A stretch of 63,745 nucleotides of DNA, counting the filler, from Folioceros fuciformis (lineage: Eukaryota), in NCBI GenBank assembly GCA_049999805.1. It is 5 parts of 4 records of this genome, joined end to end, with 100 filler letters (N's around TTAATTAATTAA, not from the genome) between each part and the next. Parts side by side here need not be neighbours in the genome. Positions count along the whole stretch, not along the records: positions 26,845 to 52,919 come from JBNGIO010006187.1; 4 more parts are not named here. One strand, written 5' to 3'. Made by a program: the position numbers and the translations under genes. Positions within the stretch are counted from its first letter, which is position 1; each line of letters begins with the position of its first letter. A model generated the notes under the pieces. It was not told where the DNA came from. It did no database searches and saw only the letters and a list, made by a program, of their open reading frames with translations. Shown one piece after another: positions 1-63,745 of this stretch.

Positions 1-643
1 GTGCTTGAGCGAGTTCTTGGAAGCATATATAAGGCCCCCCCCTATATCCATAGAGTAAGGAGTGATCAACCAGAGAGGGTGGAGCCATGGACTTAGGCTA
101 AAAAGGGAGGTGGGTGTGACTCAGCAATAGTTGAGGAAGACTGACCGCCGTCATGGAGAGCGGAACCAGTGGTAGAACCCTCGGGGTGGTAGTGGAACCG
201 AAGCGTCGTGGACAAATGGAAACCCTAAGTAGGGACCCAAGGGTCACAAGGTATTTTCGAAGAGAGCGCAACCACGGCGGGAGCGGCGTCGAGGAGCGAA
301 CATGGCGGACGAGACACAGGATACAGGCGAACGCACTGGACGCAAGAGGAGCCTGAGCGCTGCGATTGCCTAGACGAAGAAAAGGGGGAGCGAAGCTCGC
401 CGGTACCAGGAGAGGCGGCGGCGCCCAAGACGGCCCTAGGGCGGAGACCGATGGAAGGAGCGACTACGGACCTGGCACCGGTAGAGTCGTCCAGGGACAC
501 CGCAGTGGAGCCGTTGCTTCCGGTGGAGGTAGCCCTTTGGCCTAACATGGACCACTCGAAGGCCAGGGCAGGAGTGCTGGTAGAAGAGCTAGGCCTCGGG
601 TTCATGGCCTCCTAAGAGATGGAACCATGTAACCCCCGCTCTG

Positions 644-2295
644 GTGCAGGAGTGCATGCACCGACTGCGGAACAGGACCAAAGGAGAAGGGACCAGGGAA
701 AGACCCCAGGACTGGGACGTAGAGCTGGTCAGGACGGTGTATGGGCGAAGTCAAGAGGAAGCCGGGGGACTCGTGATCGAGTCCCTAAGGAAGAGCAGCA
801 CCACGACGACGGCAGCGGCGCTGTTCAAAACTAGAATCGGAAGGGAGGCCAACGGCTGGCTGGCGCGAGAGATGGCGACCATCCGACTCATGGGCCTGGC
901 CAGGTGGCTCTTGTGCTATTTGCAACATAGGAAGCAAGACTACCTGTCAGACCACATGTTGTTGTTCCTGCTCGAAGTTGTCAAGGGGAGCAGGATTGGC
1001 TAGGGGAAAATTATCTTCGATTGATTGAGTGAAGGGAGGCAGAATTTGACTTCTCCAACCCCCCGTTCATCTTTGATCTCACCCTTTCTGGTCCATTTGT
1101 ACTCCTATACTAACAGTCTGCCAGAGTTAGAAGTGGTGGCTTCCCTGCTCATGTGGAAGCCTATCCGGGAGGTCAAGTGGAAGCCAGAGGAGCCCAAGGA
1201 GGAGGCAAGGTCCAACAGTTGAGCGTCTGGAGCAATGGGGAGTTTGGAAGAAGAGGCGACCATCAGCAGGAAGTGGAAGGCAAGGGCCGGGTGGAAGACC
1301 CCCCGCGAAGAGGAGGAAGGTTAGTGTGCGCGTTGCTAGGGCAGCAAGAGATTCGGCGCTGCAGGAGTTTGCCCGAAAAACAGGGAACAGGCAACCGGGC
1401 ACCCCCTCAACCGAACCCAAAGAATCAACGCCAGTGGAGGGGGCGAAACCGGCTGAGGTAGCAGAGAAGTTAGGGCTGACCACGAGGGAAGAACTCTTTC
1501 CGGGGTGGGAAGGGATTTTCAAGGCCCCCTTGGTGGCAAATTTACATGAGGAGGACTTGGCCAGAGTATGCACACTACTAGGAAGGGGGATCCTGGACAG
1601 AGGGATGGCTACGGGAGGCGCGCCCTAACAGGTGGATTTACCAGGCCTGACAGCGGCCATGGTCCGGGCGTAGGCGGACATGCTGGGTCAGGCTGCACGG
1701 GCGCTCACTTGGCTGAGCATGCAAGAGTAGAAAGAAGAGAAGGTGCAGGCCAAGCTGTCTGAGGCTCAAGCAAGGCGGGAGCAGTTGGAGGAAGCCCGAT
1801 AAGCCCTAAATGCAGCAAAGGAATAGGCGTAGGAGGAAGTATGCTGGGCTCGAGAGGGAATGCAAGCTGTGAAAGATGAGCAAGAACTACTCCTGACTCA
1901 AGTTAAGGAGGTCCACAAAGCCAACTATGCAACAAGATCTGTTGAGGGCACAGGAGTTGGAGGCGACTGCAATGGAGGAGGTCTAGAAGCTCGCGGACCA
2001 TTATAAACGGGAAAGAGATGAGGCCCGGAGCCGGGTGAAAGGGAGAGGGAGAGTCAAACGGAGTAGCAGGTCCATGACCGAGGTAGCCCAAGCTGCTACT
2101 AGTCAAAGGGGGGCCACGCCAGTGGAGGACAATCTTACCAATGTAGAGGAAGTAGCAATAGTAGTGGAACCTGCAATCGGAAGGGCTGGGATGGCGACCC
2201 TTTTGAGTTTTGGATTGTGTGTGTATGGCAATGCACAGGCACAAGAGCATGAGGGGCACGAGAGGCAGGGAAGCAAAAAACGGTTATCGTTATGA
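644..2295 (+). pseudogene. Decayed transposon-associated accessory ORF with a coiled-coil-like C-terminal part
   Basis: One frame continues from 644 through isolated stops (KGSRIG*GKIIFD*LSEGRQNLTSPTPRSSLISPFLVHLY). An E/Q/A/K-rich segment follows at about 1730-1920 (EEKVQAKLSEAQARREQLEEAR*ALNAAKE*). Confidence 0.35.
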
Positions 2296-3432
2296 TCAAA
2301 AGAAAGAAAAAGGTATATATAAGTATTTAGGGTATTTAATTAACTAATAAGCTAATTATGAAACTAACCTAAACTAACATAATTTCCTTTAGATCCGCAC
2401 TAGGAGGATGGGGCTGGGAACAGCGGCAGCCAGAGGAGCAAAGGATTCCCCAGTACCCTTGGAGGGCAGAAAACAGGTAGTTCGGGGTAGCCCACAGGAG
2501 GAGGGGGTAAGCACCTCATCTACAACAGGAGGCCAGATTGTATTACAACATCTGGATGAGGGAACATAATATTACAGCATCTGGATGAGGAAACCTATGT
2601 TCCTGGCCTCTGTGTGAAAGGGGACCATGTACTTAACTTGATTGGCCATGTGCGTGTGGAAATAGGAGGGACAAGGGCTTATTGCCTACAACTGAGAACT
2701 TGTGGGGGATGCTTCTCCTACTACTTCTGGGTGTGGGAATTGCCTCTCTGTTATTCGGAGGCAATCCTGGAGGAACTCACGGAGGAGGAAGCGCAGGCAT
2801 GGGTGGAGCAAGAACCCGTGTTTGTCCTGAGCAACAGGCGGCCGGAAGGTGGGGGAAGGACNNNNNNNNNNNNNNNNNNNNNNNNNNNNNNNNNNNNNNN
2901 NNNNNNNNNNNNNNNNNNNNNNNNNNNNNNNNNNNNNNNNNNNNNNNNNNNNNNNNNNNNNCGGACCCCACCCACGCTTCAACATGAGAAGTCAGGCGGC
3001 AACAAGAGCGAGGTAGAGGTTTTATGGGAGGATCTGCTTGAACAGCAAAGAGGAAGAAGGGCCTGGGGGTTTGGCAACCGGGGGAGGGGTACGCGAAGGT
3101 CAGATAGGAGGTGAGCGCGGCGATAGGATAGGCTAGAATTCATTGCATCTTAGAATAACATTTAGTTAAGATATGATGAAGATGCTTTCTTGGACCTGAT
3201 GCTCCTCCTAATTAAGAGCGCTTGACTGCCTGAGATTGAACTTAATGGCAGCTACAATCTCGCCTGACATGTGTACAAAGAGGCTTCTTGGTGCCTCACT
3301 AAGCAGCAAATGTTGGAGATGCTTTCTGACCGAGGTTCCCGCGCTGTCCATGGTTGGATTGGAGATGTCTGGGTGGGCAGCGTGTGCACGTCGCTCCTAA
3401 GGGTGATCGAGAGCTTTGCTCCACAGCTGATG

Positions 3433-3915
3433 GTGAGGGGGACGAATCAGCAATCCTTGCTAAGTGGAAGGTCACCTTCCCTTATTCCCCAAATTGCTAA
3501 CTGTGTTTTGCAGTAGGAAGTGAGGGGAATGAATCCGCCTGTTGCGCGAAGTGGAAGGGGAGCTTCTTCTTCCTTTATTCCCTAAACGATTGACTGTGGC
3601 CCGTAACCGAGGTGAGGGGAACGAATCTGCCAGCTGCGCAGAGTGGAAGGGGAGCTTCTCCTTCCCTTATTCCCTGACCCTTTGATTGCGTTTTGAATCT
3701 GGTGTTGAAGAGGGTGTTTGAGACGACAAGGTGTCGAAGAATGTGTGTGAGAAGATAAGGAGTGAAGAGTGAGTGAGTAGGGAGGAGGAGGGTGAAGGAG
3801 TGAGTGTGTGAGAGGAAGACTGACTACACGTAAGCTGAGGAGAGGGGGATGAATCCGCCCGATGCGCGGAGTGGAGGGAGAGTTTCTCCTTCCCTTATTC
3901 CCTGAACCATTGGCT
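3433..3915 (+). repeat. Four imperfect direct repeats of about 70-80 bp
   Basis: Core GAGGGG..GAATC...AGTGGA.GG...CTTCC.TTATTCCC, with copies starting near 3433, 3520, 3612 and 3840. Confidence 0.8.
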
Positions 3916-4728
3916 ACGGAAGAGTGAGCTAAGAGACTAAGGAGGACCTAGGAGGATTGCTGAGATTGCCGCAAGATTATTGAGAGTGAAGAGAATTGTT
4001 GAGAGATGGCTGGACAAAGGTGAGAGATTCCTGAACGTTGGGGATGATCTTTGGAGGATTCCAAGGAGATTTCAAAGTGTTTGGGAGTGGCTGTTGGAGG
4101 TCGTCAAAGCTTGTGAAGAATAGTGAAGGACTGTGAAGGATTCGCCGGGGGATTTGTAGGCGCTACGCGAAGATTAAAGACCTTTGGGAACATGCCTGTG
4201 AGGAATAAGTGTGAACCAAAACTCTTGTGTGTTTTGCATGCGTGGAGAGTGTTGTATGTGTGTGTGTGGGGATGTGGCTGATCCGCAGGGTCTTATTACC
4301 CTAGGGTTAGTATCTGCATGTGTGAGGAGAACCTAATAAGTCTGAATCTGTGAGTCTAGAAATCCCGGGACAAAACCCCTGTGGTAGCGCATGCGCAGGA
4401 GAAATATTAGTTAGGGTTTTGGGTGGGACCCACTACCAGTCGTGGAGACCACTACCGGTCGCGGAACCATAGATCGTGGTCGTAGAGTAGGGACTGGAGT
4501 CGTAGAGTAGAATTCGCGGTAGTTAGGCTAACTGAGGGGTAGTGGTAGGGCATAGTCAGTATCGGAACTGGTAGTAGATGAGGATTGACCTAGGCAAGAG
4601 TCAGTATTAGAAGAAACCTGTGTTACTTGGCACGAATCATTCCCTTGGGATTGAATCCCATGGCTACAACAACATAGAGGGTTTGTGTGGGCCTCGTGGT
4701 GTTCTCGGACACAACATTTTACTCCACA

Positions 4729-5180
4729 GCACTAGATTAAGATACAAGAAAGTCTATGTTAGCTTACTCTTTTCTATTAGCTGGTGGAGCAGTCACGTGG
4801 TCCTGAAAGAAGCAAGCGACTGTATCTCTTTCCTCAACAGAAGCTAAATACTCAACACTAACATAGGCAGCCAAGGAGGCTATTTGTCTTAGGAGGTTAC
4901 TCTCAAACTTGGGATTGTCGCATACAGATCATACCATCATTTACTACGACAATCAGATAGCGTTGGCTTTGGCTCAGAATCCTGTGTTCCATGCACGAAT
5001 GAAGCATATCAAAGTGCATGATCATTTTGTTAGAGACGCAGTTAGCACAGGGCAGATAAAACTTGAGTATGTTTCAACAGATTCAAATGTCGCAGATATT
5101 CTTACCAAGTCGTTGCCAAGGGTTAAGCACTATTAGTTTAAGGAGGCTCTAGGTGTGCTGGAGCCCAATCATGGCTTAAC
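4729..5180 (+). pseudogene. Copia RNase H domain (pol C-terminus) with in-frame stops
   Basis: KHI and ADILTK copia motifs, collinear with the C-terminus of pol at 53932-56667. Confidence 0.9.
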
Positions 5181-5277
5181 TCTACACAAAAGTGGTTGAA
5201 GTCTATACAGTTTGTGAGGAAGCCAGTGACAACGACGGCAACAAAATTCAAATGCAACTACTACCTATTTCTTAGGT

Positions 5278-6101
5278 CTAGGACGAGTCACTCTCCTCAT
5301 CAGAAGTTGGTTGGTTCAGAAATTTCTTTGCCTTGTAGTCCGTATCTTCCTCACTGTCAGAGGTCTAGTTCTAGTCCATCCTAGCCTCCTCAAACAGCTT
5401 ATCCTTGGACACCAAAAGAACAAGACAACATGCATTTAAGGGTTTTTGTTACTAGCATCTCTTCCAACCACAACAATAGTGGGAGAATGTCAGAAGAGCT
5501 TATGCAAGACCCTTACTATAGAGTGAAATGAAGTTGCCCCCATCTCCGCCCCATCTGCACCACCTCTCACACACCATGTGAATTCCAGTAGAGGCGCATA
5601 TATAGTCTTCAGGTGTGAGAGGGTCGTTAGCTTCGTTCCCGTCAGAAATCAAGTGTCTTCTCTTCTTCAAGTCACCTACTGGGAGTGCGAGCTTTCTAGG
5701 GATGAAGTCAACAAGAACCACAACCTTGTTGTTCTCCATCTTGTCAGCACTCGTCATCATCTTCACTCTTCCCTCCATGTCGTCTAGGTAGAAGAGCTTC
5801 TTCTTGGTCACCCTCAGCTTCTGCTTCAAAAGGCTGATTTCGTGAGCTATTTTGGCCTTCTCCTTCGGATGTTTTGTGACTTCCCTCCAGTGCTATGTCA
5901 TTTGATAGAACTCCTCTCCTTCCACGGCAAACCAGGATGGACAGGACAGCAAGGAGGAGAGGAAGCTTTGCAACTACACAAGTCAATGACGACTGGAGTC
6001 CTCCTCGTCTAGCTTGATGCTGTGTCGTCTCCCTCCTCGGCACTGAGAAGATCATCAATATCAGATAAAGTGATCGGGGCGGCGGCAGGTCTCCCAGCTA
6101 T
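5278..6101 (-). pseudogene. Antisense accessory ORF of copia A (disrupted), unknown function
   Basis: Translates to PVGDLKKRRHLISDGNEANDPLTPEDYICAST...WCRWGGDGGNFISLYS...VSKDKLFEEARMD*...acidic tail, and is homologous to 53096-53786. The probable start is mutated to ATA at 6101-6099. Confidence 0.75.
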
Positions 6102-6312
6102 GTTAGTTTGCGACAATGCTGAGGCTACAAACCTGAGAGTTGGTGAAATGGACGCGTGAAGTCTCCGACTATGAAGATGTAAGCAATCCAGCTGTAGTCT
6201 GAAGTCTGTCGGTGAGGGAGTACTTCCAATTCGTGGGTTTTATGGGTGAACATGTGGTAGCTGATAAAATTTAATGTCATTTGTGCTAGTAGGTATACCC
6301 AATGAGTGGGAG

Positions 6313-6502
6313 TGTTAAGAATACCATTAGTTAGGTATTCGGTTCATTGGGTTACTTGTTCGTACTTTAGTTTATTTATTTTAGGTTTAATGAGCAGTTA
6401 TAACTACCACCCAAGACTTATGCTATACGTAATCACGTTTAGGTATTGTACTATATCGCTTTCTTGTTTATGCTGCTGCGCTCTACGGACCTGAGCCTAG
6501 CA
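6313..6502 (+). repeat. 3' LTR of copia A (about 190 bp)
   Basis: Begins TGTTAAG directly after the PPT and ends CCTAGCA. The partner LTR is not in the window, so the end is inferred. Confidence 0.6.
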
Positions 6503-6602
6503 ATCAAATCCGTTACAAAGGGCCAAATCACTGCAAACCAAGGCTGTCAAGGCTGGAGCAGCTGTAGCCACCATTGCTTCCTTGTGCAACTATTGTGGCA
6601 GT
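6503..6602 (+). pseudogene. 5' half of a zinc-knuckle (gag/nucleocapsid-like) coding relic split by copia B
   Basis: Reads KAVKAGAAVATIASLCNYCGS and joins in frame across the TSD to 13487-13606. Confidence 0.7.
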
Positions 6603-6750
6603 TGTTAGGGATGGAAACCCTAACATGACTTATACTGTAGTTAAGGAGTTAACTCAAAAGACATACAAATAGTTTTGTATTTAAGGACACATGGTCCTTC
6701 ACTAATTAATTGCTCTTTTTCTTGTGAGCACGCTTCCGCATTTATTAGCA
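6603..6750 (+). repeat. 5' LTR of copia B
   Basis: TGTTAGGG...TTATTAGCA, repeated at 13334-13481. Confidence 0.95.
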
Positions 6751-6762
6751 TGGTATCATAGC
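6751..6762 (+). promoter_or_regulatory. Primer binding site (tRNA-iMet type)
   Basis: TGGTATCATAGC, one mismatch from the canonical TGGTATCAGAGC, immediately after the 5' LTR. Confidence 0.9.
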
Positions 6763-6927
6763 ACCAGCTCTATCAATCTAATGCTAGCATAGATAGTTTT
6801 TATCTAATCATTTATTGCAGAAATTTCCTCTTGGGAAATGTGTCTTTGTGACATGCAGTACTTTTTTGTTTGCATTTAGATAGTTTCAGTGTATGCTATA
6901 AAAAATGGAGTCTGTTGATCCTGCATA

Positions 6928-7665
6928 ATGACGCGGAGGCGTGGGCGATGTCCGGATGATCCATTCTCACAATTAGTGAGGAGGCAACACTGGAATTGCC
7001 TACAACAAGCTGAGCATCGAGGTGGGCATAGTCACGTGGTCTCCTCTCTCGCGAGAAGATCCCACAAGTTCACCTTGGAGGAGCCAGCTTTATCTCCGCA
7101 TTCCTGCCACACCTACGGGAGAATTCTGAGTAGTACTCGATTTCCATACTCAAGGACGGATCTCAAAGACAGGTTCAAAAACGGTGGATTGTTATCTAAC
7201 TCCAGGCTGGAAGCTTTGCGCAAGAGAGTTCCCAGTGCTAAGGAGACCCCTCTCTTAGAAGATTGCATCGGACGCTGCTTGCTATTAAACTAGGGAGAAC
7301 GTCTACTGGTGATGCATGAATTGCTTCAAAATCTGCAGAGTTCACTAGCTACTCTCACCTTGAGATTGGAGCGCGTTGAATTTGGATCTGAGTCTGCTCA
7401 CGCACCTCTTATTGCCGCCTATCTGCCAACCTTGGTGCCTTCACGCGAGGATTCCTCCATAGTGCTGCAGTATGGGCGACCAGATCTGTAGGGGCGCGAC
7501 TCAACTCGGGATCCTAGCTTCGACAAAGGGGGATCATGCGAGTGGGCGCAGGTGCAGTGCAAGGGGCACTCAGCCAGACTCCAATCGGCGACTTGGCCCA
7601 AGGTGACGGTTGATGAACTATGCCACCTATCATTAATTCATGTTTATTTGCAACGTTCCAGTTGA
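6928..7665 (+). pseudogene. Possible extra sense ORF upstream of gag in copia B (two internal stops)
   Basis: ORFs 6928-7293 and 7309-7491 share a frame that continues to TGA at 7663-7665. No recognised domain. Confidence 0.35.
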
Positions 7666-7905
7666 GTTAGTGTGTTTTCGTATCTAACCCTAAAAACAGC
7701 ATCTTAAAAATAATAAAAACGTCGTTTACTTACAGTAGATGTCATTTCGTTTCTCTTTATGACTTATGACCTTGAGTGGCTATTTGGGGACACAGATAGT
7801 AACGTAGATGAGGATCTAGCCATAGAAGCCTCCTTCCTTCAATCCCTGCAGTCACAGTTTCCTGCGTTCTCTTCTCTCCCATATCCAGTTTTACCTCTTT
7901 TCAAC

Positions 7906-10900
7906 ATGGGTACTCTTGCTCAAGCTAGTACTTATTCGGTTGAATTTAAGGAGAAGGATCGGTTTGATGGCAAACCTGTAAACTATGAGAGTTGGAGAGC
8001 TCGAATGCAAGCAACGTTGAATGTGAGGGATGTTTGGAAGTATGTCGATGGGAGCCTTGTAAACCCTTACTTGGTGCCATCCACAGCTGCACATCAACTA
8101 ACAGCAGATGAGAAGGCAAAATGGGACAAAGGAAACAAAGTAGCTTTTGCCATTTTATTGTCTGGGTTGGATGCCGTGATTGTTATTGAGGTTGAGTTCT
8201 TGGACATAGCACAGGAAGTATGGACTCAGCTTAGAGATACGTATAAGGTACAAAATGTTTGTACCTTAATGAATCTACAAAGTGACTTTCACTCATTCAG
8301 GATAAGGGAAGGAGACCTTATGGGACCAGGAATCACCAAGTTGAGTCTGTTGCGAGCACAGTTGGCTGCGTTAGGTGCCAAGATCACTGAGGTTGAAATG
8401 GTTGCCTAGTTGTTCACTGCCTTGCCCTCCTCCTATCAGACGTTTATCTCTAAACAGAATTCGGCTCTCTCTACAACATATGTTGCCTCTACTGCGAATC
8501 AACCTTATACTCTAAACTTGGATACTGTGGTTGGGGCTCTCCTGCAAGAGGAGGCCAGCAGACACAAGCCAGGTCAGGGCTCAAGAGTAAGAGGTGAGAA
8601 GGTTCTTTTTGCAGCTAAGGGCAAGCCATTTGTGAAGGGAAGGGGGAAGAGAAGAAGACTTACCACCAATCTAGCAGTTCTGGTGGCTCAAACGTACCTC
8701 CCTCCATCAAATGGCAGGGTACCTGTCATTGGTGCCAAATTGCTGGACATTGGGAGAGGGACTGCCGAAAGAAAAAGGCTAGAGAACCCAAGAAGGATCC
8801 TCGTTCTGAAGCACACGTAGCCGCCAAGGACAAAGGATCTTCTCTCCATAAAAGTAGCTCGGCTGTCTTCACAGTAACAGTCTGCTTGTCATCGTCTGCT
8901 GTTCCATCAGATTCTTGGTTCATAGATTTTGGTGCTACGTCTCATGTCTACAATAATAAAGATCTATTCTCCACACTTAAGACTGATGTCCCAGTACAGT
9001 CAGTGTATGTGGGGGATTCTAGAGGCATAGACGTAGTGGAATGGGTATTGTTACCCTTACCTTGTCTGACGGGTCAGAGACCTTGTTGGAGGATGTCCTT
9101 TATGTTCCTGCCATGTCGAAGAATCTCTTGTCAGTTAGGGCAGCCACTCAGTCTGGAAGGTATGGCTTTTCCTTTGAGCAGGGTAGTTGTAGCGTGTATG
9201 ACCTGTCCAGACTTGGAAAGCATGTTGCGAAAGGTCAGTTGGTTAATGAGCTATATCAACTTAGTCTGTCCGTTGATGCAGAAGCCTTTGTTACCTCAAC
9301 TGCCTCTGAAGCAAGTCTTTGGCATGCTAGACTTGGGCATATAAACAAGGAAAAGATGAATCTCATGTCTTCACTAAATTGTTATCGGGAGAAACTGCCT
9401 TCCTGTTTTAAGCAGCTGCCTGTGTGCCAATCTTGTGTTCTTTCGAAGCAGAAGGAGATTCCCTTCAAAAACAAGCAGGCATAAAGGGCTCAGGCAATGC
9501 TAGAACTTATACATGCAGATATTGCTGGCAAGTTGCAAGTTAAATCACTGGGTGGAGCAGAGTATTACCTCACCTTAACTGATGATTACTCACGCTACAC
9601 TTGGGTGTTTCCACTTCATCTCAAAAGTGATGCTTTTGAGTGTATAGCAACCTGGATTCCTATGGTACAGAAACAAACTGGCAATTTTGTGAAGTGTTTT
9701 CGCACTGACAACGGTGGGGAGTTCATTGGACATCGATATGATGAGCTTTTTTCAGCGCATGGGATTATCCGTCATTTAGCCATTCCATGTACTCAACAAC
9801 AAAACGGTGTTGCTGAGCGTAAGAACCAGACCCTGATGGGTATGACTAGGAATATGCTTGGATGGGCAGGTTTGCCCAAACACTACTGGGCAGAAGCTAT
9901 CTCAACTGCTACCTACATACTTAATAGAGTGCTGACTAATGCAATTTCTTGAAAAACTCCATATGAGGATTTCTGGAGGAAGAAGCCCAGCTTGTTCCAC
10001 TTGCGGGTGTTTGGCTCCATAGCATATGCTTATGTCCCTAAATAGAAGAGGCGCAAGTTAGATGATAGGGCTAGACCCCTGCTTTTCTTTGGCTATTCAG
10101 AAGTCTCAAAGGCTTACAAGCTGTTTGATCCTTCAACCCATAAGGTGGTAGTGGCACGAAGTGTAACCTTTGATGGACTTACTACTCCTAAAAGGCAGGC
10201 TTCCACAAATTTTGGGACAGAGTTATCAGCTCCTGTGACTGATGAGTCACGTGTATCTGATGAAGAAAATAACACAGGCTCTATTCCACCTAATGGTTCT
10301 GACTCAGCTCCCTTACAACAAGTTGTTCGCCAACCAGTAGTGCATTACCCTTATTCTGATGACGAGGATGATCTACCCACCTTGACTGGAGTTGAAACTG
10401 TTGAAGAGACTACAGTTGCACCACATATTGCTCAGGGTGCCTTTGATTTGAATGAGGAACACTCAGATTCCACAGGTTCCCTCCAGGATCCTGAGGAGGT
10501 AGTTGAACTATCAGATGGTGAGTTCCCGATTGACCAAGCAGTGGGAGTAGCTGCAGACGAGCCTGCTGTAGTCGCTGAGCCTAGATATCCTACACGGGAG
10601 AGATGTTCCCGTGAACACTGGTCAGAACCACCTTATAAGACAATTGATTTTAGACCAGGTTCTCAGGCTCATGTTGCAGACTTCACAGTACCTAAAGTTC
10701 GTTCGGATCCAAAAACTTATGACGGGGTTGTTAATGGCCCTGATGGTTCTCATTGGCGTGTGTCCATAGACGATGAATATGCCTCCCTCATCAAGAACAA
10801 CACCTGGGAGCTTGTCAATTTGCCTGCAGGAAGGAAGCCCATTAGCTGCAAATGGGTGTTCAAAACAAAGTTGAAAGCAGATGGGACAATCGCCAGATAC

Positions 10901-12284
10901 AAGTCTCGCCTGGTTGCTCGTGGTTTCAGTCAAATTCTTGGCATTGACTATGGTGACACGTTCTCTCCAGTGGTAAAGCCTCCCTCTGTTAGGATTCTCT
11001 TGGCAATGGCCGCAAAGTATGATCTGGAGGTTCAGCAAATGGACGTTTATACTGCCTTTCTGCATGGAGAGCTGGAGGAGACCTTGTATATGCAACAACC
11101 ACCAAGGTATATTAGTCCAGAAACAGCCAATAAAGTGTGCAAGCTGCTGAAAACAATATATGGTCTTAAGCAGTCACCTCGAGCATGGTATAAGCGGATA
11201 ATGAAGTATTTGCGCCAACTTGGTTTCCTGCAGTCTCCAGCAGATACTAATGTCTTTTACTTTACTGTTGATTCGCTGTTTGTCATCTTTGCCCTGTATG
11301 TTGATGACTGTGTGCTCTTCATAAACAGCCCTGATCAACTTCAGAAGGTGAAGGATATACTGCGTCAGGAGTTTGAGATGACTGACCAGGGTGATTTACA
11401 GTTTTACTTGGGTATCCAGATCTTGAGCAACCGCTCCCATGGTCAGATCACATTGCATCAAACAAAGTATATTAAGGAGATTCTGAAACGGTTTAATCTG
11501 GATGAGGCTAGACCAGTTGCCACTCCCTCTGCAGTGGGGGAGAAACTTACCTCTTCTATGTCTCCTCAGAGTGATCGTGAACTTGAGGACATGCAACTTG
11601 TTCCCTATGCAGAGGCAGTTGACTGCCTGATTTTTTTTTGCCAACCGAACACGACCTGATATCAGTTACTCTGTCTCAATTGTCTCTCAGTTTTTGAAGT
11701 CTCCTGGACGATAGCACTGGGTAGCAGTTAAGAGGATTTACCGATATCTTAAAGGCACCATTTCTTATGGCTTGCAATACACCAGCAATGGGAGTAATAG
11801 GTGTGAACTTACCTCGTTCGCTGATGCTGACCGGGCCTCCGATGCGAACACTAGGAAGAGCTTGTCTGCATATTGTTTTCTCTTGGCTTCTGGTACTGTC
11901 AGTTGGAGTTGCAAGAAGCAGACTTCCTTGGCACTTTTGTCCACTGAAGCTGAATATAAAGCTCTCACTCATGCCTGTAAAGAAGCTGAGTAGGGGAGAC
12001 AGTTTCTGGAGTCAGTGAATCAAGTTCAGACAAGTCCAACACTGCTGCTATGTGGCAATATGAGCGCAATTGCCCTTGTCTCCAATCCTAGGTTTCATGC
12101 TAGAACCAAGCATATAGAACTCTATCATCACTATATAAGGGATGCAGCTAAACGAGGCATAGTTAAGTTTGAGTATGTTAGCACACACTTAAATATTGCA
12201 GACATATTTACTAAAGGGCTCTCCAAAGCCAAAGACTTTCAGCACATGGCTGCTTTAGGTCTCAGGGAGTTCAGCTATCCCTAG
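7906..12284 (+). pseudogene. Copia B gag-pol polyprotein with several stops and frameshifts
   Basis: Gag FDGKPVNYESW; zinc knuckle CHWCQIAGHWERDC; protease WFIDFGATSHV; integrase LWHARLGH, IHADI, RTDNGGEF, QNGVAERKN; RT QMDVYTAFLHG, YGLKQSPRAW, LYVDD; RNase H DADRA, KHI, ADIFTK. Confidence 0.95.
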
Positions 12285-12454
12285 CCTGGTACACTGTCTA
12301 TCTACTGTGAAGGATTGGTACTGGTGTTTTCTAGGGTTCTGTGCACACCACACAGGGAGGTCTGCACCTTGGTGGCTCATGCCACAACTTCTATCACGCC
12401 TCAGACTTCATGAGATGTTGCCCTAGGCACAGGACCACCTTGCACAGATTATAG

Positions 12455-13120
12455 TCAGTTGTCAGTGACATGCCTGTTTAGAGGATGAAGCTCAACAGAA
12501 GTTCTAAACATAAGCAGTGCATGGCTAGGTAGTTGTCTACTTACAGGGCGGAGCTTCTTGCCGCACAGGGGGCACAACCTGCTCCTATGAGCACCAACAC
12601 CACAGTCTTTAGGAGCGTTATGTTTTGCTTTGTTTACCTCGATGTCGTCAAGAACATTGCCAGCAGCTATAGTAGCCCTTCTCACAGACTCCTCTACTAG
12701 CTCTACCTGCTGACTGACCACCTCGGCTCTTTTTGTGTCCAGTAGTTTCTCCATCTCTGCAAGCATCGTGAACACCGTCTCCACTTGATCAGCTAGTAGG
12801 GGAGTAGTGGGAGGTCCTCCAGGGGGATGGGCTCTGCGACGAGGGATGCTCACCACTTTGTCCTCCTCGTTAGTTGAGTTGGGCACAGGAGACAAGTTTG
12901 AGATGCTCGGCTTAGAAGCTCTAGAGGATTCTTCCAAATCCAGCTCTATCACTAGAACACTAGCAGAGCGGCGAGGCAGGTCGACAGGTGCTGATGCGTT
13001 GGTCATAGGCATAGGTGCCACAGCTGAAGTCTCTCTTCTGGCTGTTGAGCGCCTATGCTTATGTCCGTCTTCATAGTTGGAACTGCTCGCTCTCTTCTTG
13101 CTTGTGCGCCTGGGAGCCAT
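12455..13120 (-). CDS. Antisense accessory ORF of copia B (221 aa), unknown function
   Basis: ATG in a strong context (AACCATGG). Basic N-terminus, helical middle and CPLC motif. Lies between the pol stop and the 3' LTR. Confidence 0.6.
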   Translation of the reverse strand: MAPRRTSKKRASSSNYEDGHKHRRSTARRETSAVAPMPMTNASAPVDLPRRSASVLVIELDLEESSRASKPSISNLSPVPNSTNEEDKVVSIPRRRAHPPGGPPTTPLLADQVETVFTMLAEMEKLLDTKRAEVVSQQVELVEESVRRATIAAGNVLDDIEVNKAKHNAPKDCGVGAHRSRLCPLCGKKLRPVSRQLPSHALLMFRTSVELHPLNRHVTDN

Positions 13121-13333
13121 GGTTGCTGAGGTGCTGTGTGTCGAGCTTGAGCGGGTTCTCGCCTATCATCTTGTTGCTGCTCACGAATAAGAGGAGGATG
13201 CTGCTTTTAAGAAGGCCGTAAATGAGAACTTGATGGCTGCATGTGGCTTAGTGGTGAGCTGTTAGAAGTATCGTTGGATAATGATATTCTTTTTAAACCT
13301 ATGGTCGTACAAGCAATTTAGGTTTAGTAGGAG

Positions 13334-13481
13334 TGTTAGGGATGGAAACCCTAACATGACTTATACTACAATTAAGGAGTTAACTCAAAAGACACTCAAA
13401 CAGTTTTGAATTTAAGATTACATGGTCCTTCACTAATTAATTGCTCTTTTCCTTGTGCGCACGCTTCCGCATTTATTAGAA
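13334..13481 (+). repeat. 3' LTR of copia B
   Basis: Matches 6603-6750. Preceded by the purine tract AGTAGGAG; the terminal CA is mutated to AA. Confidence 0.95.
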
Positions 13482-13486
13482 GCAGT

Positions 13487-13606
13487 TCCAAACATATGAG
13501 TCTAGCCTGGAAATGCCCACAGGAAGGCATATATTGTACACATTGTCGCAAGAGTAGACATGTCATCACAGTATGCTTTCAAAAGTTGACAGGCTGCCTA
13601 GCATAA
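13487..13606 (+). pseudogene. 3' half of the split zinc-knuckle relic
   Basis: SKHMSLAWKCPQEGIYCTHCRKSRHVITVCFQKLTGCLA*, containing a Cx2Cx4Hx4C knuckle. Confidence 0.7.
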
Positions 13607-13800
13607 GCAGCTGTCAACCAAGTCATTCCCATGACTTCGACATGTAAGCATATTTCATGTCTGCTCGGCATATTGTTTGCTACTAACCTCCCTACTACTG
13701 TCCTTAGGGTATGTGTTGTGTTGTTTAGTTGATGCTCATGATTAGAGGGCTACGATACTAATCACCAGGTGTGCCTGTCTGCTGTGTGCCTCGCACAACA

Positions 13801-14015
13801 TATGTCAATTTGGAGCTTCGCTCAGCAAGTATTTGAATGTCAACTAGTTGTATGTCAATTTGGAATCTCCCTTCACAAGCACTTGATTGTCAGCCACTGA
13901 ATGTCAATTTGAAACCTCCATGAGCAAGCATTTACATGTCAACGATATGTATGTCAATTTAGAATCTCCCTTAGCAAGAATTTGAATGTTAGCCACTATA
14001 TGTCAATTTGGAACA
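13801..14015 (+). repeat. Tandem repeat with a unit of about 50 bp, about 4.3 copies
   Basis: ATGTCAATTT recurs at 13802, 13852, 13901, 13951 and 14000. Confidence 0.85.
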
Positions 14016-15659
14016 TGCTTGATCCTTATGGGAGTTTTTCTCTTAAGATCTACAAATGTAGGTGGAAGGGATAGAAGTCATTCGCAAAAAATTGTAGAAT
14101 CATTTAGGATCCAGTACCTTTTATAAAAGAAGTCTACCATGCAAAGCATCCATCCTTAATGTAGAAATCTTCTACCACATGTTTTTTGTATGATGGTATT
14201 GTAATTGTTGCTCAAGCTAAAAGAAAAATTGTAGTTGAAACTTGATAACAATGCCTTCTCAAGATTTTTTGGGGACCTAATGGCACATGAAGCCCTTTGG
14301 CTACCTCTCGATGAAATTGAAGGTAGAAAGCAAGGTTGTTGCAAGAGCAAGTAATGAACAAATTGCTAGCTTCTTGTTGGTGTCTCGCCTTGTGAGATTA
14401 GTATTAGCTTTGGGTTCCATGCCATTACCAAGCTGGTGTCACAAATATAGGGTTTTGTGCACAACTTGCATTTTGGTGCTATGAGGCCGCCGATATTATT
14501 CTTGGAGATCATAGAAAACTTGTTGAAATCTCCTGCCCATGGAAAGCTAAAACACATGCACTAAGCTTTTACAAGTTGTGAGTTNNNNNNNNNNNNNNNN
14601 NNNNNNNNNNNNNNNNNNNNNNNNNNNNNNNNNNNNNNNNNNNNNNNNNNNNNNNNNNNNNNNNNNNNNNNNNNNNNNNNNNNNNNNNNNNNNNNNNNNN
14701 NNNNNNNNNNNNNNNNNNNNNNNNNNNNNNNNNNNNNNNNNNNNNNNNNNNNNNNNNNNNNNNNNNNNNNNNNNNNNNNNNNNNNNNNNNNNNNNNNNNN
14801 NNNNNNNNNNNNNNNNNNNNNNNNNNNNNNNNNNNNNNNNNNNNNNNNNNNNNNNNNNNNNNNNNNNNNNNNNNNNNNNNNNNNNNNNNNNNNNNNNNNN
14901 NNNNNNNNNNNNNNNNNNNNNNNNNNNNNNNNNNNNNNNNNNNNNNNNNNNNNNNNNNNNNNNNNNNNNNNNNNNNNNNNNNNNAAGCAGCGAAACTAAT
15001 CTCTAAAAGGTTCGAGCGTGAAGAAAAGGAATACCCAATGAAAAAGTTGGATATTATAATAAAAATTTAAAAAGAATTGAAGAAAAGATCCCCATAAAAT
15101 AAAAGTAGAGCTTTACTGGACGGAAGAATTGGCAAGGCGAGATTGCACAGAAAGAAAAGAAAAGAAAAGGAAAAAAAAAAAAAAAGAGAAGGGTGGAAAA
15201 AAAAAGAGAAGGGTGGCGAGGATGCCAGTTCCCGCGCTGGGGAGAGTAGCCGTTAGAGTACGAGGTAGCCACGGCCGGTGGCGCGTTATGGCGTGGCGGT
15301 GGACATATATCTTCCTGTCTCCAATTTGTGTGTGAAGAAGACGCGTTTGACACATTCGCCTTCGCCTGTATGGGTGGCTACAGGTGTAACGTGACGGCGG
15401 AGAGAAGGAAAGAGCAAGTACGCCAGGCGTGGTGGTTGCCGAAAACAAGGCTGGTGAATTGTACAGTGTGTGGGAAGGTCGGCGGGGTGGCGAAGAGGAG
15501 AAGCTCCTGGCAGCAAGAAGCGTAACAAGCTCAGGCCAATTGCGAGAGAGTTGGAGGTGGCGCAGCAGGAGTAAGCAAGGAAGCAAAATTTGTTGCAATG
15601 AAATGCGGTGGAAGGAAGGCATCCCCGGGCCGGGGGCAGGCCTGGGGAGGAGCTGCACC

Positions 15660-16019
15660 TCACTGAGCTGGAATGGAATCCCGGACCTCGAAGATGGCGC
15701 GAGTCTTGACCACGATATCGAACATGTGCATGGTCTTCATTTTGGTGAAGTCAGCAGGAAGCGAGATGAGGTAGGGGGTGGCACTCTGGTGGTACTGCAA
15801 CAGGTTGGGATCGGTGCTGGGATACGGCTCCCATCCCAGATCCATGAGCATGTCCCCCAGCTCGCGGTGGCTGGTCACCACCCGATTGGTGGGACAGTGC
15901 ACCAGCACCGGTACCTTGCGGCGGATGCAGGCGCAGGGCTGGCCATCCTCCGAGGTCTCCGCCAACGGGTTTGGCACCAGGCGCGCAATTCCGTCCTTGA
16001 ACATCCACACCCCCGACAT
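15660..16019 (-). CDS. FPF1: Flowering-promoting factor 1-like protein (119 aa, intronless)
   Basis: MSGVWMFKDGIARLVPNP...LGWEPY...LLQYHQ...LISLPADFTKMKTMHMFDIVVK...FEVRD matches the FPF1 family pattern (MSGVWVF, LGWERY, LISLP.DF, MYDIVVK, F.VRD). Confidence 0.92.
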   Translation of the reverse strand: MSGVWMFKDGIARLVPNPLAETSEDGQPCACIRRKVPVLVHCPTNRVVTSHRELGDMLMDLGWEPYPSTDPNLLQYHQSATPYLISLPADFTKMKTMHMFDIVVKTRAIFEVRDSIPAQ

Positions 16020-17196
16020 GACTAGCGCTGCGGCTGCTTCCAAGTGCTACGCGCTCCTGGCCAGGCCCTGCACCACGCAACAAAACAAACATTCCCCAGG
16101 CCTCATGAGCGCGGAGTGGCACAAGGCTGGAATGAGCAGCTGCCGACGGGAGCATGGAGCATGCGCAGCAATGCGAGAGACAGAGAGGCCTGGAGCCGGG
16201 AGAATCGATGCAAGTTGGAAATTGCATTGCATTGCTGCAGCGGGGCCCGGCGCCGCGTGGGTGCAGGTGGGATGCAATAACATGAGAAGCGAGGCGAGAG
16301 ACCTGGGATCAGCGCAGACGATGCCGGGGGCGTTGCTCCGGGTGGCGATAGTTGGAGAGCGTGAGCTCGCTCATAGGCGATCGCAGGAGCGATGTGGATG
16401 GCGAATGGGAGATGAAGCCGTTCGACCGCGCCCATTTGAGGGGCGCTCTCTGCGCGGGCCCGGACGCGTGGCGAAGGAGAGAGAGAGAGCGCACGGTGGA
16501 GGGCAAAGATGAGAGAGTGGGACCGGGGAGGGACCCGGGAGAGAGGGGGACACTTGGGCAGCGCAAGAACTATGCACACAGCGTACACGGACTAACTCAC
16601 TCGGACACACACACCGGTGTCTTCACGCAAGCAGCTGCAGCTTGGTCTATGCATCCATGGAGTTGACAATGCATCGTGTTGGCCGTACGCCCCTGCGATT
16701 CCAAGGCAGAGCAAAAGACAACAGGGCCTCTCCACTCGCAATTGATGCAAACTGGAAATGCTTTTTGTCAGGCACACAGATTGAATGTATCCCACGGTAC
16801 GTTCGACCCTGAAGTTCAATATCTGGATTTCAATTTTTGAAATTGCTGGGCTGGGCTACACATCCTGGGCCCGCCACACCACTACAGGATGGTGGGGGTA
16901 CCTGCGCTCTCCGCCTCCCCTTGTTCAATGTTATATAATAAACATACACCACACACGGAGCAAGTGGTCCACACCGCCCACACCCACTTCGCAATCCCAT
17001 CTCCGACCACCTTTCTAAGCCCATTTGCCTCGCCTCGTTGGCCCCGCCTATAACAACATGCACAGGCACAGCCACCGACCAAAAAATAAATAATGTCACA
17101 ACTACGTTTGTAACCGCATCCCGTGACAGACGCCGCCTGGCCGGCCAGGCAGGGGTCTCCACGTCGCTCAAAATTTTAGGGATCGTTCCCACGCTC

Positions 17197-20100
17197 CTAC
17201 ACCTCCGCCAGGGCACGAACTCTTCGCACTTGGATGTGATGCGTCGACTCCGACCTCCATATGGGCTTCTTGCCGCTCTGCACCAGAGCGACCTCTTCGC
17301 CCTCCTTCACCATTCCTTGCTTCTGCTCACGCCACAGCAATCAACAGTTTAATCACCAGTCACCCATTCATGTGCCCGACAACCACCACACTAGTAGCGG
17401 CACCAGCAGCTGGATCCAACCCCGGCAGAGACCTGTACCTGGAGGATAGCCAGTGCTCCTGAGAAAGTATCCTCTGCATCTTCCGAGAAATCCATGTACA
17501 CTGCTCTCACGCCTTGATACAAGGCTAGTCTTTGTTGCACCCTAACCCTGCAAATGCAAGTCGCACATTTCTCAAACACGACGGAGGCTTGACTGACGCA
17601 CTCCCATTTGCAGCAACAACCGCACCGCACCGCACCGCCGTCACAACAGCTGCTGGCAACCTAACTAGCTCCCTTACTCGTTTGTGAACGCGAAGATGGT
17701 GCCAGCCGGTCGGTAGTGGCTCAAAAGCATCGCCATGAATCCGCTACGTGTAAACACCAAAATCGACGTGCCCAGTGTGTTTGACATCATTGTTGCGTGG
17801 AAAGCAAAGATCTCACTCATATGGTTCTGCGACAGAAATTCCCTACTCATCATCCAAACACGCATACTTGACATCCTTCTCACCGACAACAAACTTAAAC
17901 CAGCTGCATCACAATCTAACCTTGAAAGCACGCCCCAAATTCGCAGGGCGTTGCTCTTCTGGCATAGTCGCTTCAGTTCGCAAGGCAACTGTATGCATGA
18001 CTTTTACCGCTTTCAGTGGGTACCTGAAAACAACCAGTGCTCACTTTCACCAATTCACACCCGTTGCAACCCTTGCTGCTTCACCTCCACACAACTTGCA
18101 ATGCAACTCTCCCTATTCTTACTTGCCATGAGCTGTCTCCCCAGACAGCATGATTGCATCTGCCCCTTCTCGAACAGCGATGGCAATATCCGAAACCTCT
18201 GCTCTCGTAGGCGTTGGGTGATTGATCATGCTTTCCAACATGTTTGTTGCTACGATCACGGGCTTTCCCATGCTCCTGCATACTCTTATTATCTCGCCCT
18301 GGACACAAATTCAGACTCTTAAGTCAAGGGTGGACACAAAGTATGTTTAGTATCACAAAAGTACAAACGGTGTCACCCCGACCTCCAACTTCCAGACTAT
18401 AGCATCCAACCACGTCACAACACTGACCAACACACAAATGACCTACCTGCAGAAGAGGAACTTCTTCTACTGGTAATTCTGCTCCAAGATCACCGCGAGC
18501 AACCATCGCCTTACAAGGCCAGAGACACATGTCAACACGCTGGCAGAAAAGGCACACACACCTGCATCTTATAAGCCACAAAAACGCACAAATAACTACA
18601 AGGCTACAATTTTTGGAAAACGAATACCCCATCTGAAGCATCCAGGATCTCGTTGAGATTAGGAATGGAATCCGCACTCTCAATCTTAACGATGACATTG
18701 ATGTCAGCTGAACAGCCTGTGACATTCAGAACTCTGCTCAGAAGTAGACCCTCCAGGAGGACATACTGAGACAAGGGCCACCAGGCTGAAATGACAAGCA
18801 GTTCCACAAATACTACCCATACATCACTGGTGGAGGATGCATAAGCCAGACATACCCTTCAGATAATCCTTCAACTCCTTCACAACCTGGGCATCTTTCA
18901 CAAAAGAGAGAGCATAGTAATCCACCTTGTTTTCAACACCAAACTTGATATCTTCCCAATCTCTGTCTGTCCCACCATTCCACATACAGAAAGGTTAGCT
19001 AGTTAGGATTCCAATCTCAACCTGGACCAGCACGACCGTCTCCTTTGGCTTCATTGCTCGTATATCAGTGGCACCTGATTAAATTCAGGTCCTCACCCAC
19101 CTGTAAGCGAAGGCAGTGTAGCACTCTTCCCACGAACGTTGAGATGCCTGCGAGACTTCAATTCCCCACCATCCACAACCTCACACAGGGCAGAGTCTTC
19201 CGTTTTTGACTTCACCACCAGGGACATCATACCACCTACAGATTCACGGAAAATACATTGCACGCAGCAAGTGATCAATCATCAAATCTCCAGGCTGACA
19301 GCCAATATAGGCTGTCAGCAGGTAAATACGTGCCCCACCATCGTTCTCGAGACACGTACCATCTATAAGCAGCTCATCTCCTGTCTCCACATCGGTCACA
19401 AAGTCATCATAGTTCACACTGACACACGTGTCAGTCCCAACCCCACGTTTGATAGTGAAAGTGAACTCCTGCCCCTTGACAAGTTGGATAGGCTGAGGCA
19501 AATCTCCGCTTCGAACTTCAGGGCCCTACACACGGCAACACAGTCCCATCAATTTCACAATAGGCTATTTGGGAACCCTCACCTCTACGTGGAAAAAATG
19601 AGGAGCATAAACGGGCAGCCAGTGGCAACTTCACCTTCGTGTCCAACATGATAGCGATGACGTTGGCTCCAGCTTGTGCATTAAAGTCACGAACAAGGTC
19701 TATGACCTTTTTGTGTGACGCATGGTCACCATGAGACATATTCAGACGTGCAACGTTCATGCCAGCATCGGCCAGCTTCGCAATCATTTCCGGAGTGTTG
19801 GACGATGGACCAATCGTGCAAACAATTTTCGTTTTCCGCTGAAAACTGGGTTTAATCCACATGCTGGACAGACCTCGCTCAGCAAGAAATTGCTCCAAAG
19901 ACAGAGGCTGACCCTGCACGACAAACCACACCTGAGACTGGGGCTGACCGAGAACAAAGGAAAACAAATAACTCGCGGGCGAATTCCCTGAAGCACATGC
20001 AGGTGAGAGCGCTTACATGAAGGCCGTCAGCAGGGAAGGTGAGAGGAAAGCTTTTCGTGACGTCGTCCGGCGTGACAGGCACAAGCTGAGCCTCGTCCCG

Positions 20101-20331
20101 TGCAATTCTTCGGGGCCGTAAACTGGTGGCTCGAATTTCACAATCTTTCCGCACCCGCTGGGGGCGACTCTGCTGACTGCGAGCAGGCAGGCGGCCCTGA
20201 GGCCTAAGGCCACTGAAATGAACAAACTGGGCAGATTCATCGGAACCAAGGTGAGAGGCGGATGCCGAGCTGCAGCACTGAAGGGACGCTGCCGCTACCG
20301 CGGCCGCAGAGGACATCAGAGCTGTAGCCAT
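17197..20331 (-). CDS. PKP2: Plastidial pyruvate kinase, beta-type subunit (PKP2-like), 12 exons
   Basis: Transit peptide, then [73 protein letters not shown]. Exons: 20331-about 20060 (donor uncertain), 19913-19635, 19525-19360, 19235-19101, 18966-18856, 18716-18628, 18509-18447, 18298-18123, 18023-17921, 17826-17678, 17547-17439, 17322-17197. Confidence 0.95.
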
Positions 20332-20889
20332 ACCCGACGCAGCGCCCTCGCAGTCAGCTCCCGAGCTGTGCAGGGCAACCCTCTTAATGCAGCCGGTGGA
20401 GGAGTAGAGGTGGTTGGTTGGGCAGCAGCGCAAGGGCGCCGACTACGACAGCGAGGGCCAGCCGACGGAAATTCCTTTCCTGGGAACGGCAACGACAATG
20501 GCAATCGTCCCGAGAATATCTATGACGTGTACCCGGCCCGATTCCACCCGGGCACATGCTGGAAAACAATCTAGGTCTTATTGCCCCAGCACGCCTGGAC
20601 ATTTTTTGGCCTCTTTTTCGTTAAATTAACCCTGGTTTTTAATAACATTTAGTATGAAAATCCGCTCGTCTTGGTTGACGGTAACCGATGGTTCGCAATA
20701 GTCACCGGTTTTATGGTCTCGCCAGGCACTCAATCACGACCTCCCGTTGTCGTGTCCATTTTGAGCACGCCGTAGTAGATTATGCATATAAGACTTTCAA
20801 TTATGAAGATACTTATTCACAACAAGTGCTGTTATGTCTTTTCCTTACCTCTAGCATGCATTATAAATTGCTCCTTCTCTACCTCTAAG

Positions 20890-21990
20890 CTTGGATTACA
20901 ACAAAATGCTTCACCTTTGATGCAGTAGACCTAGACCATATATTACCAACATCCTTAAGGACTTGGGACATTTTCTTATGTTGGATCGGGTTGTCTTCCC
21001 TATTGAATAGCTTTGAGCCACATATGAATGTTGTTGCCCAACTAGTGCCTAAAGTACTTGATAAAATCTGAAAAGAGTGGCCCGTATTAAACATATTGAT
21101 CAACCAATTTAAGATTTGTTGCTTCCTCTAACATGTGTAGTGACTCTATAAGGTACATACTGTCACCCAACTTTTGCATAATGTCCATCCTTGCCTACTC
21201 ATTCTTCATACTTGCAGTTAGTTTTATAATCGTCTTATGTGCCCAAAGCATAAGAACACCACCATGGTATTTCTTAAAATGTACTTGATGGCATTAAAAT
21301 TCACTTTGTTAACCTAAGTTGGGTTTGCGAGCGTTGCCCGTTCCCACAACACTTTTATTCATTCGGACATTCCTACTCCATCAACCTACTTGCACAAAAC
21401 CCAAGCCATTGAAATCCCATTCATGAAATTATTAAACACCAACCAAATTGACCAATTGGAAATACAACTTATTCAATCCGAAGGTGGTATTTATGGTTAT
21501 AAAAGATTATGGTCCCATTTAAGCATAATCTTCATTATAAACGATGTTTGCATATCGAGCACAAAATGAGTTAGAGCCATGCTTGAAACAAAAGCATTCC
21601 TATAAGGGAAAACTAAGTGCTTATTGACGTCCATCCAAATTGGAACACTCTTTGCTATGTAGCTTATATGTCCAAGCTAAGGCATAGGTTTCCATATTTT
21701 AGACATTCTTTGATGTCAAAAAATCATCCTTGATAAACTCGTAACTTGCATCCCTTTGTTGTTTCCCAAACACTCCTTCTTCGTGGTTAAGCAAAAGTAC
21801 TTGACATAACAACTTGTATGGCACCCACCTCCTTCTTTTAACAAGGCTAAGGCTAGCTATGCAAGATGGGATAGAGGACCTAGAATGAATTCTTCTTAAT
21901 AGAATTAACTTGCCGCGTTCGTATGAAAACAATGTTGGAACCATTGAGAATTCAGATGAATTGTGGCTTGGAACTTCCAATGAGTCGCGT
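20890..21990 (-). mobile_element. Highly decayed MULE/SWIM-type transposase relic
   Basis: Minus-strand fragments KDDFLTSKNV*NMETYALAWTYKL, FVLDMQT..MLKWDH, TTFGLNKL, LVFNNFMNGISMAWVL and LCFGHIRR resemble plant MULE-derived SWIM proteins (DDLLT..TYEL, GIQTEWQ, FGTN.L, VFD..AIPVAW, C.WHVRRAW), as recalled from memory. Confidence 0.6.
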
Positions 21991-22134
21991 CCACTATATT
22001 AGACCACTTAAGTAATCGCCATTGGTCACAACAAATCAAAAGAGGCATCCATATATCTTACTCATTCTTCTATGTTAAGGAAATAAACTTTGTTTATTAG
22101 TACACTAGTTATATATCATAGGGCAACCCTAGGA

Positions 22135-25100
22135 TGTTAGTTAGGTTAGCTATAACAGTTGTAATTGCAACTAACTCCAAGAACAAATATGTATGGTTTT
22201 TCATAATACACACACCTCTCATAGATGCATAAGCGTGCGTCTATAAAGCTTACATGGCACAAAGCTATGGATCTTATGGCTTGTTGCCTGAAGCATGAAA
22301 CTGATGGCTTGCTATGCTTCTTGAAAACTATTGTATATTATCTTTAATCCATAAATGGCTATGGAGTTTCTTGATTTCTTTTATATATACGGTGAAGAAT
22401 AAAATGCGCACTTTGTTCATGAGGACATCTTGACGATGCCTCGCAAGGGAAATGTAGGGAGCTCTAGGATGAGGGGTTGAGCACCAAACGAGGCAGAGCC
22501 AAGGCCGNNNNNNNNNNNNNNNNNNNNNNNNNNNNNNNNNNNNNNNNNNNNNNNNNNNNNNNNNNNNNNNNNNNNNNNNNNNNNNNNNNNNNNNNNNNNN
22601 NNNNNNNAATGTAATATCTCACAATCGAAACAGGAGGAAAGAGTTAAGTTTCTCCAGCGATTTGTGAATGCATTCTCTTCAGAAGTCCTTTGCCCAATTG
22701 CTTCTCCTGCACCAAGAAGCCCAAGCACATTAGATAAATCAGTATTCTCTTCAGTTCAAGTAGAACAAGACACTAGGGTTAGTTCAAGAAATTGTTCCCT
22801 AGTGCCTACTTGTAGTGCCCATGTAGATCTTTACAATTCACTCCTCAATCCAACAAAGTAGACAAAGTTAGTTCCAAAATAGACAGAATTGAAAAAGAGA
22901 GAGATACAGGAAAGTTCTCAGTTGTTTCTTTAGAATTGGAAGTCAAGACATGCTCAAAGGAGCTAAGAGAAATCAAATAGATGCTAAGGTCTGATTCTTC
23001 TATTGGAAAATACTTATATTGAATTGTAGGGCCGATGGCGGCAGATTAAGGATCTGACCATCTACAGGAAAAAGACAGGCTAACTCCACACAATTTTGAA
23101 GCCTGGTCTTTCAGTGTGAGATGCATACTGGACGAGAAACTCATGATGGAAGTTGCAAATGGTTTAGTCCCGAAACGAGTTGTAGGGCAGGATTCCGGCT
23201 CATTACCACCTGGAGGAGTAAACAAGTTGTTATGGTCAATGAAAGATGAACTGGAATGGAATCATAAGGATGGAAAAGCAAAGTCTATTCTTGTGGAATC
23301 TATCTCTCAAGAGATGATCCCACATATAAAACTTACCAAGCATTCACACGAAATGTGGTCATTGTTGAATGACATTTATGAATCAAAGGACATGATCTCA
23401 GAAATTGCTGCGTATGAAAGAGACGGACTCTGTGGAGAGTCACGTGCCCATGTTTAGATCAGCACGAGCTAGGCTTGCTGCTTGTGAAGTAATAATTGAG
23501 GAAGGAAGGTCTGCTGTCCAGTTCCTCATGAGTCTTCCACCCAGCTATGAAACCTGGAGTTCCAGCATCCAAGCAACAGCTACTGTTACACCTGCAACAG
23601 CAACCACCCCTATAATTTCAAACCTTACAGTTCAGAAACTGGTTGGAGCCCTGTTACAAGCAGAAGCCAATCGGAAACATATGAACAAGGGGTTTGCAAG
23701 CTCTTCCCATAAGCAGAGAGATACTGCTTTATTTTCTAGCCGCGGCAGAGGACGTGGCAGACATAGGGGGTGTGGACGTGGAGGTTTTGGAAGAGGTAGA
23801 GGACAAGCGTCCAGACCTAAATCCAACTCCAGCTCACAACAGCCCAGTAGGAAGCCTGGAGTGTGCAATTACTACCACAAACCAGGTCACTGGGTTAGGG
23901 ACTATAGAGCAAAACAAAAGAATGATGCTGGAAAAGGAAAATCACAGGAAGCAAATGTCACAAGGGCTGCAGCTCCTAGATTGTGGGTAACCTACTTGAT
24001 GACGGTGACCAAAGGTAGAAATCAGTGGTTCTTAGACATTGGTTCTTCTAACCACATGTGCTTGTCTAAGAAGCCTTTTTCAGAATATGTTGTTGCCCCT
24101 GTCAACATGCTTGGTGCTCGGAGATAACTCCCATATACCCATTAGAGGGATGGGTTCAGTGGTAGTCACCCTAAATAATGGGAAGACTTAGGAGTTAGAG
24201 AATGTTCTTTATGTTCCTACACTCAAGAAGAACCTAGTCAATACAATGGCATTAGGTCAAACAGGACAATATAGAATCATGTTTGAAGGTTTAGAGTGCG
24301 TCATCACTAGCTTGATCTCACCTCCAGAAGTTATAGCTAGAGGCACTCCGTTGTATAACCTGTACCTCCTTGATTTCACTCTAGATGCTCAGTCTCAGTC
24401 AGTGCAAGTAGCATAGTCAGTTGTTGATAAAACACAAATTGCTTTTAAATGGCACTGTAGACTTGGACACCCTAACATAAAAGCAATGAGGCGTTTGCTA
24501 AAGGAGAAGATGGTTACCGGTGTTTCTAAATCAGATTTGTCAGACCTTGAGCTTTGTGTTGCCTGTGTTCATGGGAAACATTTCAAGTCACATTTTGGAT
24601 CTAGTAAACCATGGAAAGCAACATAAGTGTTAGATCTTGTTCATACAGATATCTGTGGACCATTGTCAATACCTAGTTGGGGTGGTGCTAGGTATTTTGT
24701 TGTGTTCGAAGATGATAAGACTCATTTTATTGTTACAGAGTTGTTGAAGCACAAAAGTGATGTTTTTGATAGCTTCAAACGCTACCTGGCTTATGCCGAA
24801 CGGCAAACTGGCTACAAGTTGAAGTGAATTCGATCTGATAATGGGAAGGAATATATGTCCACAGCATTTTAAGAGTTTTGTCAGGAGTGTGGAATCATTA
24901 GGCAACTCACCATTCCCTATCATTCAAACATGAATGGAAGAGCAGAACGTAGACACAGAACTATACAAGATGCTGCAAGAGCTCTACTGTTTTAGGGGAG
25001 GCTACCTACTTGCTTCTGGGCTGAGGCAATACAGGTGGCCACGTATCTACAGAATCGAACAGCTTTTTCCACCCTTCCGCAATCTACACCATTTGAGTCA

Positions 25101-25175
25101 TGGATAGGTGTGAAGCCAAATACTTCTCACCTACGAGTGTTTAGTAGTATTGCCTTAGCACACATCCCAGATAAG
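22135..25175 (+). mobile_element. Ty1/copia element C, 5' part (putative LTR, gag, PR, integrase), disrupted
   Basis: Putative LTR TGTTAG...CTTACA at 22135-22254 with a degenerate PBS TGGCACAAAGC. Gag from about 23035; knuckle CNYYHKPGHWVRDY; protease WFLDIGSSNHM; integrase VHTDICGP...RSDNGKEY...NGRAERRHRT, closely similar to element D. Confidence 0.88.
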
Positions 25176-26413
25176 TGAAGGAACGCTCAAGGAGCTACAT
25201 GGTGAAGGAGAGGAGAGGAGAAAGAGAGGTCACACATACAAGGGAGCTCAAGGGGGTATTTATACCCCCTCTAGAAGAGCTCCCTAGGAAGCTTCACAAG
25301 AAGCCTACAAGAAGCCTACAGGAAGCTGCACAAGAAGCTTCCTAGAGATTAGCTTAAGCTAATCTAAACTAATGATACTTAACTAGACACTAATCTTAGA
25401 CTAAACACATTAGTCTAGGCACATTGGGCTTTAATAACCCTACAACCGCCCCCTTAAAGGCCAATTTACCTTGATAGGAGAGTGGTCTACCTCATGCCCA
25501 TGAGTGTCCGAGCTTGTGCGAATTGCTCCGAAGAGAGCCCCTTGGTGAGAACATCTGCAGGGTTCTGACTGGTGTGAACTTTGACAAGTTGTACTCTCTT
25601 GTCTTCCAACACCTCTCAAATGAAGTGATACTTCACTTCCACATGTTTGGTCTTCGCATGAAAACACTGGATTCTTTGCCAATTGAATAGCACTCTGGCT
25701 ATCACAATGCAACACTGGCAGCTCAACCTTGATCCCTAAATCGCCCACTAGATGAGCAAGCCACATGGCTTCCTTGCATGCTTCAGTCGCTGCAACATAC
25801 TTGGCCTCTGTGGTAGATATCGTTATGCATGATTGCAAACGAGATCGCCATGAGACTACCTCTCTTATGCACATGAAGACGTAACCTGATGTGGACCTCC
25901 TTTTGTCCATATCCCCTGCATAACCAGCATCCGTATATCCCACGACAGATGCATCTTCACTACCAAAACATAAGCACCAAGCTTTCGTACCATTCAAGTA
26001 CCTCATAACTCCTTTCACTGCCTCCCGATGCTTCCTGCCAGGGTTTGACATAAACCTGCTAACCACTCCCATTGCAAAGGCAATGTCAGGACGTGTAGCA
26101 ATCATTGCATACATCAAACTCCCTACAGCTGATGAGTATGGAACCTTCTCCATTTCAGCTTTGTCCTCCACAGAGCTTGGGCAATCCTTGCTCGACAGTT
26201 TGAAATATGGAGGCAACGGAGTACTTAATACCTTCCCCTTCTCCATATTGAAACGTTGAAGCACCTTGTTAATGTATTCAGTCTGAGACAAGTACAACAA
26301 ATGCTTCTGTCTGTCTCGACGAATACGTATGCTAAGAATATGGCTTGCCTCTCCCAAGTCTGTCATGTCAAAGCGACCATTCAACTTTGACTTCAACGTT
26401 GAAATCTCATAAC
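25176..26413 (-). mobile_element. Copia element C2, 3' part (RT/RNase H, PPT, 269-bp 3' LTR), nested in element C
   Basis: ORF 25440-26396 has MTDLGE, PYSSAVGSLMYAM, GYTDA and CDSQSAI. PPT AAGGGGGCGGT is followed by an LTR TGTAGGG...CTTCA (25444-25176), which interrupts the integrase of C after AHIPDK. Confidence 0.9.
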
Positions 26414-26744
26414 TGTTAGTCCTGAAACAATAGTTAAGTTAGTACAGTCATTAGGCTAGGATTAAACCCAAACTCGACGGGTTCCGGTCGTTGTAACCGT
26501 TTCACGTGACACACAAAAGTGTGCCACACCTGATGAATCGATTGATCCTAAGCAAGCTAAACTTCGCATGGTATCAGAGCATGGGTACCGCGATGTGTCC
26601 AATCTGCAGGCGCGCTGTTTGCACGAATCTTATCTCTATCTCGGAGATTGGAACGCTCATGTATCTTATCAACGTACAATGGACAGAAGGCGCGTCGGCA
26701 GTGATTTGGGAGATGCTCAGTTCGTTATGCTCCCCCAGATTCCT
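26414..26744 (+). mobile_element. 5' end of a third LTR element (155-bp LTR and PBS) nested in C2, truncated by the contig end
   Basis: TGTTAG...CTTCGCA (26414-26568) followed by a perfect PBS TGGTATCAGAGC (26569-26580). Confidence 0.85.
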
Positions 26745-26844
26745 NNNNNNNNNNNNNNNNNNNNNNNNNNNNNNNNNNNNNNNNNNNNTTAATTAATTAA
26801 NNNNNNNNNNNNNNNNNNNNNNNNNNNNNNNNNNNNNNNNNNNN
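26745..26844. other. Artificial contig spacer
   Basis: 44 N + TTAATTAATTAA (stops in all six frames) + 44 N. Confidence 0.95.
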
Positions 26845-27004
26845 CCACCACGCGCAGCAGCGATGCCGGCCGGCCGGCCGCGCCTCTGCGCAGCCTCGCG
26901 ATTCGGGATGCAGCGGCCTTGTCGACGAATTCCAGGGATACGCCACGCACGGCCGCGGAGCTGAGAGGGGCCGCCGCCTGGCCTGCCCGCAGCGCTGCCG
27001 CCAT
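26845..27004 (-). CDS. 5' fragment of a gene with a probable chloroplast transit peptide (truncated by the contig end)
   Basis: MAAALRAGQAAAPLSSAAVRGVSLEFVDKAAASRIARLRRGAAGRPASLLRVV is A/R/S-rich. The mature protein is not visible. Confidence 0.5.
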
Positions 27005-27814
27005 GCTGCTCGTTTCCTCTTCCCAAACTGAGCCGGCTCCTCTTCCTTTGTGTCGGATGCCTTGCCCTGGCCTTCCTCCCTCCTTCCCCTTCCTTCCTTC
27101 CCCCTTCCTCTGTCTGTGCCAGCCAGTACCTGGTGCCTGCAGATACACAACAATGTGCGAGCGAACACACGATCCACACAGGACAATGCAGGAGACGACC
27201 AAGAAAGGCGGAGGACAAACTGATTGCTGCTCCTGCTCCTCCTGCCGCTGCTGCTGCTGCTGGTGCAACTGCTGCTCAGCGCGGGAGAAGCACAAAGGAA
27301 AGGACAGACTGGAGAGGGAGGGAGCCTACAGATCGCGGGGCCCGGTGATTGGCGGGTTCTATGTGTGGAGGATAGACCATCTAAAAACCTCCTTCACAAC
27401 AAATCGTTTTTTTCCCATTTCCTCCCAACCTTGGCCTGTCATACACCTCCTCATGTTTTATGGCTAGATATTTCTAAAATTTACACCACAATTCATGCAT
27501 CCGCATCATCCATGTCATGCTCCCTAGTTCCCAACCTATGTATGTACATCTGATGTATGATGTATGATGGATGAAGATGAGATCAGATCATAATGTCGAG
27601 TGAGCTCGTCGGATCAGAATCCAACCCTAAGTGCATACACGCTGTAGGTGTCGGTAGTCTCAGTCTGTAACCAGCGAGATAACACATCAGTTTGGTGTGC
27701 TGTAGGTAGCCTTAGTAAAGGAGGTGATTACTGTATCGGCGAGGTGGTCTTGGGGTTTTTACGACCCAAGCCGGGGAGTCCTGTCAGTCTCCCCCCGTTT
27801 CCACCCGTCCAGCC

Positions 27815-30800
27815 ATGGACACGGTGAGATGCTACTCGCGCCGCAAGCGCGCCAAGGCTGCCGTTCCCGAAGCACAAGCTGCGCTTCAGGTGCCTCAAGG
27901 CGGTGATGGCAGCCAGGTGCAGGTGCAACAGCAGCAACAGGTGCCGGAGCCAGAGGTAGGTCCAGAGTCACTGCCGCTGATGCGGCCTGACAACGTTGGG
28001 GAACCAGGGTCTGAGCCTCACCACCGACTTCAGCACGAGCAGCAGACTCAGGAGGAGGAGGAGGAGGAGGAGGAGCAGCTCGGGCAAGAGTGGGGCCGGG
28101 TTGAGGACGCGGACGATGAGCGAAAGACTGCACCTACGCTGGAATTGTCGCCTTCTGAGGACTCGGGCCTTGCCACGCCAGCGTACAAGCAGGGAGTTGA
28201 AGATGCGTTGCTTCAGCTTGCGGACCAGGAAACGCATCCGGAGCCTGCGCCTGAGCCGGAGCCCGGGCCCGGGCCCGGGCCCGGGCCGGAGCCGGAGTCG
28301 TTCCCGGACTCGAAACCAGAGCCTCTATCGGAAGAGGAACAGGAAGGAGAACCGCAATTGCACCTGGAACCCGCTCTGGAAGACCATGGACCTGACTCGC
28401 TCGCCCCAGTGGCGCAGCAGCACGAGTCTCATGAATATCAAGATGATATTCTCAACCGAGCGGACGCCATATGGCAAAAGATTGAGGTTCAAAAATTCCC
28501 ATCAGCCTGTTGTCATGCATAATCCCGCCTCGCTTGGCTTCGCTTTCAACACATTGTTTTTTCTAGCCTGTGTGTGTCACTGCCCTGCCCTGCGCCGGCC
28601 CCGCCTTGCCCATCCCAGTTGCGCTGATCTCTTTTCTTCTCTCGTGAATTTTGCAGACGTTGGAATCCACAAGAAAGCTTCCAGCTAGAGGAAGGGAGCC
28701 AGCTCGTTGCAAGACACACTGGGACTTCGTGCTGGAAGAGATGGCCTGGCTAGCCAAGGTCAGTGAAGCCCACAGCCCCGTCCCCCCTCTCCCCTGCCCC
28801 TCTTGCCCCGAACGCGTCTCACCTCGTCGTTTTGCAGCACTCTTGTGCTATAAATGTCTCACGCATTATTCTTACTGGATTTGCAAAGTGAATGACAAGT
28901 ATTGATCGTGACAGGCAACATCCATCCACGGATGGTGAATGGAATTTGGCAGGATTTTGATAGAGAGAGGAAGTGGAAGCTGACGCAAGCCAAGAAAGTG
29001 GCACTCAAGCTCAGCAAGATCAAAGTCGACCATGAAGCCAAGGGTGTTAAACGGCTGAAGGTGAGTACACATGCTGTCGCTCCCTTTGTCTTTGTCACCG
29101 TGAAGTTTTTCCTCCCAACCTCACTCGTAACGGAACGGCTACAGGAAGAACGGCAACGTGTGCGAAGGCTTGCCAGCAACATTGCTAAGGATGTTAAGAA
29201 GTTTTGGGTGAAAATCGACAAGCTTGTAAGACTTTCTTGGAAATCATGTCCCGCATTCGCACGTAAGTATGCCATCCCAATACCGTTTCTGACCACCCGT
29301 CTATAATGTTGTTTCATCGGACAGTTAGCGTATAAGCACCAGCTTGAGGCGGAAGAGATAAAGAAAAGGGCACGTGACAGACATCTCGACTTTCTCCTTG
29401 GCCAGACTGAAAGGTAGCCCTACTGCCAGTTTGACATGTGACCATACACTGCTAAACGTCGCCACGTTTCCTGTTTGCCTGTCAAATGCCTGTTTGTTCA
29501 GTGTCTATGTGCGAATGCCGGGCTGTTATGATGTGCATGGTGATCGTCTGTTCAGCTCAATTTCCCAGTTGTCGCCTCACGAGTCAGCTCCGTGGCAGGT
29601 ACTCGACTATGTTGGCAGAGACAATGTTGGCAGATCCATGCTTGATTTCTGCACCAAAGTCCCCCCTGCTTACGTCCTCCGCGCCATTTGCTCCCAATGC
29701 AGGCACGGAAGCTGGAAGTCTGCTGTCCCTTGGACATCAGCACGAGGATCATGTTTCTAGAGAACATTTAAGCCCAAGTTCAACTGCTAACGGTGCAGGT
29801 GGCAATGAATTGGAGCTAGAACAGCACAATAAGGTTGTTGGGAATGACTCATCTGCGACACCAAAGCTGGAGATCTTCCTTGGGGATACAGATCCAGGTG
29901 TGGAAAATGCTAATGGAGTTCTACCACATCCGTCTTTCAATAAAGATGTCTCAAGCGGGTGGCAGGTCAATGTGGGAATGGCTGATACGGAAAGCACTCT
30001 TCCCATGCCTGACAAGAACGCTAGCATCCCCTTGGGCGAGGGGGTGCCTAATAACTCTGAAAAACCTGGCTCTACACGTGGAGGATGGACGGGCCAGTCT
30101 CTAGGCAGTGGTTGCCCTAAGGAGCGTGAGCTTGTGCATCAGGTGCATCATGAGAAGGACGACCCTGTTGATGCAAGCACCTTGTCCATTGCCACGACGG
30201 CAGAAGTAGAAGAGGATGTAGTCAACGAATGTGGGGCAACAGTGGGGGCGTCCATAGCTGTTCCAAGTTCAAGTGGTCACGTGGATAACCTTCAACCTCC
30301 AGCCGAGTGCCTTCCGGGGACATTACGAACAAGGCCAAAGGGTCCAGACATGCATCTTGAAACCTTCAGTTTGTCTACTCGTGGCTCAGAGCACGCCAAT
30401 GAAGAAGATGCGGATGAAAGGTTAGGAAGGGAACTACTCGTTGATGCTGCAGCTGCTGCACAATCTGCTCAACCAACCGGGCATACCTTCTCTACAACGA
30501 AGGTTAGGACAGAGTCGCCCTTCCTCTTGAAGCATTGTCTACGGGAATACCAGCATATTGGATTGGATTGGTTGGTAACAATGTACGAAAAACGGTTGAA
30601 TGGCATTCTGGCAGATGAAATGGGTCTTGGGAAAACAATCATGACTATTTCTCTACTTGCGCTCTTAGCTTGTCAGAAGGGTATATGGGGACCTCATCTG
30701 ATTGTCGTCCCAACAAGTGTTATGCTTAACTGGGAAACAGAATTCATGAAGTGGTGTCCTGCATTTAAGGTGATGACATATTTTGGCAATGCAAGAGAGC

Positions 30801-33800
30801 GGAAGATCAAACGCCAAGGTTGGTCCAAACCCAACTCGTTTCATATCTGTATTACCACATATAGGCTGGTTATTCAGGATGCCAAAGCTTTTAAACGGAA
30901 GAAATGGAAGTACTTGATTCTGGATGAGGCACACCTCATAAAGAATTGGAGGTCTCAAAGATGGCAGACACTTTTAAACTTCAACTCTAAACGAAGAATT
31001 CTTTTGACTGGGACGCCGTTACAAAATGACCTGATGGAGCTTTGGTCCCTTATGCATTTTTTAATGCCGCATGTCTTCCAGTCCCATCAGCAATTCCGTG
31101 ACTGGTTCAGCAACCCCATCTCTGGAATGGTTGAGGGGCAGGAGCAGGTGAACAAAGAACTGGTGGAACGGTTGCACAATGTGCTCCGCCCCTTTTTGTT
31201 ACGCCGGTTGAAGCAGGATGTGGAGAAGCAGCTGCCGATGAAGTATGAGCATGTCGTTCTTTGCAGGCTCTCAAAGAGGCAGCGCAATTTGTATGAGGAC
31301 TTTATGGCCAGCTCTGAGACACAGGCTACACTGGCGAGTGGCAACTTTCTTGGCATGATAAATGTGCTGATGCAGCTGAGGAAGGTGTGCAATCATCCAG
31401 ATCTTTTTGAAGGCCGCCCTATCATATCCTCATGTGACATGCCTGGTCTTGACATGAATCTAAGTTCTGGCGTATGGTCGGTCTTAGAAGAGGTGAGTCC
31501 CATGTCAGCTGTGGACTTGAGTCATCTTAACCTCCTTATTGGAAATTTGGAGTTTGAAATGTCGTCATGGGCATGTGAAGAGATAAAAGATCTCGCAACT
31601 CCAACCTCCCTGATTGAAGAAATCTCAAGCACAGGGCAAGATAGTTGGGGTTCGCAACAGAAGAACCCTGTGTCTGACTCCGAATTTGGTGGGCTTATTG
31701 AAGAGATACAGGCTTCCCTTGCAGAACAGAAACTGCAGCAGCGGAGGGAAAGGGCCTTAGGCTTGGCAGTGATGAACACGATGCGCTGCAGTCTGGCGCC
31801 CATTTATGGGTTAAGCTTACGACAGACTCTGGTTGTGGAGCACCCTGTGTATGATGTGCACAAGATCAAAATGGAGGAGCGTAGATACTTCGATTTCTCG
31901 TCCAAGATTGCCGATATGGTACTTCTACCCATTGTCAGGATGGAATCCCTGGTAGAGCTCATCGAAGCCTTTGTTTTCGCCATTCCAGCTGCTCGAGCAT
32001 TACCACCTGTTGGCTGGTTCACCCAAAAGTCTCTGCCAGCTAATCCCCTCAGGTCCGCACTGCAAGAGACTAAGATTGCGAGAGAAGTGAGTGAACTGCT
32101 TGTTCCTCTGAGACCGGTGTTTGTTCGGAGGCAACTCTTCTTCCCTGACAGAAGGCTCTTGCAGTTTGATTGTGGGAAGCTTCAAGAACTAGCATCTTTG
32201 CTACGTCGTCTGAAATCAGAAGGACATAGGGCTCTGATTTTCACTCAGATGACAAAGATGCTTGATATTCTTGAGAGTTTCATTAATCTGTACGGGTATA
32301 CCTATATGAGGTTGGATGGCTCAACCAAACCTGAGCAGCGTCAAATACTTATGCAGCGTTTTAATACGAACAAGAAAATCTTTCTGTTCATTCTTTCCAC
32401 ACGGAGTGGTGGGGTTGGAATCAACTTAGTTGGTGCTGATACTGTTATTTTCTATGATAGTGATTGGAATCCTGCAATGGACCTACAAGCTCAAGATAGG
32501 TGCCATCGAATAGGTCAGACAAGGGAGGTTCACATCTACAGATTGGTTAGTGAGAGCACTGTGGAAGAGAACATCCTGAAGAAAGCAAACCAGAAAAGAC
32601 TGTTAGATGACTTAGTGATCCAAAGTGGCAGTTACAACACAGAGTTTTTCAAGAAGCTGGATCCTATGGAATTACTTTCTGGGCTGAGGAGTGGGAAATC
32701 TGTTGGGAGTGCAGAAGCTCCTGGGACAGCAGACGAAAACAAGGCTACAGCTTCCAAGCAGGAAGTTTCAAATGCAGATGTTGATGCTGCCTTGAAAAAT
32801 GCAGAGGACGAAGCTGACTACATGGCTATGAAGCGAGCTGAACAAGAACAGGATGCTGAGAATCAGGAGTTCACTGAAGAGGGATTCGCAGGGATTTTGG
32901 ATGATGAAGAATGTGCGGATGAGAATGGCGGGGTCAAGGCACTGGAGGAAATTTCCCCTGCACAACCTGTGAATGGTGACGCTAATGAACTTCCAGTTCT
33001 GGTCTCGAAGGAGAGTTCAAGCATGTTAACAACAACTGTTCCTGCTGAGCCTGAAGAAGACATAGATATGCTCGCAGATGTTAGGCAGATGGCTGCTGCT
33101 GCAGCAGCTGCTGGCAAAGACAGCATTTCCTTTGAGGACCAATTGCAGCCAGTCGAACGGTATGCTATGCGCCTTCTCGAATTCTGGGATGGTCTGCCTA
33201 GAAAGAACACGAGTGAAGCTCAAGCGGTGTATGAGGAGAAAGAGTGGGAACTTGACCAGCTTGAGAAGCTGAAGGAGGAACAAGAGGCAGAGATTGATGA
33301 GGACAATGAACCTTTGTTCTACGAAAGTATGTTAGCAGGAATAACCTATGTGAAAACTATGGTTGTGTAAGGCGAACTTTGCTTGGTGTCTAACGCAGTG
33401 TGGTCAGGTCAGCTCATGGCATTGGTGGTATTTGTGGCAGGCTGGGACACAACATTCGCGAATGAAGCGTATCGACAGCAGGTTGAAGTGTTAGTTCAGC
33501 AACAGGTTTGTGATTTGTTCCTAGTGTTCTGCCGGTGTTGTTTCCCTTCTCTGGTCTACATTGACACCCTGCTTTCAAACACGTCAAATTGTTTGTGGTG
33601 TGTGGTGATCGGTGTATAGGAGAATCAAAGACTGGAATGGGAAGCCATTAACGAGGAGATGTACGATGCTGACAGGTATGTAGTCTGACAGTGAATATTC
33701 TGTTCAAGAGGACTCTTTCCAATGTAGTGAGGCATGGCATGTTGAAGAGTCTAAGATATGGCTCCTGCTTGTTCGGTCAGAGCTGTAGAAGAAGCTGCAG

Positions 33801-36800
33801 CCACAGTTGTTGGTGCAGAGATTTTTAAGCTGAAGCGTAAGTCAAAAGATAAGTTGAAGCTGAAGAAGACCAAGTTCAAATCTCTGCGACATGATGGGTT
33901 TCCCAGACACAGGACAGAAGCCAATTTGAAGCCTACTGTATCCGATGAGTTTGTGAGCCCAAGCGCTGAAGATGCTAGAGCAGACATGTCACTGGTCCCA
34001 GCTCGCAGTCCATCTCAAAGGAAGCGAAAGGCTCCCAAACTACTGGAAGAAGAACTTCTTGTGGAAATGGAGCAAAGAAAGTTATGGAAGGAAAGTGCAA
34101 TTAGAGACCGTGGTGCTGGAAAAACGAAGTCCAAGAAAGGGCCAAGCAGATTAAGCAATGAGAGGGCCCTAGAGTTTGGAGATGAAGAATGGCCAGGATC
34201 GATTCGTCCTGAATCGATTGTAATGCCATCCCCAGCGAATGCCTCGACAAAAACGCCTTTGAAATCTAAACTGAGTGGCATGAATCTGAAAAAGGGACCA
34301 CTCGTTATGTTAGAGAGGGAAAAGAAAAAGGATGCCACAAAGTCTTTGGATCAGGTCCCTCAGGCTGATCCCTGGGTGCCTGCTGAAGATGCTGTGTTGT
34401 GTGCAGTTCTCCATGAATATGGAGGCAATTGGCAGCTGGCCAGTGATGCGTTGGCTGGGCTTCCTGATGGTGGTGTGTATAGGGGTCGATATCGGCACCC
34501 TATCCACTGTCGGGAAAGATTCAGACAGCTCCTTGCACAAAATGCTTCCGCAGCAAATGGTGATCCTACAGCTTCCAAAATTGCTGCTGCAAATGCTCCG
34601 TTGAAGGTCACAGAGGTGAAACACCTGGGTCTCTGCTATGGTTGCTGTGCTATCCTGTGTCTGGATTAGATCTCTTTTGGTGGATGGTTTTACTAATGTA
34701 TACTTCATTTGCTTCATTTGCTGCAGGAGCACACCAAGAGGCTGTTGGAAGTTGTACAGCAGCTTCCAGATGACGAGTTTTTGTTGCAGCGCCACTTCAG
34801 TGCCGTGCTAGAGGTCGTTCAGAAGTCATCCACACGCTTAGAAGCACTGGGAGGAAGCAGTGGGATCATTTCCCCTCATTCTGGAACATTTATATCGTTG
34901 AAGAGCTTGAAGTGGCTGCCTTCAGCCCTTTCTGGCCTCAGCGACGCAGAACTACTTATAAAAAACAGTGGTCTCTCTCAAGCTTCCCACCTGTCGGTGT
35001 CAGCATTGATTGAGCAGGCATCAGAGGTTAGAAGTGGTGGTATTGACCAAGCTCTGGATGTAAAGACAAACAGCTCTCAACTAGATTACTTCACTCAAGA
35101 GCCCATGGCAGATGATGAGATGACGTTCATTGCTAGCCTCTTAGTTGGCCCTAAGGCTGCTGCCAAGGGTTCTGTATCTCCATCAGGATCAGGTCACGTT
35201 CAAAGTACAGGGCAGCGGGTTTCTATCGAGAAGTTGTTTGATCTGAGAACCATGCCAGATGAATCAAGCTTTTCGAATGGACTGAGACCTTTGCTGACAG
35301 ACATTGTCGACCAGCGGTTCAGGTATTACTTAGCACTTGTGAATCGTAGGGAATGTTTCATGTGGCCCTGGTCCCTTCAAGGATTCTATCTGCAGTTTAA
35401 TTTAGGCCTGCCTACCGATGCTAAGACTACTTGCTTTGGCATAAGAGCTCATGGGGTGTCCTGTGGTTGCAGGAATGCCATGAAGATATTTGGTGACGGA
35501 GACGCTCTGAAGTGGGTCTCTGCTGCAGGGACCGTGACAGGTGTTGCTGGCGCAGAACTCCCGACAAGAAGAATGGCGGGTAAGAAGCGTCCATCTCGGG
35601 ATGCCAGTAAGCCCCCAAAACCAAAACAGGCACGGGTGCAGGGCGAGCCAAAAAAGGGATCCAACAAGACGCTTTGGCAACCTGATATTGTTGAGAGTGG
35701 GTCGATGCCCTGCCAAGCATCAGGAGGCTTTGAAAAAACGCAGCAGCTAGCGGCAGAGGCGGCTGAACCAGAACAGGTAGTTCCTTGCCCTCTACCTGTG
35801 CCGGGGGTCCAAGATGTTCAGGACAAGCATCAGGTTGGGTGATCCACATATTTCAAAAGTCCCAGGAAGTGGCCTGTCTAGAACTTTTCTCGGGATGGTG
35901 GTGATAATCTTAAATTTTACTTGGGCCATTCTATTATTATCTTGGGTCCTGTAGCTAGTGCAAGGAGGGTTGCTGCAGGGTGGATGTTGTAACGTAAGTC
36001 AGCTGCTAAGAGTGACTGCCAAAAGCTTAAACTGGGATTTTGTGGGTGCGGTGCCAAATGATCTAATAAGTTCTTTTTGGAGTGGTGTTGAAAAGGGTAA
36101 GCTTGGTTTGCATTAGCAAAGGCAAATTCTAGATGCAACATGGTGTTCGTCTTGCCTGATGTAATTTGTTTGGTTGTAAAGGGAAGCACACAACGACTTC
36201 GAGCAACTGAACTTGCTGGCGATGGTGGTGATGTCCTCAGCAGTAGGTCAAACTCATCAGCAATTCGAAAGGCCAATGACTACAGTGGGCGTTTTGGTGG
36301 ATCTCCTGGAAGGGGGAATGCATGTTTGCCTGGAGATGAAATCGCAGCTGGGCCTCGGAGTAGCATACAAGTGAAGGTATTGGAGGGTATGTCTCCTCTT
36401 CACATTGGAGTGAGGACTCAAGGAGTCCCTGGGCGAAGCAGTACGGTGCCCACCGGAGGTGAACCGAAGATGGCGGGTCTTCATTCCAGGTCAAGCATTT
36501 CAAGACTACTCGCAAATTCCAGAGGCTTGGTTGTGTTGCCTCCATCCTTGGAAGCCAAGGTGACCTCCCCAAGGTGGTCTCAGATCCCATCGAGTAGGGA
36601 AGAACATGCAACGACAGGAGCTTCTAGGCTGCTCCCGACTAATTTGTGGGCTAGCAGTGATCCAGATAGTAGGTTAGACAATTCTCGAAGATGTGTAGGG
36701 AGACAAACTAGAAGACCACCAGAGCATGGCAATGCTCCAGAAGCACCTGAAGGCAGTTTCCAGAGGCACTGCCAAGATGGTGAGCATATTCGCTATCAGG

Positions 36801-37471
36801 TACAAGCAGAACAAGGTCAGTGTAAACCGGCATCCAATACTGGCCAGGTTCAGCCTGAAGTTTTTCTGGGTAACTATTATTCGAGATCTTCCAGGTCTCA
36901 CCCTCAGGCTGCTGAAAATCCTGTCTGGACGGGTGTTGGGGATCACGCTGTGAGGGAGTCAACTGCGTGGGTGGAGGATCGACCTGCAACTCATCCTAGG
37001 AATGACTTGTTCTCAGCGAGTAGTCCTGTCGTGTGTGAGCATTCGAGAGGATTGCTCGTAGAGTATCAACTATCAGCACTGGAGGCAGCAAGAAGGCTTC
37101 AAGGGTTAGAGGCCTCCGTTGGGTTCCCAGGTCGAGGTTTTTGTGGCCTGTCCTCAGATTTCCCTGGGTTTGGTTCAAATTCTCAGTCGGTGAAGGGTTT
37201 AGGTCATGTTTTGCCCTCGAGTTCTTTCTCGGAGCCGTATGTCAGTATTCCCTCTCCGTCTTATCCCAGTTCAAGCAACTTGAGGGGTTCTGCTCATCAA
37301 TCAACATATCAGCTTTCAACTCATCAGCTTTCCCGCCCTAGCTTTCCTGTCAAAGTCAGGTCCCAATGGGACGTCTCTCCCGGCCGAGCACGTTCCGTAG
37401 CTTCTGACGCCCCTCTTAGCAGTAGCTTTCAGCAGGACTCTGCGGGGACTTCAAATTCTCCGTCCTTGTGA
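27815..37471 (+). CDS. PIE1: PIE1 / SWR1-type SNF2 chromatin-remodelling ATPase, about 12 exons
   Basis: HSA domain [25 protein letters not shown]; SNF2 motifs NGILADEMGLGKT, LILDEAH, LLTGTP; helicase C QAQDRCHRIGQ; SANT-like WVPAEDAVLCAVLHEYGGNWQL. Exons: 27815-28486, 28657-28758, 28953-29060, 29145-29225, 29325-29413, 29599-33326, 33441-33505, 33620-33675, 33781-34615, 34727-35322, 35473-35833, 36182-37471. The start and last exon are less certain. Confidence 0.93.
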
Positions 37472-37762
37472 CTGTAACCTTTGACTGGAATCTGCTCTCT
37501 CGTAGGTTGATGGTGTCGAGGAAGCCTATTTTTTCCCCTGTTCAGGGTGATCTCCTCTGTATTTTGGTAACGTTTCATTTTTTATAAAGATGGGTGGGTT
37601 GTTCAGTGAGGGTTTGGGGGACTTTACCCTCGGAAATCCGTCCAGCTAGTGAATCTGAGAAGTCTCCGTGGCAACAGGAAAAGGAAGCCAGTAGAGCAAT
37701 TTAAGGACACGAATAGTAGATTGTCTCTGAGACACCAGCGGGTTGGAGATTTCCTTGAAGAC

Positions 37763-39012
37763 ATGGAGGCTCTGAGCTCGAGGTGTTGCGTTACCTCCAC
37801 CTTTCGGAATTCTCGGTTGTCTGAGGCTTCGGTGATTCCGGTGATTGCTATTCCAATGCCGTGCTGCAGTGACCCAGATCGTGAGGAGCCTTCCTGTGGT
37901 GACACACTCCTTCCTATCTCTGTGTAGACTGGCCAAAAGAGCTCCAACCATCTAGTCCACGCTGTAGCCAGGACGATTGATGCTGAATCGTGCAATGGGG
38001 TAAGCAAGAACCGAGGGCCCCCTGACTCCGAGGGATCGAACAAGCGGAGGCAGCGAGTCAGGGAAGGCTTGAGCAGCATTGCTGCCGGCGCGTTACTGGG
38101 AATCGCGGTCAGCACCTTCGCTGTCTCTGCACCGACCGCCCTTGCCAATTTCCTGGTAAGCAATACCACACCTAAGCGCCAGCTTCCTTCTGTATCAGGC
38201 ACGTCATTTGACTGCTTGCGTATCGGAATTGCGATGACAGAGCTACGACCATGCTGAAATGCGAGGTGCCGACCTGTCGCAGCAGGACTTACGGGGAGCC
38301 GTTTTTGCAGGTACAAGCCAGTTCCATAACCCAATCTTTCGCCTTCTCGTTTCTTGCTACCGCGCAGACAAACCACTTGTAGGGTCTCGTTTGCAGCATG
38401 TGACTGTAGACAAATAAACCTGGAAGGCTCCAACCTGGATAACACCACGGACACTTTCGCTGGCTTTCAAGGGGCAAACCTCAAGGATACTAGCTGGTAG
38501 CACATTCTTCTCTTAGCCTCGTCCTCCCACTTAATAGTTGTGTACTGGGCACTCCATTTCCTCTCTGCTCCAGATGTTGCTCTCATTTGTTTCCTGCGGT
38601 GATCAGGGTTAGGGCTTTGGCGGATAGGGTTGTCTTTCGCAGTTCCAACCTGCAAAATGGTATGCGGGTGCTCATAACACTTGTCGAAAATCCTCACACG
38701 TTGTTGCTCCATTACTCCACGGGCCTAATTCATCCTGGCTTGTGTCGGGTCCTGCAGCGAACTTCACCAACGCTATTCTGAGTGGGTCGCAATTTGAAGG
38801 TACTGCAGTTAGTGCCAGGTAGAGGCAGAGAGCCGTAGCGCCCGAATCCATCTCTCCCTCAAAGTGGCTTCCATTTTGCAGATGCAGACATCACAGGGGC
38901 TGATTTCACAGAAGCTATCCTGGACAAGTCTCAGAGGCTGAAGATGTGCAAGAAAGCCACAGGCGTGAATCCAGTCACGGGAGTGGAAACCCGCGAAAGC
39001 CTATTTTGTTGA
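37763..39012 (+). CDS. Thylakoid-lumen pentapeptide-repeat protein, 7 exons
   Basis: The spliced product has a bipartite transit peptide ending PTALA, A-D/N-L/F-x-x repeats ([51 protein letters not shown]) and the typical C-terminus [21 protein letters not shown]. Confidence 0.9.
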
Positions 39013-39152
39013 TTGTATTTTATGTCCTGCTAATTCCCAGTGGACTCCAAATCCCGGTCCAATCACACTTTTTGAAAATGGGAACACGTTTCGATTTCGA
39101 GTTACATGGTCGACACTCTGAACTTTGCAGTACTCCACCTTGCACAGCTGCC

Positions 39153-40663
39153 ATGACACCTACACTGCAAAACATTTGCGTGCACTGCGCTACTCCCGCG
39201 CCATCCGCTTTCGTACTCTACTCTCCCGGCAACATCCGACTCTGTGTTTGCGTAAGTGTCATCTCCATACCAGGAATGTACGTGCTTAACTTCCAATTCG
39301 AGGATCTGTAGATGCCTCAAATTCCGGATTTCATGCTTTACTGGTGACAGAAACAATGCGGGCGGACGGTGGACGAGTATGTTGAGTACGAATTTTTGGT
39401 GAGTGTTGCTTGAATGCTACATTCGTTCCTTGGTTTCCAGAGCTTTGCCCTTCCTACTTTTGTGGCCCCTGAAGCTTCAGAGAGGGTTAGGGTAGACTGG
39501 ATTTGAGTTTTTGCTTCCTTGCACCCCAGATAGTCGTCATCAATTTGATATTGCTGAAACCCGAGGCATATCGGCATGTGTTGTTCAATGGCTGCGCCAC
39601 GTGGAATACGAGCCTTCATGGGGTACTGCGTCTTAAGCGGACATGTTTACGCGACACGACCGAGTCGAACCCTTGAGTTTCTCAAAATTCCGGGGTGTTG
39701 TGCAGGGTTTACTGTGGAATGCGAGCCTGCTTCTTCTAGTAGACTTTGTATGTATCCTTTTATGTGTCACCGATGCATGACAAACATGCTTCTCCTTCGT
39801 AGAGAGTTTGTTGAACGCTTGACACGGAGATTTAAGCTTGGCAATGTTCAACGACGGGACATGTGCTCCGATGGGATAGTCGACCAGCCCTTTTCACAAG
39901 CTTAAGACAGGTATGGTTCGTCCGATGTATCCTTTGGCCCTGGCAGAAAGGGCTTTCTATGTCAAGACCGCTTGTTCTAGCCGTTGAAGTTCGAAAAGGA
40001 GGTGAGGAATTTAAACCCAGCGAGGGAAGAGTCTGGATGCTGAGTCCCTAAAAAATGGCAGATGGTCTTGCAAGTGTGCATTCCAAGTCTGCAATTTATG
40101 TGGACTGTGGCTCTCGGTGCGGAGGTAGTTTCAAGAAGGACTTCGTCATACGTGAGGTTAGTCAGGCTGTGGATTCTTGAACCAAATGTGGGATTCGCAT
40201 CCGGCACTCTCCAGGCTTTCTTGTTCTGACAGTTTGTCCCTCAGAGCAGACTTTCAGATCTTCCACGTGCACTTCTTATATCCAGCTCCTTCAAGATCTT
40301 CCTAGTTGCCATGCTGGTAAGACTATCTAATGCATTTGCCTAGATGGAGTTTGAACCGCGCAGTGGTTTGGAGCTCATGATGTTCCGCACCATCGTCAGG
40401 TGTGGGAGTTTCCGGCAAAGACGAGGCTGATAATCGACATTCTGACTTTGGCAGCAAACACTGTTGCCTTGAAAGGTATAATTTCCTTGCTTCGAGAGAT
40501 TGTGCAGAAGCGTGGCATCCACAATGAATTCCGGTCGGGCATTTTACAATACGATTGCCTGGCAGTGCTGCTGAAGACAAGTACCTGCCTCGCGATGACA
40601 GTGGTGGCCTCTGGCGCGCTTGGAAGAACGTTGGTGAGCTCTGGCGCGGCAATCCTCGTGTAG
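39153..40663 (+). CDS. ARV1: ARV1 family ER lipid/sterol homeostasis protein, 9 exons
   Basis: CVHC...YSPGNIRLCVCKQC...DEYVEYE, INLILLKPEAYRHVLFN, ISSSFKIFLVAMLVWEFP, NTVALKV. An upstream in-frame ATG at 39078 is an alternative start. Confidence 0.92.
39752..39836 (+). other. Probable U12-type (minor spliceosome) GT-AG intron in ARV1
   Basis: 5' site GTATCCTTTT; branch-like CTTGAC at 39818-39823, with the A 14 nt before the AG. Splicing restores an open frame to the next donor after 39910. Confidence 0.7.
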
Positions 40664-41533
40664 CGCGCACGGCTGCGTTAAACTCCAAGTAACGGACGGG
40701 TGTCGTTGCCGGGAATCAGGTTGAAGCGGCAGTCAAATTTGGCTACATTGTCTAGAATCATAGCGCATTGAACCTGGCCCCCGGACCCTCTTCTCGGGAC
40801 GGCTGATGACGAGACAGTTTGGCAAAGCTGTTGGTTATGGAGTATCCACTCGAGGAATGAGATTTATGTACACCGTTTCGTTTTATGACAAAGCTTTGCA
40901 CATAGATCCCAAAGCAGCTTGGGTTGCACCTTTCCATTGGCTAGGTATCCATTTGCCAGAGCTTGTGTGTATCCAGGTGAGGTGCAGAAATTATTGTGTG
41001 TCAGATCTTGACCTTGTCTTAGGTGACAGGAAACCTGGGTCAGAAGCCGACAGCAGGCAGGCAACTAGTTCTCTGGCTAGTAACGAAACAGCCTGGCTCT
41101 AGGAAACCGGCACCCAGCTTAGGCATTGGGCGAAGTCCGACGCTGGCTCAGGACTCAAGGGCGAAGTCAAGAGCTCCTCCTTCAGTCATTTCCGGATACA
41201 AAGCAACATGCACGCGGGGTCCTGGCAAGTCTGTCAGAAGACGATCTCTTCCTTCGGACCAATAAAAGAAAGCGAGAAGGAATACAACCACACGTTACCC
41301 GCAAAATCTGAAGGGATTCGGTTATAAAAAGCAGAAGGCAAGCGCCAATGAGGCGGCTTCCACATTGCCACACATGGCTGGTTGGACGGGACCTGGAGCC
41401 TGCACTGTCCCGAGTACCTCTCTCCCAGAGTCGCCCCCAGCAGTCAGGGACTTGGGATTCACGGAAGGGCAGCAGACTCCGCCACGATTCCCGTGTGTAG
41501 ACTAGCTGAGACGAAAAGAAAGCGCGACGCACG

Positions 41534-42433
41534 TTATTTTTTGGCATCCCCTTTCTTATCGTCTCCTTTCTTTTCGTCCTTCTTCTCCTCCTTCTTGTCG
41601 TCCTTCTTCTCCTCCTTCTTGTCGTCCTTCTTCTCCTCCTTCTTCGGTGGTGGCGGATCGGGTATCAACTCAGCACTCTTCTTAACCCTCTTGATGAGAT
41701 TGAGAACGTCGTCGGGCTTCAAAATTGCTCCAACCACGGTGACCTTGTGCCCGGATTTGTCAATGGTAATGCTCTCAATTCCTGCGAGGATTTTCAAGGC
41801 TGTGTGAACTCTGTAACAAGATAGAGAAATGTGACCCGGAGGCGATCACAGGAAAAAAGCACCGTGCTAAACTCGATCGGATGGGATCGGAGTATAGGGG
41901 GTAGGATGCCTACCAGGAGTCGTAGAAAGAGTTTTGCTGAGATCCTTGAAACATTTCTGACAGCAGATTCGCACTTTGACGTTGATTGGCTGCATCGCAT
42001 GGCATCGCACAAGTTGAGCTTCCGAGAGGGGCAAAAAACAGAGTGAAGGCCAGGGCGGAAACATGAAATTTTGAGAGCAATTCACCTTAGGTTTGGGTGG
42101 ATCGGCCTTCTTCTCCTCCTTCTTTTCCTCCTTCTTCTCTTCCTTCTTCTCCTCCTTCTTCTCCTCCTTCTTCTCCTCCTTCTTCTCCTCCTTCTTCTCT
42201 TCCTTCTTCTCCTCCTTCTTCTCCTCTTTCTTCTCCTCCTTCTTTTGAGGGGGAGGAGGAGGGGGTACACACTGATTACCACAGTTGTTAAAGGGGCCGT
42301 AGTATCGATCCCAGTTCCTCACAAAGAAATCCTGCAATTGGCACCAAATGCGCATTGTCAACCCTACCGACACCGCTAGCGAGCGCAGAAAATTGTAGGC
42401 CAGAGAGCAGCACACCTCACTGTACCCAACCAT
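41534..42433 (-). CDS. Heavy-metal-associated (HMA) domain plant protein with KKEE/KKDD repeats, no CaaX box, 4 exons
   Basis: Exons 42433-42416 (a shorter first exon is possible), 42331-42086, 41989-41914, 41781-41534. HMA sequence INVKVRICCQKC...GIESITID...KVTVVG...VLNLIKRVKKSAEL. Confidence 0.88.
42108..42246 (-). repeat. 12-bp coding tandem repeat (KKEE), about 11 copies
   Basis: AAGAAGGAGGAG-type units. A related KKEE/KKDD array lies at about 41540-41645. Confidence 0.95.
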
Positions 42434-43416
42434 GCTGGCTGGAGCTGTAAAGCCTTGGCTCGAGCCGGCGGCGGCGGCGGCGGCGGATCTGATTCAACAA
42501 CTGATGCGGAAGCAACGAGAAGAGAGGAGGCAGGCAAGTCCGCGTTCACAAAGCCATAGCGCCGATGCCTGTCCACGGACGCTTAGAGGCGGCGCACCAT
42601 CTGAAAAAAGAGGTGGTCGTGCTCGCCGTCGAAATCAGAGATCCCGTAGACAATGCGGGGCAGGGGAACGTTCTGGAAAGCTGGTGTTGCGAAAGGCTCG
42701 AGGCTCCAGGTGAGAGGAACCAGCTCGAGGTACCTAACTAGCAAGAGGATGGGCACTCAGCTGTAGACCACTACGACAACTGTAGCTGCATTGCAGCGGC
42801 CAGGGAGGGGAGGAGGGAGAGTAGTAAGGTGGTGTGAAGTTTCCGCAAATCTGCGCCGGAAGCAAAGACTGACTGAAGGGTTTCACGACCGGCCCCACCT
42901 GCGTCCGCCATCTCCCAAACTCAGCAGCGCTACGCCGTTGGTAGTGCATCGCAGCTCACCCCATGTCTCGTCTCGTCTCGTCCCTTCCAGCCTAGGAAGC
43001 TCATGAGCCCGCGCCGACACCGACCGATACACCAACATCACCTGCTGCGACGGGGACCGGTCACCGACAGTCAGTGCCTTCAACAACTGACCATGGTATG
43101 CTGCATACCTGGACATCGAAATGCAGCTCTATTATACATTCATACTGGGAGGATGTTGATGTTGATATACGCATTGCCCCGCCACGTCGGCTGGGGTTGG
43201 TTCACGTCTTTGGTGTGCACAGTATAGGTACAGTATTTTGGAAGACGGTTACCGCGCTAGCCGCACACACTGTTTTGTCACACTAGCCACCAGCAAAATA
43301 AAAACACACGATGTTTTTGCTCCTTTATATGCACCAGCTCAATTTCCTTCCCTTCTCACTCTTCCCTTTGTTCCTCTCCCCTTTGCTTGTACCAAATGTA
43401 GCCACCGCCGTAGACA

Positions 43417-44293
43417 ATGGCCACTGAGGTGGTGGTGCTGTCACCGGAGGCAAGCTCTCCACCTCGCCCGGCGCCTCACTCTAGTCCTACACAGGGTGTG
43501 CAACAAGGCCACAACCACAACGTGGAGGATAAAGTGCATCAAGGTCTTCACCAGGACGGGGTTGAGACCGCGGTGGATGGAACAATTCATGGACAAAAAC
43601 AACGAAAACCGCGGCTCAAACCAGATCATCCCTCCTATGCTTGCATGATTCGCGAGGCAATTCTGGGACTCAAGCAAAAGGCAGGCAGTAGCCAACATGC
43701 AATCACCAAGAACGTCGGTGATGTGTACAAGGGCAAACTGTCCAAAACTTTTAGCAAACACCTAGCACAGCAACTCAAGCGAATGGTTTCTGCCAACAAG
43801 ATCACCAAGAACAAAGGGAAATTTAGGTTGACGCTGAGTTATCGGAAATACAATCTTAGCAAAGAAGAGAAGATGAAAGAGGATCAAGCAGCTGCCGCTG
43901 CTCGAGCTCATGTTATCAGGAGACAACCAGTGGTCACCAACAGCAAGAAACGGAAGAGAAGCTATACCAAGGTTGTGACGAGAAGAGTTCGCAAGAAGAA
44001 GCTAACGAGGAGGTGGAGAAAGGGCAGGGGTCACAAGAAAAAAANNNNNNNNNNNNNNNNNNNNNNNNNNNNNNNNNNNNNNNNNNNNNNNNNNNNNNNN
44101 NNNNNNNNNNNNNNNNNNNNNNNNNNNNNNNNNNNNNNNNNNNNGATCTAGGAAGCGGAGAAGGATAGTGTATCGCAGAAAAGTTGCACCTAAGAAGAGG
44201 AAAACTAGGGCAAACAGCAAGAAACGTGTTGAGCGTTGGAAACAAAGTTCAGCCAAAAGACGAAAAGTCACCAGAACTCGAATCCCAGAAAAG
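43417..44293 (+). CDS. Linker histone H1-like protein (GH1 domain) with an Arg-rich protamine-like tail; first exon spans an assembly gap
   Basis: HPSYACMIREAILGLKQKAGSSQHAITK...LAQQLKRMVSANKITKNKGKFRL is a GH1 winged-helix signature. It is followed by KKRKRSYTKVVTRRVRKKKLTRRWRK and, after the gap, SRKRRRIVYRRKV...KRRKVTRTRIPEK then GT. Confidence 0.85.
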
Positions 44294-44713
44294 GTTATAT
44301 TTTATATTTTATATTTTATATAGGTTTTTTTAATTTAAATACCTAGAAACATATATATCCTTTCATATCTTGTTGTGAATGTCTACATATCATCTTATAT
44401 AGTCACTAGTATATATATATATATATATAAAATCAAGAATGGAGTTGTTGAACAATCAAGGTGATTCAGGTAACCCCTTTTCTCATGTATTACAAGTCAA
44501 GATGAAAGTGAGAGAGATTCAATATCATTCTTTTCGGAGTAGAGAGTTGCAATTTTGGAAGGAATTTCAAGAGTAGATTTATAACTAGATAGATATCATA
44601 GTCTTGGGATTCAATAATATCTTCAATTACAATAATTTATTCTTTCATCTTTAAAAAATATATTCTTTAATTATATTTCCTTATATATGTTATATACTAG
44701 GATTGTGTGAGGA

Positions 44714-46865
44714 TTGAAATGGGTAATAACATCACCAAAGCAATTCTTATCAATTGCTATGGCTGAGATCTTCCTGAGTCTACTTACTATGGGATTGGGA
44801 GTTGGCCGTCGATTTGTGAAACATCCAAGTGGAGAGCCTTTGAATCATATTGTAGCAGACAAATCTACTACTGACATTGAAGATGAAAAGGAGAAGGAAA
44901 AGGAAAAAGAAGAGTCTTCTCTTGCTCCTTCCAATGGATTGAGTACATGTGTAGATGAAAGTAAGCCCATTGATGAAGGGCCTACTAAAACGTCAAATGA
45001 AACAAGTAATCAAAATGAATCGAGTTCAGAAGGAGGCAGAATGGGATTATCTATTAGTGTGCAACCAGACAATCAAAGTTTGAGTTGTTGTAAGGTGAAA
45101 GAATCTATAGATGATACGGATCAAGATAAACCCAAACAAATTGGTGGCATCATGATTGCAGTAGCTATTGAAACCACTAGCTCACAACAATTTCAGTCCA
45201 AGCCCTTGTTTCGTAACTTGAATGTTGGAGCTACAAATTCTACTGAATTGAATGAAGTAGAGTGTATACAATGTTATTCTTGTGTCAAACCAGCCACTGA
45301 TGAGGATATTAGAGGTGATAACATGGAATCCTTCAAGGATGTCTTCAATCCTATGAAGAGTCCATCCTTGGTACTAGAAGATGATGGACTTAATGAATGT
45401 GAGGAATGCTTGGAAGATGTGACTGTCCGTAATGAACAAGGTGAAAATGACATGTGTCAATGTAGGTCACAAGAGGCACAAGATCAATGTAGATCATCAA
45501 GAGAAGGTGAAGGTGTGGGTGATCAAGGATGTAGCAATGACTCCCCCATCCTCTTGGAAACTTGTCCTCCACAAGTCAAGGTTCATGCTATCGAAACCAC
45601 TAATGACATCCTTCAAGCTCCACAAAGTAGTGGGTTTGAATCACCTTGCCATGAATTTGAATGTTATAGTAAAGAGTGTGAGTTGCCTGGTGATCGTCGT
45701 GGATCATCAAATGGGTTTGACGAAGCCTTAGAATGCCCTGAACCATGTACATTGATAAGAGACACTTTGATGGGGGACACATTTGGAGCACAAAAAGGAA
45801 ACATCCATAGTTATATCCAAGATGATCAACCCACAGTGATGTATTCCAAGCAAATTTTATATCCTTTCCAAACCATGGTAGCTAACTGTGCTAAGTAAAC
45901 CGAATACATTAATATCTTAAAGATTGGCTTTGTTTTAATCTGTGAATGATCAAAATCTTCATTTACAGTAACAACAACAACAACAACAACAAGGTTGTTC
46001 AACTTAAACTTGGTTTCAAATTGGGTTTTGCAGGGGCAAGCCACAACTTTAGGTGATGGAGTTGGCTCAGACCATGGTTCTCATGGAGGAAGTCATGCAA
46101 GCCTTCGTAGTCATGGATTAACACATGGATCACACGGAGGGTCACATACTGGAAGCCATGCTTCTCATGGTCTTCATGGAAGTAGAGGAATTGTTCAGAA
46201 TCATGAGTTGGAAACTCATGAACATAACGTCCAAGAGAGACATGCACATGTATCTCTTCATGAAGCAGAAACTCTTGTGAAGGGCACTACTTCTCAAGGT
46301 GTTTCTACAGATGATCTTATTGAAACGCAAATGAGGAGGAGGAAACGGCCTCCTCTGCGCAAACCAGGTAGGTACTACTTGCATTCTGTGTGTCAACTTA
46401 AACATCCATGATACATAAATGACACTAATAGTAGCAATAATAATAATAGTAACAATAACAATAGCTCCATTCAATATTACCATTGAACAGGTAGAAAAGT
46501 ACAAGTGCGGGGAAAAAGAATGTACAGTGCGAGACGAAAGGTGAAAAGAAAAGTAACGAGCTATAAAAGAAAGCAAGGCAAACGGAGTCGTACTATACCC
46601 AAGCCTAAGAGTCGTAAGCGGAAGACTAGTACAAGTCGGACATCTTACACTTACAGAAAGCGCATAAAAAATGTAAGATACTTTTAAGTAGTCATGCTAA
46701 AGCACTTTGCATGGTGTGTTAGTTTATGTTAGCATTCATAGAATACTAAGCTCTATTGTCATGTAGGAGGAATCAAAACAAAGGTTTAAGAGAGGTCTCA
46801 TACAACTGGGTGAACCCACAGCATCAGAAGTTGCATTAAGTGAAGAGGCTTCTAGTGCAAGTTAG
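44714..46865 (+). CDS. Probable downstream exons of the H1-like gene, or an adjacent gene: acidic/Cys-rich, His-Gly-Ser-rich and a second Arg/Lys-rich segment
   Basis: A 394-codon open frame, then phase-compatible GT-AG exons: about 44741-45877, 46034-46367, 46491-46672, 46767-46865. The junction to 44293 is not resolved. Confidence 0.5.
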
Positions 46866-49800
46866 ATGAATTATGAATTACATTATATGAATTGTGCTCA
46901 TATGTCATATAAATATTGTGATTAATATAATCATATATTTATGATAATCCTATGATTTTGTTTGTAGAGAGTTTGAAGGCATAGGTTATCCAATGCTTAA
47001 AGGAACAAGCTATGGGAAAGTTCATCACAATTTTGAGTTAATTTTTGAAGTATTTCAAAACTTTCAAATTATGATTATTTTATTAAATAAATATATATTA
47101 AAAACCTTTTATAATAAAAGAAACCTAAAAACTTTGATTGAGATGAATCATGTATGAAAGAAAATTAAAAATAGATTGATAAGCTTAAATAAATGCAGCT
47201 GGTTATGTATAGTCAATGTTTTAGACTAAGAATGTCCAGGTATTTTTAGTACAGATTAAAATAATAATAATAATAATAACAGTATATAATTACATTATAA
47301 ACATATTTAAAAGTTTGTAACAACTAATTGTTACTGAAAATTGGCTTACCATCATCCATAGATGTAGATGTGCTTGTTTCTTGAAGGGCAAAATCAGCCA
47401 TGGCCAGGGAAGACGCCCACCGCAAGGGTGGCATGGCATATAAGGTGCTATAAGTAAGTTCAAGCGGGAACGCATCAGCAACACTCAATCTGATTACTGA
47501 TCCATCCCAAGGTGCGATTGAAGCCCCATCGATGTCGCATGTAGAGCTTGAGAGTCTTTCTTGAAAGAGGACGACATAGGATTCTATTCGATCGATGCAC
47601 CTGATCAAAACCAGAATCATCCATTGATGGAAGTGAGCGTTTGCAAGATTTAAAATAGAGACATTCAAAGAAATACATGGGGTAGAAATCATGCAAATAA
47701 CCCACCAGGACCCTTCTCCTTTTTACGCATCCATCCGAGCATGCAAGAAAGAAAAAACAGACCAAGGTCGATCTGAGGCCTTCCCAGTCAATCAAAGCAG
47801 GAGCTGCTTCCTTCCTAAGGAGTCTGGTCATATACTGCTCGGCCTGAATATCTCTATGCTTCCAGATAATCCTGAGGGCTTTCACAGGATTGTGGAACCC
47901 TCCCAAGTCTATCCATGGATTGCCCATACATCATCTCTTCATTCAATGGCAAATTCCGCTTCACAGGCAGAAGCGATGACCCCTATGGTTTATTTCTGAT
48001 GTTTGTCGAGACAGGACCGAGCATCAGATCGACCACTTTCCTGGTTTCCACTTTCATCCTGCACCAAGTGCGGAAAGTAAATAAGGAAAGCTGGTAAACT
48101 AAATACTTCCAACGGTGTGCCGGCTACACGCCAGGAAGAGGCGCTGAAGGGAACCAATTAGGAACAGTAATCGAGGTGCCGTCGGCTTCAGACAGTAAGT
48201 ATTGTAAGCTGGAATTGGGCAATCACAAAAGCAGACACTCAAGCGGGGGCCTGAACACCGGCTCTCTGCTATTTTCTGGAGTTGCATTTCTAGGTCATTT
48301 CCCCTCCTCTTCAAGATGGAGAAGGCAGAGTCTTCAAAATGGTCAGTGGCTAATCTTCAAATCTTATCTCGGTGTCTCTGTTCACTTCTACTGCAGAGCC
48401 AGCTGCACACTTCCAACCAATCCCGACATGAACGAAAACAGGAGGGGAGAAACTTTCTTGCTCTTGCCACTACCCGGGAATCTGCCATCTCCTTCATAAC
48501 GCAAGGCCCTCTAGGATATCTAATTTGCTGAAACAAATGTCCTTGTAAAATACCATTGGCACAGGCCTCGCATCCTCCGTTCTGTAGTGGTGAATTGAAC
48601 GTGAGACAGTTCCTAAGAAAATGGCTGTCCTACTCTAGGGTCTAAGCTACACTGACACTGGAACATAAAGGACAGTTTCTGTTGCACAATGGGAACAATC
48701 GAAGAGTTCACTGCATAGGCACGGCTTTTACCGTGTCCTTGTATAGAGGCCAGCATATTGTACGACCGGCAAATGACAAACGTAATTTGAGCTGACCACC
48801 ACTGACTTTAGCTACCCTGAACACCGGCTACCTAGTGGCTGTGCAGTGGGGTAACTGAGGGGTAGCTAAACTGTTAGCAACCAGAAATGTGTGACGATAA
48901 TGGAGAGGCGGCTCCCAATCCACATCCCTGTTTCAGTGACGAGGCAGGGTTCATACGTGCAAATCAATGAAACCCACCAGTTCCTAGGCGCAAATAGGTG
49001 GCTGTGGCCAATGCTAGAGCGCAACGCTGTGGAACTTTTACCCACTAAGAGCACTAGTGGAGGGCAGTCCAGCGGTACATGTCAGCATTTGTAGAAAATG
49101 AGGAGGGAAGAAGGGACAAGTTGCTTGCCTGATTGCAGCTTCACACACCCGCATGCAGATCGATGGATTCAAGCGCACATATTGAGCATTGAGTTTTCAT
49201 TCCGTACTCGCAGTGCAAAGCTCGGCCCTCCATGTTCCTGTCGACTTTTGCCGAAATGCCTCAACTTGAATCTATGATCATAGAAATTGATCATTCAAGT
49301 TCTATGAGTCTGAGAGACATAGCACAACTACATTGATGGCCAAGCTTACCGTGGGGAAAAAAAATGTGCACATCTGCTGAAAGAAAATCTGGATTCATGA
49401 AGGCAAAGTGCAAACATGACGACGACACTTACTTGAATCACTTCTCCTGGTGCCAGCGCAAAACGAGTCGCACGATTTCTTCATCAGCCGCTTCCTGCAC
49501 CCCTGCGTCCAAGTGCAGGCACCTGAAGCTCCTTCATGCCGGGAGCCGCCAGCTAGCTACTCGGGAAGAACAGCAGGAGCGAAACAGGGAAAAATCTGGT
49601 TCAGAAGGCGTAGCGAAAGGTGGGGCACACTCCGCGATGAAATCCCGCATCCCGATCACATTCCAGTGTCCGGCTTCCCCTGCTCCGACTCCCTGCATCA
49701 ACTAACCAGCCTGCCCTGCTGTCCTAGCAACAAGACAGGTAGGTGTGTTTGTGTGCAGAACGAGACGCCGCGTGCCGTAAGGGCGGGGCCAGAATGCCAG

Positions 49801-50896
49801 CTGGTGGCCAACTGCAGCCTGGTTGGCCAGATTGGAGAAAGTGATGAGGTTGGGAGGTGGGAGTGGGATGAGGGGAGGGGCCGCCCGAGACCAAGAGCCA
49901 GCGCGAGAGTCGAGACCCCCGCGGCCCACGTCATCCGTGCCCTAGGCTGGCTCCCTGTCTACGTGACGCCATCCTGTGTCCTGTGACGACGATCAGCGGT
50001 GGTGGCGTGATGAGTGTGAGACGAGGAGGTGTGAGTGGCATCTCCGCTCTGCAAGGGGCAGGGGGAAGGAGACGGGGCCAGCCCGGACAGGGGGGCTCTG
50101 GCAAAGCTTCAGCAGCAACAGCAGGAGGCAAGCAAGCAGAAGGTGGCAGAGGCCCGTGGGCAGAGAAGGCCAGCTGCCGCCGCTTCACTCGTGCCGCGCG
50201 CTTCGATGTTGATCCATCTTCCTGCAACTCTGCAGGCTTGGCAGACCTTGCAGACTGGCTGCGGCCAGCCCTCCAAGTACATATCTATCCCCACTCCACA
50301 GCCACAAGCCGCGGCGCACACCAGCCTGCACTGCACCATGAACATATGCGCTGCCCATTTATATACCACTTTTTTAAATGCACGAAACAGGAAAAGACAA
50401 GACAAACGCTGCAAAAGCGATGGGGAAGGCGAATAACCAGAGGTCCGGGGCACAAGGCAAGGCAGTATACTAGTCTAGTACCCCTACATACAATACAATA
50501 TTCTCTCCCGATTCACACACACACACACAAACACAAAAAAAGAACGGTAAAGGTGTAAACTCGGCGCCCGACATGACGTACAGTACAAGTGCTCCAGTTA
50601 ATAGGCCAGCCAATGCAACCCCGGCAAGCGTCAAGCGCAGCGAAGAAGACGTTGCCTCTACTCCAATTTAAATAAAATCCAAACTCCACGTGTCGCCAGC
50701 AGCTTGGCTTAACAGGTGTGTTGCTCCACGCGGTATCGGGGCCGGGATGGCCATGGGACGTTGGTGCCGGGGAGGAGATGCATTGGCGGGCCGGGGCGTA
50801 GCCTTAAAGGCAAAGCCATCTCCAGGGAGGAGGAAATTGGACTGTGACTACCTCAGCGCTGCCGTGTCTTGCAATTCCCTCTTCCTCTTCTTCTTC

Positions 50897-50960
50897 TTCT
50901 TCTTCTTATTGTTCTCCTTCTTCTCATTGTTCTCCTTCTTCTCATTGTTCTCCTGCTTCT
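50897..50960 (+). repeat. 18-bp pyrimidine-rich tandem repeat (about 3 copies) following a CTT microsatellite, probably 5' UTR
   Basis: TTCTTCTCATTGTTCTCC-type units. Confidence 0.75.
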
Positions 50961-51108
50961 TGATCCATCCGCCTCTGCGAACTCTGCATTTGCCTGGCTT
51001 TCGAGAATCCCTCGCAAGCTACCTTCCCTGCGGTGCCTGCTCTTCGTGTGTGTGTTGGTTTGCCAACGTTGAGAAAGGGATTCCAAGCGTATCGACAAAG
51101 CCTTCAGC

Positions 51109-52008
51109 ATGTGGACTCTCTTCGAGGTACGTGGTGATCCTAGCTAGCGCTTTGCCGGTGAGTAGTGTTGGCACGGCGCTGAAGGAGATGATGATGATGA
51201 TGCGCTTTCCAGCCAGGGAATCCGATGGACGGAGTAGAGCAGTCCAGTGGAATTAATGGAGCTTGTGTTGTGTTTCTTGTGGTGTGGCGAGCAGGGAGAC
51301 CGAAATTACTTCTACGGCTCGTCCGCCTACGCGCATCACGGCTACGGCACTCCTCACGCCCCCATCTACGTTGCCGACGCGCCACAGCTCTCGCCTGTAA
51401 GTGTGACCACGTAACGTGGTGACATTGCGGGCCATGATGCTGTAGCGGGAGCGGAGGCGGGGGCGATGGCGAGGAAGCTGGCCCTTCTCCCCCGCTTCCA
51501 CTCCGGCTGCATCATTGGAACGCGCCAGGCCCCTCCTCACATGAGCGCGTTGCCTTGCAGATTGTGGAGCTCAAGGTGGAGATGCGCTCCGAAAGATCCC
51601 GCAAGGTCATCATGCGGAAGCTTGCCAAGTTGAAAGGTACCAAACTGTGTATTACATTAGAAACTGCTGGGGACAGTACGAAAGTTTGTACACGCTCATG
51701 TCTTCCCACTTAAGGGGGAGGGGGGGGCATGGCATCTGCCGAGAAGATCGGGCAATGACATAGCAAGTTGCAAATTGTGTGCAGGTGTGGCAAGTGTTGA
51801 CGTGGATGTATACAACCAGAAGGTGACGGTGACTGGAAACGTGACCCCCGCCGAGGTGTTGAAGAAAGTGAGGAAGACGGGAAGGAAGGCCGACTACTGG
51901 CGTGGTGATACTCTGCATACCTCCTCTCTGCAATATGCCCCAGGCTATTCCTCTGCCGGCTACTCATCTGGCCCAGTGTTTGGGTACTCCCATGTGTTTA
52001 CGAATTAA
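51109..52008 (+). CDS. HMA-fold plant protein lacking the CxxC motif and CaaX box, 4 exons
   Basis: Exons 51109-51126, 51295-51396, 51561-51636, 51785-52008. IVELKVEMRSERSRKVIMRKLAKLKGVASVDVDVYNQKVTVTGNVTPAEVLKKVRKTGRKADYW. Confidence 0.85.
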
Positions 52009-52919
52009 ACTGACCAGAGGCTCCCAAGAATGCCCCGCATTGCATTGCATTGCGTGATGGCTGAGAAGGAAGGGGAAAGTGCTTGGGAGAAGTAGGGCTT
52101 TCTTTCTCAGTACAAAATCTGTACATTACCAGTTGTAAGGTTGTGCAGTAGTAGGAGAGCGTGAGTAGTATGGTATTGAAAGGAGTGAGACACACAGACT
52201 TGGAGAGGGAGAGGGAACGAGTAAGACAGACAGAGACGGAGTTCCGCTGGACAGTACACGTCCAACTGGCTTGGCCTTCCCCATAGCCCCGGGGTGCGGG
52301 CACGGCTGCTGTTGGGCCTAAAATGTGGGTAGATGAATGAAAAATGAAAGAAAAAAAATAAAGAAATGTGTACATACATACATGGTTGGGATGGTGTCGG
52401 GTGCAAATCCGGAAAGTGTGTGGAGGAAGAAAGCCTGGGCGCTTGTACTGTAGCAGCGTGATGAGTGAGAGGGACGAGTGATTATGGCGCCTGTGTATGT
52501 GAAGTAGCGCTGTGTCAGAGATGGATGTGACGGCGAGGGTTGGGGGAGAGACTGCAGAGTGCAGGTGTGACGAAGCGGCGTAGAAGCGTCCAGAAGACGT
52601 AAGATCCCGACTCGAATCGAGTCAAGTCGAGCCGAATCGAGTCGAGTCGAATCGGAGCCAGGTGGGGGCAGGCTGGGCCCGGTGGAGTTTGATGAGTCGA
52701 GCTGGTTCCCGAGAAGATACACATGACATGACTGGATGATGCTGATGAAAGAGCGGCTGGCTGCGCCCTGCCTGGAAGCCCCAGGCCGCCGGCGACGGGC
52801 AGCAGAGTTGGGCAGGTGGCTGCCAGCTTCTGCCAGAACCCCTGCCCGGACCCCTGCCCGGACTCCTGCCCGCCTCCTGCCCCCTGCCCCCTGCCCACCT
52901 GCCCTGTCCAGTCCAGTCC

Positions 52920-53019
52920 NNNNNNNNNNNNNNNNNNNNNNNNNNNNNNNNNNNNNNNNNNNNTTAATTAATTAANNNNNNNNNNNNNNNNNNNNNNNNN
53001 NNNNNNNNNNNNNNNNNNN
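52920..53019. other. Artificial contig spacer
   Basis: N44-TTAATTAATTAA-N44. Confidence 0.95.
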
Positions 53020-53095
53020 TCTGTCTCGTACCACTCAGAAGCTCGGCCTCTACAGCAGAGACTGTCACCTGTTCTGAGCAGCTCAACACCACACC

Positions 53096-53786
53096 ATGTC
53101 GGGTTCCAGGGCTGAGCCTATTGATCTCTCAGAGGCGGCGCCTGAGGTGCAGCCAGTCCTGGACGAGCTGCAGAAGGTGCTAGATGCCTTAAACGCGACG
53201 CCTCTTCCTCCAAAGGCGAAGGAGTCCCCTGGTATGGCTGTTCTCCGTCGCAAGCTTTGCAAGTGCCCTGATGACGCTTCTCTCTATCCGAGGGACTGGA
53301 CGCTGTTGTGATTCCGGAAAAATATCAGCCCAGAGTCTTCACCGTGCCGGTTGGACACCTACACAAGATGCGACAGGTAGTGACAGATGGGGATGGAGCT
53401 AACAACCCTTTGACGCCTGAGGTCTACATCTGCCCTACTACTCTGTCAATACATGGTGACCATGTATTGACAGAGTTGGTGGCACTGGGGCGGACAAGAC
53501 GGCAACTTCATATCATACTACAGTGAGTCCACAGCACAAGTCTGATCTACTGCACACAATTATTGTGGTTTGACCTGCTGTAGGTACTCACTCTAAAAAC
53601 TGTTCAGTGTCCAAGGAAAGGATGGCTGAAGAGGCAGGCATTGACTGGATGGATGAGAATGAAGACACATCTGACGACAACGACCCTGACTTTGATCCTA
53701 ACTTTGTAGGGTTCCAGGGAATGAACAGGGAGGGGAAGTCAAGAGCCCTATCCCCCTCTTCCTCTGATGACTCTGAAGAGGTCTAA
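53096..53786 (+). pseudogene. Antisense accessory ORF of copia D (frameshifted in this assembly), unknown function
   Basis: Pieces MSGSRAEPIDL...KAKESPGMAVLRRKL / PVGHLHKMRQVVTDGDGANNPLTPEVYICPTT / WWHWGGQDGNFISYYS / VSKERMAEEAGIDW + acidic tail. Homologous to 5278-6101. Confidence 0.75.
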
Positions 53787-53931
53787 ACATCCCTGGTGAC
53801 CATCTCACAGGTAGGAAGTTAGTGTCAGATGAATTCCAGCATGCCTAACAGCTGACTCCTCAGACAGACTCTCTTACTTGCTGTGGGACACGTTTGTTAT
53901 GTGGAGGGGTCCTAGGACACCCAAGGACTCC

Positions 53932-56667
53932 TTAAACTGATAGTGGCTTCATCCTAGGTAAGGCTTTCGTAAGCAAATCCGTAGCATTAGCATCAGTCAG
54001 CACATACTCAAGCTTGACTTGTTTTGTCTCAACAGCATGTCGAATGAAGTGATGATGGACTTCAACATGCTTAGTTCTGGCATGAAATACTGGATTTTGT
54101 GCCAAAGCTAACGCTGATTGATTGTCGCAATATATAGTTGTTGGTTCTCGCTGTGGTTGTCCAAGATCTGATAACAATCTTCTCAGCCAAATTGCCTCTT
54201 TAGACGCCTGTGTCAAGGCAGAGTATTCTGCCTCTGTTGACGAGAGAGACACAGTCGTTTGTTTCTTTGAGGACCATGTAACTGCTCCACCAGCTAGAAG
54301 AAAAGCATATGCTGAAACGGACTTCCTCGTATCAGGATCTGCTGCCCAGTCAGCATCGCAGTATCCTATCAGCATAAGCTCCTCTCCTTCAAAGGCTTGT
54401 TTGGAATAATGTATACCATGATCACTCGTGCCCTTCAAATATCGAAGAATCCGCTTAACAGCTGACCAGTGTACCTTTCCTGGATTCTTGAGGTGCTGAG
54501 AGACCATGCTCACTGGGAGAGCTACATCAGGCCTACTATTGTTTGAGTAGTATATGAGTGAACCTACTGCTTGGGCATAGGGAACTGCCTCCATCTCCTG
54601 CTTATCAGCATCAGTCGCTGGAGACTGTGAGCTGGACAACTTGCAACCAGTTTCAAGAGGTGTAATTGCTACCTTAGCTTCCTCGAGCTTATACTTGAAT
54701 AACATATCCAGAATATACTTCTGCTGATGTATTACCAATGTGCCACTTGCAGAGTCACGAGACAGCTGAGTGCCGAGGCAGTAGGACAACTCCCCGACAT
54801 CTACCATTTCAAAGCGACCAGACAGCAGACCTTTAACTCTGGTAATCCCCTCAAGATCAGTGCCTAGGAGTATGCAATCATCTACGTACAAAGCTAGTAT
54901 AACAAAACTTGTTTTGTCTTGCAGGAGATAAACATTCGAATCTGCTGAGCTTTTAAGAAAACCAAGTCCTAGCAGGAACTCATCTATGACTTCATACCAA
55001 GCACGGGGACTCTGCTTCAAGCCGTAGATAGTTTTGAGTAACTGACAGACCCAGTCCTCTTTCCCTTCTACCTCGTACCCCTCAGGCTGTTGCATAAAGA
55101 TATCTTCCTCTAATTTCCCATGGAGAAAGGCGGTCTTAACATCCATCTGGTGGATGAAAAGGCCAAAAAACGCAGACATGGAGACGAGGACACGAAGAGA
55201 CTGAGACTTAACTACAGGGCTAAAAGTATCATGGTAGTCTAAGCCAGGGACTTGAGAGAACCCACGAGCTACTAACCTGGCCTTGTATCTGGAGATAGAG
55301 CCATCCGCCTTATATTTCAACTTGAACACCCACTTCGAGGTGACAATTTTCCTCCCCTGAGGCGGAGGAACTATCTTCCAGGTTTGATTGTGGATCAATG
55401 AGTCATATTCAGACTGGATTGCTGCTTTCCAAAGCTTGGCCTCTGGCCCACTAACAGCCTCTTGATAACTTTGTGGTTCACAACCAGGTTCGAAAGCAAG
55501 GTTAAGGAAATCAACCACCACTCCATCGGCAGCTGAACCAGGAGGTCGAGGGACTTTCCGAAAGTCTTCACTGCTGTAAGGTGCCTCCTTCCAATTCTCA
55601 CGTGTTCTGTGCACTCGAGTAGACCGCCGAAGAGGGGCAGGCTGGGGAATGGGCATCACATATTCGACTGGATCATCTTCGAACCGCTCAGGATGTTGAA
55701 TAACAGGCTGTGGAATAACTGGGGCTGGAGGTTCATCATCGTCTGACTGTACAAGTACAGGAAGCAAGACATCATCGAGATCAGCAGGTGGATCATCTAG
55801 ATGTGTATCATCAGACTGGTCAGGGGGATCACCAAGGGCTTGTGGGGGAGGCACCACAGGTAAAGGGTCAGGAGTTGTAAAGGAAGGATCTGAGTCAGGA
55901 AACGTGGCAGATTCAAAAGCACTAACATCATCCTCTGGCTCGACAGGTTGGTTATCAACTTCTACAACATCAGGATCTGTGAAATCATCAAAGGAATGAG
56001 CTGGCGGCTTAAGAACAGAACGCTCATCGAAAACAACTGTCCTGGCATGTGAAACCTTTTGAGTAACAGGGTCGAACAACTTATAACCATGTATACCCGC
56101 TGTATAGCCAATGAAGATGTGACGTTTCGACTTATAGTCAAACTTGTGGCGAAGCTGATCAGGCACATGAGCATAGGCGGTACTCCCAAACACTCGGAGA
56201 TGTGCCAGATCTGGTTTACACCCAGTCCACACTTCAAAGGGTGTACAGCTGCGAAGAGATGAAACAGCAGAACGATTTTGTAGGTATGTCGCAACTTGCA
56301 CTGCTTCCGCCCAGAATTTAACTGACAGTCTTCCTTGATACAAAAGAGAGCGAGCAGCATCCTGGATGGTCCTGTGACGACGCTCCGCACGTCCATTCAT
56401 ATCAGAGTGATACGGAATGGTGAGTTGTCTAGTTATCCTCCTCTCCTGACAATATTCCTGGAAGGCTAGGGATAAGTACTCCTTGCCATTGTCACTTCTG
56501 ATACAATTCAGCTGATGTCCAGTCTGCCTTTCTGCGTATGCAAGGTACCGCTTGAAGCTGGAGAATACTTCACTCTTGTGGCGTAAAAGCTCTGTCACTG
56601 TGAAGTGTGACTTATCGTCCTCGAACACAACAAAATATTTAGCGCCTCCCCAGGAGGGTACCGACAT
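53932..56667 (-). mobile_element. Ty1/copia element D pol (integrase-RT-RNase H), open for 911 codons, 5'-truncated
   Basis: RSDNGKEY, NGRAERRHRT, QMDVKTAFLHG, YGLKQSPRAW, LYVDD, YCDADW, KHVEV. There is a frameshift in the last few codons. Confidence 0.95.
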
Positions 56668-56670
56668 TGG

Positions 56671-56770
56671 NNNNNNNNNNNNNNNNNNNNNNNNNNNNNN
56701 NNNNNNNNNNNNNNTTAATTAATTAANNNNNNNNNNNNNNNNNNNNNNNNNNNNNNNNNNNNNNNNNNNN
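56671..56770. other. Artificial contig spacer
   Basis: N44-TTAATTAATTAA-N44. Confidence 0.95.
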
Positions 56771-56951
56771 TCAGGTCTTAGAGTTAGGATGTGTACTATT
56801 TATAGTTTGTGTTTATAGATATAGAAATATATATGTATGTTTTGTTCACTACTTAACTGCTACGAAACGCAAACAAACCTAGCTAAAGAAACTTGATTAT
56901 CCTGCAAAGAAACTCGTCAGCCCTAAGCAGGAATCGCCGCCCCTTCAGACT

Positions 56952-59900
56952 TCAATCTTCACGCTCCGTGCTTGCTCTCCGGTCCGCCGCTGTGCTCCAC
57001 CTCAAGGGATTGCCTGCTGATCTCAGCCCCATGGCCGCCGCATGCTCATAATGCTTGATGCGCCCCAAGGCCTTCGTCAGTATGTCTGCGGTCATTGCTT
57101 CTGTGGGGCAGTAGGAGATCCTTACCAGGCCTTGAGCTACAGATTCGCGGATGTAGTGATGCTCAATTCCAATATGCTTGGTCCTGGCGTGGAAGCGAGG
57201 ATTCATCGTTAGCGCGATTGCGCTCTGGTTGTCACACAGCAAATCTATTGGCAGTTCCTGCGGTATGCCCAGCTCTCTCAATGCTCCCACTGACCAGGTG
57301 ATTTCTTTGCACGCCTCCGTGAGGCTCTTGTATTCCGCTTCCGTAGAGGACAGGGCAATGGTTGACTGCTTCTTGCTGCTCCATGAGATTGCCCCGCCTG
57401 CTAGGATTGTCACATAACTACTAATGCTCTTGCGGCTGTCTGGGTCTCCACCCCAGTCAGCGTCGCTGTAGACTGTAAGACACAGTGCATTCTTTGCCTT
57501 CGAGCTGTACAAGATCCCCCACTCAGCTGTCCCAGCAATATACCTATAGACCCTTGTCATCAGGTCTTGATGTGCTCGATTGGGATTTGAGACAAACCGT
57601 GAGGTCAGTCCAGAGGTGAACGCCAGATCAGGCCTGCTGCCTATCATCAAATGCATTATGCTTCTGTTCTCCGATGAATACAACTCGACATAGTGTGCGT
57701 CCTCCTCAGGTATCTCTCCCTGCTGCTGAGTGTACTTTACATTCTGCTCTACTGGAGTAGCTACAGGCTTGCAGCCAGTCATGCCATATCTGGCCAAAAT
57801 CTGCTGAGCATACTTGTGCTGGTGCAGGAAAATGGTGCCCGCACCCCGATTTCGAAGTAGCTGCATGCCCAAGCAGTAGGAGAGAGCACCAGCCTCTGTA
57901 GTCTTAAATGCTCTTCTCAGGTTTTCCTTCAAGTCAGATATCATGCGTAGAGAGTTACTGAGGATGATGATATCATCCACATAAATGGCGAGTGCCAGGA
58001 AGCTTGTCCCTTCTCTTTTCACATAGACGTTACTGTCAGCGTGCAAGCTTCCATATCCGAGCTCTGTCAGGTACGTGTGGATTCTTTCGTACCATGCTCG
58101 GGGGCTTTGCTTAAGCCCATACAAATTCTTTCTAAGTTTGCATACGGGACGAGACAAATTCGTAGGCACTGATACTCCTGCAGGCACTTGCATATATATC
58201 TCCTCCTGCAGGTTCCCATAAAGAAATGCTGTGGTGACATCGAGCTGCTCCAGCTCGAGATTGTTCACCGCGGCAAGTGCCACAAACATTCGCAAGGTAG
58301 TGAGCTTAACAACAGGGCTGAACGTGTCATCATAGTCCACCCCAGGTATTTGTGAATACCCTTTTGCTACTAACCTTGCTTTATACCTCGCGATGCTTCC
58401 ATCAGCTTTTAGTTTAATCTTGAACACCCACTTACTGCCCACTGGTTTCCTGTCTGCAGGGAGACTAGCTATAGTCCAGGTTTGGTTCTCATACAGAGAA
58501 GCTAGTTCAGACTGGATGGCGTTATGCCAATGTTCAGCATTAGGGCAGCTGAGTGCTGCTTCATACGTAGGAGGTTCGTACAGAACGGTGTTGGCAGCTA
58601 GGCAGTAGGACAGGTTTGATTTAGGATGCCGAAAATCTTCGGGTGCAAACATATCTGGTGGTCGGCGTGTTCTCTGAGACTGCCGAGGCTTCCTTCTGTG
58701 CTGCTCAACTGGAGAAGCTGACGGAATCACTGTCTCGGGCTCTTCAAAGGTCAAAGACCCAGCTGAAGGTGTGTCTTGCAGATTCCGGCTGCTAATTATG
58801 CGTCCAGGTGTGCGCATAGGTGTCTGCATAATGGGTGACTGTGGTGCTGGAGGTCTGACTGGTGGCGCCTGTGGTTGTGCTGCAAGTACTGCTGGCGCAG
58901 CAGGAAGAGGAACGCGTATATCGCCAACCATCATCTCCTCCTCCTCTTCTGCTGAGCCATCATCCGAGCTGGAATAGTCAGGAGGAGTTGCTCCCACTGG
59001 CTGTTGGGACTCCACTCCTTCGACGAACACCACGTCCCGGGAATGGGTGACGACCTTCGTTCGCCGATTGAGCACCTTATACCCTTTGATGCCGTCAGTG
59101 AACCCGATAAAAATACAATGGTTGGACTTGGGTTCGAACTTTCTACGTAGGTCCTTGTGGATTTGGGTGTACACCGACGAGCCAAAGACACGGAGGTGAG
59201 CAAGGTTGGGCTTCTTGCCTGTCCACATTTCATAAGGTGTTTTTCCCTTCACAGATTTGTGGGCTACCCGGTTTTGAATGTAGGTAGCATACCCTACTGC
59301 CTCTGCCCAGTAAGCTTTTGGCAGATTTGCGTACTGGAGCATGCTGGAAGCCGAAGTCTCCAAGGACTGATTCTTGTGTTCAGAAACCCCATTCTGTTGT
59401 GGGGTATAGGCGTTCGTCAGCTGCCTAGCGATGCCATGCTGGGTGCAAAAAGCATCGAATTCCTTGGATGTGTACTCACCGCCGTTGTCGGACCTCAGGA
59501 TTTTCAGATGATGACCAGTTTGGGTCTCAGCCCAAGCCTTGTACTCCACAAAGCATGCGAAAGTTTCTGACTTCTGCTTCAGGAAATATACTACACAAAA
59601 ACAGGTGTAGTCATCGATGAAAGTGGTAAAATACTCCTTCCCTCCAAGAGATACTGGTAGCTTTCCGCATACATCACTGTGTACGAGCCCTAAGATTTCT
59701 GTGGCTCTTGTTGCTTGTCCAACAGGGAAGGATGTGCGCTTGTGTTTGCCCAACACACAAGCCTCACACACTCCAAAATTCTGGAGGTTGTCAAGTGTGA
59801 TACCGTCCACCAGCTTATCTTTGTACATGCTCACAAGCTTCTGAAAATTAATATGACCCAGGCGAAGGTGCCAAAGGTACGTGAGAGATGGCTTTGCATA

Positions 59901-59987
59901 ATGCGAGTGATCAGAAGCGGAGAGGGCTTGCTCTTCCGTCACATCTAAATGATATAGGTCGTCCTGCTGCAGGTGTCCAGTGGCCAA
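56952..59987 (-). mobile_element. Ty1/copia element E pol (gag-pre-integrase, integrase, RT, RNase H), 1011 aa open, 5'-truncated
   Basis: LWHLRLGH, CEAC, VHSDVCG, RSDNGGEY, QLDVTTAFLYG, IYVDD, YSDADW, ADILTK. A purine tract and LTR-like sequence with TATAAATA follow directly (56771-56950). Confidence 0.95.
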
Positions 59988-60027
59988 GAGGGTGCCATCC
60001 TTGTTCTCGACGACACATCTACCATCT

Positions 60028-60127
60028 NNNNNNNNNNNNNNNNNNNNNNNNNNNNNNNNNNNNNNNNNNNNTTAATTAATTAANNNNNNNNNNNNNNNNN
60101 NNNNNNNNNNNNNNNNNNNNNNNNNNN
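60028..60127. other. Artificial contig spacer
   Basis: N44-TTAATTAATTAA-N44. Confidence 0.95.
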
Positions 60128-60238
60128 GGAGAAATCAAATCTGCGTGTGTAGACTCCTTCACAGCTACTTCTGAATTGGGTTGCCTCCCAAGCAGCGCTT
60201 AATGTTTATAGTCTTTCAGCCTAGACTTGTACCTCCAT

Positions 60239-63200
60239 TTAATCCTCATGTTGTGGAGCGTTTTGGAGGGGTACATCCTCCACTTCATGCTCCACAAACG
60301 TCTCATAGTATGGCTTGAGGCGATGGCCATTCACTTTGAACTCGTTACCTGTTTGTTCACTCTTTATCTGCACAGCTCCATGAGGAAACACATGAGTAAT
60401 AACAAAAGGTCCAATCCAACGAGAACGAAGTTTACCTGGAAAGAGTTTAAGACGAGAATGGAATAAAAGAACTTTCTGTCCCACAACAAAAGTCTTCCTA
60501 CGAATCATCTTATCATGGAATGCCTTAGTCTTGTCCTTGTAGATCTTGGCACTTTCGAAAGCATCATTCCTAATCTCCTCTAACTCTTGCAATTGTAGCT
60601 TCCTATGAAGCCCAGCCTCATCTAGATCCATGTTAAACTGCTTCACAGCCCACCAAGCTTTGTGCTCTAACTCCACAGGTAAATGGCAAGGTTTGCCATA
60701 GACAATTCGATATGGGGACATACCTATGGGAGTCTTGTATGCAGTTCTGTAGGCCCACAAAGCATCCTCTAAACGCAAGGACCAATCCTTTCTGTTAGGA
60801 TTCACAGTCTTCTCTAATATCCCCTTGATTTGACGATTTGAGACCTCAGCTTGCCCACTTGTTTGGGGATGATAAGGTGTAGAAACCTTATGTGTCACAT
60901 CATATTTCTTCAAGAGAGCCTCAATCGTCCGATTGCAAAAGTGGGAACCACCATCACTAATGAGAACTCTAGGCATTCCAAACCTGCTAAAGATGTTAGA
61001 CTTGATAAAATCTGCAACAACCTTAGAGTCATTAGTTCGAGTGGCTTTTGCCTCCACCCATTTCGAAACATAATCCACAGCAAGCAAGATGTAGAGAAAG
61101 CCAAAAGATGAAGGAAAAGGTCCCATGAAATCTATACCCCAGACATCAAATATTTCAACAGTTATGATATTAGATAAAGGCATTTGATCTCTAGAGCTTA
61201 GATTTCCTGTTCGTTGGCATCTATCACAAGTCAAACAATATGCATAAGCATCCTTAAATAACGTTGGCCAAAAGAACCCAGATTCCAACACTTTAAACGC
61301 AGTCTTCTTAGACCCAAAGTGACCCCCACATGCTTTAGAATGGCAAAAAGAAAGTATAGCATTATGTTCATGTTCAGGCACACATCTCCTAATCAATTGA
61401 TCAGAGCAATACTTCCACAGATAAGGTTCATCCCAAACATATTGTTTAACAGTTTTCTTAAGCCTATCTCTATGAGCACGTGACATGGTATCAGGAATTT
61501 TCCTAGAAACAATGTAATTCACAATATCCGCATACCATGGTTCACTTACCTGGATTCCAAAGAGTTGTTCATCTGGAAACGTCTCCACCAAAGGGAGAGG
61601 GTCTTCTGCGTGCACCAAACGACTCAAGTGGTCAGCTACCACGTTCTCACTACCCTTCTTGTCCTTGATTTCAACGTCAAACTCTTGCAAGAGTAGGATC
61701 CATCTAATGAGCCTTGGTTTCGCCTCCTTCTTGGTCATCAAGTACTTCAAAGCTGCATGGTCAGTATAAATAATAACCTTGGTACCAAGTAAGTAAGAAC
61801 GAAATTTCTCAAGTGCAAAAACAACTGCAAGGAGCTCTTTCTCTGTAGTGGAATAGTTCAATTGCGCATCATTAAGAGTCCTTGAGGCGTAGTAGATGGC
61901 ATAAGGTCGTTTGTCCTTCCTTTGCCCCAAAACAGCTCCAACTGCATAGTCAGAGGCGTCACACATCAACTCAAAGGGCAAGGACCAATCTGGAGGCAAC
62001 ATGATGGGAGCTGACGTCAACAGCTCCTTGAGCTTGTCAAAGGCCTCTTGACACTCCTTGTCAAACACAAACGCCACATCCTTTTGGAGTAGTTGGCATA
62101 AAGGTCTCGAAATCTTTGAGAAGTCCTTGATAAACCTCCTGTAAAAACCTGCATGGCCAAGAAAAGAGCGAATCTCTCTCACAGAAGTGGGAGAGGGTAA
62201 GTAACGCACAAGGTCTACCTTAGCTTTATCAACTTCTATTCCTCTAGATGAAACAATATGCCCTAAAACTATACCTTGTCTAACCATAAAATGACATTTT
62301 TCCCAATTTAGCACAAGGTTAGTTTCCACACAACGTTTTAAGATAATTTCAAGATTATTAAGACAATCATCAAAGCTTTTTCCGAAAACAGAAAAGTCAT
62401 CCATGAATACCTCTATGATTTTCTCAATATAATCTGAAAATATACTTACCATACACCTCTGAAAGGTACCTGGGGCGTTGCATAGTCCAAAAGGCATGCG
62501 ACGATAAGCAAACGTTCCAAAGGGACAAGTGAATGTCGTCTTCTCTTGGTCTTCATTGGCTATGGCAATCTGATTGTAGCCTGAGTAGCCATCGAGGAAG
62601 CAGTAGTAATCATGTCCAGCCAAACGCTCAAGCATTTGATCAATGAATGGAAGAGGAAAGTGATCTTTCCTTGTTGTTGCGTTGAGCTTCCTGTAGTCAA
62701 TGCAAACTCTGTGGCCAGTAACTGTCCTTTGGGGTACCAATTCGTTTTCTGCATTCTTCACAACAGTCACTCCTGACTTCTTAGGTACAACTTGAACTGG
62801 GGACACCCATTTGGAGTCTGAAATTGGGTATATGACGCCACAATCTAGGAGTTTGATGACCTCCTTCTTCACAACTTCCATCATAGGAGGGTTGAGACGA
62901 CGTTGAGCCTCTCTAGTGGGTTTAGTCCCCTCCTCAAGAAGTATCCTATGGACGCAAGTAGTAGGGCTTATTCCCTTGATATCCGCCAATGTCCATCCTA
63001 TGGCGGTCTTGTGTTGTTTCAACATCTCCACCAATCTCTCCTCTTGAGAAGAAGTAAGAGATGAGGACACTATCACTGGTAAAGTCTCCTTGTCTCCTAA
63101 GTAGACATACTTCAAGTGGTCTGGGAGAGGTTTAAGTTCAAGTTCTGGTGCCTGGACCACTGAAGGTAAAGTCTTATTAGCAGATAACTGAATGGACAAG

Positions 63201-63745
63201 GGTGGAGGAGATTTACCTACAAAGGATGATGCCTCAAGGAAGGACACATTAGCAATGATTTCGTCCTCACATGTTTCCTTGAGCACATCCTCATGGAGTG
63301 TGACGCCATCCTTGGTGTAGCCCACTCCTTGTTCAAGTGTGGTGGCCAAAGTATCCTCATTCATGACATCAAACATTTCCTGCGCAAGATTGTCTAGAAT
63401 ATCAATAGAAAAACAATCATTAACATCAAGAGGATACCTCATGGCTTCAAATATGTTGAAGCCAATAACGTCACCATCAAATTCCATGGTGAGAGAGCCA
63501 TCATACACATCAATCTTTGTTCTAGCCGTCCTTAAGAAAGGGCGACCCAATAGTAATGGCGTTGAACTCACAGGGGAGTCCTCCATCTCCAACACATAGA
63601 AGTCAGCTGGAAAGAAAAGATGATTAACCTGCACAAGAACATCTTCCAACAAACCTCTAGGGTATGCATTAGATCTGTCAGCTAACTGAATGATAACATT
63701 GTTAGATTTAAGCTCACCTAGACCTAGGGTTTCATAAACAGAATA
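60239..63745 (-). mobile_element. Ty3/gypsy pol, Athila-like non-chromovirus (protease end, RT, RNase H, integrase), open frame running off the window
   Basis: [73 protein letters not shown]. No chromodomain. GCGCTGCTTGGGAGGCAACCCA follows the stop, a motif I recall from Athila-type elements. Confidence 0.93.

Follow-up and report, generated by a model that had tools for sequence, protein, structure and literature searches.

Antisense open reading frames (ORFs) located between pol and the 3' LTR have been described in the plant retrotransposons Grande, RIRE2, Retand, and PvRetro13 (PMC7264820). PvRetro13 and its 14 sister families belong to Ty3/gypsy (PMC4093653, Table 2), and the Retand ORFs carry TRP28 (PMC11963269). 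For copia, a survey reported 582 elements with extra ORFs of at least 250 codons, in 45 groups, and the one that its text highlights is the SIRE ORF, which is in sense (Neumann et al. 2019, PMC6317226). In line with these sources, the first-pass annotation of the DNA studied here had placed 3' antisense ORFs mainly in gypsy lineages and the extra ORF of SIRE in sense, in agreement with the relevant passages of PMC7264820, PMC4093653, and PMC6317226. On splicing, the pertinent part of the 2020 review only asks for spliced antisense transcripts to be looked for (PMC7264820). An antisense ORF in a copia element was not found described in the literature searched; earlier catalogues may hold one, as Neumann et al. 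2019 give the per-group orientations in supplements.

The window analyzed here is the whole stretch of 63,745 nucleotides (filler included) from Folioceros fuciformis, a chain of eukaryotic, plant-like contigs with runs of N between them and with many Ty1/copia fragments. Two related copia elements in the window, copies A and D, were claimed in the first-pass annotation to encode a protein opposite to and behind pol, and this arrangement was recovered: in A, pol is on the plus strand and the ORF on the minus strand, and in D, pol is on the minus strand and the ORF on the plus strand. From these copies, we propose that a Ty1/copia lineage probably carries a small two-exon antisense gene between pol and the polypurine tract and 3' LTR, which would be an element-borne, spliced accessory gene and the copia variant of the gypsy antisense ORFs. 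The features of the two copies are as follows.

4729-5136, plus strand: copy A, 3' end of pol (C-terminal RNase H part), 5'-truncated at 4728/4729, with three in-frame stops; stop codon at 5134-5136
5137-5277, no strand: copy A, spacer of 141 nt from the pol stop to the antisense-gene stop, the two genes being convergent (the D counterpart is 145 nt)
5278-6101, minus strand: copy A, antisense gene, opposite to and behind copia pol
5278-5411, minus strand: copy A, exon 2, SKDKLFEEARMD plus an acidic Ser/Asp/Glu tail; terminal stop at 5278-5280
5412-5516, minus strand: copy A, counterpart of the intron, 105 nt, with donor GTAAGG from 5516 and an acceptor dinucleotide that is not AG
5517-6101, minus strand: copy A, exon 1, with 124 codons open (5874-5503, running 4 codons beyond the donor)
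6303-6330, plus strand: copy A, candidate polypurine tract (6303-6314) and candidate 3' LTR start (TGTTAAG from 6315); element B has a similar junction
53096-53522, plus strand: copy D, exon 1, with ATG at 53096 and two frameshifts, at ~53262-53300 and ~53445-53476
53523-53607, plus strand: copy D, predicted intron, 85 nt, GTGAGT..CAG; once it is cut out, ..NFISYY reads in frame into SKERMAEEAGIDW.. and through to the stop
53608-53786, plus strand: copy D, exon 2, with an acidic tail (18 D+E among 58 residues) ending ..SSSDDSEEV; stop at 53784-53786
53932-56667, minus strand: copy D, pol, with 911 of 911 visible codons open up to the contig end; rve, SH3_retrovirus, and RVT_2

Judged by domain order, both host elements are Ty1/copia: the D pol has an integrase upstream of an RVT_2-type reverse transcriptase (rve at residues 2-88, SH3_retrovirus at 148-217, RVT_2 at 427-672 with an E value of 2e-67), and the A pol is akin to it. 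The C-terminal 133 aa of the A pol are 71% identical to the D pol (tblastn), and their translation contains 3 in-frame stops in 133 codons. Over 130 codons, the two pol sequences differ with pN 0.154 and pS 0.768, and synonymous sites are saturated. A and D are old copies, only distantly related to each other, of a copia retrotransposon of plant type. The contig that holds copy D is 3.65 kb long (53020-56670).

A very high-copy repeat seen at 4600-4728 of the window, with a summed contig depth in the thousands vs tens elsewhere, stops exactly at 4728, where the A pol fragment starts. Past 4728, many contigs continue unlike the window, and the repeat probably represents one end of a further element that inserted into A. 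Farther upstream of copy A, at 3517-3916, lie three copies of an 80-nt unit, with 81 to 83% identity to the first and spacings of 92 and 228 nt. Elsewhere in the window, a third relative of D is represented by an integrase N terminus at 24663-25184 (plus strand; 74% identity over 174 aa), which is adjoined by a reversed, more distant copia pol fragment at 25535-26405 (minus strand; 42% over 269 aa). This arrangement looks like a nested insertion.

Similarity between the antisense regions of A and D was evident at the protein level. In a tblastx comparison, A and D matched in three collinear segments, with identities of 50% over 46 aa, 43% over 37 aa, and 54% over 13 aa (joint E value, 3.8e-20), and blastn gave 66% identity over 193 nt. 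When the 53-aa core of D was searched against the whole window with tblastn, A was the sole match (E value, 2.8e-13). All four pairs of blocks quoted in the first-pass annotation were present where it had placed them, in frames opposite to pol, and its boundaries of 5278 and 6101 proved exact, the former being the end of the terminal stop codon at 5278-5280 and the latter the start of the codon (6101-6099) homologous to the ATG of D. The N-terminal pair, KAK..LKQKL in A and KAK..LRRKL in D, fared less well: both strings exist, but the match is statistically unsupported, with the N-terminal 71 aa of D finding nothing in A by tblastn at an E value of 10 or less. A further resemblance near the start, P-I-[TD]-L-S-[DE], is visible and not significant. 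Gapped global alignments of the spacer, intron, and N terminus gave ~70% identity everywhere and were discarded as uninformative.

Both of the window copies in which the interval from pol to the 3' side can be seen (2 of 2) contain the antisense block. The claim that the region belongs to the element was upheld: its location and direction with respect to pol agree between two copies that are saturated at synonymous sites of pol, the antisense stop and the pol stop lie 141 nt (A) and 145 nt (D) apart, and further copies occur in contigs of the same organism.

The pattern of substitutions between A and D was of a coding type. Differences at codon positions 1, 2, and 3 numbered 38, 22, and 50 across the three hits, which total 96 codons (chi-square P value, 0.0046). 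On the 73 clearly exonic codons, the Nei-Gojobori method gave pN 0.278, pS 0.596, and a dN/dS of 0.29 in the antisense frame, compared with 0.94, 2.31, 1.14, 0.47, and 2.38 for the other five frames over the same columns. The frame at 0.47 is the reverse frame with a common wobble position, and stop codons interrupt it in A and D alike. When the columns were shuffled 2000 times as a control, 3 shuffles reached the observed pN/pS of 0.466, a result that stays below 0.01 after a six-fold correction and that pertains to one sequence pair, with the blocks picked for aligning and the frame for best score. The protein-level constraint postulated in the first-pass annotation was thereby borne out, with a dN/dS that is not near 1. 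The exon sequence appears to have diverged under such constraint, and the coding interpretation is reasonably supported.

Two other accounts of this conservation dispense with a protein. The first holds that there is no gene, that conservation acts at the DNA level on a cis-acting 3' untranslated region serving packaging, priming, or transcript end formation, and that the frames and splice sites arose by chance. Reverse frames do also score (35.9 and 34.1 bits); however, the best of them carries stops in both copies. Neither the periodicity (P value, ~0.005) nor the shuffle result is expected under this account, and A retains 124 open codons on the antisense strand vs 3 stops in 133 codons of its pol. 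We regard it as very improbable. The second assigns the function to transcription running against the element RNA at its 3' end, acting through double-stranded RNA, siRNA, or copy-number control as in Ty1, and treats the frame as incidental. The convergent layout would make the transcript overlap the 3' end of pol, both frames in the window are broken, and retrotransposon antisense promoters and non-coding antisense RNAs are known (PMC7264820). This account predicts neither three-base periodicity nor the strongest conservation at the second codon position, and we consider it equally improbable.

Within the constrained region, several features pointed to an intron, a genuine addition to the first-pass annotation, where it had been missed. 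A and D have a consensus donor at one and the same codon, GTAAGG in the former and GTGAGT in the latter, right after the conserved ..GNFIS[LY]Y, and the reading frame runs into a stop 4 codons (A) or 6 codons (D) beyond the donor. Amino acid similarity restarts at ..SK[DE][KR].., at a distance from the donor of 105 nt (A) or 85 nt (D), a difference in length that is not a multiple of three. The D interval ends in CTGTTCAG, and cutting out 53523-53607 joins exon 1 to exon 2, which lies in another frame. The frame is kept open by 7 of the 21 GT..AG pairs in the D interval, so frame restoration alone is weak evidence, and the chance explanation without a gene gains from this rate of one in three. 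The intron model is favored because of the shared donor, the stops after the donor in both copies, the variable length of the interval, and the similarity that resumes exactly at the acceptor.

The first half of the intron (5463-5516 in A, 53523-53573 in D) is still alignable between the two copies and has a common motif, ATT.TTGTGGTT, although faster divergence is expected of an intron. The alignable half could hold a branch site, an element with a regulatory role, or a signal that the sense RNA uses in cis. It also counts in favor of the cis-acting reading of the locus, the blastn match extending ~50 nt beyond the donor.

Both window copies of the antisense gene are dead versions, and an intact copy was not encountered. 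In A, the start is lost (codon 6101-6099, homologous to the D ATG at 53096, is not a start codon), the N-terminal part of exon 1 (5875-6101, ~75 codons) is broken by stops and frame changes, the acceptor is lost, and exon 2 has premature in-frame stops at 5371-5373 and 5365-5367. In D, the ATG, the intron, and the tail are intact, and exon 1 carries the two frameshifts, with the blocks that align to A in frames 1, 3, and 1; its contig stops 76 nt past the ATG. The possibility that the frame changes in D are further introns was rejected, as A is continuous in one frame across both places. Two frameshifts fall within the 606 nt of antisense coding sequence of D vs none in 2736 nt of open pol, and the probability that two random indels both hit the antisense gene is 0.033, which suggests that the D copy could already do without it. 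An open pol beside a frameshifted antisense gene means that the gene is dispensable in cis for the D copy, and D probably descends from a master copy without further need for the antisense gene in cis.

The same observations bear on a third account, in which the region is a passenger: a piece of a host gene, intron included, would have been captured once in reverse by the ancestor of A and D, and would do the element no service, with the constraint stemming from its past in the host or from the choice of blocks. In favor of this account, the presence of an intron suggests a cellular, genomic source, LTR retrotransposons are documented to carry captured gene fragments (PMC7264820), and both copies are broken, with D pairing an open pol with a frameshifted antisense gene. 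However, the substitutions counted here postdate the split of A and D and occurred inside elements, and yet dN/dS is 0.29. A and D have also retained the positions of start and stop and the distance to pol. Taken with the database searches described below, these points leave a passenger origin unlikely, if somewhat less so than the two accounts that dispense with a protein.

Further copies were found in contigs of the same organism. Contigs from two runs of one sample, X1 and X2, which are not mutually independent, contained the locus itself at 0 differences plus other copies at 80 to 90% identity. One of these (X2 record 10, the same as X1 record 2) is unbroken from the end of pol to 5805, with 162 differences over 1077 nt; records 6/13 and 7/14 cover 5605-6517 at ~90%, and records 4/11 are a deletion derivative. 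At position 6099, within the codon matching the D ATG, one related contig departs from the A sequence. Among the indels listed for 4729-6101, those in pol are of 3 and 6 nt, the intron has three of 1 nt (at 5439, 5443, and 5447), and exon 1 has CC plus A, summing to 3 nt; there are 9 further indels and 411 further substitutions besides. That the indels fall in the intron or come to multiples of three, among those listed, is suggestive, and such a pattern is not predicted if the frame is incidental to an antisense RNA. In the one run that is possibly RNA, a single contig aligned, over 39 nt of pol. In a third run of the same sample, X3, C>T and G>A made up 181 of the 216 listed differing places at 4600-6700. 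A cytosine-conversion (bisulfite-type) library would give this pattern, which makes the run unusable for sequence variants.

Searches for relatives of the predicted protein agreed with the first-pass annotation, where the protein had not been recognised: no known family matched in Pfam, phmmer, or PDB searches. Four pieces of A and D gave only sub-threshold noise in Pfam (best E value, 0.033, to nSTAND3), and none of the 4 matched PF04195 (Transposase_28, the TRP28 of Retand) at an E value of 10 or less. The best E value against PDB sequences was 1.1, the ESM Atlas yielded no usable match, and a word-indexed protein search with the 124 aa of A returned 1 candidate and no scored match. Against 1.84 billion representative proteins, phmmer reported 2 matches at an E value of 0.001 or less, both to repetitive proteins and to the N-terminal helix only (query residues 6-64), and these were set aside as composition matches. 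No host-type homologue was seen among these proteins, which speaks against the passenger origin. The structure prediction that the first-pass annotation had recommended was unproductive: from a single sequence, AlphaFold2 returned a mean pLDDT of 39.7, an unusable model, and no fold. A zinc-binding motif was considered and rejected, as the Cys residues of VCERWCRW in A are not kept in D (WWHW).

A single-protein query of metagenome contigs gave 8 loci with matches of 26 to 40 residues, which were taken as pattern-seeded chance. Among the 3 of 8 loci examined, L001 and L008 hold bacterial-type genes, and the match in L001 and L005 is the exact word VCERWCRW. A short stretch, nearly identical between L001 (4336-4434) and L005 (1513-1593), which are reported as different metagenome records, translates in one frame as ..SLTHTSIIQFCVGT.AVCERWCRW.., with stops nearby in L001. 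This stretch looks like a conserved bacterial non-coding element unrelated to the antisense gene. Viral contigs gave 7 pattern matches, none of them confirmed.

Next to copy A lies element B, a member of a different copia family with its own antisense ORF.

6603-6748 and 13334-13479, strand not given: element B, LTRs of 146 nt; different copia family, with RVT_2
12455-13120, minus strand: element B, antisense ORF, intact, 221 aa from an ATG, 170 nt behind the pol stop and 213 nt before the 3' LTR

The pol of element B is ~41 to 51% identical to that of D. Its antisense ORF has a basic N terminus (PRRTSKKR) and a predicted helical middle, and the 221-aa sequence had no Pfam match and no homologue in the word-indexed search. 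A direct comparison with the A/D gene by hhalign and BLASTP detected no relation (probability, 0.5%; E value, 0.12). Altogether, the window shows 4 intervals between pol and LTR, and 3 of them, those of A, D, and B, contain an antisense ORF. The remaining one, after the pol fragment at 25535-26405, is at most ~350 nt long, which leaves no room for an antisense gene.

Element B also provides a parallel for the candidate 3' end of copy A. Its junction (..GGAG/TGTTAGGG at 13334) is like that proposed for A, and the candidate junction of A at 6303/6315 is 213 nt from the start position, equal to the distance in element B. Summed contig depth approximately doubles from the bin at 6233-6303 to the bin at 6304-6374. 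Only 288 nt separate the candidate LTR start of A (6315) from the 5' LTR of B (6603). Over 6517-6602, the last 85 nt before that LTR, summed contig depth is as high as in the B LTR, and this stretch does not match the sequence preceding the B 3' LTR.

On the preferred reading, an element-borne and spliced accessory gene, transcription would start from the gene's own promoter, sited either within the 3' LTR or in the ~210 nt separating that LTR from the gene start, and would run towards pol. The antisense mRNA would be spliced, and only this transcript could splice the intron. Genomic RNA would read the intron as its reverse complement, and the intron would survive reverse transcription; given the known retrotransposition cycle, it may persist in a retroelement because it is not removable from genomic RNA in this orientation. 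The product would be ~200 to 250 aa long, with an acidic N terminus, a basic helix (KEKAK..LKQKLRVTKKK), a core of ~70 aa, and an acidic, serine-rich tail. The core would contain Trp, Gly, and Cys residues (PVG.L.K.R....DG..AN.PLTPE.YIC ... W..WGG..GNFIS.Y). In A, the 124-aa core region is basic (23 K+R vs 16 D+E), and the tail has 13 D+E and 10 S+T among 43 positions. From this composition one might guess at a trans-acting accessory factor, nuclear or associated with nucleic acid or chromatin, that tunes expression or copy number of the element, a role we hold to be doubtful.

Collectively, the three rival accounts each appear to fail on one point, a coding-type substitution pattern that arose after the split of A and D, in data that consist of two copies. 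A wider reading is possible, and we offer it tentatively, with clearly less confidence than the existence of the gene itself. The whole plant Ty1/copia lineage may encode a spliced antisense accessory protein of unseen fold, driven from the 3' end, a counterpart of HBZ, with its intron kept as only the antisense transcript splices; two-exon antisense genes, that of element B included, could be general in the copia elements of this group of plants and overlooked by long-ORF screens.

Antisense genes between pol and the 3' LTR are recurrent and unexplained in plant gypsy elements, and a constrained copia case would show that the strategy arose in both superfamilies. The intron would serve as a marker that tells antisense mRNA from genomic RNA, and junction reads would make expression and function directly testable. 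Screens that demand a long, unbroken ORF pass over genes of this type. Until a copy that is both intact and expressed comes to light, the practical value is modest.

Among known systems, the A/D gene is closest to the antisense 3' ORFs of plant Ty3/gypsy elements (aORF-3R or eORF-3'R: Grande gene23, RIRE2, Retand TRP28, and PvRetro13 ORF2), which it resembles in probable position, opposite orientation, and a presumed promoter of its own, and also in being found in diverged members of a lineage and in having no known function, as far as the relevant sections of these sources describe them (PMC7264820, PMC11963269, PMC4093653). Like an aORF-3R, it runs opposite to gag-pol in both A and D. It lies directly behind pol, and in A it would lie before the candidate 3' LTR; the D contig ends 76 nt past the ATG. 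Unlike the gypsy ORFs, it belongs to a Ty1/copia element, and it is small, ~0.8 kb in a pol-to-LTR interval of ~1.2 kb vs 2.9 to 6.6 kb in Retand. It also has a predicted intron, a word absent from the available text of the Retand paper (PMC11963269). Its longest open stretch, 124 codons in A, is below the 250 codons used by Neumann et al. (2019), and a two-exon gene with 124 to 200 open codons would therefore escape that screen as its text describes it (PMC6317226).

The env-like ORF of SIRE/Sirevirus elements is alike in being an extra ORF downstream of pol in copia, with very heterogeneous sequences and no known function (PMC6317226). The SIRE ORF is in sense (eORF-3'F), whereas the A/D gene is antisense and predicted to be spliced. 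In working principle, the nearest analogue is HBZ of HTLV-1, which, with other deltaretroviral antisense genes, would be alike in outline: a minus-strand protein gene situated close to the 3' LTR, transcribed from the 3' end, and giving a spliced mRNA. An antisense promoter is present in the HTLV 3' LTR (PMC7264820). The A/D gene differs from HBZ in showing no sequence relation and no bZIP or other domain, in having a plant-type copia host, and in being known from DNA alone. Finally, the antisense transcripts of Ty1 are non-coding and lie over gag. Copy-number control in Ty1 is alike in that antisense transcription of a copia-type element regulates the element itself (PMC11624286); in contrast, the A/D unit lies 3' of pol and bears a coding-type constraint.

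Follow-up and report, generated by a model that had tools for sequence, protein, structure and literature searches.

Histone H1 is thought to have given rise to protamines independently in the animal and plant lineages. To our knowledge, the molecular evidence for the plant side comes essentially from Marchantia. Among the animal protamine-like (PL) proteins, Mytilus PL-II* and PL-IV arise from one precursor.

In Marchantia polymorpha, male germ-specific H1 histones are reported to be cleaved into protamines (D'Ippolito et al. 2019, J Biol Chem 294:16364), and the available part of another paper (PMC6290024) describes MpPRM, an arginine-rich protamine-like protein controlled by DUO1. Animal PL proteins (Spisula PL, Mytilus PL-II/III/IV, and those of tunicates and spiders) are derived from H1/H5 in the available parts of two further papers, in which the precursors are cleaved and cleavage of protamine precursors is described as widespread (PMC11607694, PMC13251019). 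A sperm-specific histone H1 is reported among the sperm nuclear basic proteins of the brown alga Sargassum horneri, with possible post-translational cleavage (PMC10858212, available text), and a male-specific cycad H1 is, as far as the available description goes, neither Arg-rich nor protamine-like.

Here we describe a locus in a 63,745-nt window from Folioceros fuciformis (the whole stretch of DNA analysed, filler included). Its H1 gene, here called unit 1, encodes a linker-histone globular domain with an arginine-rich region on its C-terminal side, as do the Marchantia male H1s in the text available for them; the two are likened by description, not by sequence. Unit 1 also resembles the animal PL proteins, described in the accessible text as a winged-helix H1-type domain with Arg-enriched basic regions; these come from a different kingdom, and the resemblance would be one of convergent or parallel evolution from H1. 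The S. horneri H1s, which the available text presents as H-type, intact, and from a stramenopile, would be comparable to it as H1 variants among sperm nuclear basic proteins. Our preferred reading, for which we see the case as evenly balanced, is of two neighbouring but separate genes, one for a protamine-like H1 variant and the other an orphan (unit 2) with a second protamine-like block. Such a second, very divergent Arg-rich H1 would add to what is known of the frequency and speed with which H1 tails change into protamines. The features of the locus are collected in Table 1.

Table 1. Features of the H1 locus and the exons downstream of it (positions along the window)
Feature	Position	Strand	Basis or remark
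DUO1-consensus match GACGGTT (RRCSGTT)	43244..43250	+	single; 167-173 nt upstream of ATG
H1 exon, first part: disordered N-terminus, GH1, start of R/K tail	43417..44044	+	209 codons up to gap; open frame, Pfam PF00538
GH1 winged-helix domain, residues 71-138	43627..43830	+	Pfam, PDB, AF2, Foldseek
Assembly gap, 100 N	44045..44144		real sequence 51 nt = 17 codons, in frame
End of R/K-rich H1 tail, 49 codons, 14 R, 11 K, pI 12, terminus ...RRKVTRTRIPEK	44145..44293	+	frame, composition; aligned to P0001
AT-rich spacer, starts GTTATA	44294..44758	+	GC 0.17-0.31 per 100 nt; (TTATATT)n repeat, TATA-like runs
Acidic Cys-rich orphan exon, 373 codons from ATG	44759..45877	+	frame, composition; CxxC, CxC, Cx4C pairs
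Inferred intron GTAGCT...TTTTGCAG, 156 nt, GC 0.31	45878..46033	+	splice consensus and frame; joined in no contig
His-Gly-Ser-rich exon, ends at start of second basic block (MRRRKRPPLRKP)	46034..46367	+	composition; X1 contig 46104-46364
Intron seen removed in contig, 123 nt, GT..AG	46368..46490	+	X1 joint
Second basic block exon, 60 full codons, pI 12	46491..46672	+	composition; X1 contig 46488-46538
Inferred intron GTAAGA...TCATGTAG, 94 nt	46673..46766	+	consensus and frame only
Inferred last coding exon, 32 codons, mildly acidic, TAG 46863-46865	46767..46865	+	frame, composition

The H1 exon and its arginine-rich tail

The H1 frame starts with an ATG at 43417 on the + strand and has the tripartite linker-histone layout: a disordered N-terminus (residues 4-62 have pLDDT <50 in the AF2 model), a globular domain, and a long basic C-terminal tail (45% K+R). 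The globular domain matches Pfam PF00538 with 50.3 bits (gathering score 22.4; E 2.8e-13) over profile positions 1-73 of 74, and its sequence matches in the PDB include H1.0 (6hq1, E 3e-4) and H5 (E 2.6e-3). Its AF2 model, from an input alignment of 2 sequences only, has three helices and a beta-hairpin (H74-83, H93-103, H112-125, E129-132, E135-138), with 10-residue-block mean pLDDT values of 76-90 across residues 71-140. When this model was searched with Foldseek, ranks 1-11 were H1.0/H5/H1 chains throughout, nine of them with TM(target) of 0.66-0.69 at 2.6-4.1 A. Going by sequence and model, unit 1 encodes a plant-type linker histone with a predicted winged-helix fold like that of H1.0/H5.

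The tail is crossed by an assembly gap, for which we used contigs from a public sequencing run (X1; RNA by guess only, with no tissue label). An 834-nt X1 contig spans the exon part before the gap with 0 differences, and a single X1 contig crosses the 100 N, matching 43330-44044 and 44145-44212 with 51 letters between. These letters keep the H1 frame, 44147 being a codon start on both sides by frame arithmetic. The whole tail is R 0.23, K 0.22, A 0.07, and P 0.03 without any S/TPxK motif, and the 14 R and 11 K that had been counted in the 49 residues after the gap (44147-44293) are exact. The tail thus departs from the canonical plant H1 type, which is Lys/Ala/Pro-rich with S/TPxK and very little Arg, and the gene has the GH1 domain and arginine-rich C-terminal region of Marchantia-type H1-derived protamine-like proteins. 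This part of the original prediction, a divergent GH1 domain followed by Arg-rich sequence instead of a K/A/P tail, is borne out by both the Pfam match and the tail composition.

For contrast only, we used four canonical plant-type H1 genes on metagenome contigs (L001-L004), which were among five loci returned by a metagenome search; the fifth, L005, is a chance pattern match of 28 residues without continuation. The GH1 domain of the window gene is 45-48% identical to theirs and shares with them the GSSQHAITK and HP.Y..MI motifs, and both have the tripartite layout. The tails differ: those of L001 and L004 have R 0.00-0.01, K 0.32-0.34, A 0.28-0.32, and P 0.13-0.14, against R 0.23 in the window gene. 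Plant H1 genes carry an intron within GH1, and in L002-L004 the frame is broken inside GH1 at this site, whereas the GH1 of the window gene is uninterrupted and has no intron.

A library of 5.8 billion proteins supplied 200 word-sharing candidates, of which a single relative, P0001, reached E <=0.001; it is 53% identical to the first part of the H1 exon across 122 residues. Its tail is likewise basic (R 0.18, K 0.27), with R/(R+K) of 0.40 compared with 0.51 in the window gene. The two have in common an RRWRKG motif and a ...RRKVT..R..EK terminus, and the end of the window H1 tail aligns with the P0001 tail ...RRKVTKNRVHEK. Neither tblastn nor blastn found paralogues within the window. A single detectable relative would fit the rapid evolution that is typical of reproductive proteins.

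Exons downstream of the H1 exon

All features described in the original prediction were found where it had placed them, among them the acidic Cys-rich segment, the His-Gly-Ser repeat, and the second basic block, with their sequences as quoted. The spliced model of unit 2, 44759-46865, has 577 codons and a single terminal stop, and its ATG carries G at position -3 and is followed by a GCT codon. The acidic segment (44741-45877, 379 codons) has a pI of 4.36, with 28 D, 41 E, and 18 C. Within 44294-46033 there is a stop-free run of 395 codons, whereas none of 5000 shuffles produced one as long (mean 67.6, maximum 157), and the acidic exon shows coding periodicity (GC1 0.50, GC2 0.40, GC3 0.30). 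Its single-sequence AF2 model has a pLDDT of 33.5.

Database searches with the acidic exon gave no homologue at E <=0.001 among 1425 word-sharing candidates, no usable match in the ESM Atlas, and nothing below E 0.07 in Pfam. A HMMER scan of 1.84 billion representatives gave one match, P0002 (E 4.7e-4), which is repetitive and T/G/S-rich; the four repeat copies match at 26-30% identity, and we rejected it as a homologue, taking it as a composition or repeat match. A transposon origin of the exon was likewise rejected, there being no notable flanking direct or inverted repeats and no TE domain. Rfam had no match over 42000-48000, and a scan for bacterial promoters and terminators was discounted since the sequence is eukaryotic. 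Unit 2 appears from these searches to be a lineage-restricted orphan.

The His-Gly-Ser exon (46034-46366: 16 H in 111 residues; GC1 0.65, GC2 0.50, GC3 0.23) has no in-frame ATG ahead of the Met of the second basic block, so an upstream coding exon is required. Splicing at its end is seen directly: an X1 contig joins 46364 to 46488 (the cut, moved by +3, falls at 46367/46491) at a depth of 3.8, with 51 letters on the shorter side. The LRKPG/RKVQ junction of the original prediction is therefore present in a contig from which the GT..AG intron has been spliced out. X1 contigs match both units with 0 differences, and unit 2 is spliced in the same run that contains unit 1.

Of the 60 residues in the second basic block exon (46493-46672), 14 are K and another 14 are R. 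Composition is nearly equal in the two basic blocks (R 0.23/K 0.22 in the H1 tail, R 0.26/K 0.22 in the second), and the full 72-residue R/K block of unit 2 has the same composition as the H1 tail. The second block was also considered as a duplicate of the H1 tail and rejected, the alignment score of 43 being below the shuffle mean of 47.5 (z -0.67). In the orphan, this protamine-like block is preceded by the acidic Cys-rich region and the His-rich tract. Should the orphan be expressed in sperm, it would be a candidate for a plant protamine that evolved by a route other than H1 and that carries its own charge-neutralising pro-region.

Transcription units across the spacer

The AT-rich spacer may be either intron 1 or the H1 3' UTR together with the promoter of the downstream unit. 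In our preferred reading, there would be two adjacent coding units, both on the + strand and separately translated. Unit 1 would run from 43417 to ~44323, or close in a short terminal exon before 44767. Unit 2 would run from ATG 44759 to TAG 46865 with three to four introns, inferred or seen, and would encode a short hydrophobic start, ~350 acidic Cys-rich residues, the His-Gly-Ser tract, and the R/K block. Separate units are suggested by the well-placed ATG of the downstream frame, by the climb in GC from 0.17 to 0.40 near 44700, just upstream of this ATG, and by a break in GC3, which is 0.50-0.55 in exon 1a and 0.41 in exon 1b vs 0.23-0.38 in exon 2, 0.18-0.20 in exon 3, and 0.22 in exon 5. 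The acceptors open to the H1 frame point the same way. Three in-frame candidates were singled out (44701, 44741, 46034), and 44741 is the poorest by a consensus judgement made without an organism-specific model: it reads AAG/C, and the 30 nt upstream are 33% pyrimidine and 20% T, compared with 63% and 53% upstream of 44701 and 57% and 43% upstream of 46034. The strong acceptor 44701, 40 nt upstream of 44741, leads the H1 frame to a stop at 44764-44766. If unspliced, this frame gains VIFYILYFI and then a stop at 44321-44323, ~435 nt from ATG 44759; against separate units, this distance leaves little room for both a 3' UTR and a promoter. Also against them, no stop codon closes the H1 frame at the conserved end (...EK/GT), where P0001 ends alike, and beyond it lies AT-rich unconserved sequence (9 codons in the window gene, 53 in P0001); this stopless end in both is expected if a splice donor followed by a further coding exon is located there. 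The donor itself, AAG/GTTATA, is the weakest of four; it is phase 0 and in frame with both 44741 and 46034.

The original prediction had taken this donor to be spliced to 44741, reading all the downstream exons into one polyprotein of ~860 residues. Cleavage of this precursor would release several protamine-like peptides; its internal acidic part might have a neutralising role, and its His tract might bind Zn. While its divergent H1 with an Arg-rich tail stands, we consider the single polyprotein very improbable. Every junction is indeed in frame, with 44293 to 44741 running from phase 0 to phase 0, the H1 exon ends without a stop, and both post-translationally cleaved H1-derived sperm proteins in Marchantia and widespread cleavage of protamine precursors are reported in the available texts cited above. 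The 44293/44741 junction, however, has a poor donor and a poor acceptor, the good-context ATG follows 18 nt past 44741 in a hydrophobic stretch of a kind hardly expected in the interior of a nuclear basic protein, and codon composition (GC3) differs between the parts. No H1-related protein of >366 residues was found among 1666 candidates, which the search tool itself rates as weak evidence. None of the X1 contigs joins the H1 exon to any downstream exon, and X1 cover is absent over 44276-46103, 46539-46950, and most of 44213-44293, holes which in themselves prove nothing. A second way to make one gene is to splice exon 1 directly to 46034. The product, of ~480 residues, would start with H1 and its R/K tail and go on through the His-Gly-Ser tract and the second basic block to the short acidic end. 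In that case the acidic Cys-rich exon would be either a cassette that is skipped or, under a separate promoter, an alternative first exon, and the outcome would be two proteins with a common protamine-like C-terminus. This would account for the stopless H1 end common to P0001 and for the lack of a start codon ahead of the basic block in exon 3; the acceptor TTTTGCAG/G is near consensus, the Cys-rich exon is symmetrical (0-0, 1137 nt), the two basic blocks are nearly equal in composition, and exon 1 and exons 3-4 are both matched by contigs from one run. We nevertheless think it unlikely: 44293 and 46034 are joined in no contig, the donor is the weakest of four, GC3 is sharply different (0.54 in exon 1, 0.23 in exon 3), and the intron would measure 1740 nt vs 94-156 nt for the others. 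Equally doubtful is the more general proposal of a single transcription unit with alternative products, in which either the H1 domain or an acidic Cys-rich pro-domain is spliced onto a shared cassette of the His-Gly-Ser tract (putatively metal-binding) and the protamine-like R/K block. If true, this would be a plant locus with a protamine module exchanged between two carriers, one of them H1 and the other acidic and self-neutralising, an architecture that the searchable literature does not describe for any sperm nuclear basic protein.

A possible role in sperm chromatin

Under the preferred reading, the GH1 winged helix of unit 1 should dock on nucleosomal or linker DNA. The tail of ~135 residues, in which R roughly equals K and Ala and Pro are almost absent, would neutralise DNA phosphates more tightly than a Lys/Ala/Pro tail, and it has the composition of PL-type sperm nuclear basic proteins. 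We infer that unit 1 may condense the chromatin of spermatids, and that its tail may first be cleaved, as has been reported in Marchantia.

The main alternative is that this H1 variant is not a sperm protein at all, but a fast-evolving somatic, stress-induced, or specialised linker histone, or another GH1 chromatin protein whose Arg-rich tail has a different role. Run X1 has no tissue label to speak against this, the cycad male-specific H1, as described in the available text, suggests that H1 variants need not share one pattern, and the lone DUO1-type motif upstream is no more than chance would give. We hold a non-sperm protein to be the less probable reading, though a serious one, because the tail is unlike those of the four canonical plant H1s and, as far as the available literature describes it, matches the hallmark of the protamine type; the single relative recovered from so large a library also fits the fast evolution expected of a reproductive protein. 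As for the motif, the RRCSGTT consensus (taken from the available part of PMC6290024) has 25 matches in the whole window vs 32.8 expected, that is, no enrichment, and the upstream site is a weak lead as a putative regulatory element. An X1 contig overlaps 43300-43345 and extends leftwards, so the site may sit inside the transcript.

The linker histone and its arginine-rich tail

The observation behind the original prediction, a divergent linker-histone globular domain (GH1) followed by Arg-rich tracts, is confirmed as a whole, with the gap length and one splice now sharpened. The GH1 occupies residues 71-138 of the H1 translation (Pfam PF00538, E 2.8e-13; score 50.3 bits, cut-off 22.4), and sequence matches in the PDB were to the globular domains of H1.0 (E 3e-4) and H5 (E 2.6e-3). 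An AlphaFold model, built from an alignment of two sequences only, predicts a disordered N-terminus and, over residues 71-140, three helices plus a beta-hairpin (block-mean pLDDT 76-90). A Foldseek search with this model filled ranks 1-11 with H1.0/H5/H1 chains only; for nine of these, TM(target) was 0.66-0.69 at 2.6-4.1 A. Metagenome contigs supplied four canonical plant-type H1 genes (L001-L004) whose GH1 domains share 45-48% identity with this one, which assigns the gene to the plant linker histones. The frames of L002, L003 and L004 are broken inside the GH1 (in L004 after ...HPTYAE), a pattern that fits the intron usually present in plant H1 genes; the gene in the window lacks such a break.

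Past the globular domain, the tail lacks any S/TPxK motif; Arg (23%) and Lys (22%) are about equal, and Ala (7%) and Pro (3%) are scarce, whereas the tails of L001 and L004 contain 0-1% Arg, 32-34% Lys, 28-32% Ala, and 13-14% Pro, and those of L002 and L003 have the same character. Thus, Arg-rich tracts do stand in place of a K/A/P tail, and a recount of the 49 residues after the gap gives exactly 14 R and 11 K. A single relative, P0001 (E 6e-27, 53% identity over 122 residues), was the only match at E <= 0.001 when 200 candidates, picked by shared words from a library of 5.8 billion proteins, were scored. The two proteins have RRWRKG in common, and their tail lengths differ by at most two residues. 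A lone relative agrees with rapid evolution of the gene in a lineage with sparse sampling and proves nothing about sperm.

Three contigs of X1, a public sequencing run that covers part of the stretch and is not on record as RNA, match with 0 differences. One of 834 nt aligns to 43330-44044 and 44145-44212 with 51 letters between, so that the gap at 44045-44144, which the original prediction proposed to close, is filled by 17 codons; by arithmetic, the frames agree on both sides. Another of 312 nt aligns to 46104-46364 and 46488-46538; the 123 nt left out between them have GT..AG ends, and the joint is exactly the LRKPG|RKVQV junction read earlier. This intron-less joint is best explained by RNA. 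No X1 contig on the stretch connects the H1 exon with an exon downstream of it. A 239-nt contig overlaps 43300-43345, extends leftwards past the examined stretch, and has only 16 nt in common with the H1 contig; it may reflect another transcript or a longer 5' UTR, or it may mark the boundary of an intron in the 5' UTR, within the pyrimidine-rich 43335-43400.

Coordinates of features (L002-L004 on their own metagenome contigs)
Feature	Position	Strand	Remarks
H1 ORF, first part	ATG 43417 into 100-N gap	+	open frame
Downstream unit, exons	44759-45877, 46034-46367, 46491-46672, 46767-46865	+	577-codon frame from ATG 44759, one terminal stop
SNF2 ORF	29456-33370	+	1304 codons uninterrupted; SNF2-related E 4.5e-90, Helicase_C
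Long ORFs after SNF2 ORF	33755-34669, 34697-35842, 36101-37471	+	no Pfam family
LTR-retrotransposon polyprotein ORF	7717-11659	+	
LTR-retrotransposon polyprotein ORFs	25440-26438, 53932-60071, 60239-63745	-	
Tandem repeat of 12-mer CCTTCTTCTCCT	42106-42244		11.6 copies, 93% matches; inside minus-strand ORF 41867-42493
Canonical plant-type H1, L002	5306-5791		
Canonical plant-type H1, L003	5278-5763		
Canonical plant-type H1, L004	2402-3165		

The downstream unit

Downstream, 395 codons without a stop (44711-45898) lie in DNA of 40% GC and show coding periodicity; none of 5000 shuffles of 44294-46033 gave so long a run (maximum 157). GC is 40-46% in the exons of this unit and 30-33% in the introns between them. 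The predicted product begins with a short hydrophobic segment, followed by an acidic region (pI 4.4) whose 18 Cys include CxxC, CxC, and Cx4C pairs, a His-Gly-Ser tract with 16 His among 111 residues, a 72-residue block that is a composition twin of the H1 tail (26% Arg, 22% Lys), and a short acidic end. Duplication of the H1 tail was considered as the origin of this basic block and was not demonstrable (z -0.67).

The acidic exon has no Pfam family, no relative in the ESM Atlas or among 1425 candidates, and a predicted fold without confidence; its one match among 1.84 billion representatives was rejected as a repeat protein. A 16-nt direct repeat within it (45164-45179 and 45587-45602, 94% identity), encoding AIETT twice, hints at an old internal duplication. 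The unit opens at 44759-44830 with the hydrophobic stretch MAEIFLSLLTMGLGVG, then RR. Protamine-type proteins of Chara are made on rough ER, according to PMC3557377, so a possible signal-peptide-like start here may be worth testing.

One polyprotein or two units

The H1 frame ends without a stop (...RRKVTRTRIPEK) and is followed by GTTATA, nine AT-encoded codons, and a stop; P0001 has a like tail end (...RRKVTKNRVHEK), then an unconserved 53-residue run-on. Judged from these two sequences, the exon end looks like a conserved phase-0 donor, and it is in frame with acceptors at 44741 and 46034. These features favor the original prediction of one polyprotein, joining 44293 to 44741 and reading on through the downstream exons. 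However, the acceptor it needs at 44741 is poor (AAG|C; 33% pyrimidine, 20% T in the 30 nt before), while 44701, 40 nt upstream, is much better (TAG|G, 63% pyrimidine/53% T) and takes the H1 frame into a stop at 44764-44766. The site at 46034 (TGCAG|G) likewise far surpasses 44741. Among the candidates, the 44293-to-44741 junction ranks as the least probable. A purine stands at -3 of ATG 44759, the second codon is GCT, and shortly upstream, at about 44700, GC rises abruptly from 0.17 to 0.40, in the manner of a transcription start. GC3 also drops, from 0.50-0.55 in exon 1a (before the gap) and 0.41 in exon 1b (after it) to 0.18-0.38 in all downstream exons, below the SNF2 ORF (0.39-0.64, window by window) and all but two retrotransposon-ORF windows (0.33-0.60).

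On this evidence, the full polyprotein is unproven and quite improbable. Splicing of exon 1 to 46034, which the in-frame donor and the better acceptor favor, would yield an H1-His-basic fusion, in which case the acidic exon would be either a cassette or an alternative first exon; we regard this as possible but unlikely. Whether the H1 frame stops short of 44767, leaving the downstream unit to be translated from an ATG of its own, is roughly an even call, and other structures, such as a 109-nt intron to 44403, take up the remaining probability.

Proposed function and genomic surroundings

The GH1 plus Arg-rich tail agrees with published descriptions of plant protamine-like proteins. MpPRM is described as an arginine-rich protamine-like protein controlled by DUO1 (PMC6290024), and Marchantia protamines are said to derive from sperm-specific H1 histones (bioRxiv 10.1101/2025.03.22.644562; title of D'Ippolito et al. 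2019). By analogy with these proteins, we propose that the H1 product is a PL-type sperm nuclear basic protein, and the H1/protamine-like reading seems reasonable. The winged helix would direct the H1 product to chromatin and the tail, possibly once cleaved, would condense DNA; the downstream unit may be an acidic precursor that releases a second protamine-like block. The part that deserves a bench test is the H1-type block adjoining a non-H1 protamine-like block, both present in X1. One DUO1-type motif (RRCSGTT) lies 167-173 nt upstream of the H1 ATG, which is chance level; the window holds 25 such motifs versus 32.8 expected.

The window is eukaryotic and plant-like: its introns are short and AT-rich with GT..AG ends, and it holds polyprotein ORFs of the Ty1-copia and Ty3-gypsy types as well as a large ORF for an SNF2 helicase. 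The three long ORFs after the SNF2 ORF may belong, as later exons, to the same large gene for a chromatin remodeller. The Ty1-copia type ORFs carry gag, integrase, and RVT_2, and one Ty3-gypsy type ORF (RVT_1, RNase H, integrase) continues past the window end. Pfam matches of the ORF holding the tandem repeat are all sub-threshold, and the 12-mer would encode a Glu/Lys/Gly-rich repeat.

Follow-up and report, generated by a model that had tools for sequence, protein, structure and literature searches.

Genes that lie between pol and the 3' LTR of LTR retrotransposons, on the strand opposite to pol, form a recognised, unexplained class. Such antisense additional ORFs (aORF-3R) are described in the accessible part of PMC7264820 from maize Grande (gene23), rice RIRE2, Silene Retand, common bean (ORF2) and the fungal element Boty, with a function that is given there as not established and a regulatory role that is suspected. 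For common bean, the accessible part of PMC4093653 places antisense ORF2 in 15 families, all of them Ty3/gypsy; of the 65 bean copia families, 63 have the polyprotein alone and two have a sense env-like ORF as well, and the SIRE-type Ty1/copia elements SIRE1, ToRTL1 and pvRetro3/4 carry sense env-like ORFs of 381-793 residues. The published examples of antisense extra genes that we found are Ty3/gypsy, and a literature search that took in few of the subscription journals returned no antisense extra ORF for Ty1/copia; PMC2774666 does not mention Osser, and PMC6317226 mentions neither antisense nor additional ORFs.

Here we describe a locus of the same layout in Folioceros fuciformis. The window, by which we mean the whole stretch of 63,745 nucleotides that was analysed, is eukaryotic and rich in LTR retrotransposons, and is made up of five contigs whose joints are N-TTAATTAATTAA-N spacers; the locus sits on the third contig (53020-56670, 3651 bases), the bounds of which fall before gag and before any LTR of the element. 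We consider it fairly probable that positions 53096-53786 are a partly decayed copy (copy D) of a lineage-specific protein-coding gene of a Ty1/copia group, lying antisense between pol and the 3' LTR. Coordinates of the features are collected in Table 1.

Table 1. Features of the antisense gene in copies A and D, of the associated pol genes and of the surrounding window.
Feature	Positions	Strand	Remarks
Pol end of copy A	4729..5135	+	71% identical to pol D over 133 residues; three in-frame stops
Antisense gene, copy A	5281..6116	-	Behind another copia pol end; core 5518-5727
Copia gag, integrase and RVT_2 pieces	7717-12233, 23396-26438, 53935-56670, 56955-60026		Pfam
Antisense ORF of element B	12455-13162	-	Intact, 235 codons, basic N-terminus; between pol and 3' LTR
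Host SNF2 helicase exon	29456-33367		1304 codons; Pfam
Antisense gene, copy D	53096..53786	+	ATG at 53096; convergent with pol D
N-terminal frame, copy D	53096..53308	+	71 codons, ATG 53096 to stop 53309-53311; out of frame with core
Second frame piece, copy D	53275-53523	+	Resembles copy A
Conserved core, first part	53293..53441	+	Through YIC; 46 residues align to copy A
Inverted repeat of the assembly	53440..53476	.	37 bases; self-match 97%
In-frame TGA	53468..53470	+	Three codons ahead of WxxWGG; Cys codon there in copy A
Third frame piece, copy D	53471-53542	+	Resembles copy A
Conserved core, second part	53471..53522	+	WxxWGG, GNFIS; 15 residues align to copy A; HMM E 4.6e-9
Candidate intron	53523..53607	+	Donor GTGAGT 53523; acceptor AGs end 53583 or 53607
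Putative C-terminal exon	53608..53786	+	Acidic, Ser/Asp/Glu-rich; stop 53784-53786; open frame 53574-53786
Probable true end of pol D	53874..53945	-	22 further codons, stop 53874-53876, via frame entered at 53945
Copia pol of copy D	53935..56670	-	Integrase part, RT, RNase H region; 912 residues without stop
Gypsy-type pol	60242-63745		Pfam

The pol gene that converges with copy D is open from 53935 up to the contig end, one codon more than the 911 with which it had originally been called nearly intact. Its Pfam domains (rve, E 4.7e-10; SH3_retrovirus, 2e-26; RVT_2, PF07727, 2.1e-67) lie in that order at residues 3-89, 149-218 and 428-673, and with an RVT_2-type reverse transcriptase and an integrase ahead of it the host element is Ty1/copia; no relative of pol D above 50% identity was found. 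The predicted indel near the end of pol was located at 53945, and the 22-codon extension that is reached through it resembles the same frame behind the pol of copy A. The stop of the antisense gene faces the pol end at 53874-53934, the 3' LTR itself being off the contig, so the position downstream of pol on the opposite strand that marks antisense aORF-3R genes is found in copy D, and copy A has the same layout. Elsewhere in the window, 23396-26438 holds the gag and integrase start of a D-like copia element, 74% identical to residues 1-175 of pol D and abutting an inverted fragment of another copia pol; it is a nested or rearranged insertion at a contig end. At 29456-37468 (+), the long single exon of the SNF2-family helicase gives way to short GT..AG stretches and to ORFs that have a Myb-like domain.

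The claim of a second antisense gene copy behind a copia pol, at 53096-53786, is upheld by its position, its orientation and its similarity to copy A: tblastx aligns 53305-53566 with 5724-5473 at a joint E of 9e-18 in the 64-kb window, and blastn finds 68% identity over 143 bases. Copy A is old and decayed, since the pol end beside it has three stops; the antisense copy itself has stops before the core and in the tail, among them two in-frame TAGs in the tail, and has no ATG at the aligned start. Four homologous blocks had been proposed, of which the core blocks YIC and WxxWGG/GNFIS and the start of the tail stand; in a global DNA alignment the tails of the two copies also match over their first 13 codons. 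Between the N-terminal parts there is no significant likeness (17 of 300 shuffles reached the score of 30 that the best frame had), and since they cannot be aligned the start of the gene is tentative. The proposed CG..C motif has to be given up as a conserved protein feature, as it falls between the donor and the acceptor of the candidate intron, where both copies have stops. Within the window, the gene is present in both of the two copies of the lineage in which the region between pol and LTR is visible, and a core HMM run against the six-frame translation of the window gave no third copy.

One read contig from sequencing run X1, 2087 bases long and resembling pol D at about 80%, also aligns with 88 bases in the antisense tail (53692-53779), skips the 102 bases that follow and resumes at 53882. 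It hints at a third, diverged lineage with at least the end of the gene.

The core bears the mark of a coding sequence. Over the 61 ungapped codons aligned between copies A and D, changes at codon positions 1, 2 and 3 number 22, 11 and 33, and pN is 0.28 against a pS of 0.63 for this one pair of sequences; the corresponding values for the two pol ends are 0.15 and 0.79. The antisense core is conserved less than pol, yet it is clearly constrained, with conservation comparable to that of the element's own proteins. Across the core, only the proposed frame is stop-free in both copies, and the other five are all interrupted by stops (1-7 in copy A, 1-4 in the first core part of copy D, in which the proposed frame is the sole open one of the six). 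Because of the codon-position pattern and the single open core frame in both copies, the protein appears to have been under purifying selection while the two lineages diverged, as judged from one pair and 61 codons; such a pattern is unlike that of an RNA element or of a complementary strand.

The frame of copy D is interrupted several times, as had been predicted: it changes near 53275-53310 and at 53442-53476, is stopped by the TGA at 53468-53470, and is closed together with the two other frames within 53523-53583. Contig-end errors, real decay and small introns had been offered as causes, and all three occur, the first as assembly errors or private variants and the last as one probable small intron. 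The comparison was made with contigs of reads from two DNA runs of one sample, X1 and X2, which contain 80% of the words of the stretch; such contigs drop rare variants. A single contig in each run covers 53020-53981 (word depth 63 in X1 and 45 in X2), and relative to the window it has three substitutions (53286, 53484 and 53808) and lacks 11 letters, at full depth in both runs: 7+1+1+1 within 53442-53454 and one at 53945. Contigs of a third run of the sample, X3, are likewise 10 letters shorter at the palindrome, and copy A has a 10-base gap at the place of these letters and is also without the extra letter at 53945. As 10 is 3x3+1, the two parts of the core share one frame in the version given by the reads. 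Since neither the frameshift in the palindrome nor the indel at the end of pol is present in the read contigs or in copy A, both are put down to assembly error or private variation, and the 37-base inverted repeat has the appearance of a templated foldback error made in assembling a repeat contig.

Two of the interruptions are real decay. At the TGA no read difference is listed, one contig in each of X1 and X2 covering the place, and the frame change near 53275-53310 stays in the reads, the 11 contig gaps all being accounted for elsewhere; in-phase GT..AG pairs do exist in the N-terminal region (for example 53177..53292, 116 bases), without comparative support. After removal of the candidate intron, an uninterrupted frame is found neither in copy D, with its TGA and N-terminal frame change, nor in copy A, with its several stops, and copy D no longer encodes the whole protein. 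The original prediction was to be dropped if all young copies carried disrupted frames and no spliced product existed; the disrupted copies of the window and the TGA in the sole read contig lean towards that outcome without reaching it. Two ways of reading through the TGA were rejected. A role as a sense codon or selenocysteine is at odds with the standard code in which pol D (912 codons), pol C (1024), the SNF2 exon (1304) and the gypsy pol (1168) are open, and an 18-base GT..AG stretch around the TGA is far shorter than the other candidate introns and is absent from copy A.

Counting the full-depth substitutions around the antisense gene and about ten further places in pol, the window differs from the read contigs by about 0.4% overall, and the contig 53020-56670 may represent a multi-copy element in collapsed or error-prone form. 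In X1, word depth is 55-63 for D-type contigs and 12-26 for diverged relatives, depth not being copy number.

The remaining interruption of the frame is probably a spliceosomal intron, to judge by the two sequences. Directly after GNFIS each copy has a GT, and its codon phase is the same in the two, in GTGAGT at 53523 in copy D and in GTAAGG at 5516-5515 on the minus strand in copy A; both reach stops within seven codons of it (five codons past GTAAGG in copy A). In copy D, an AG ending at 53583 or at 53607 would close a stretch of 61 or 85 bases, and both rejoin the frame, which after either acceptor runs for 59-67 stop-free codons to 53786 with a tail that resembles that of copy A. The distance to the first AG is 61 bases in copy D and 65 in copy A, a difference of 4, and copy A has no in-frame acceptor; CTGAY is present in both copies. 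The GT..AG stretches of the neighbouring SNF2 gene, judged by eye, measure about 70-110 bases. Given how LTR elements replicate, an intron can presumably outlast retrotransposition only in antisense orientation, where its splice sites are not presented by the genomic (sense) RNA.

Inside the candidate intron, an 18-base stretch (53540-53575 and 5465-5500) is conserved at 16 of 18 positions, more than its surroundings. A branch-site region and a cis element are both conceivable.

Searches for relatives of the gene were negative throughout. Four pieces of it gave only noise in Pfam (E 0.03 or worse), with no SMC-like domain; a 130-residue piece of copy A found no relative in a word-indexed search of 5.8 billion clustered proteins, the ESM Atlas gave no usable match, the best hit of a profile search of the PDB had an E of 0.49, and Rfam at gathering thresholds gave no match in the window. 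A HMMER profile built from copy A and two pieces of copy D was run against 1.84 billion representatives, and its sole match, a 708-residue tandem-repeat protein, was rejected as spurious, a 19-residue motif matching 11 times. Six metagenome loci that came up with the 70-residue core (274 pattern matches) were also set aside; they share one 8-residue pattern only and have no pol nearby (0 tblastn matches of pol D). The conserved Trp, Gly and Cys positions had been taken to suggest a folded domain; AlphaFold2 on a three-row alignment returned an unusable model that shows none (mean pLDDT 44, pTM 0.29). No RNA run with the stretch was found, and X4, which we guess to be RNA, has one contig on 40 bases of pol only.

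The place behind pol is also occupied in a third copia element of the window. Element B (6603-13479) is full-length, with a copia-type gag and flanking LTRs at 6603-6748 and 13334-13479 that are 92% identical, and between pol and its 3' LTR it has an intact antisense ORF. This ORF is not significantly similar to the gene of copies A and D (best BLASTP E 0.12 over 21 residues), and no relatives of it were detected, 5.8 billion clustered proteins included. An antisense frame is therefore seen at this place in all three copia elements of the window in which the region is visible.

Run X3 is bisulfite-like over 53020-56670, with 394 C>T and 387 G>A places. In all eight listed pieces the changed letters match the CHH cytosines of one strand to within 4 (changed/CHH 102/101, 150/154, 117/117, 68/66, 81/81, 50/49, 81/80 and 46/46), so that the cytosines in CG and CHG contexts seem to have escaped conversion. 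Pol and the antisense gene would thus be densely methylated at CG and CHG, a pattern of the plant type, and the element would be silenced in that sample.

If 53096-53786 is what we take it to be, the gene would contain one or more short spliceosomal introns, with one immediately behind the GNFIS block, and would be transcribed from a promoter of its own near the 3' LTR, towards pol. Its product, of about 170-200 residues, would begin with a variable N-terminal part, continue with a conserved core, rich in Trp and Gly and about 70 residues long, and end in an acidic Ser/Asp/Glu tail. It might help the element in an accessory or regulatory role, the kind of function also assumed for the antisense ORFs of Grande, RIRE2 and Retand.

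Both copies are broken, and copy D has a long open pol while its antisense frame carries a stop, as would be seen if the sequence descended from a piece of a host gene, or from some other mobile element, that was captured in reverse orientation in the common ancestor of A and D, was carried along for a time and is now decaying without a role; an intron-bearing antisense gene is, moreover, the expected leftover of capture at the DNA level. We regard this as unlikely, since a pN/pS well below 1 across the split between A and D implies selection inside the elements, no similar host or transposon protein turned up among the 1.84 billion representatives or in Pfam, and element B has an unrelated antisense ORF there, a hint that the position as such is in use. 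It is more doubtful still that what is conserved is an antisense RNA or a cis-acting 3' internal sequence, acting for example through double-stranded RNA, with the frame incidental. A non-coding RNA would not be expected to show the 22/11/33 distribution of changes or the single open frame in both copies, and the window has no match to an Rfam family, set against the well-conserved 18 bases within the candidate intron and the antisense stop only about 87 bases from the probable stop of pol, so that an antisense transcript would overlap pol. Antisense transcripts of LTR elements with a possible role at the RNA level are discussed in the accessible part of PMC7264820.

That the two 3' regions are non-coding and alike by chance hardly deserves credence: there are only two copies, with unlike N-terminal parts, but a tblastx E of this size in a 64-kb window comes with the same position and orientation relative to pol and with collinear blocks. 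Returning to the protein-coding gene that we favour, WG/GW motifs of plant and viral proteins serve as Argonaute hooks. We offer as a long shot that copia elements here generally carry antisense intron-bearing genes and that the A/D protein is a working factor whose invariant Trp-Gly-Gly core is an Argonaute-binding "WG hook" that blunts RNA-directed silencing of the element.

Should the gene prove to be a selected, intron-bearing antisense gene of a copia element, such genes would arise independently in both superfamilies, and, at about 200 codons, it would be a compact system in which to ask what antisense extra genes do. For annotation, the locus carries the lesson that one break of a gene and an indel at the end of pol can be assembly errors at a repeat contig, as they (or private variants) are here, and that another break can be a probable intron.

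Compared with the described aORF-3R genes, the A/D gene is alike in its place between pol and the 3' LTR, its opposite strand, its lack of similarity to known proteins and its retention between related families. It differs in its host, which is Ty1/copia (RVT_2, integrase before reverse transcriptase) rather than Ty3/gypsy, and in its size, the protein of about 170-200 residues standing against 211-939 in bean ORF2 (accessible part of PMC4093653). It also has a probable intron and neither an SMC-like nor any other Pfam domain, whereas an SMC-like domain is reported, in what is accessible of that literature, for some ORF2 proteins; judged from database-wide rather than pairwise searches, it does not belong to the sequence family of Grande gene23, RIRE2, Retand or bean ORF2. 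With the env-like ORFs of SIRE-type elements it shares the character of an extra copia ORF between pol and the 3' LTR, but those are sense and larger, and the A/D gene is antisense and has no similarity to any Pfam family. The ORF of element B is likewise copia, antisense, between pol and the 3' LTR and without known relatives, but it is intact, with 235 codons and a basic N-terminus, and has no significant similarity to the A/D gene.
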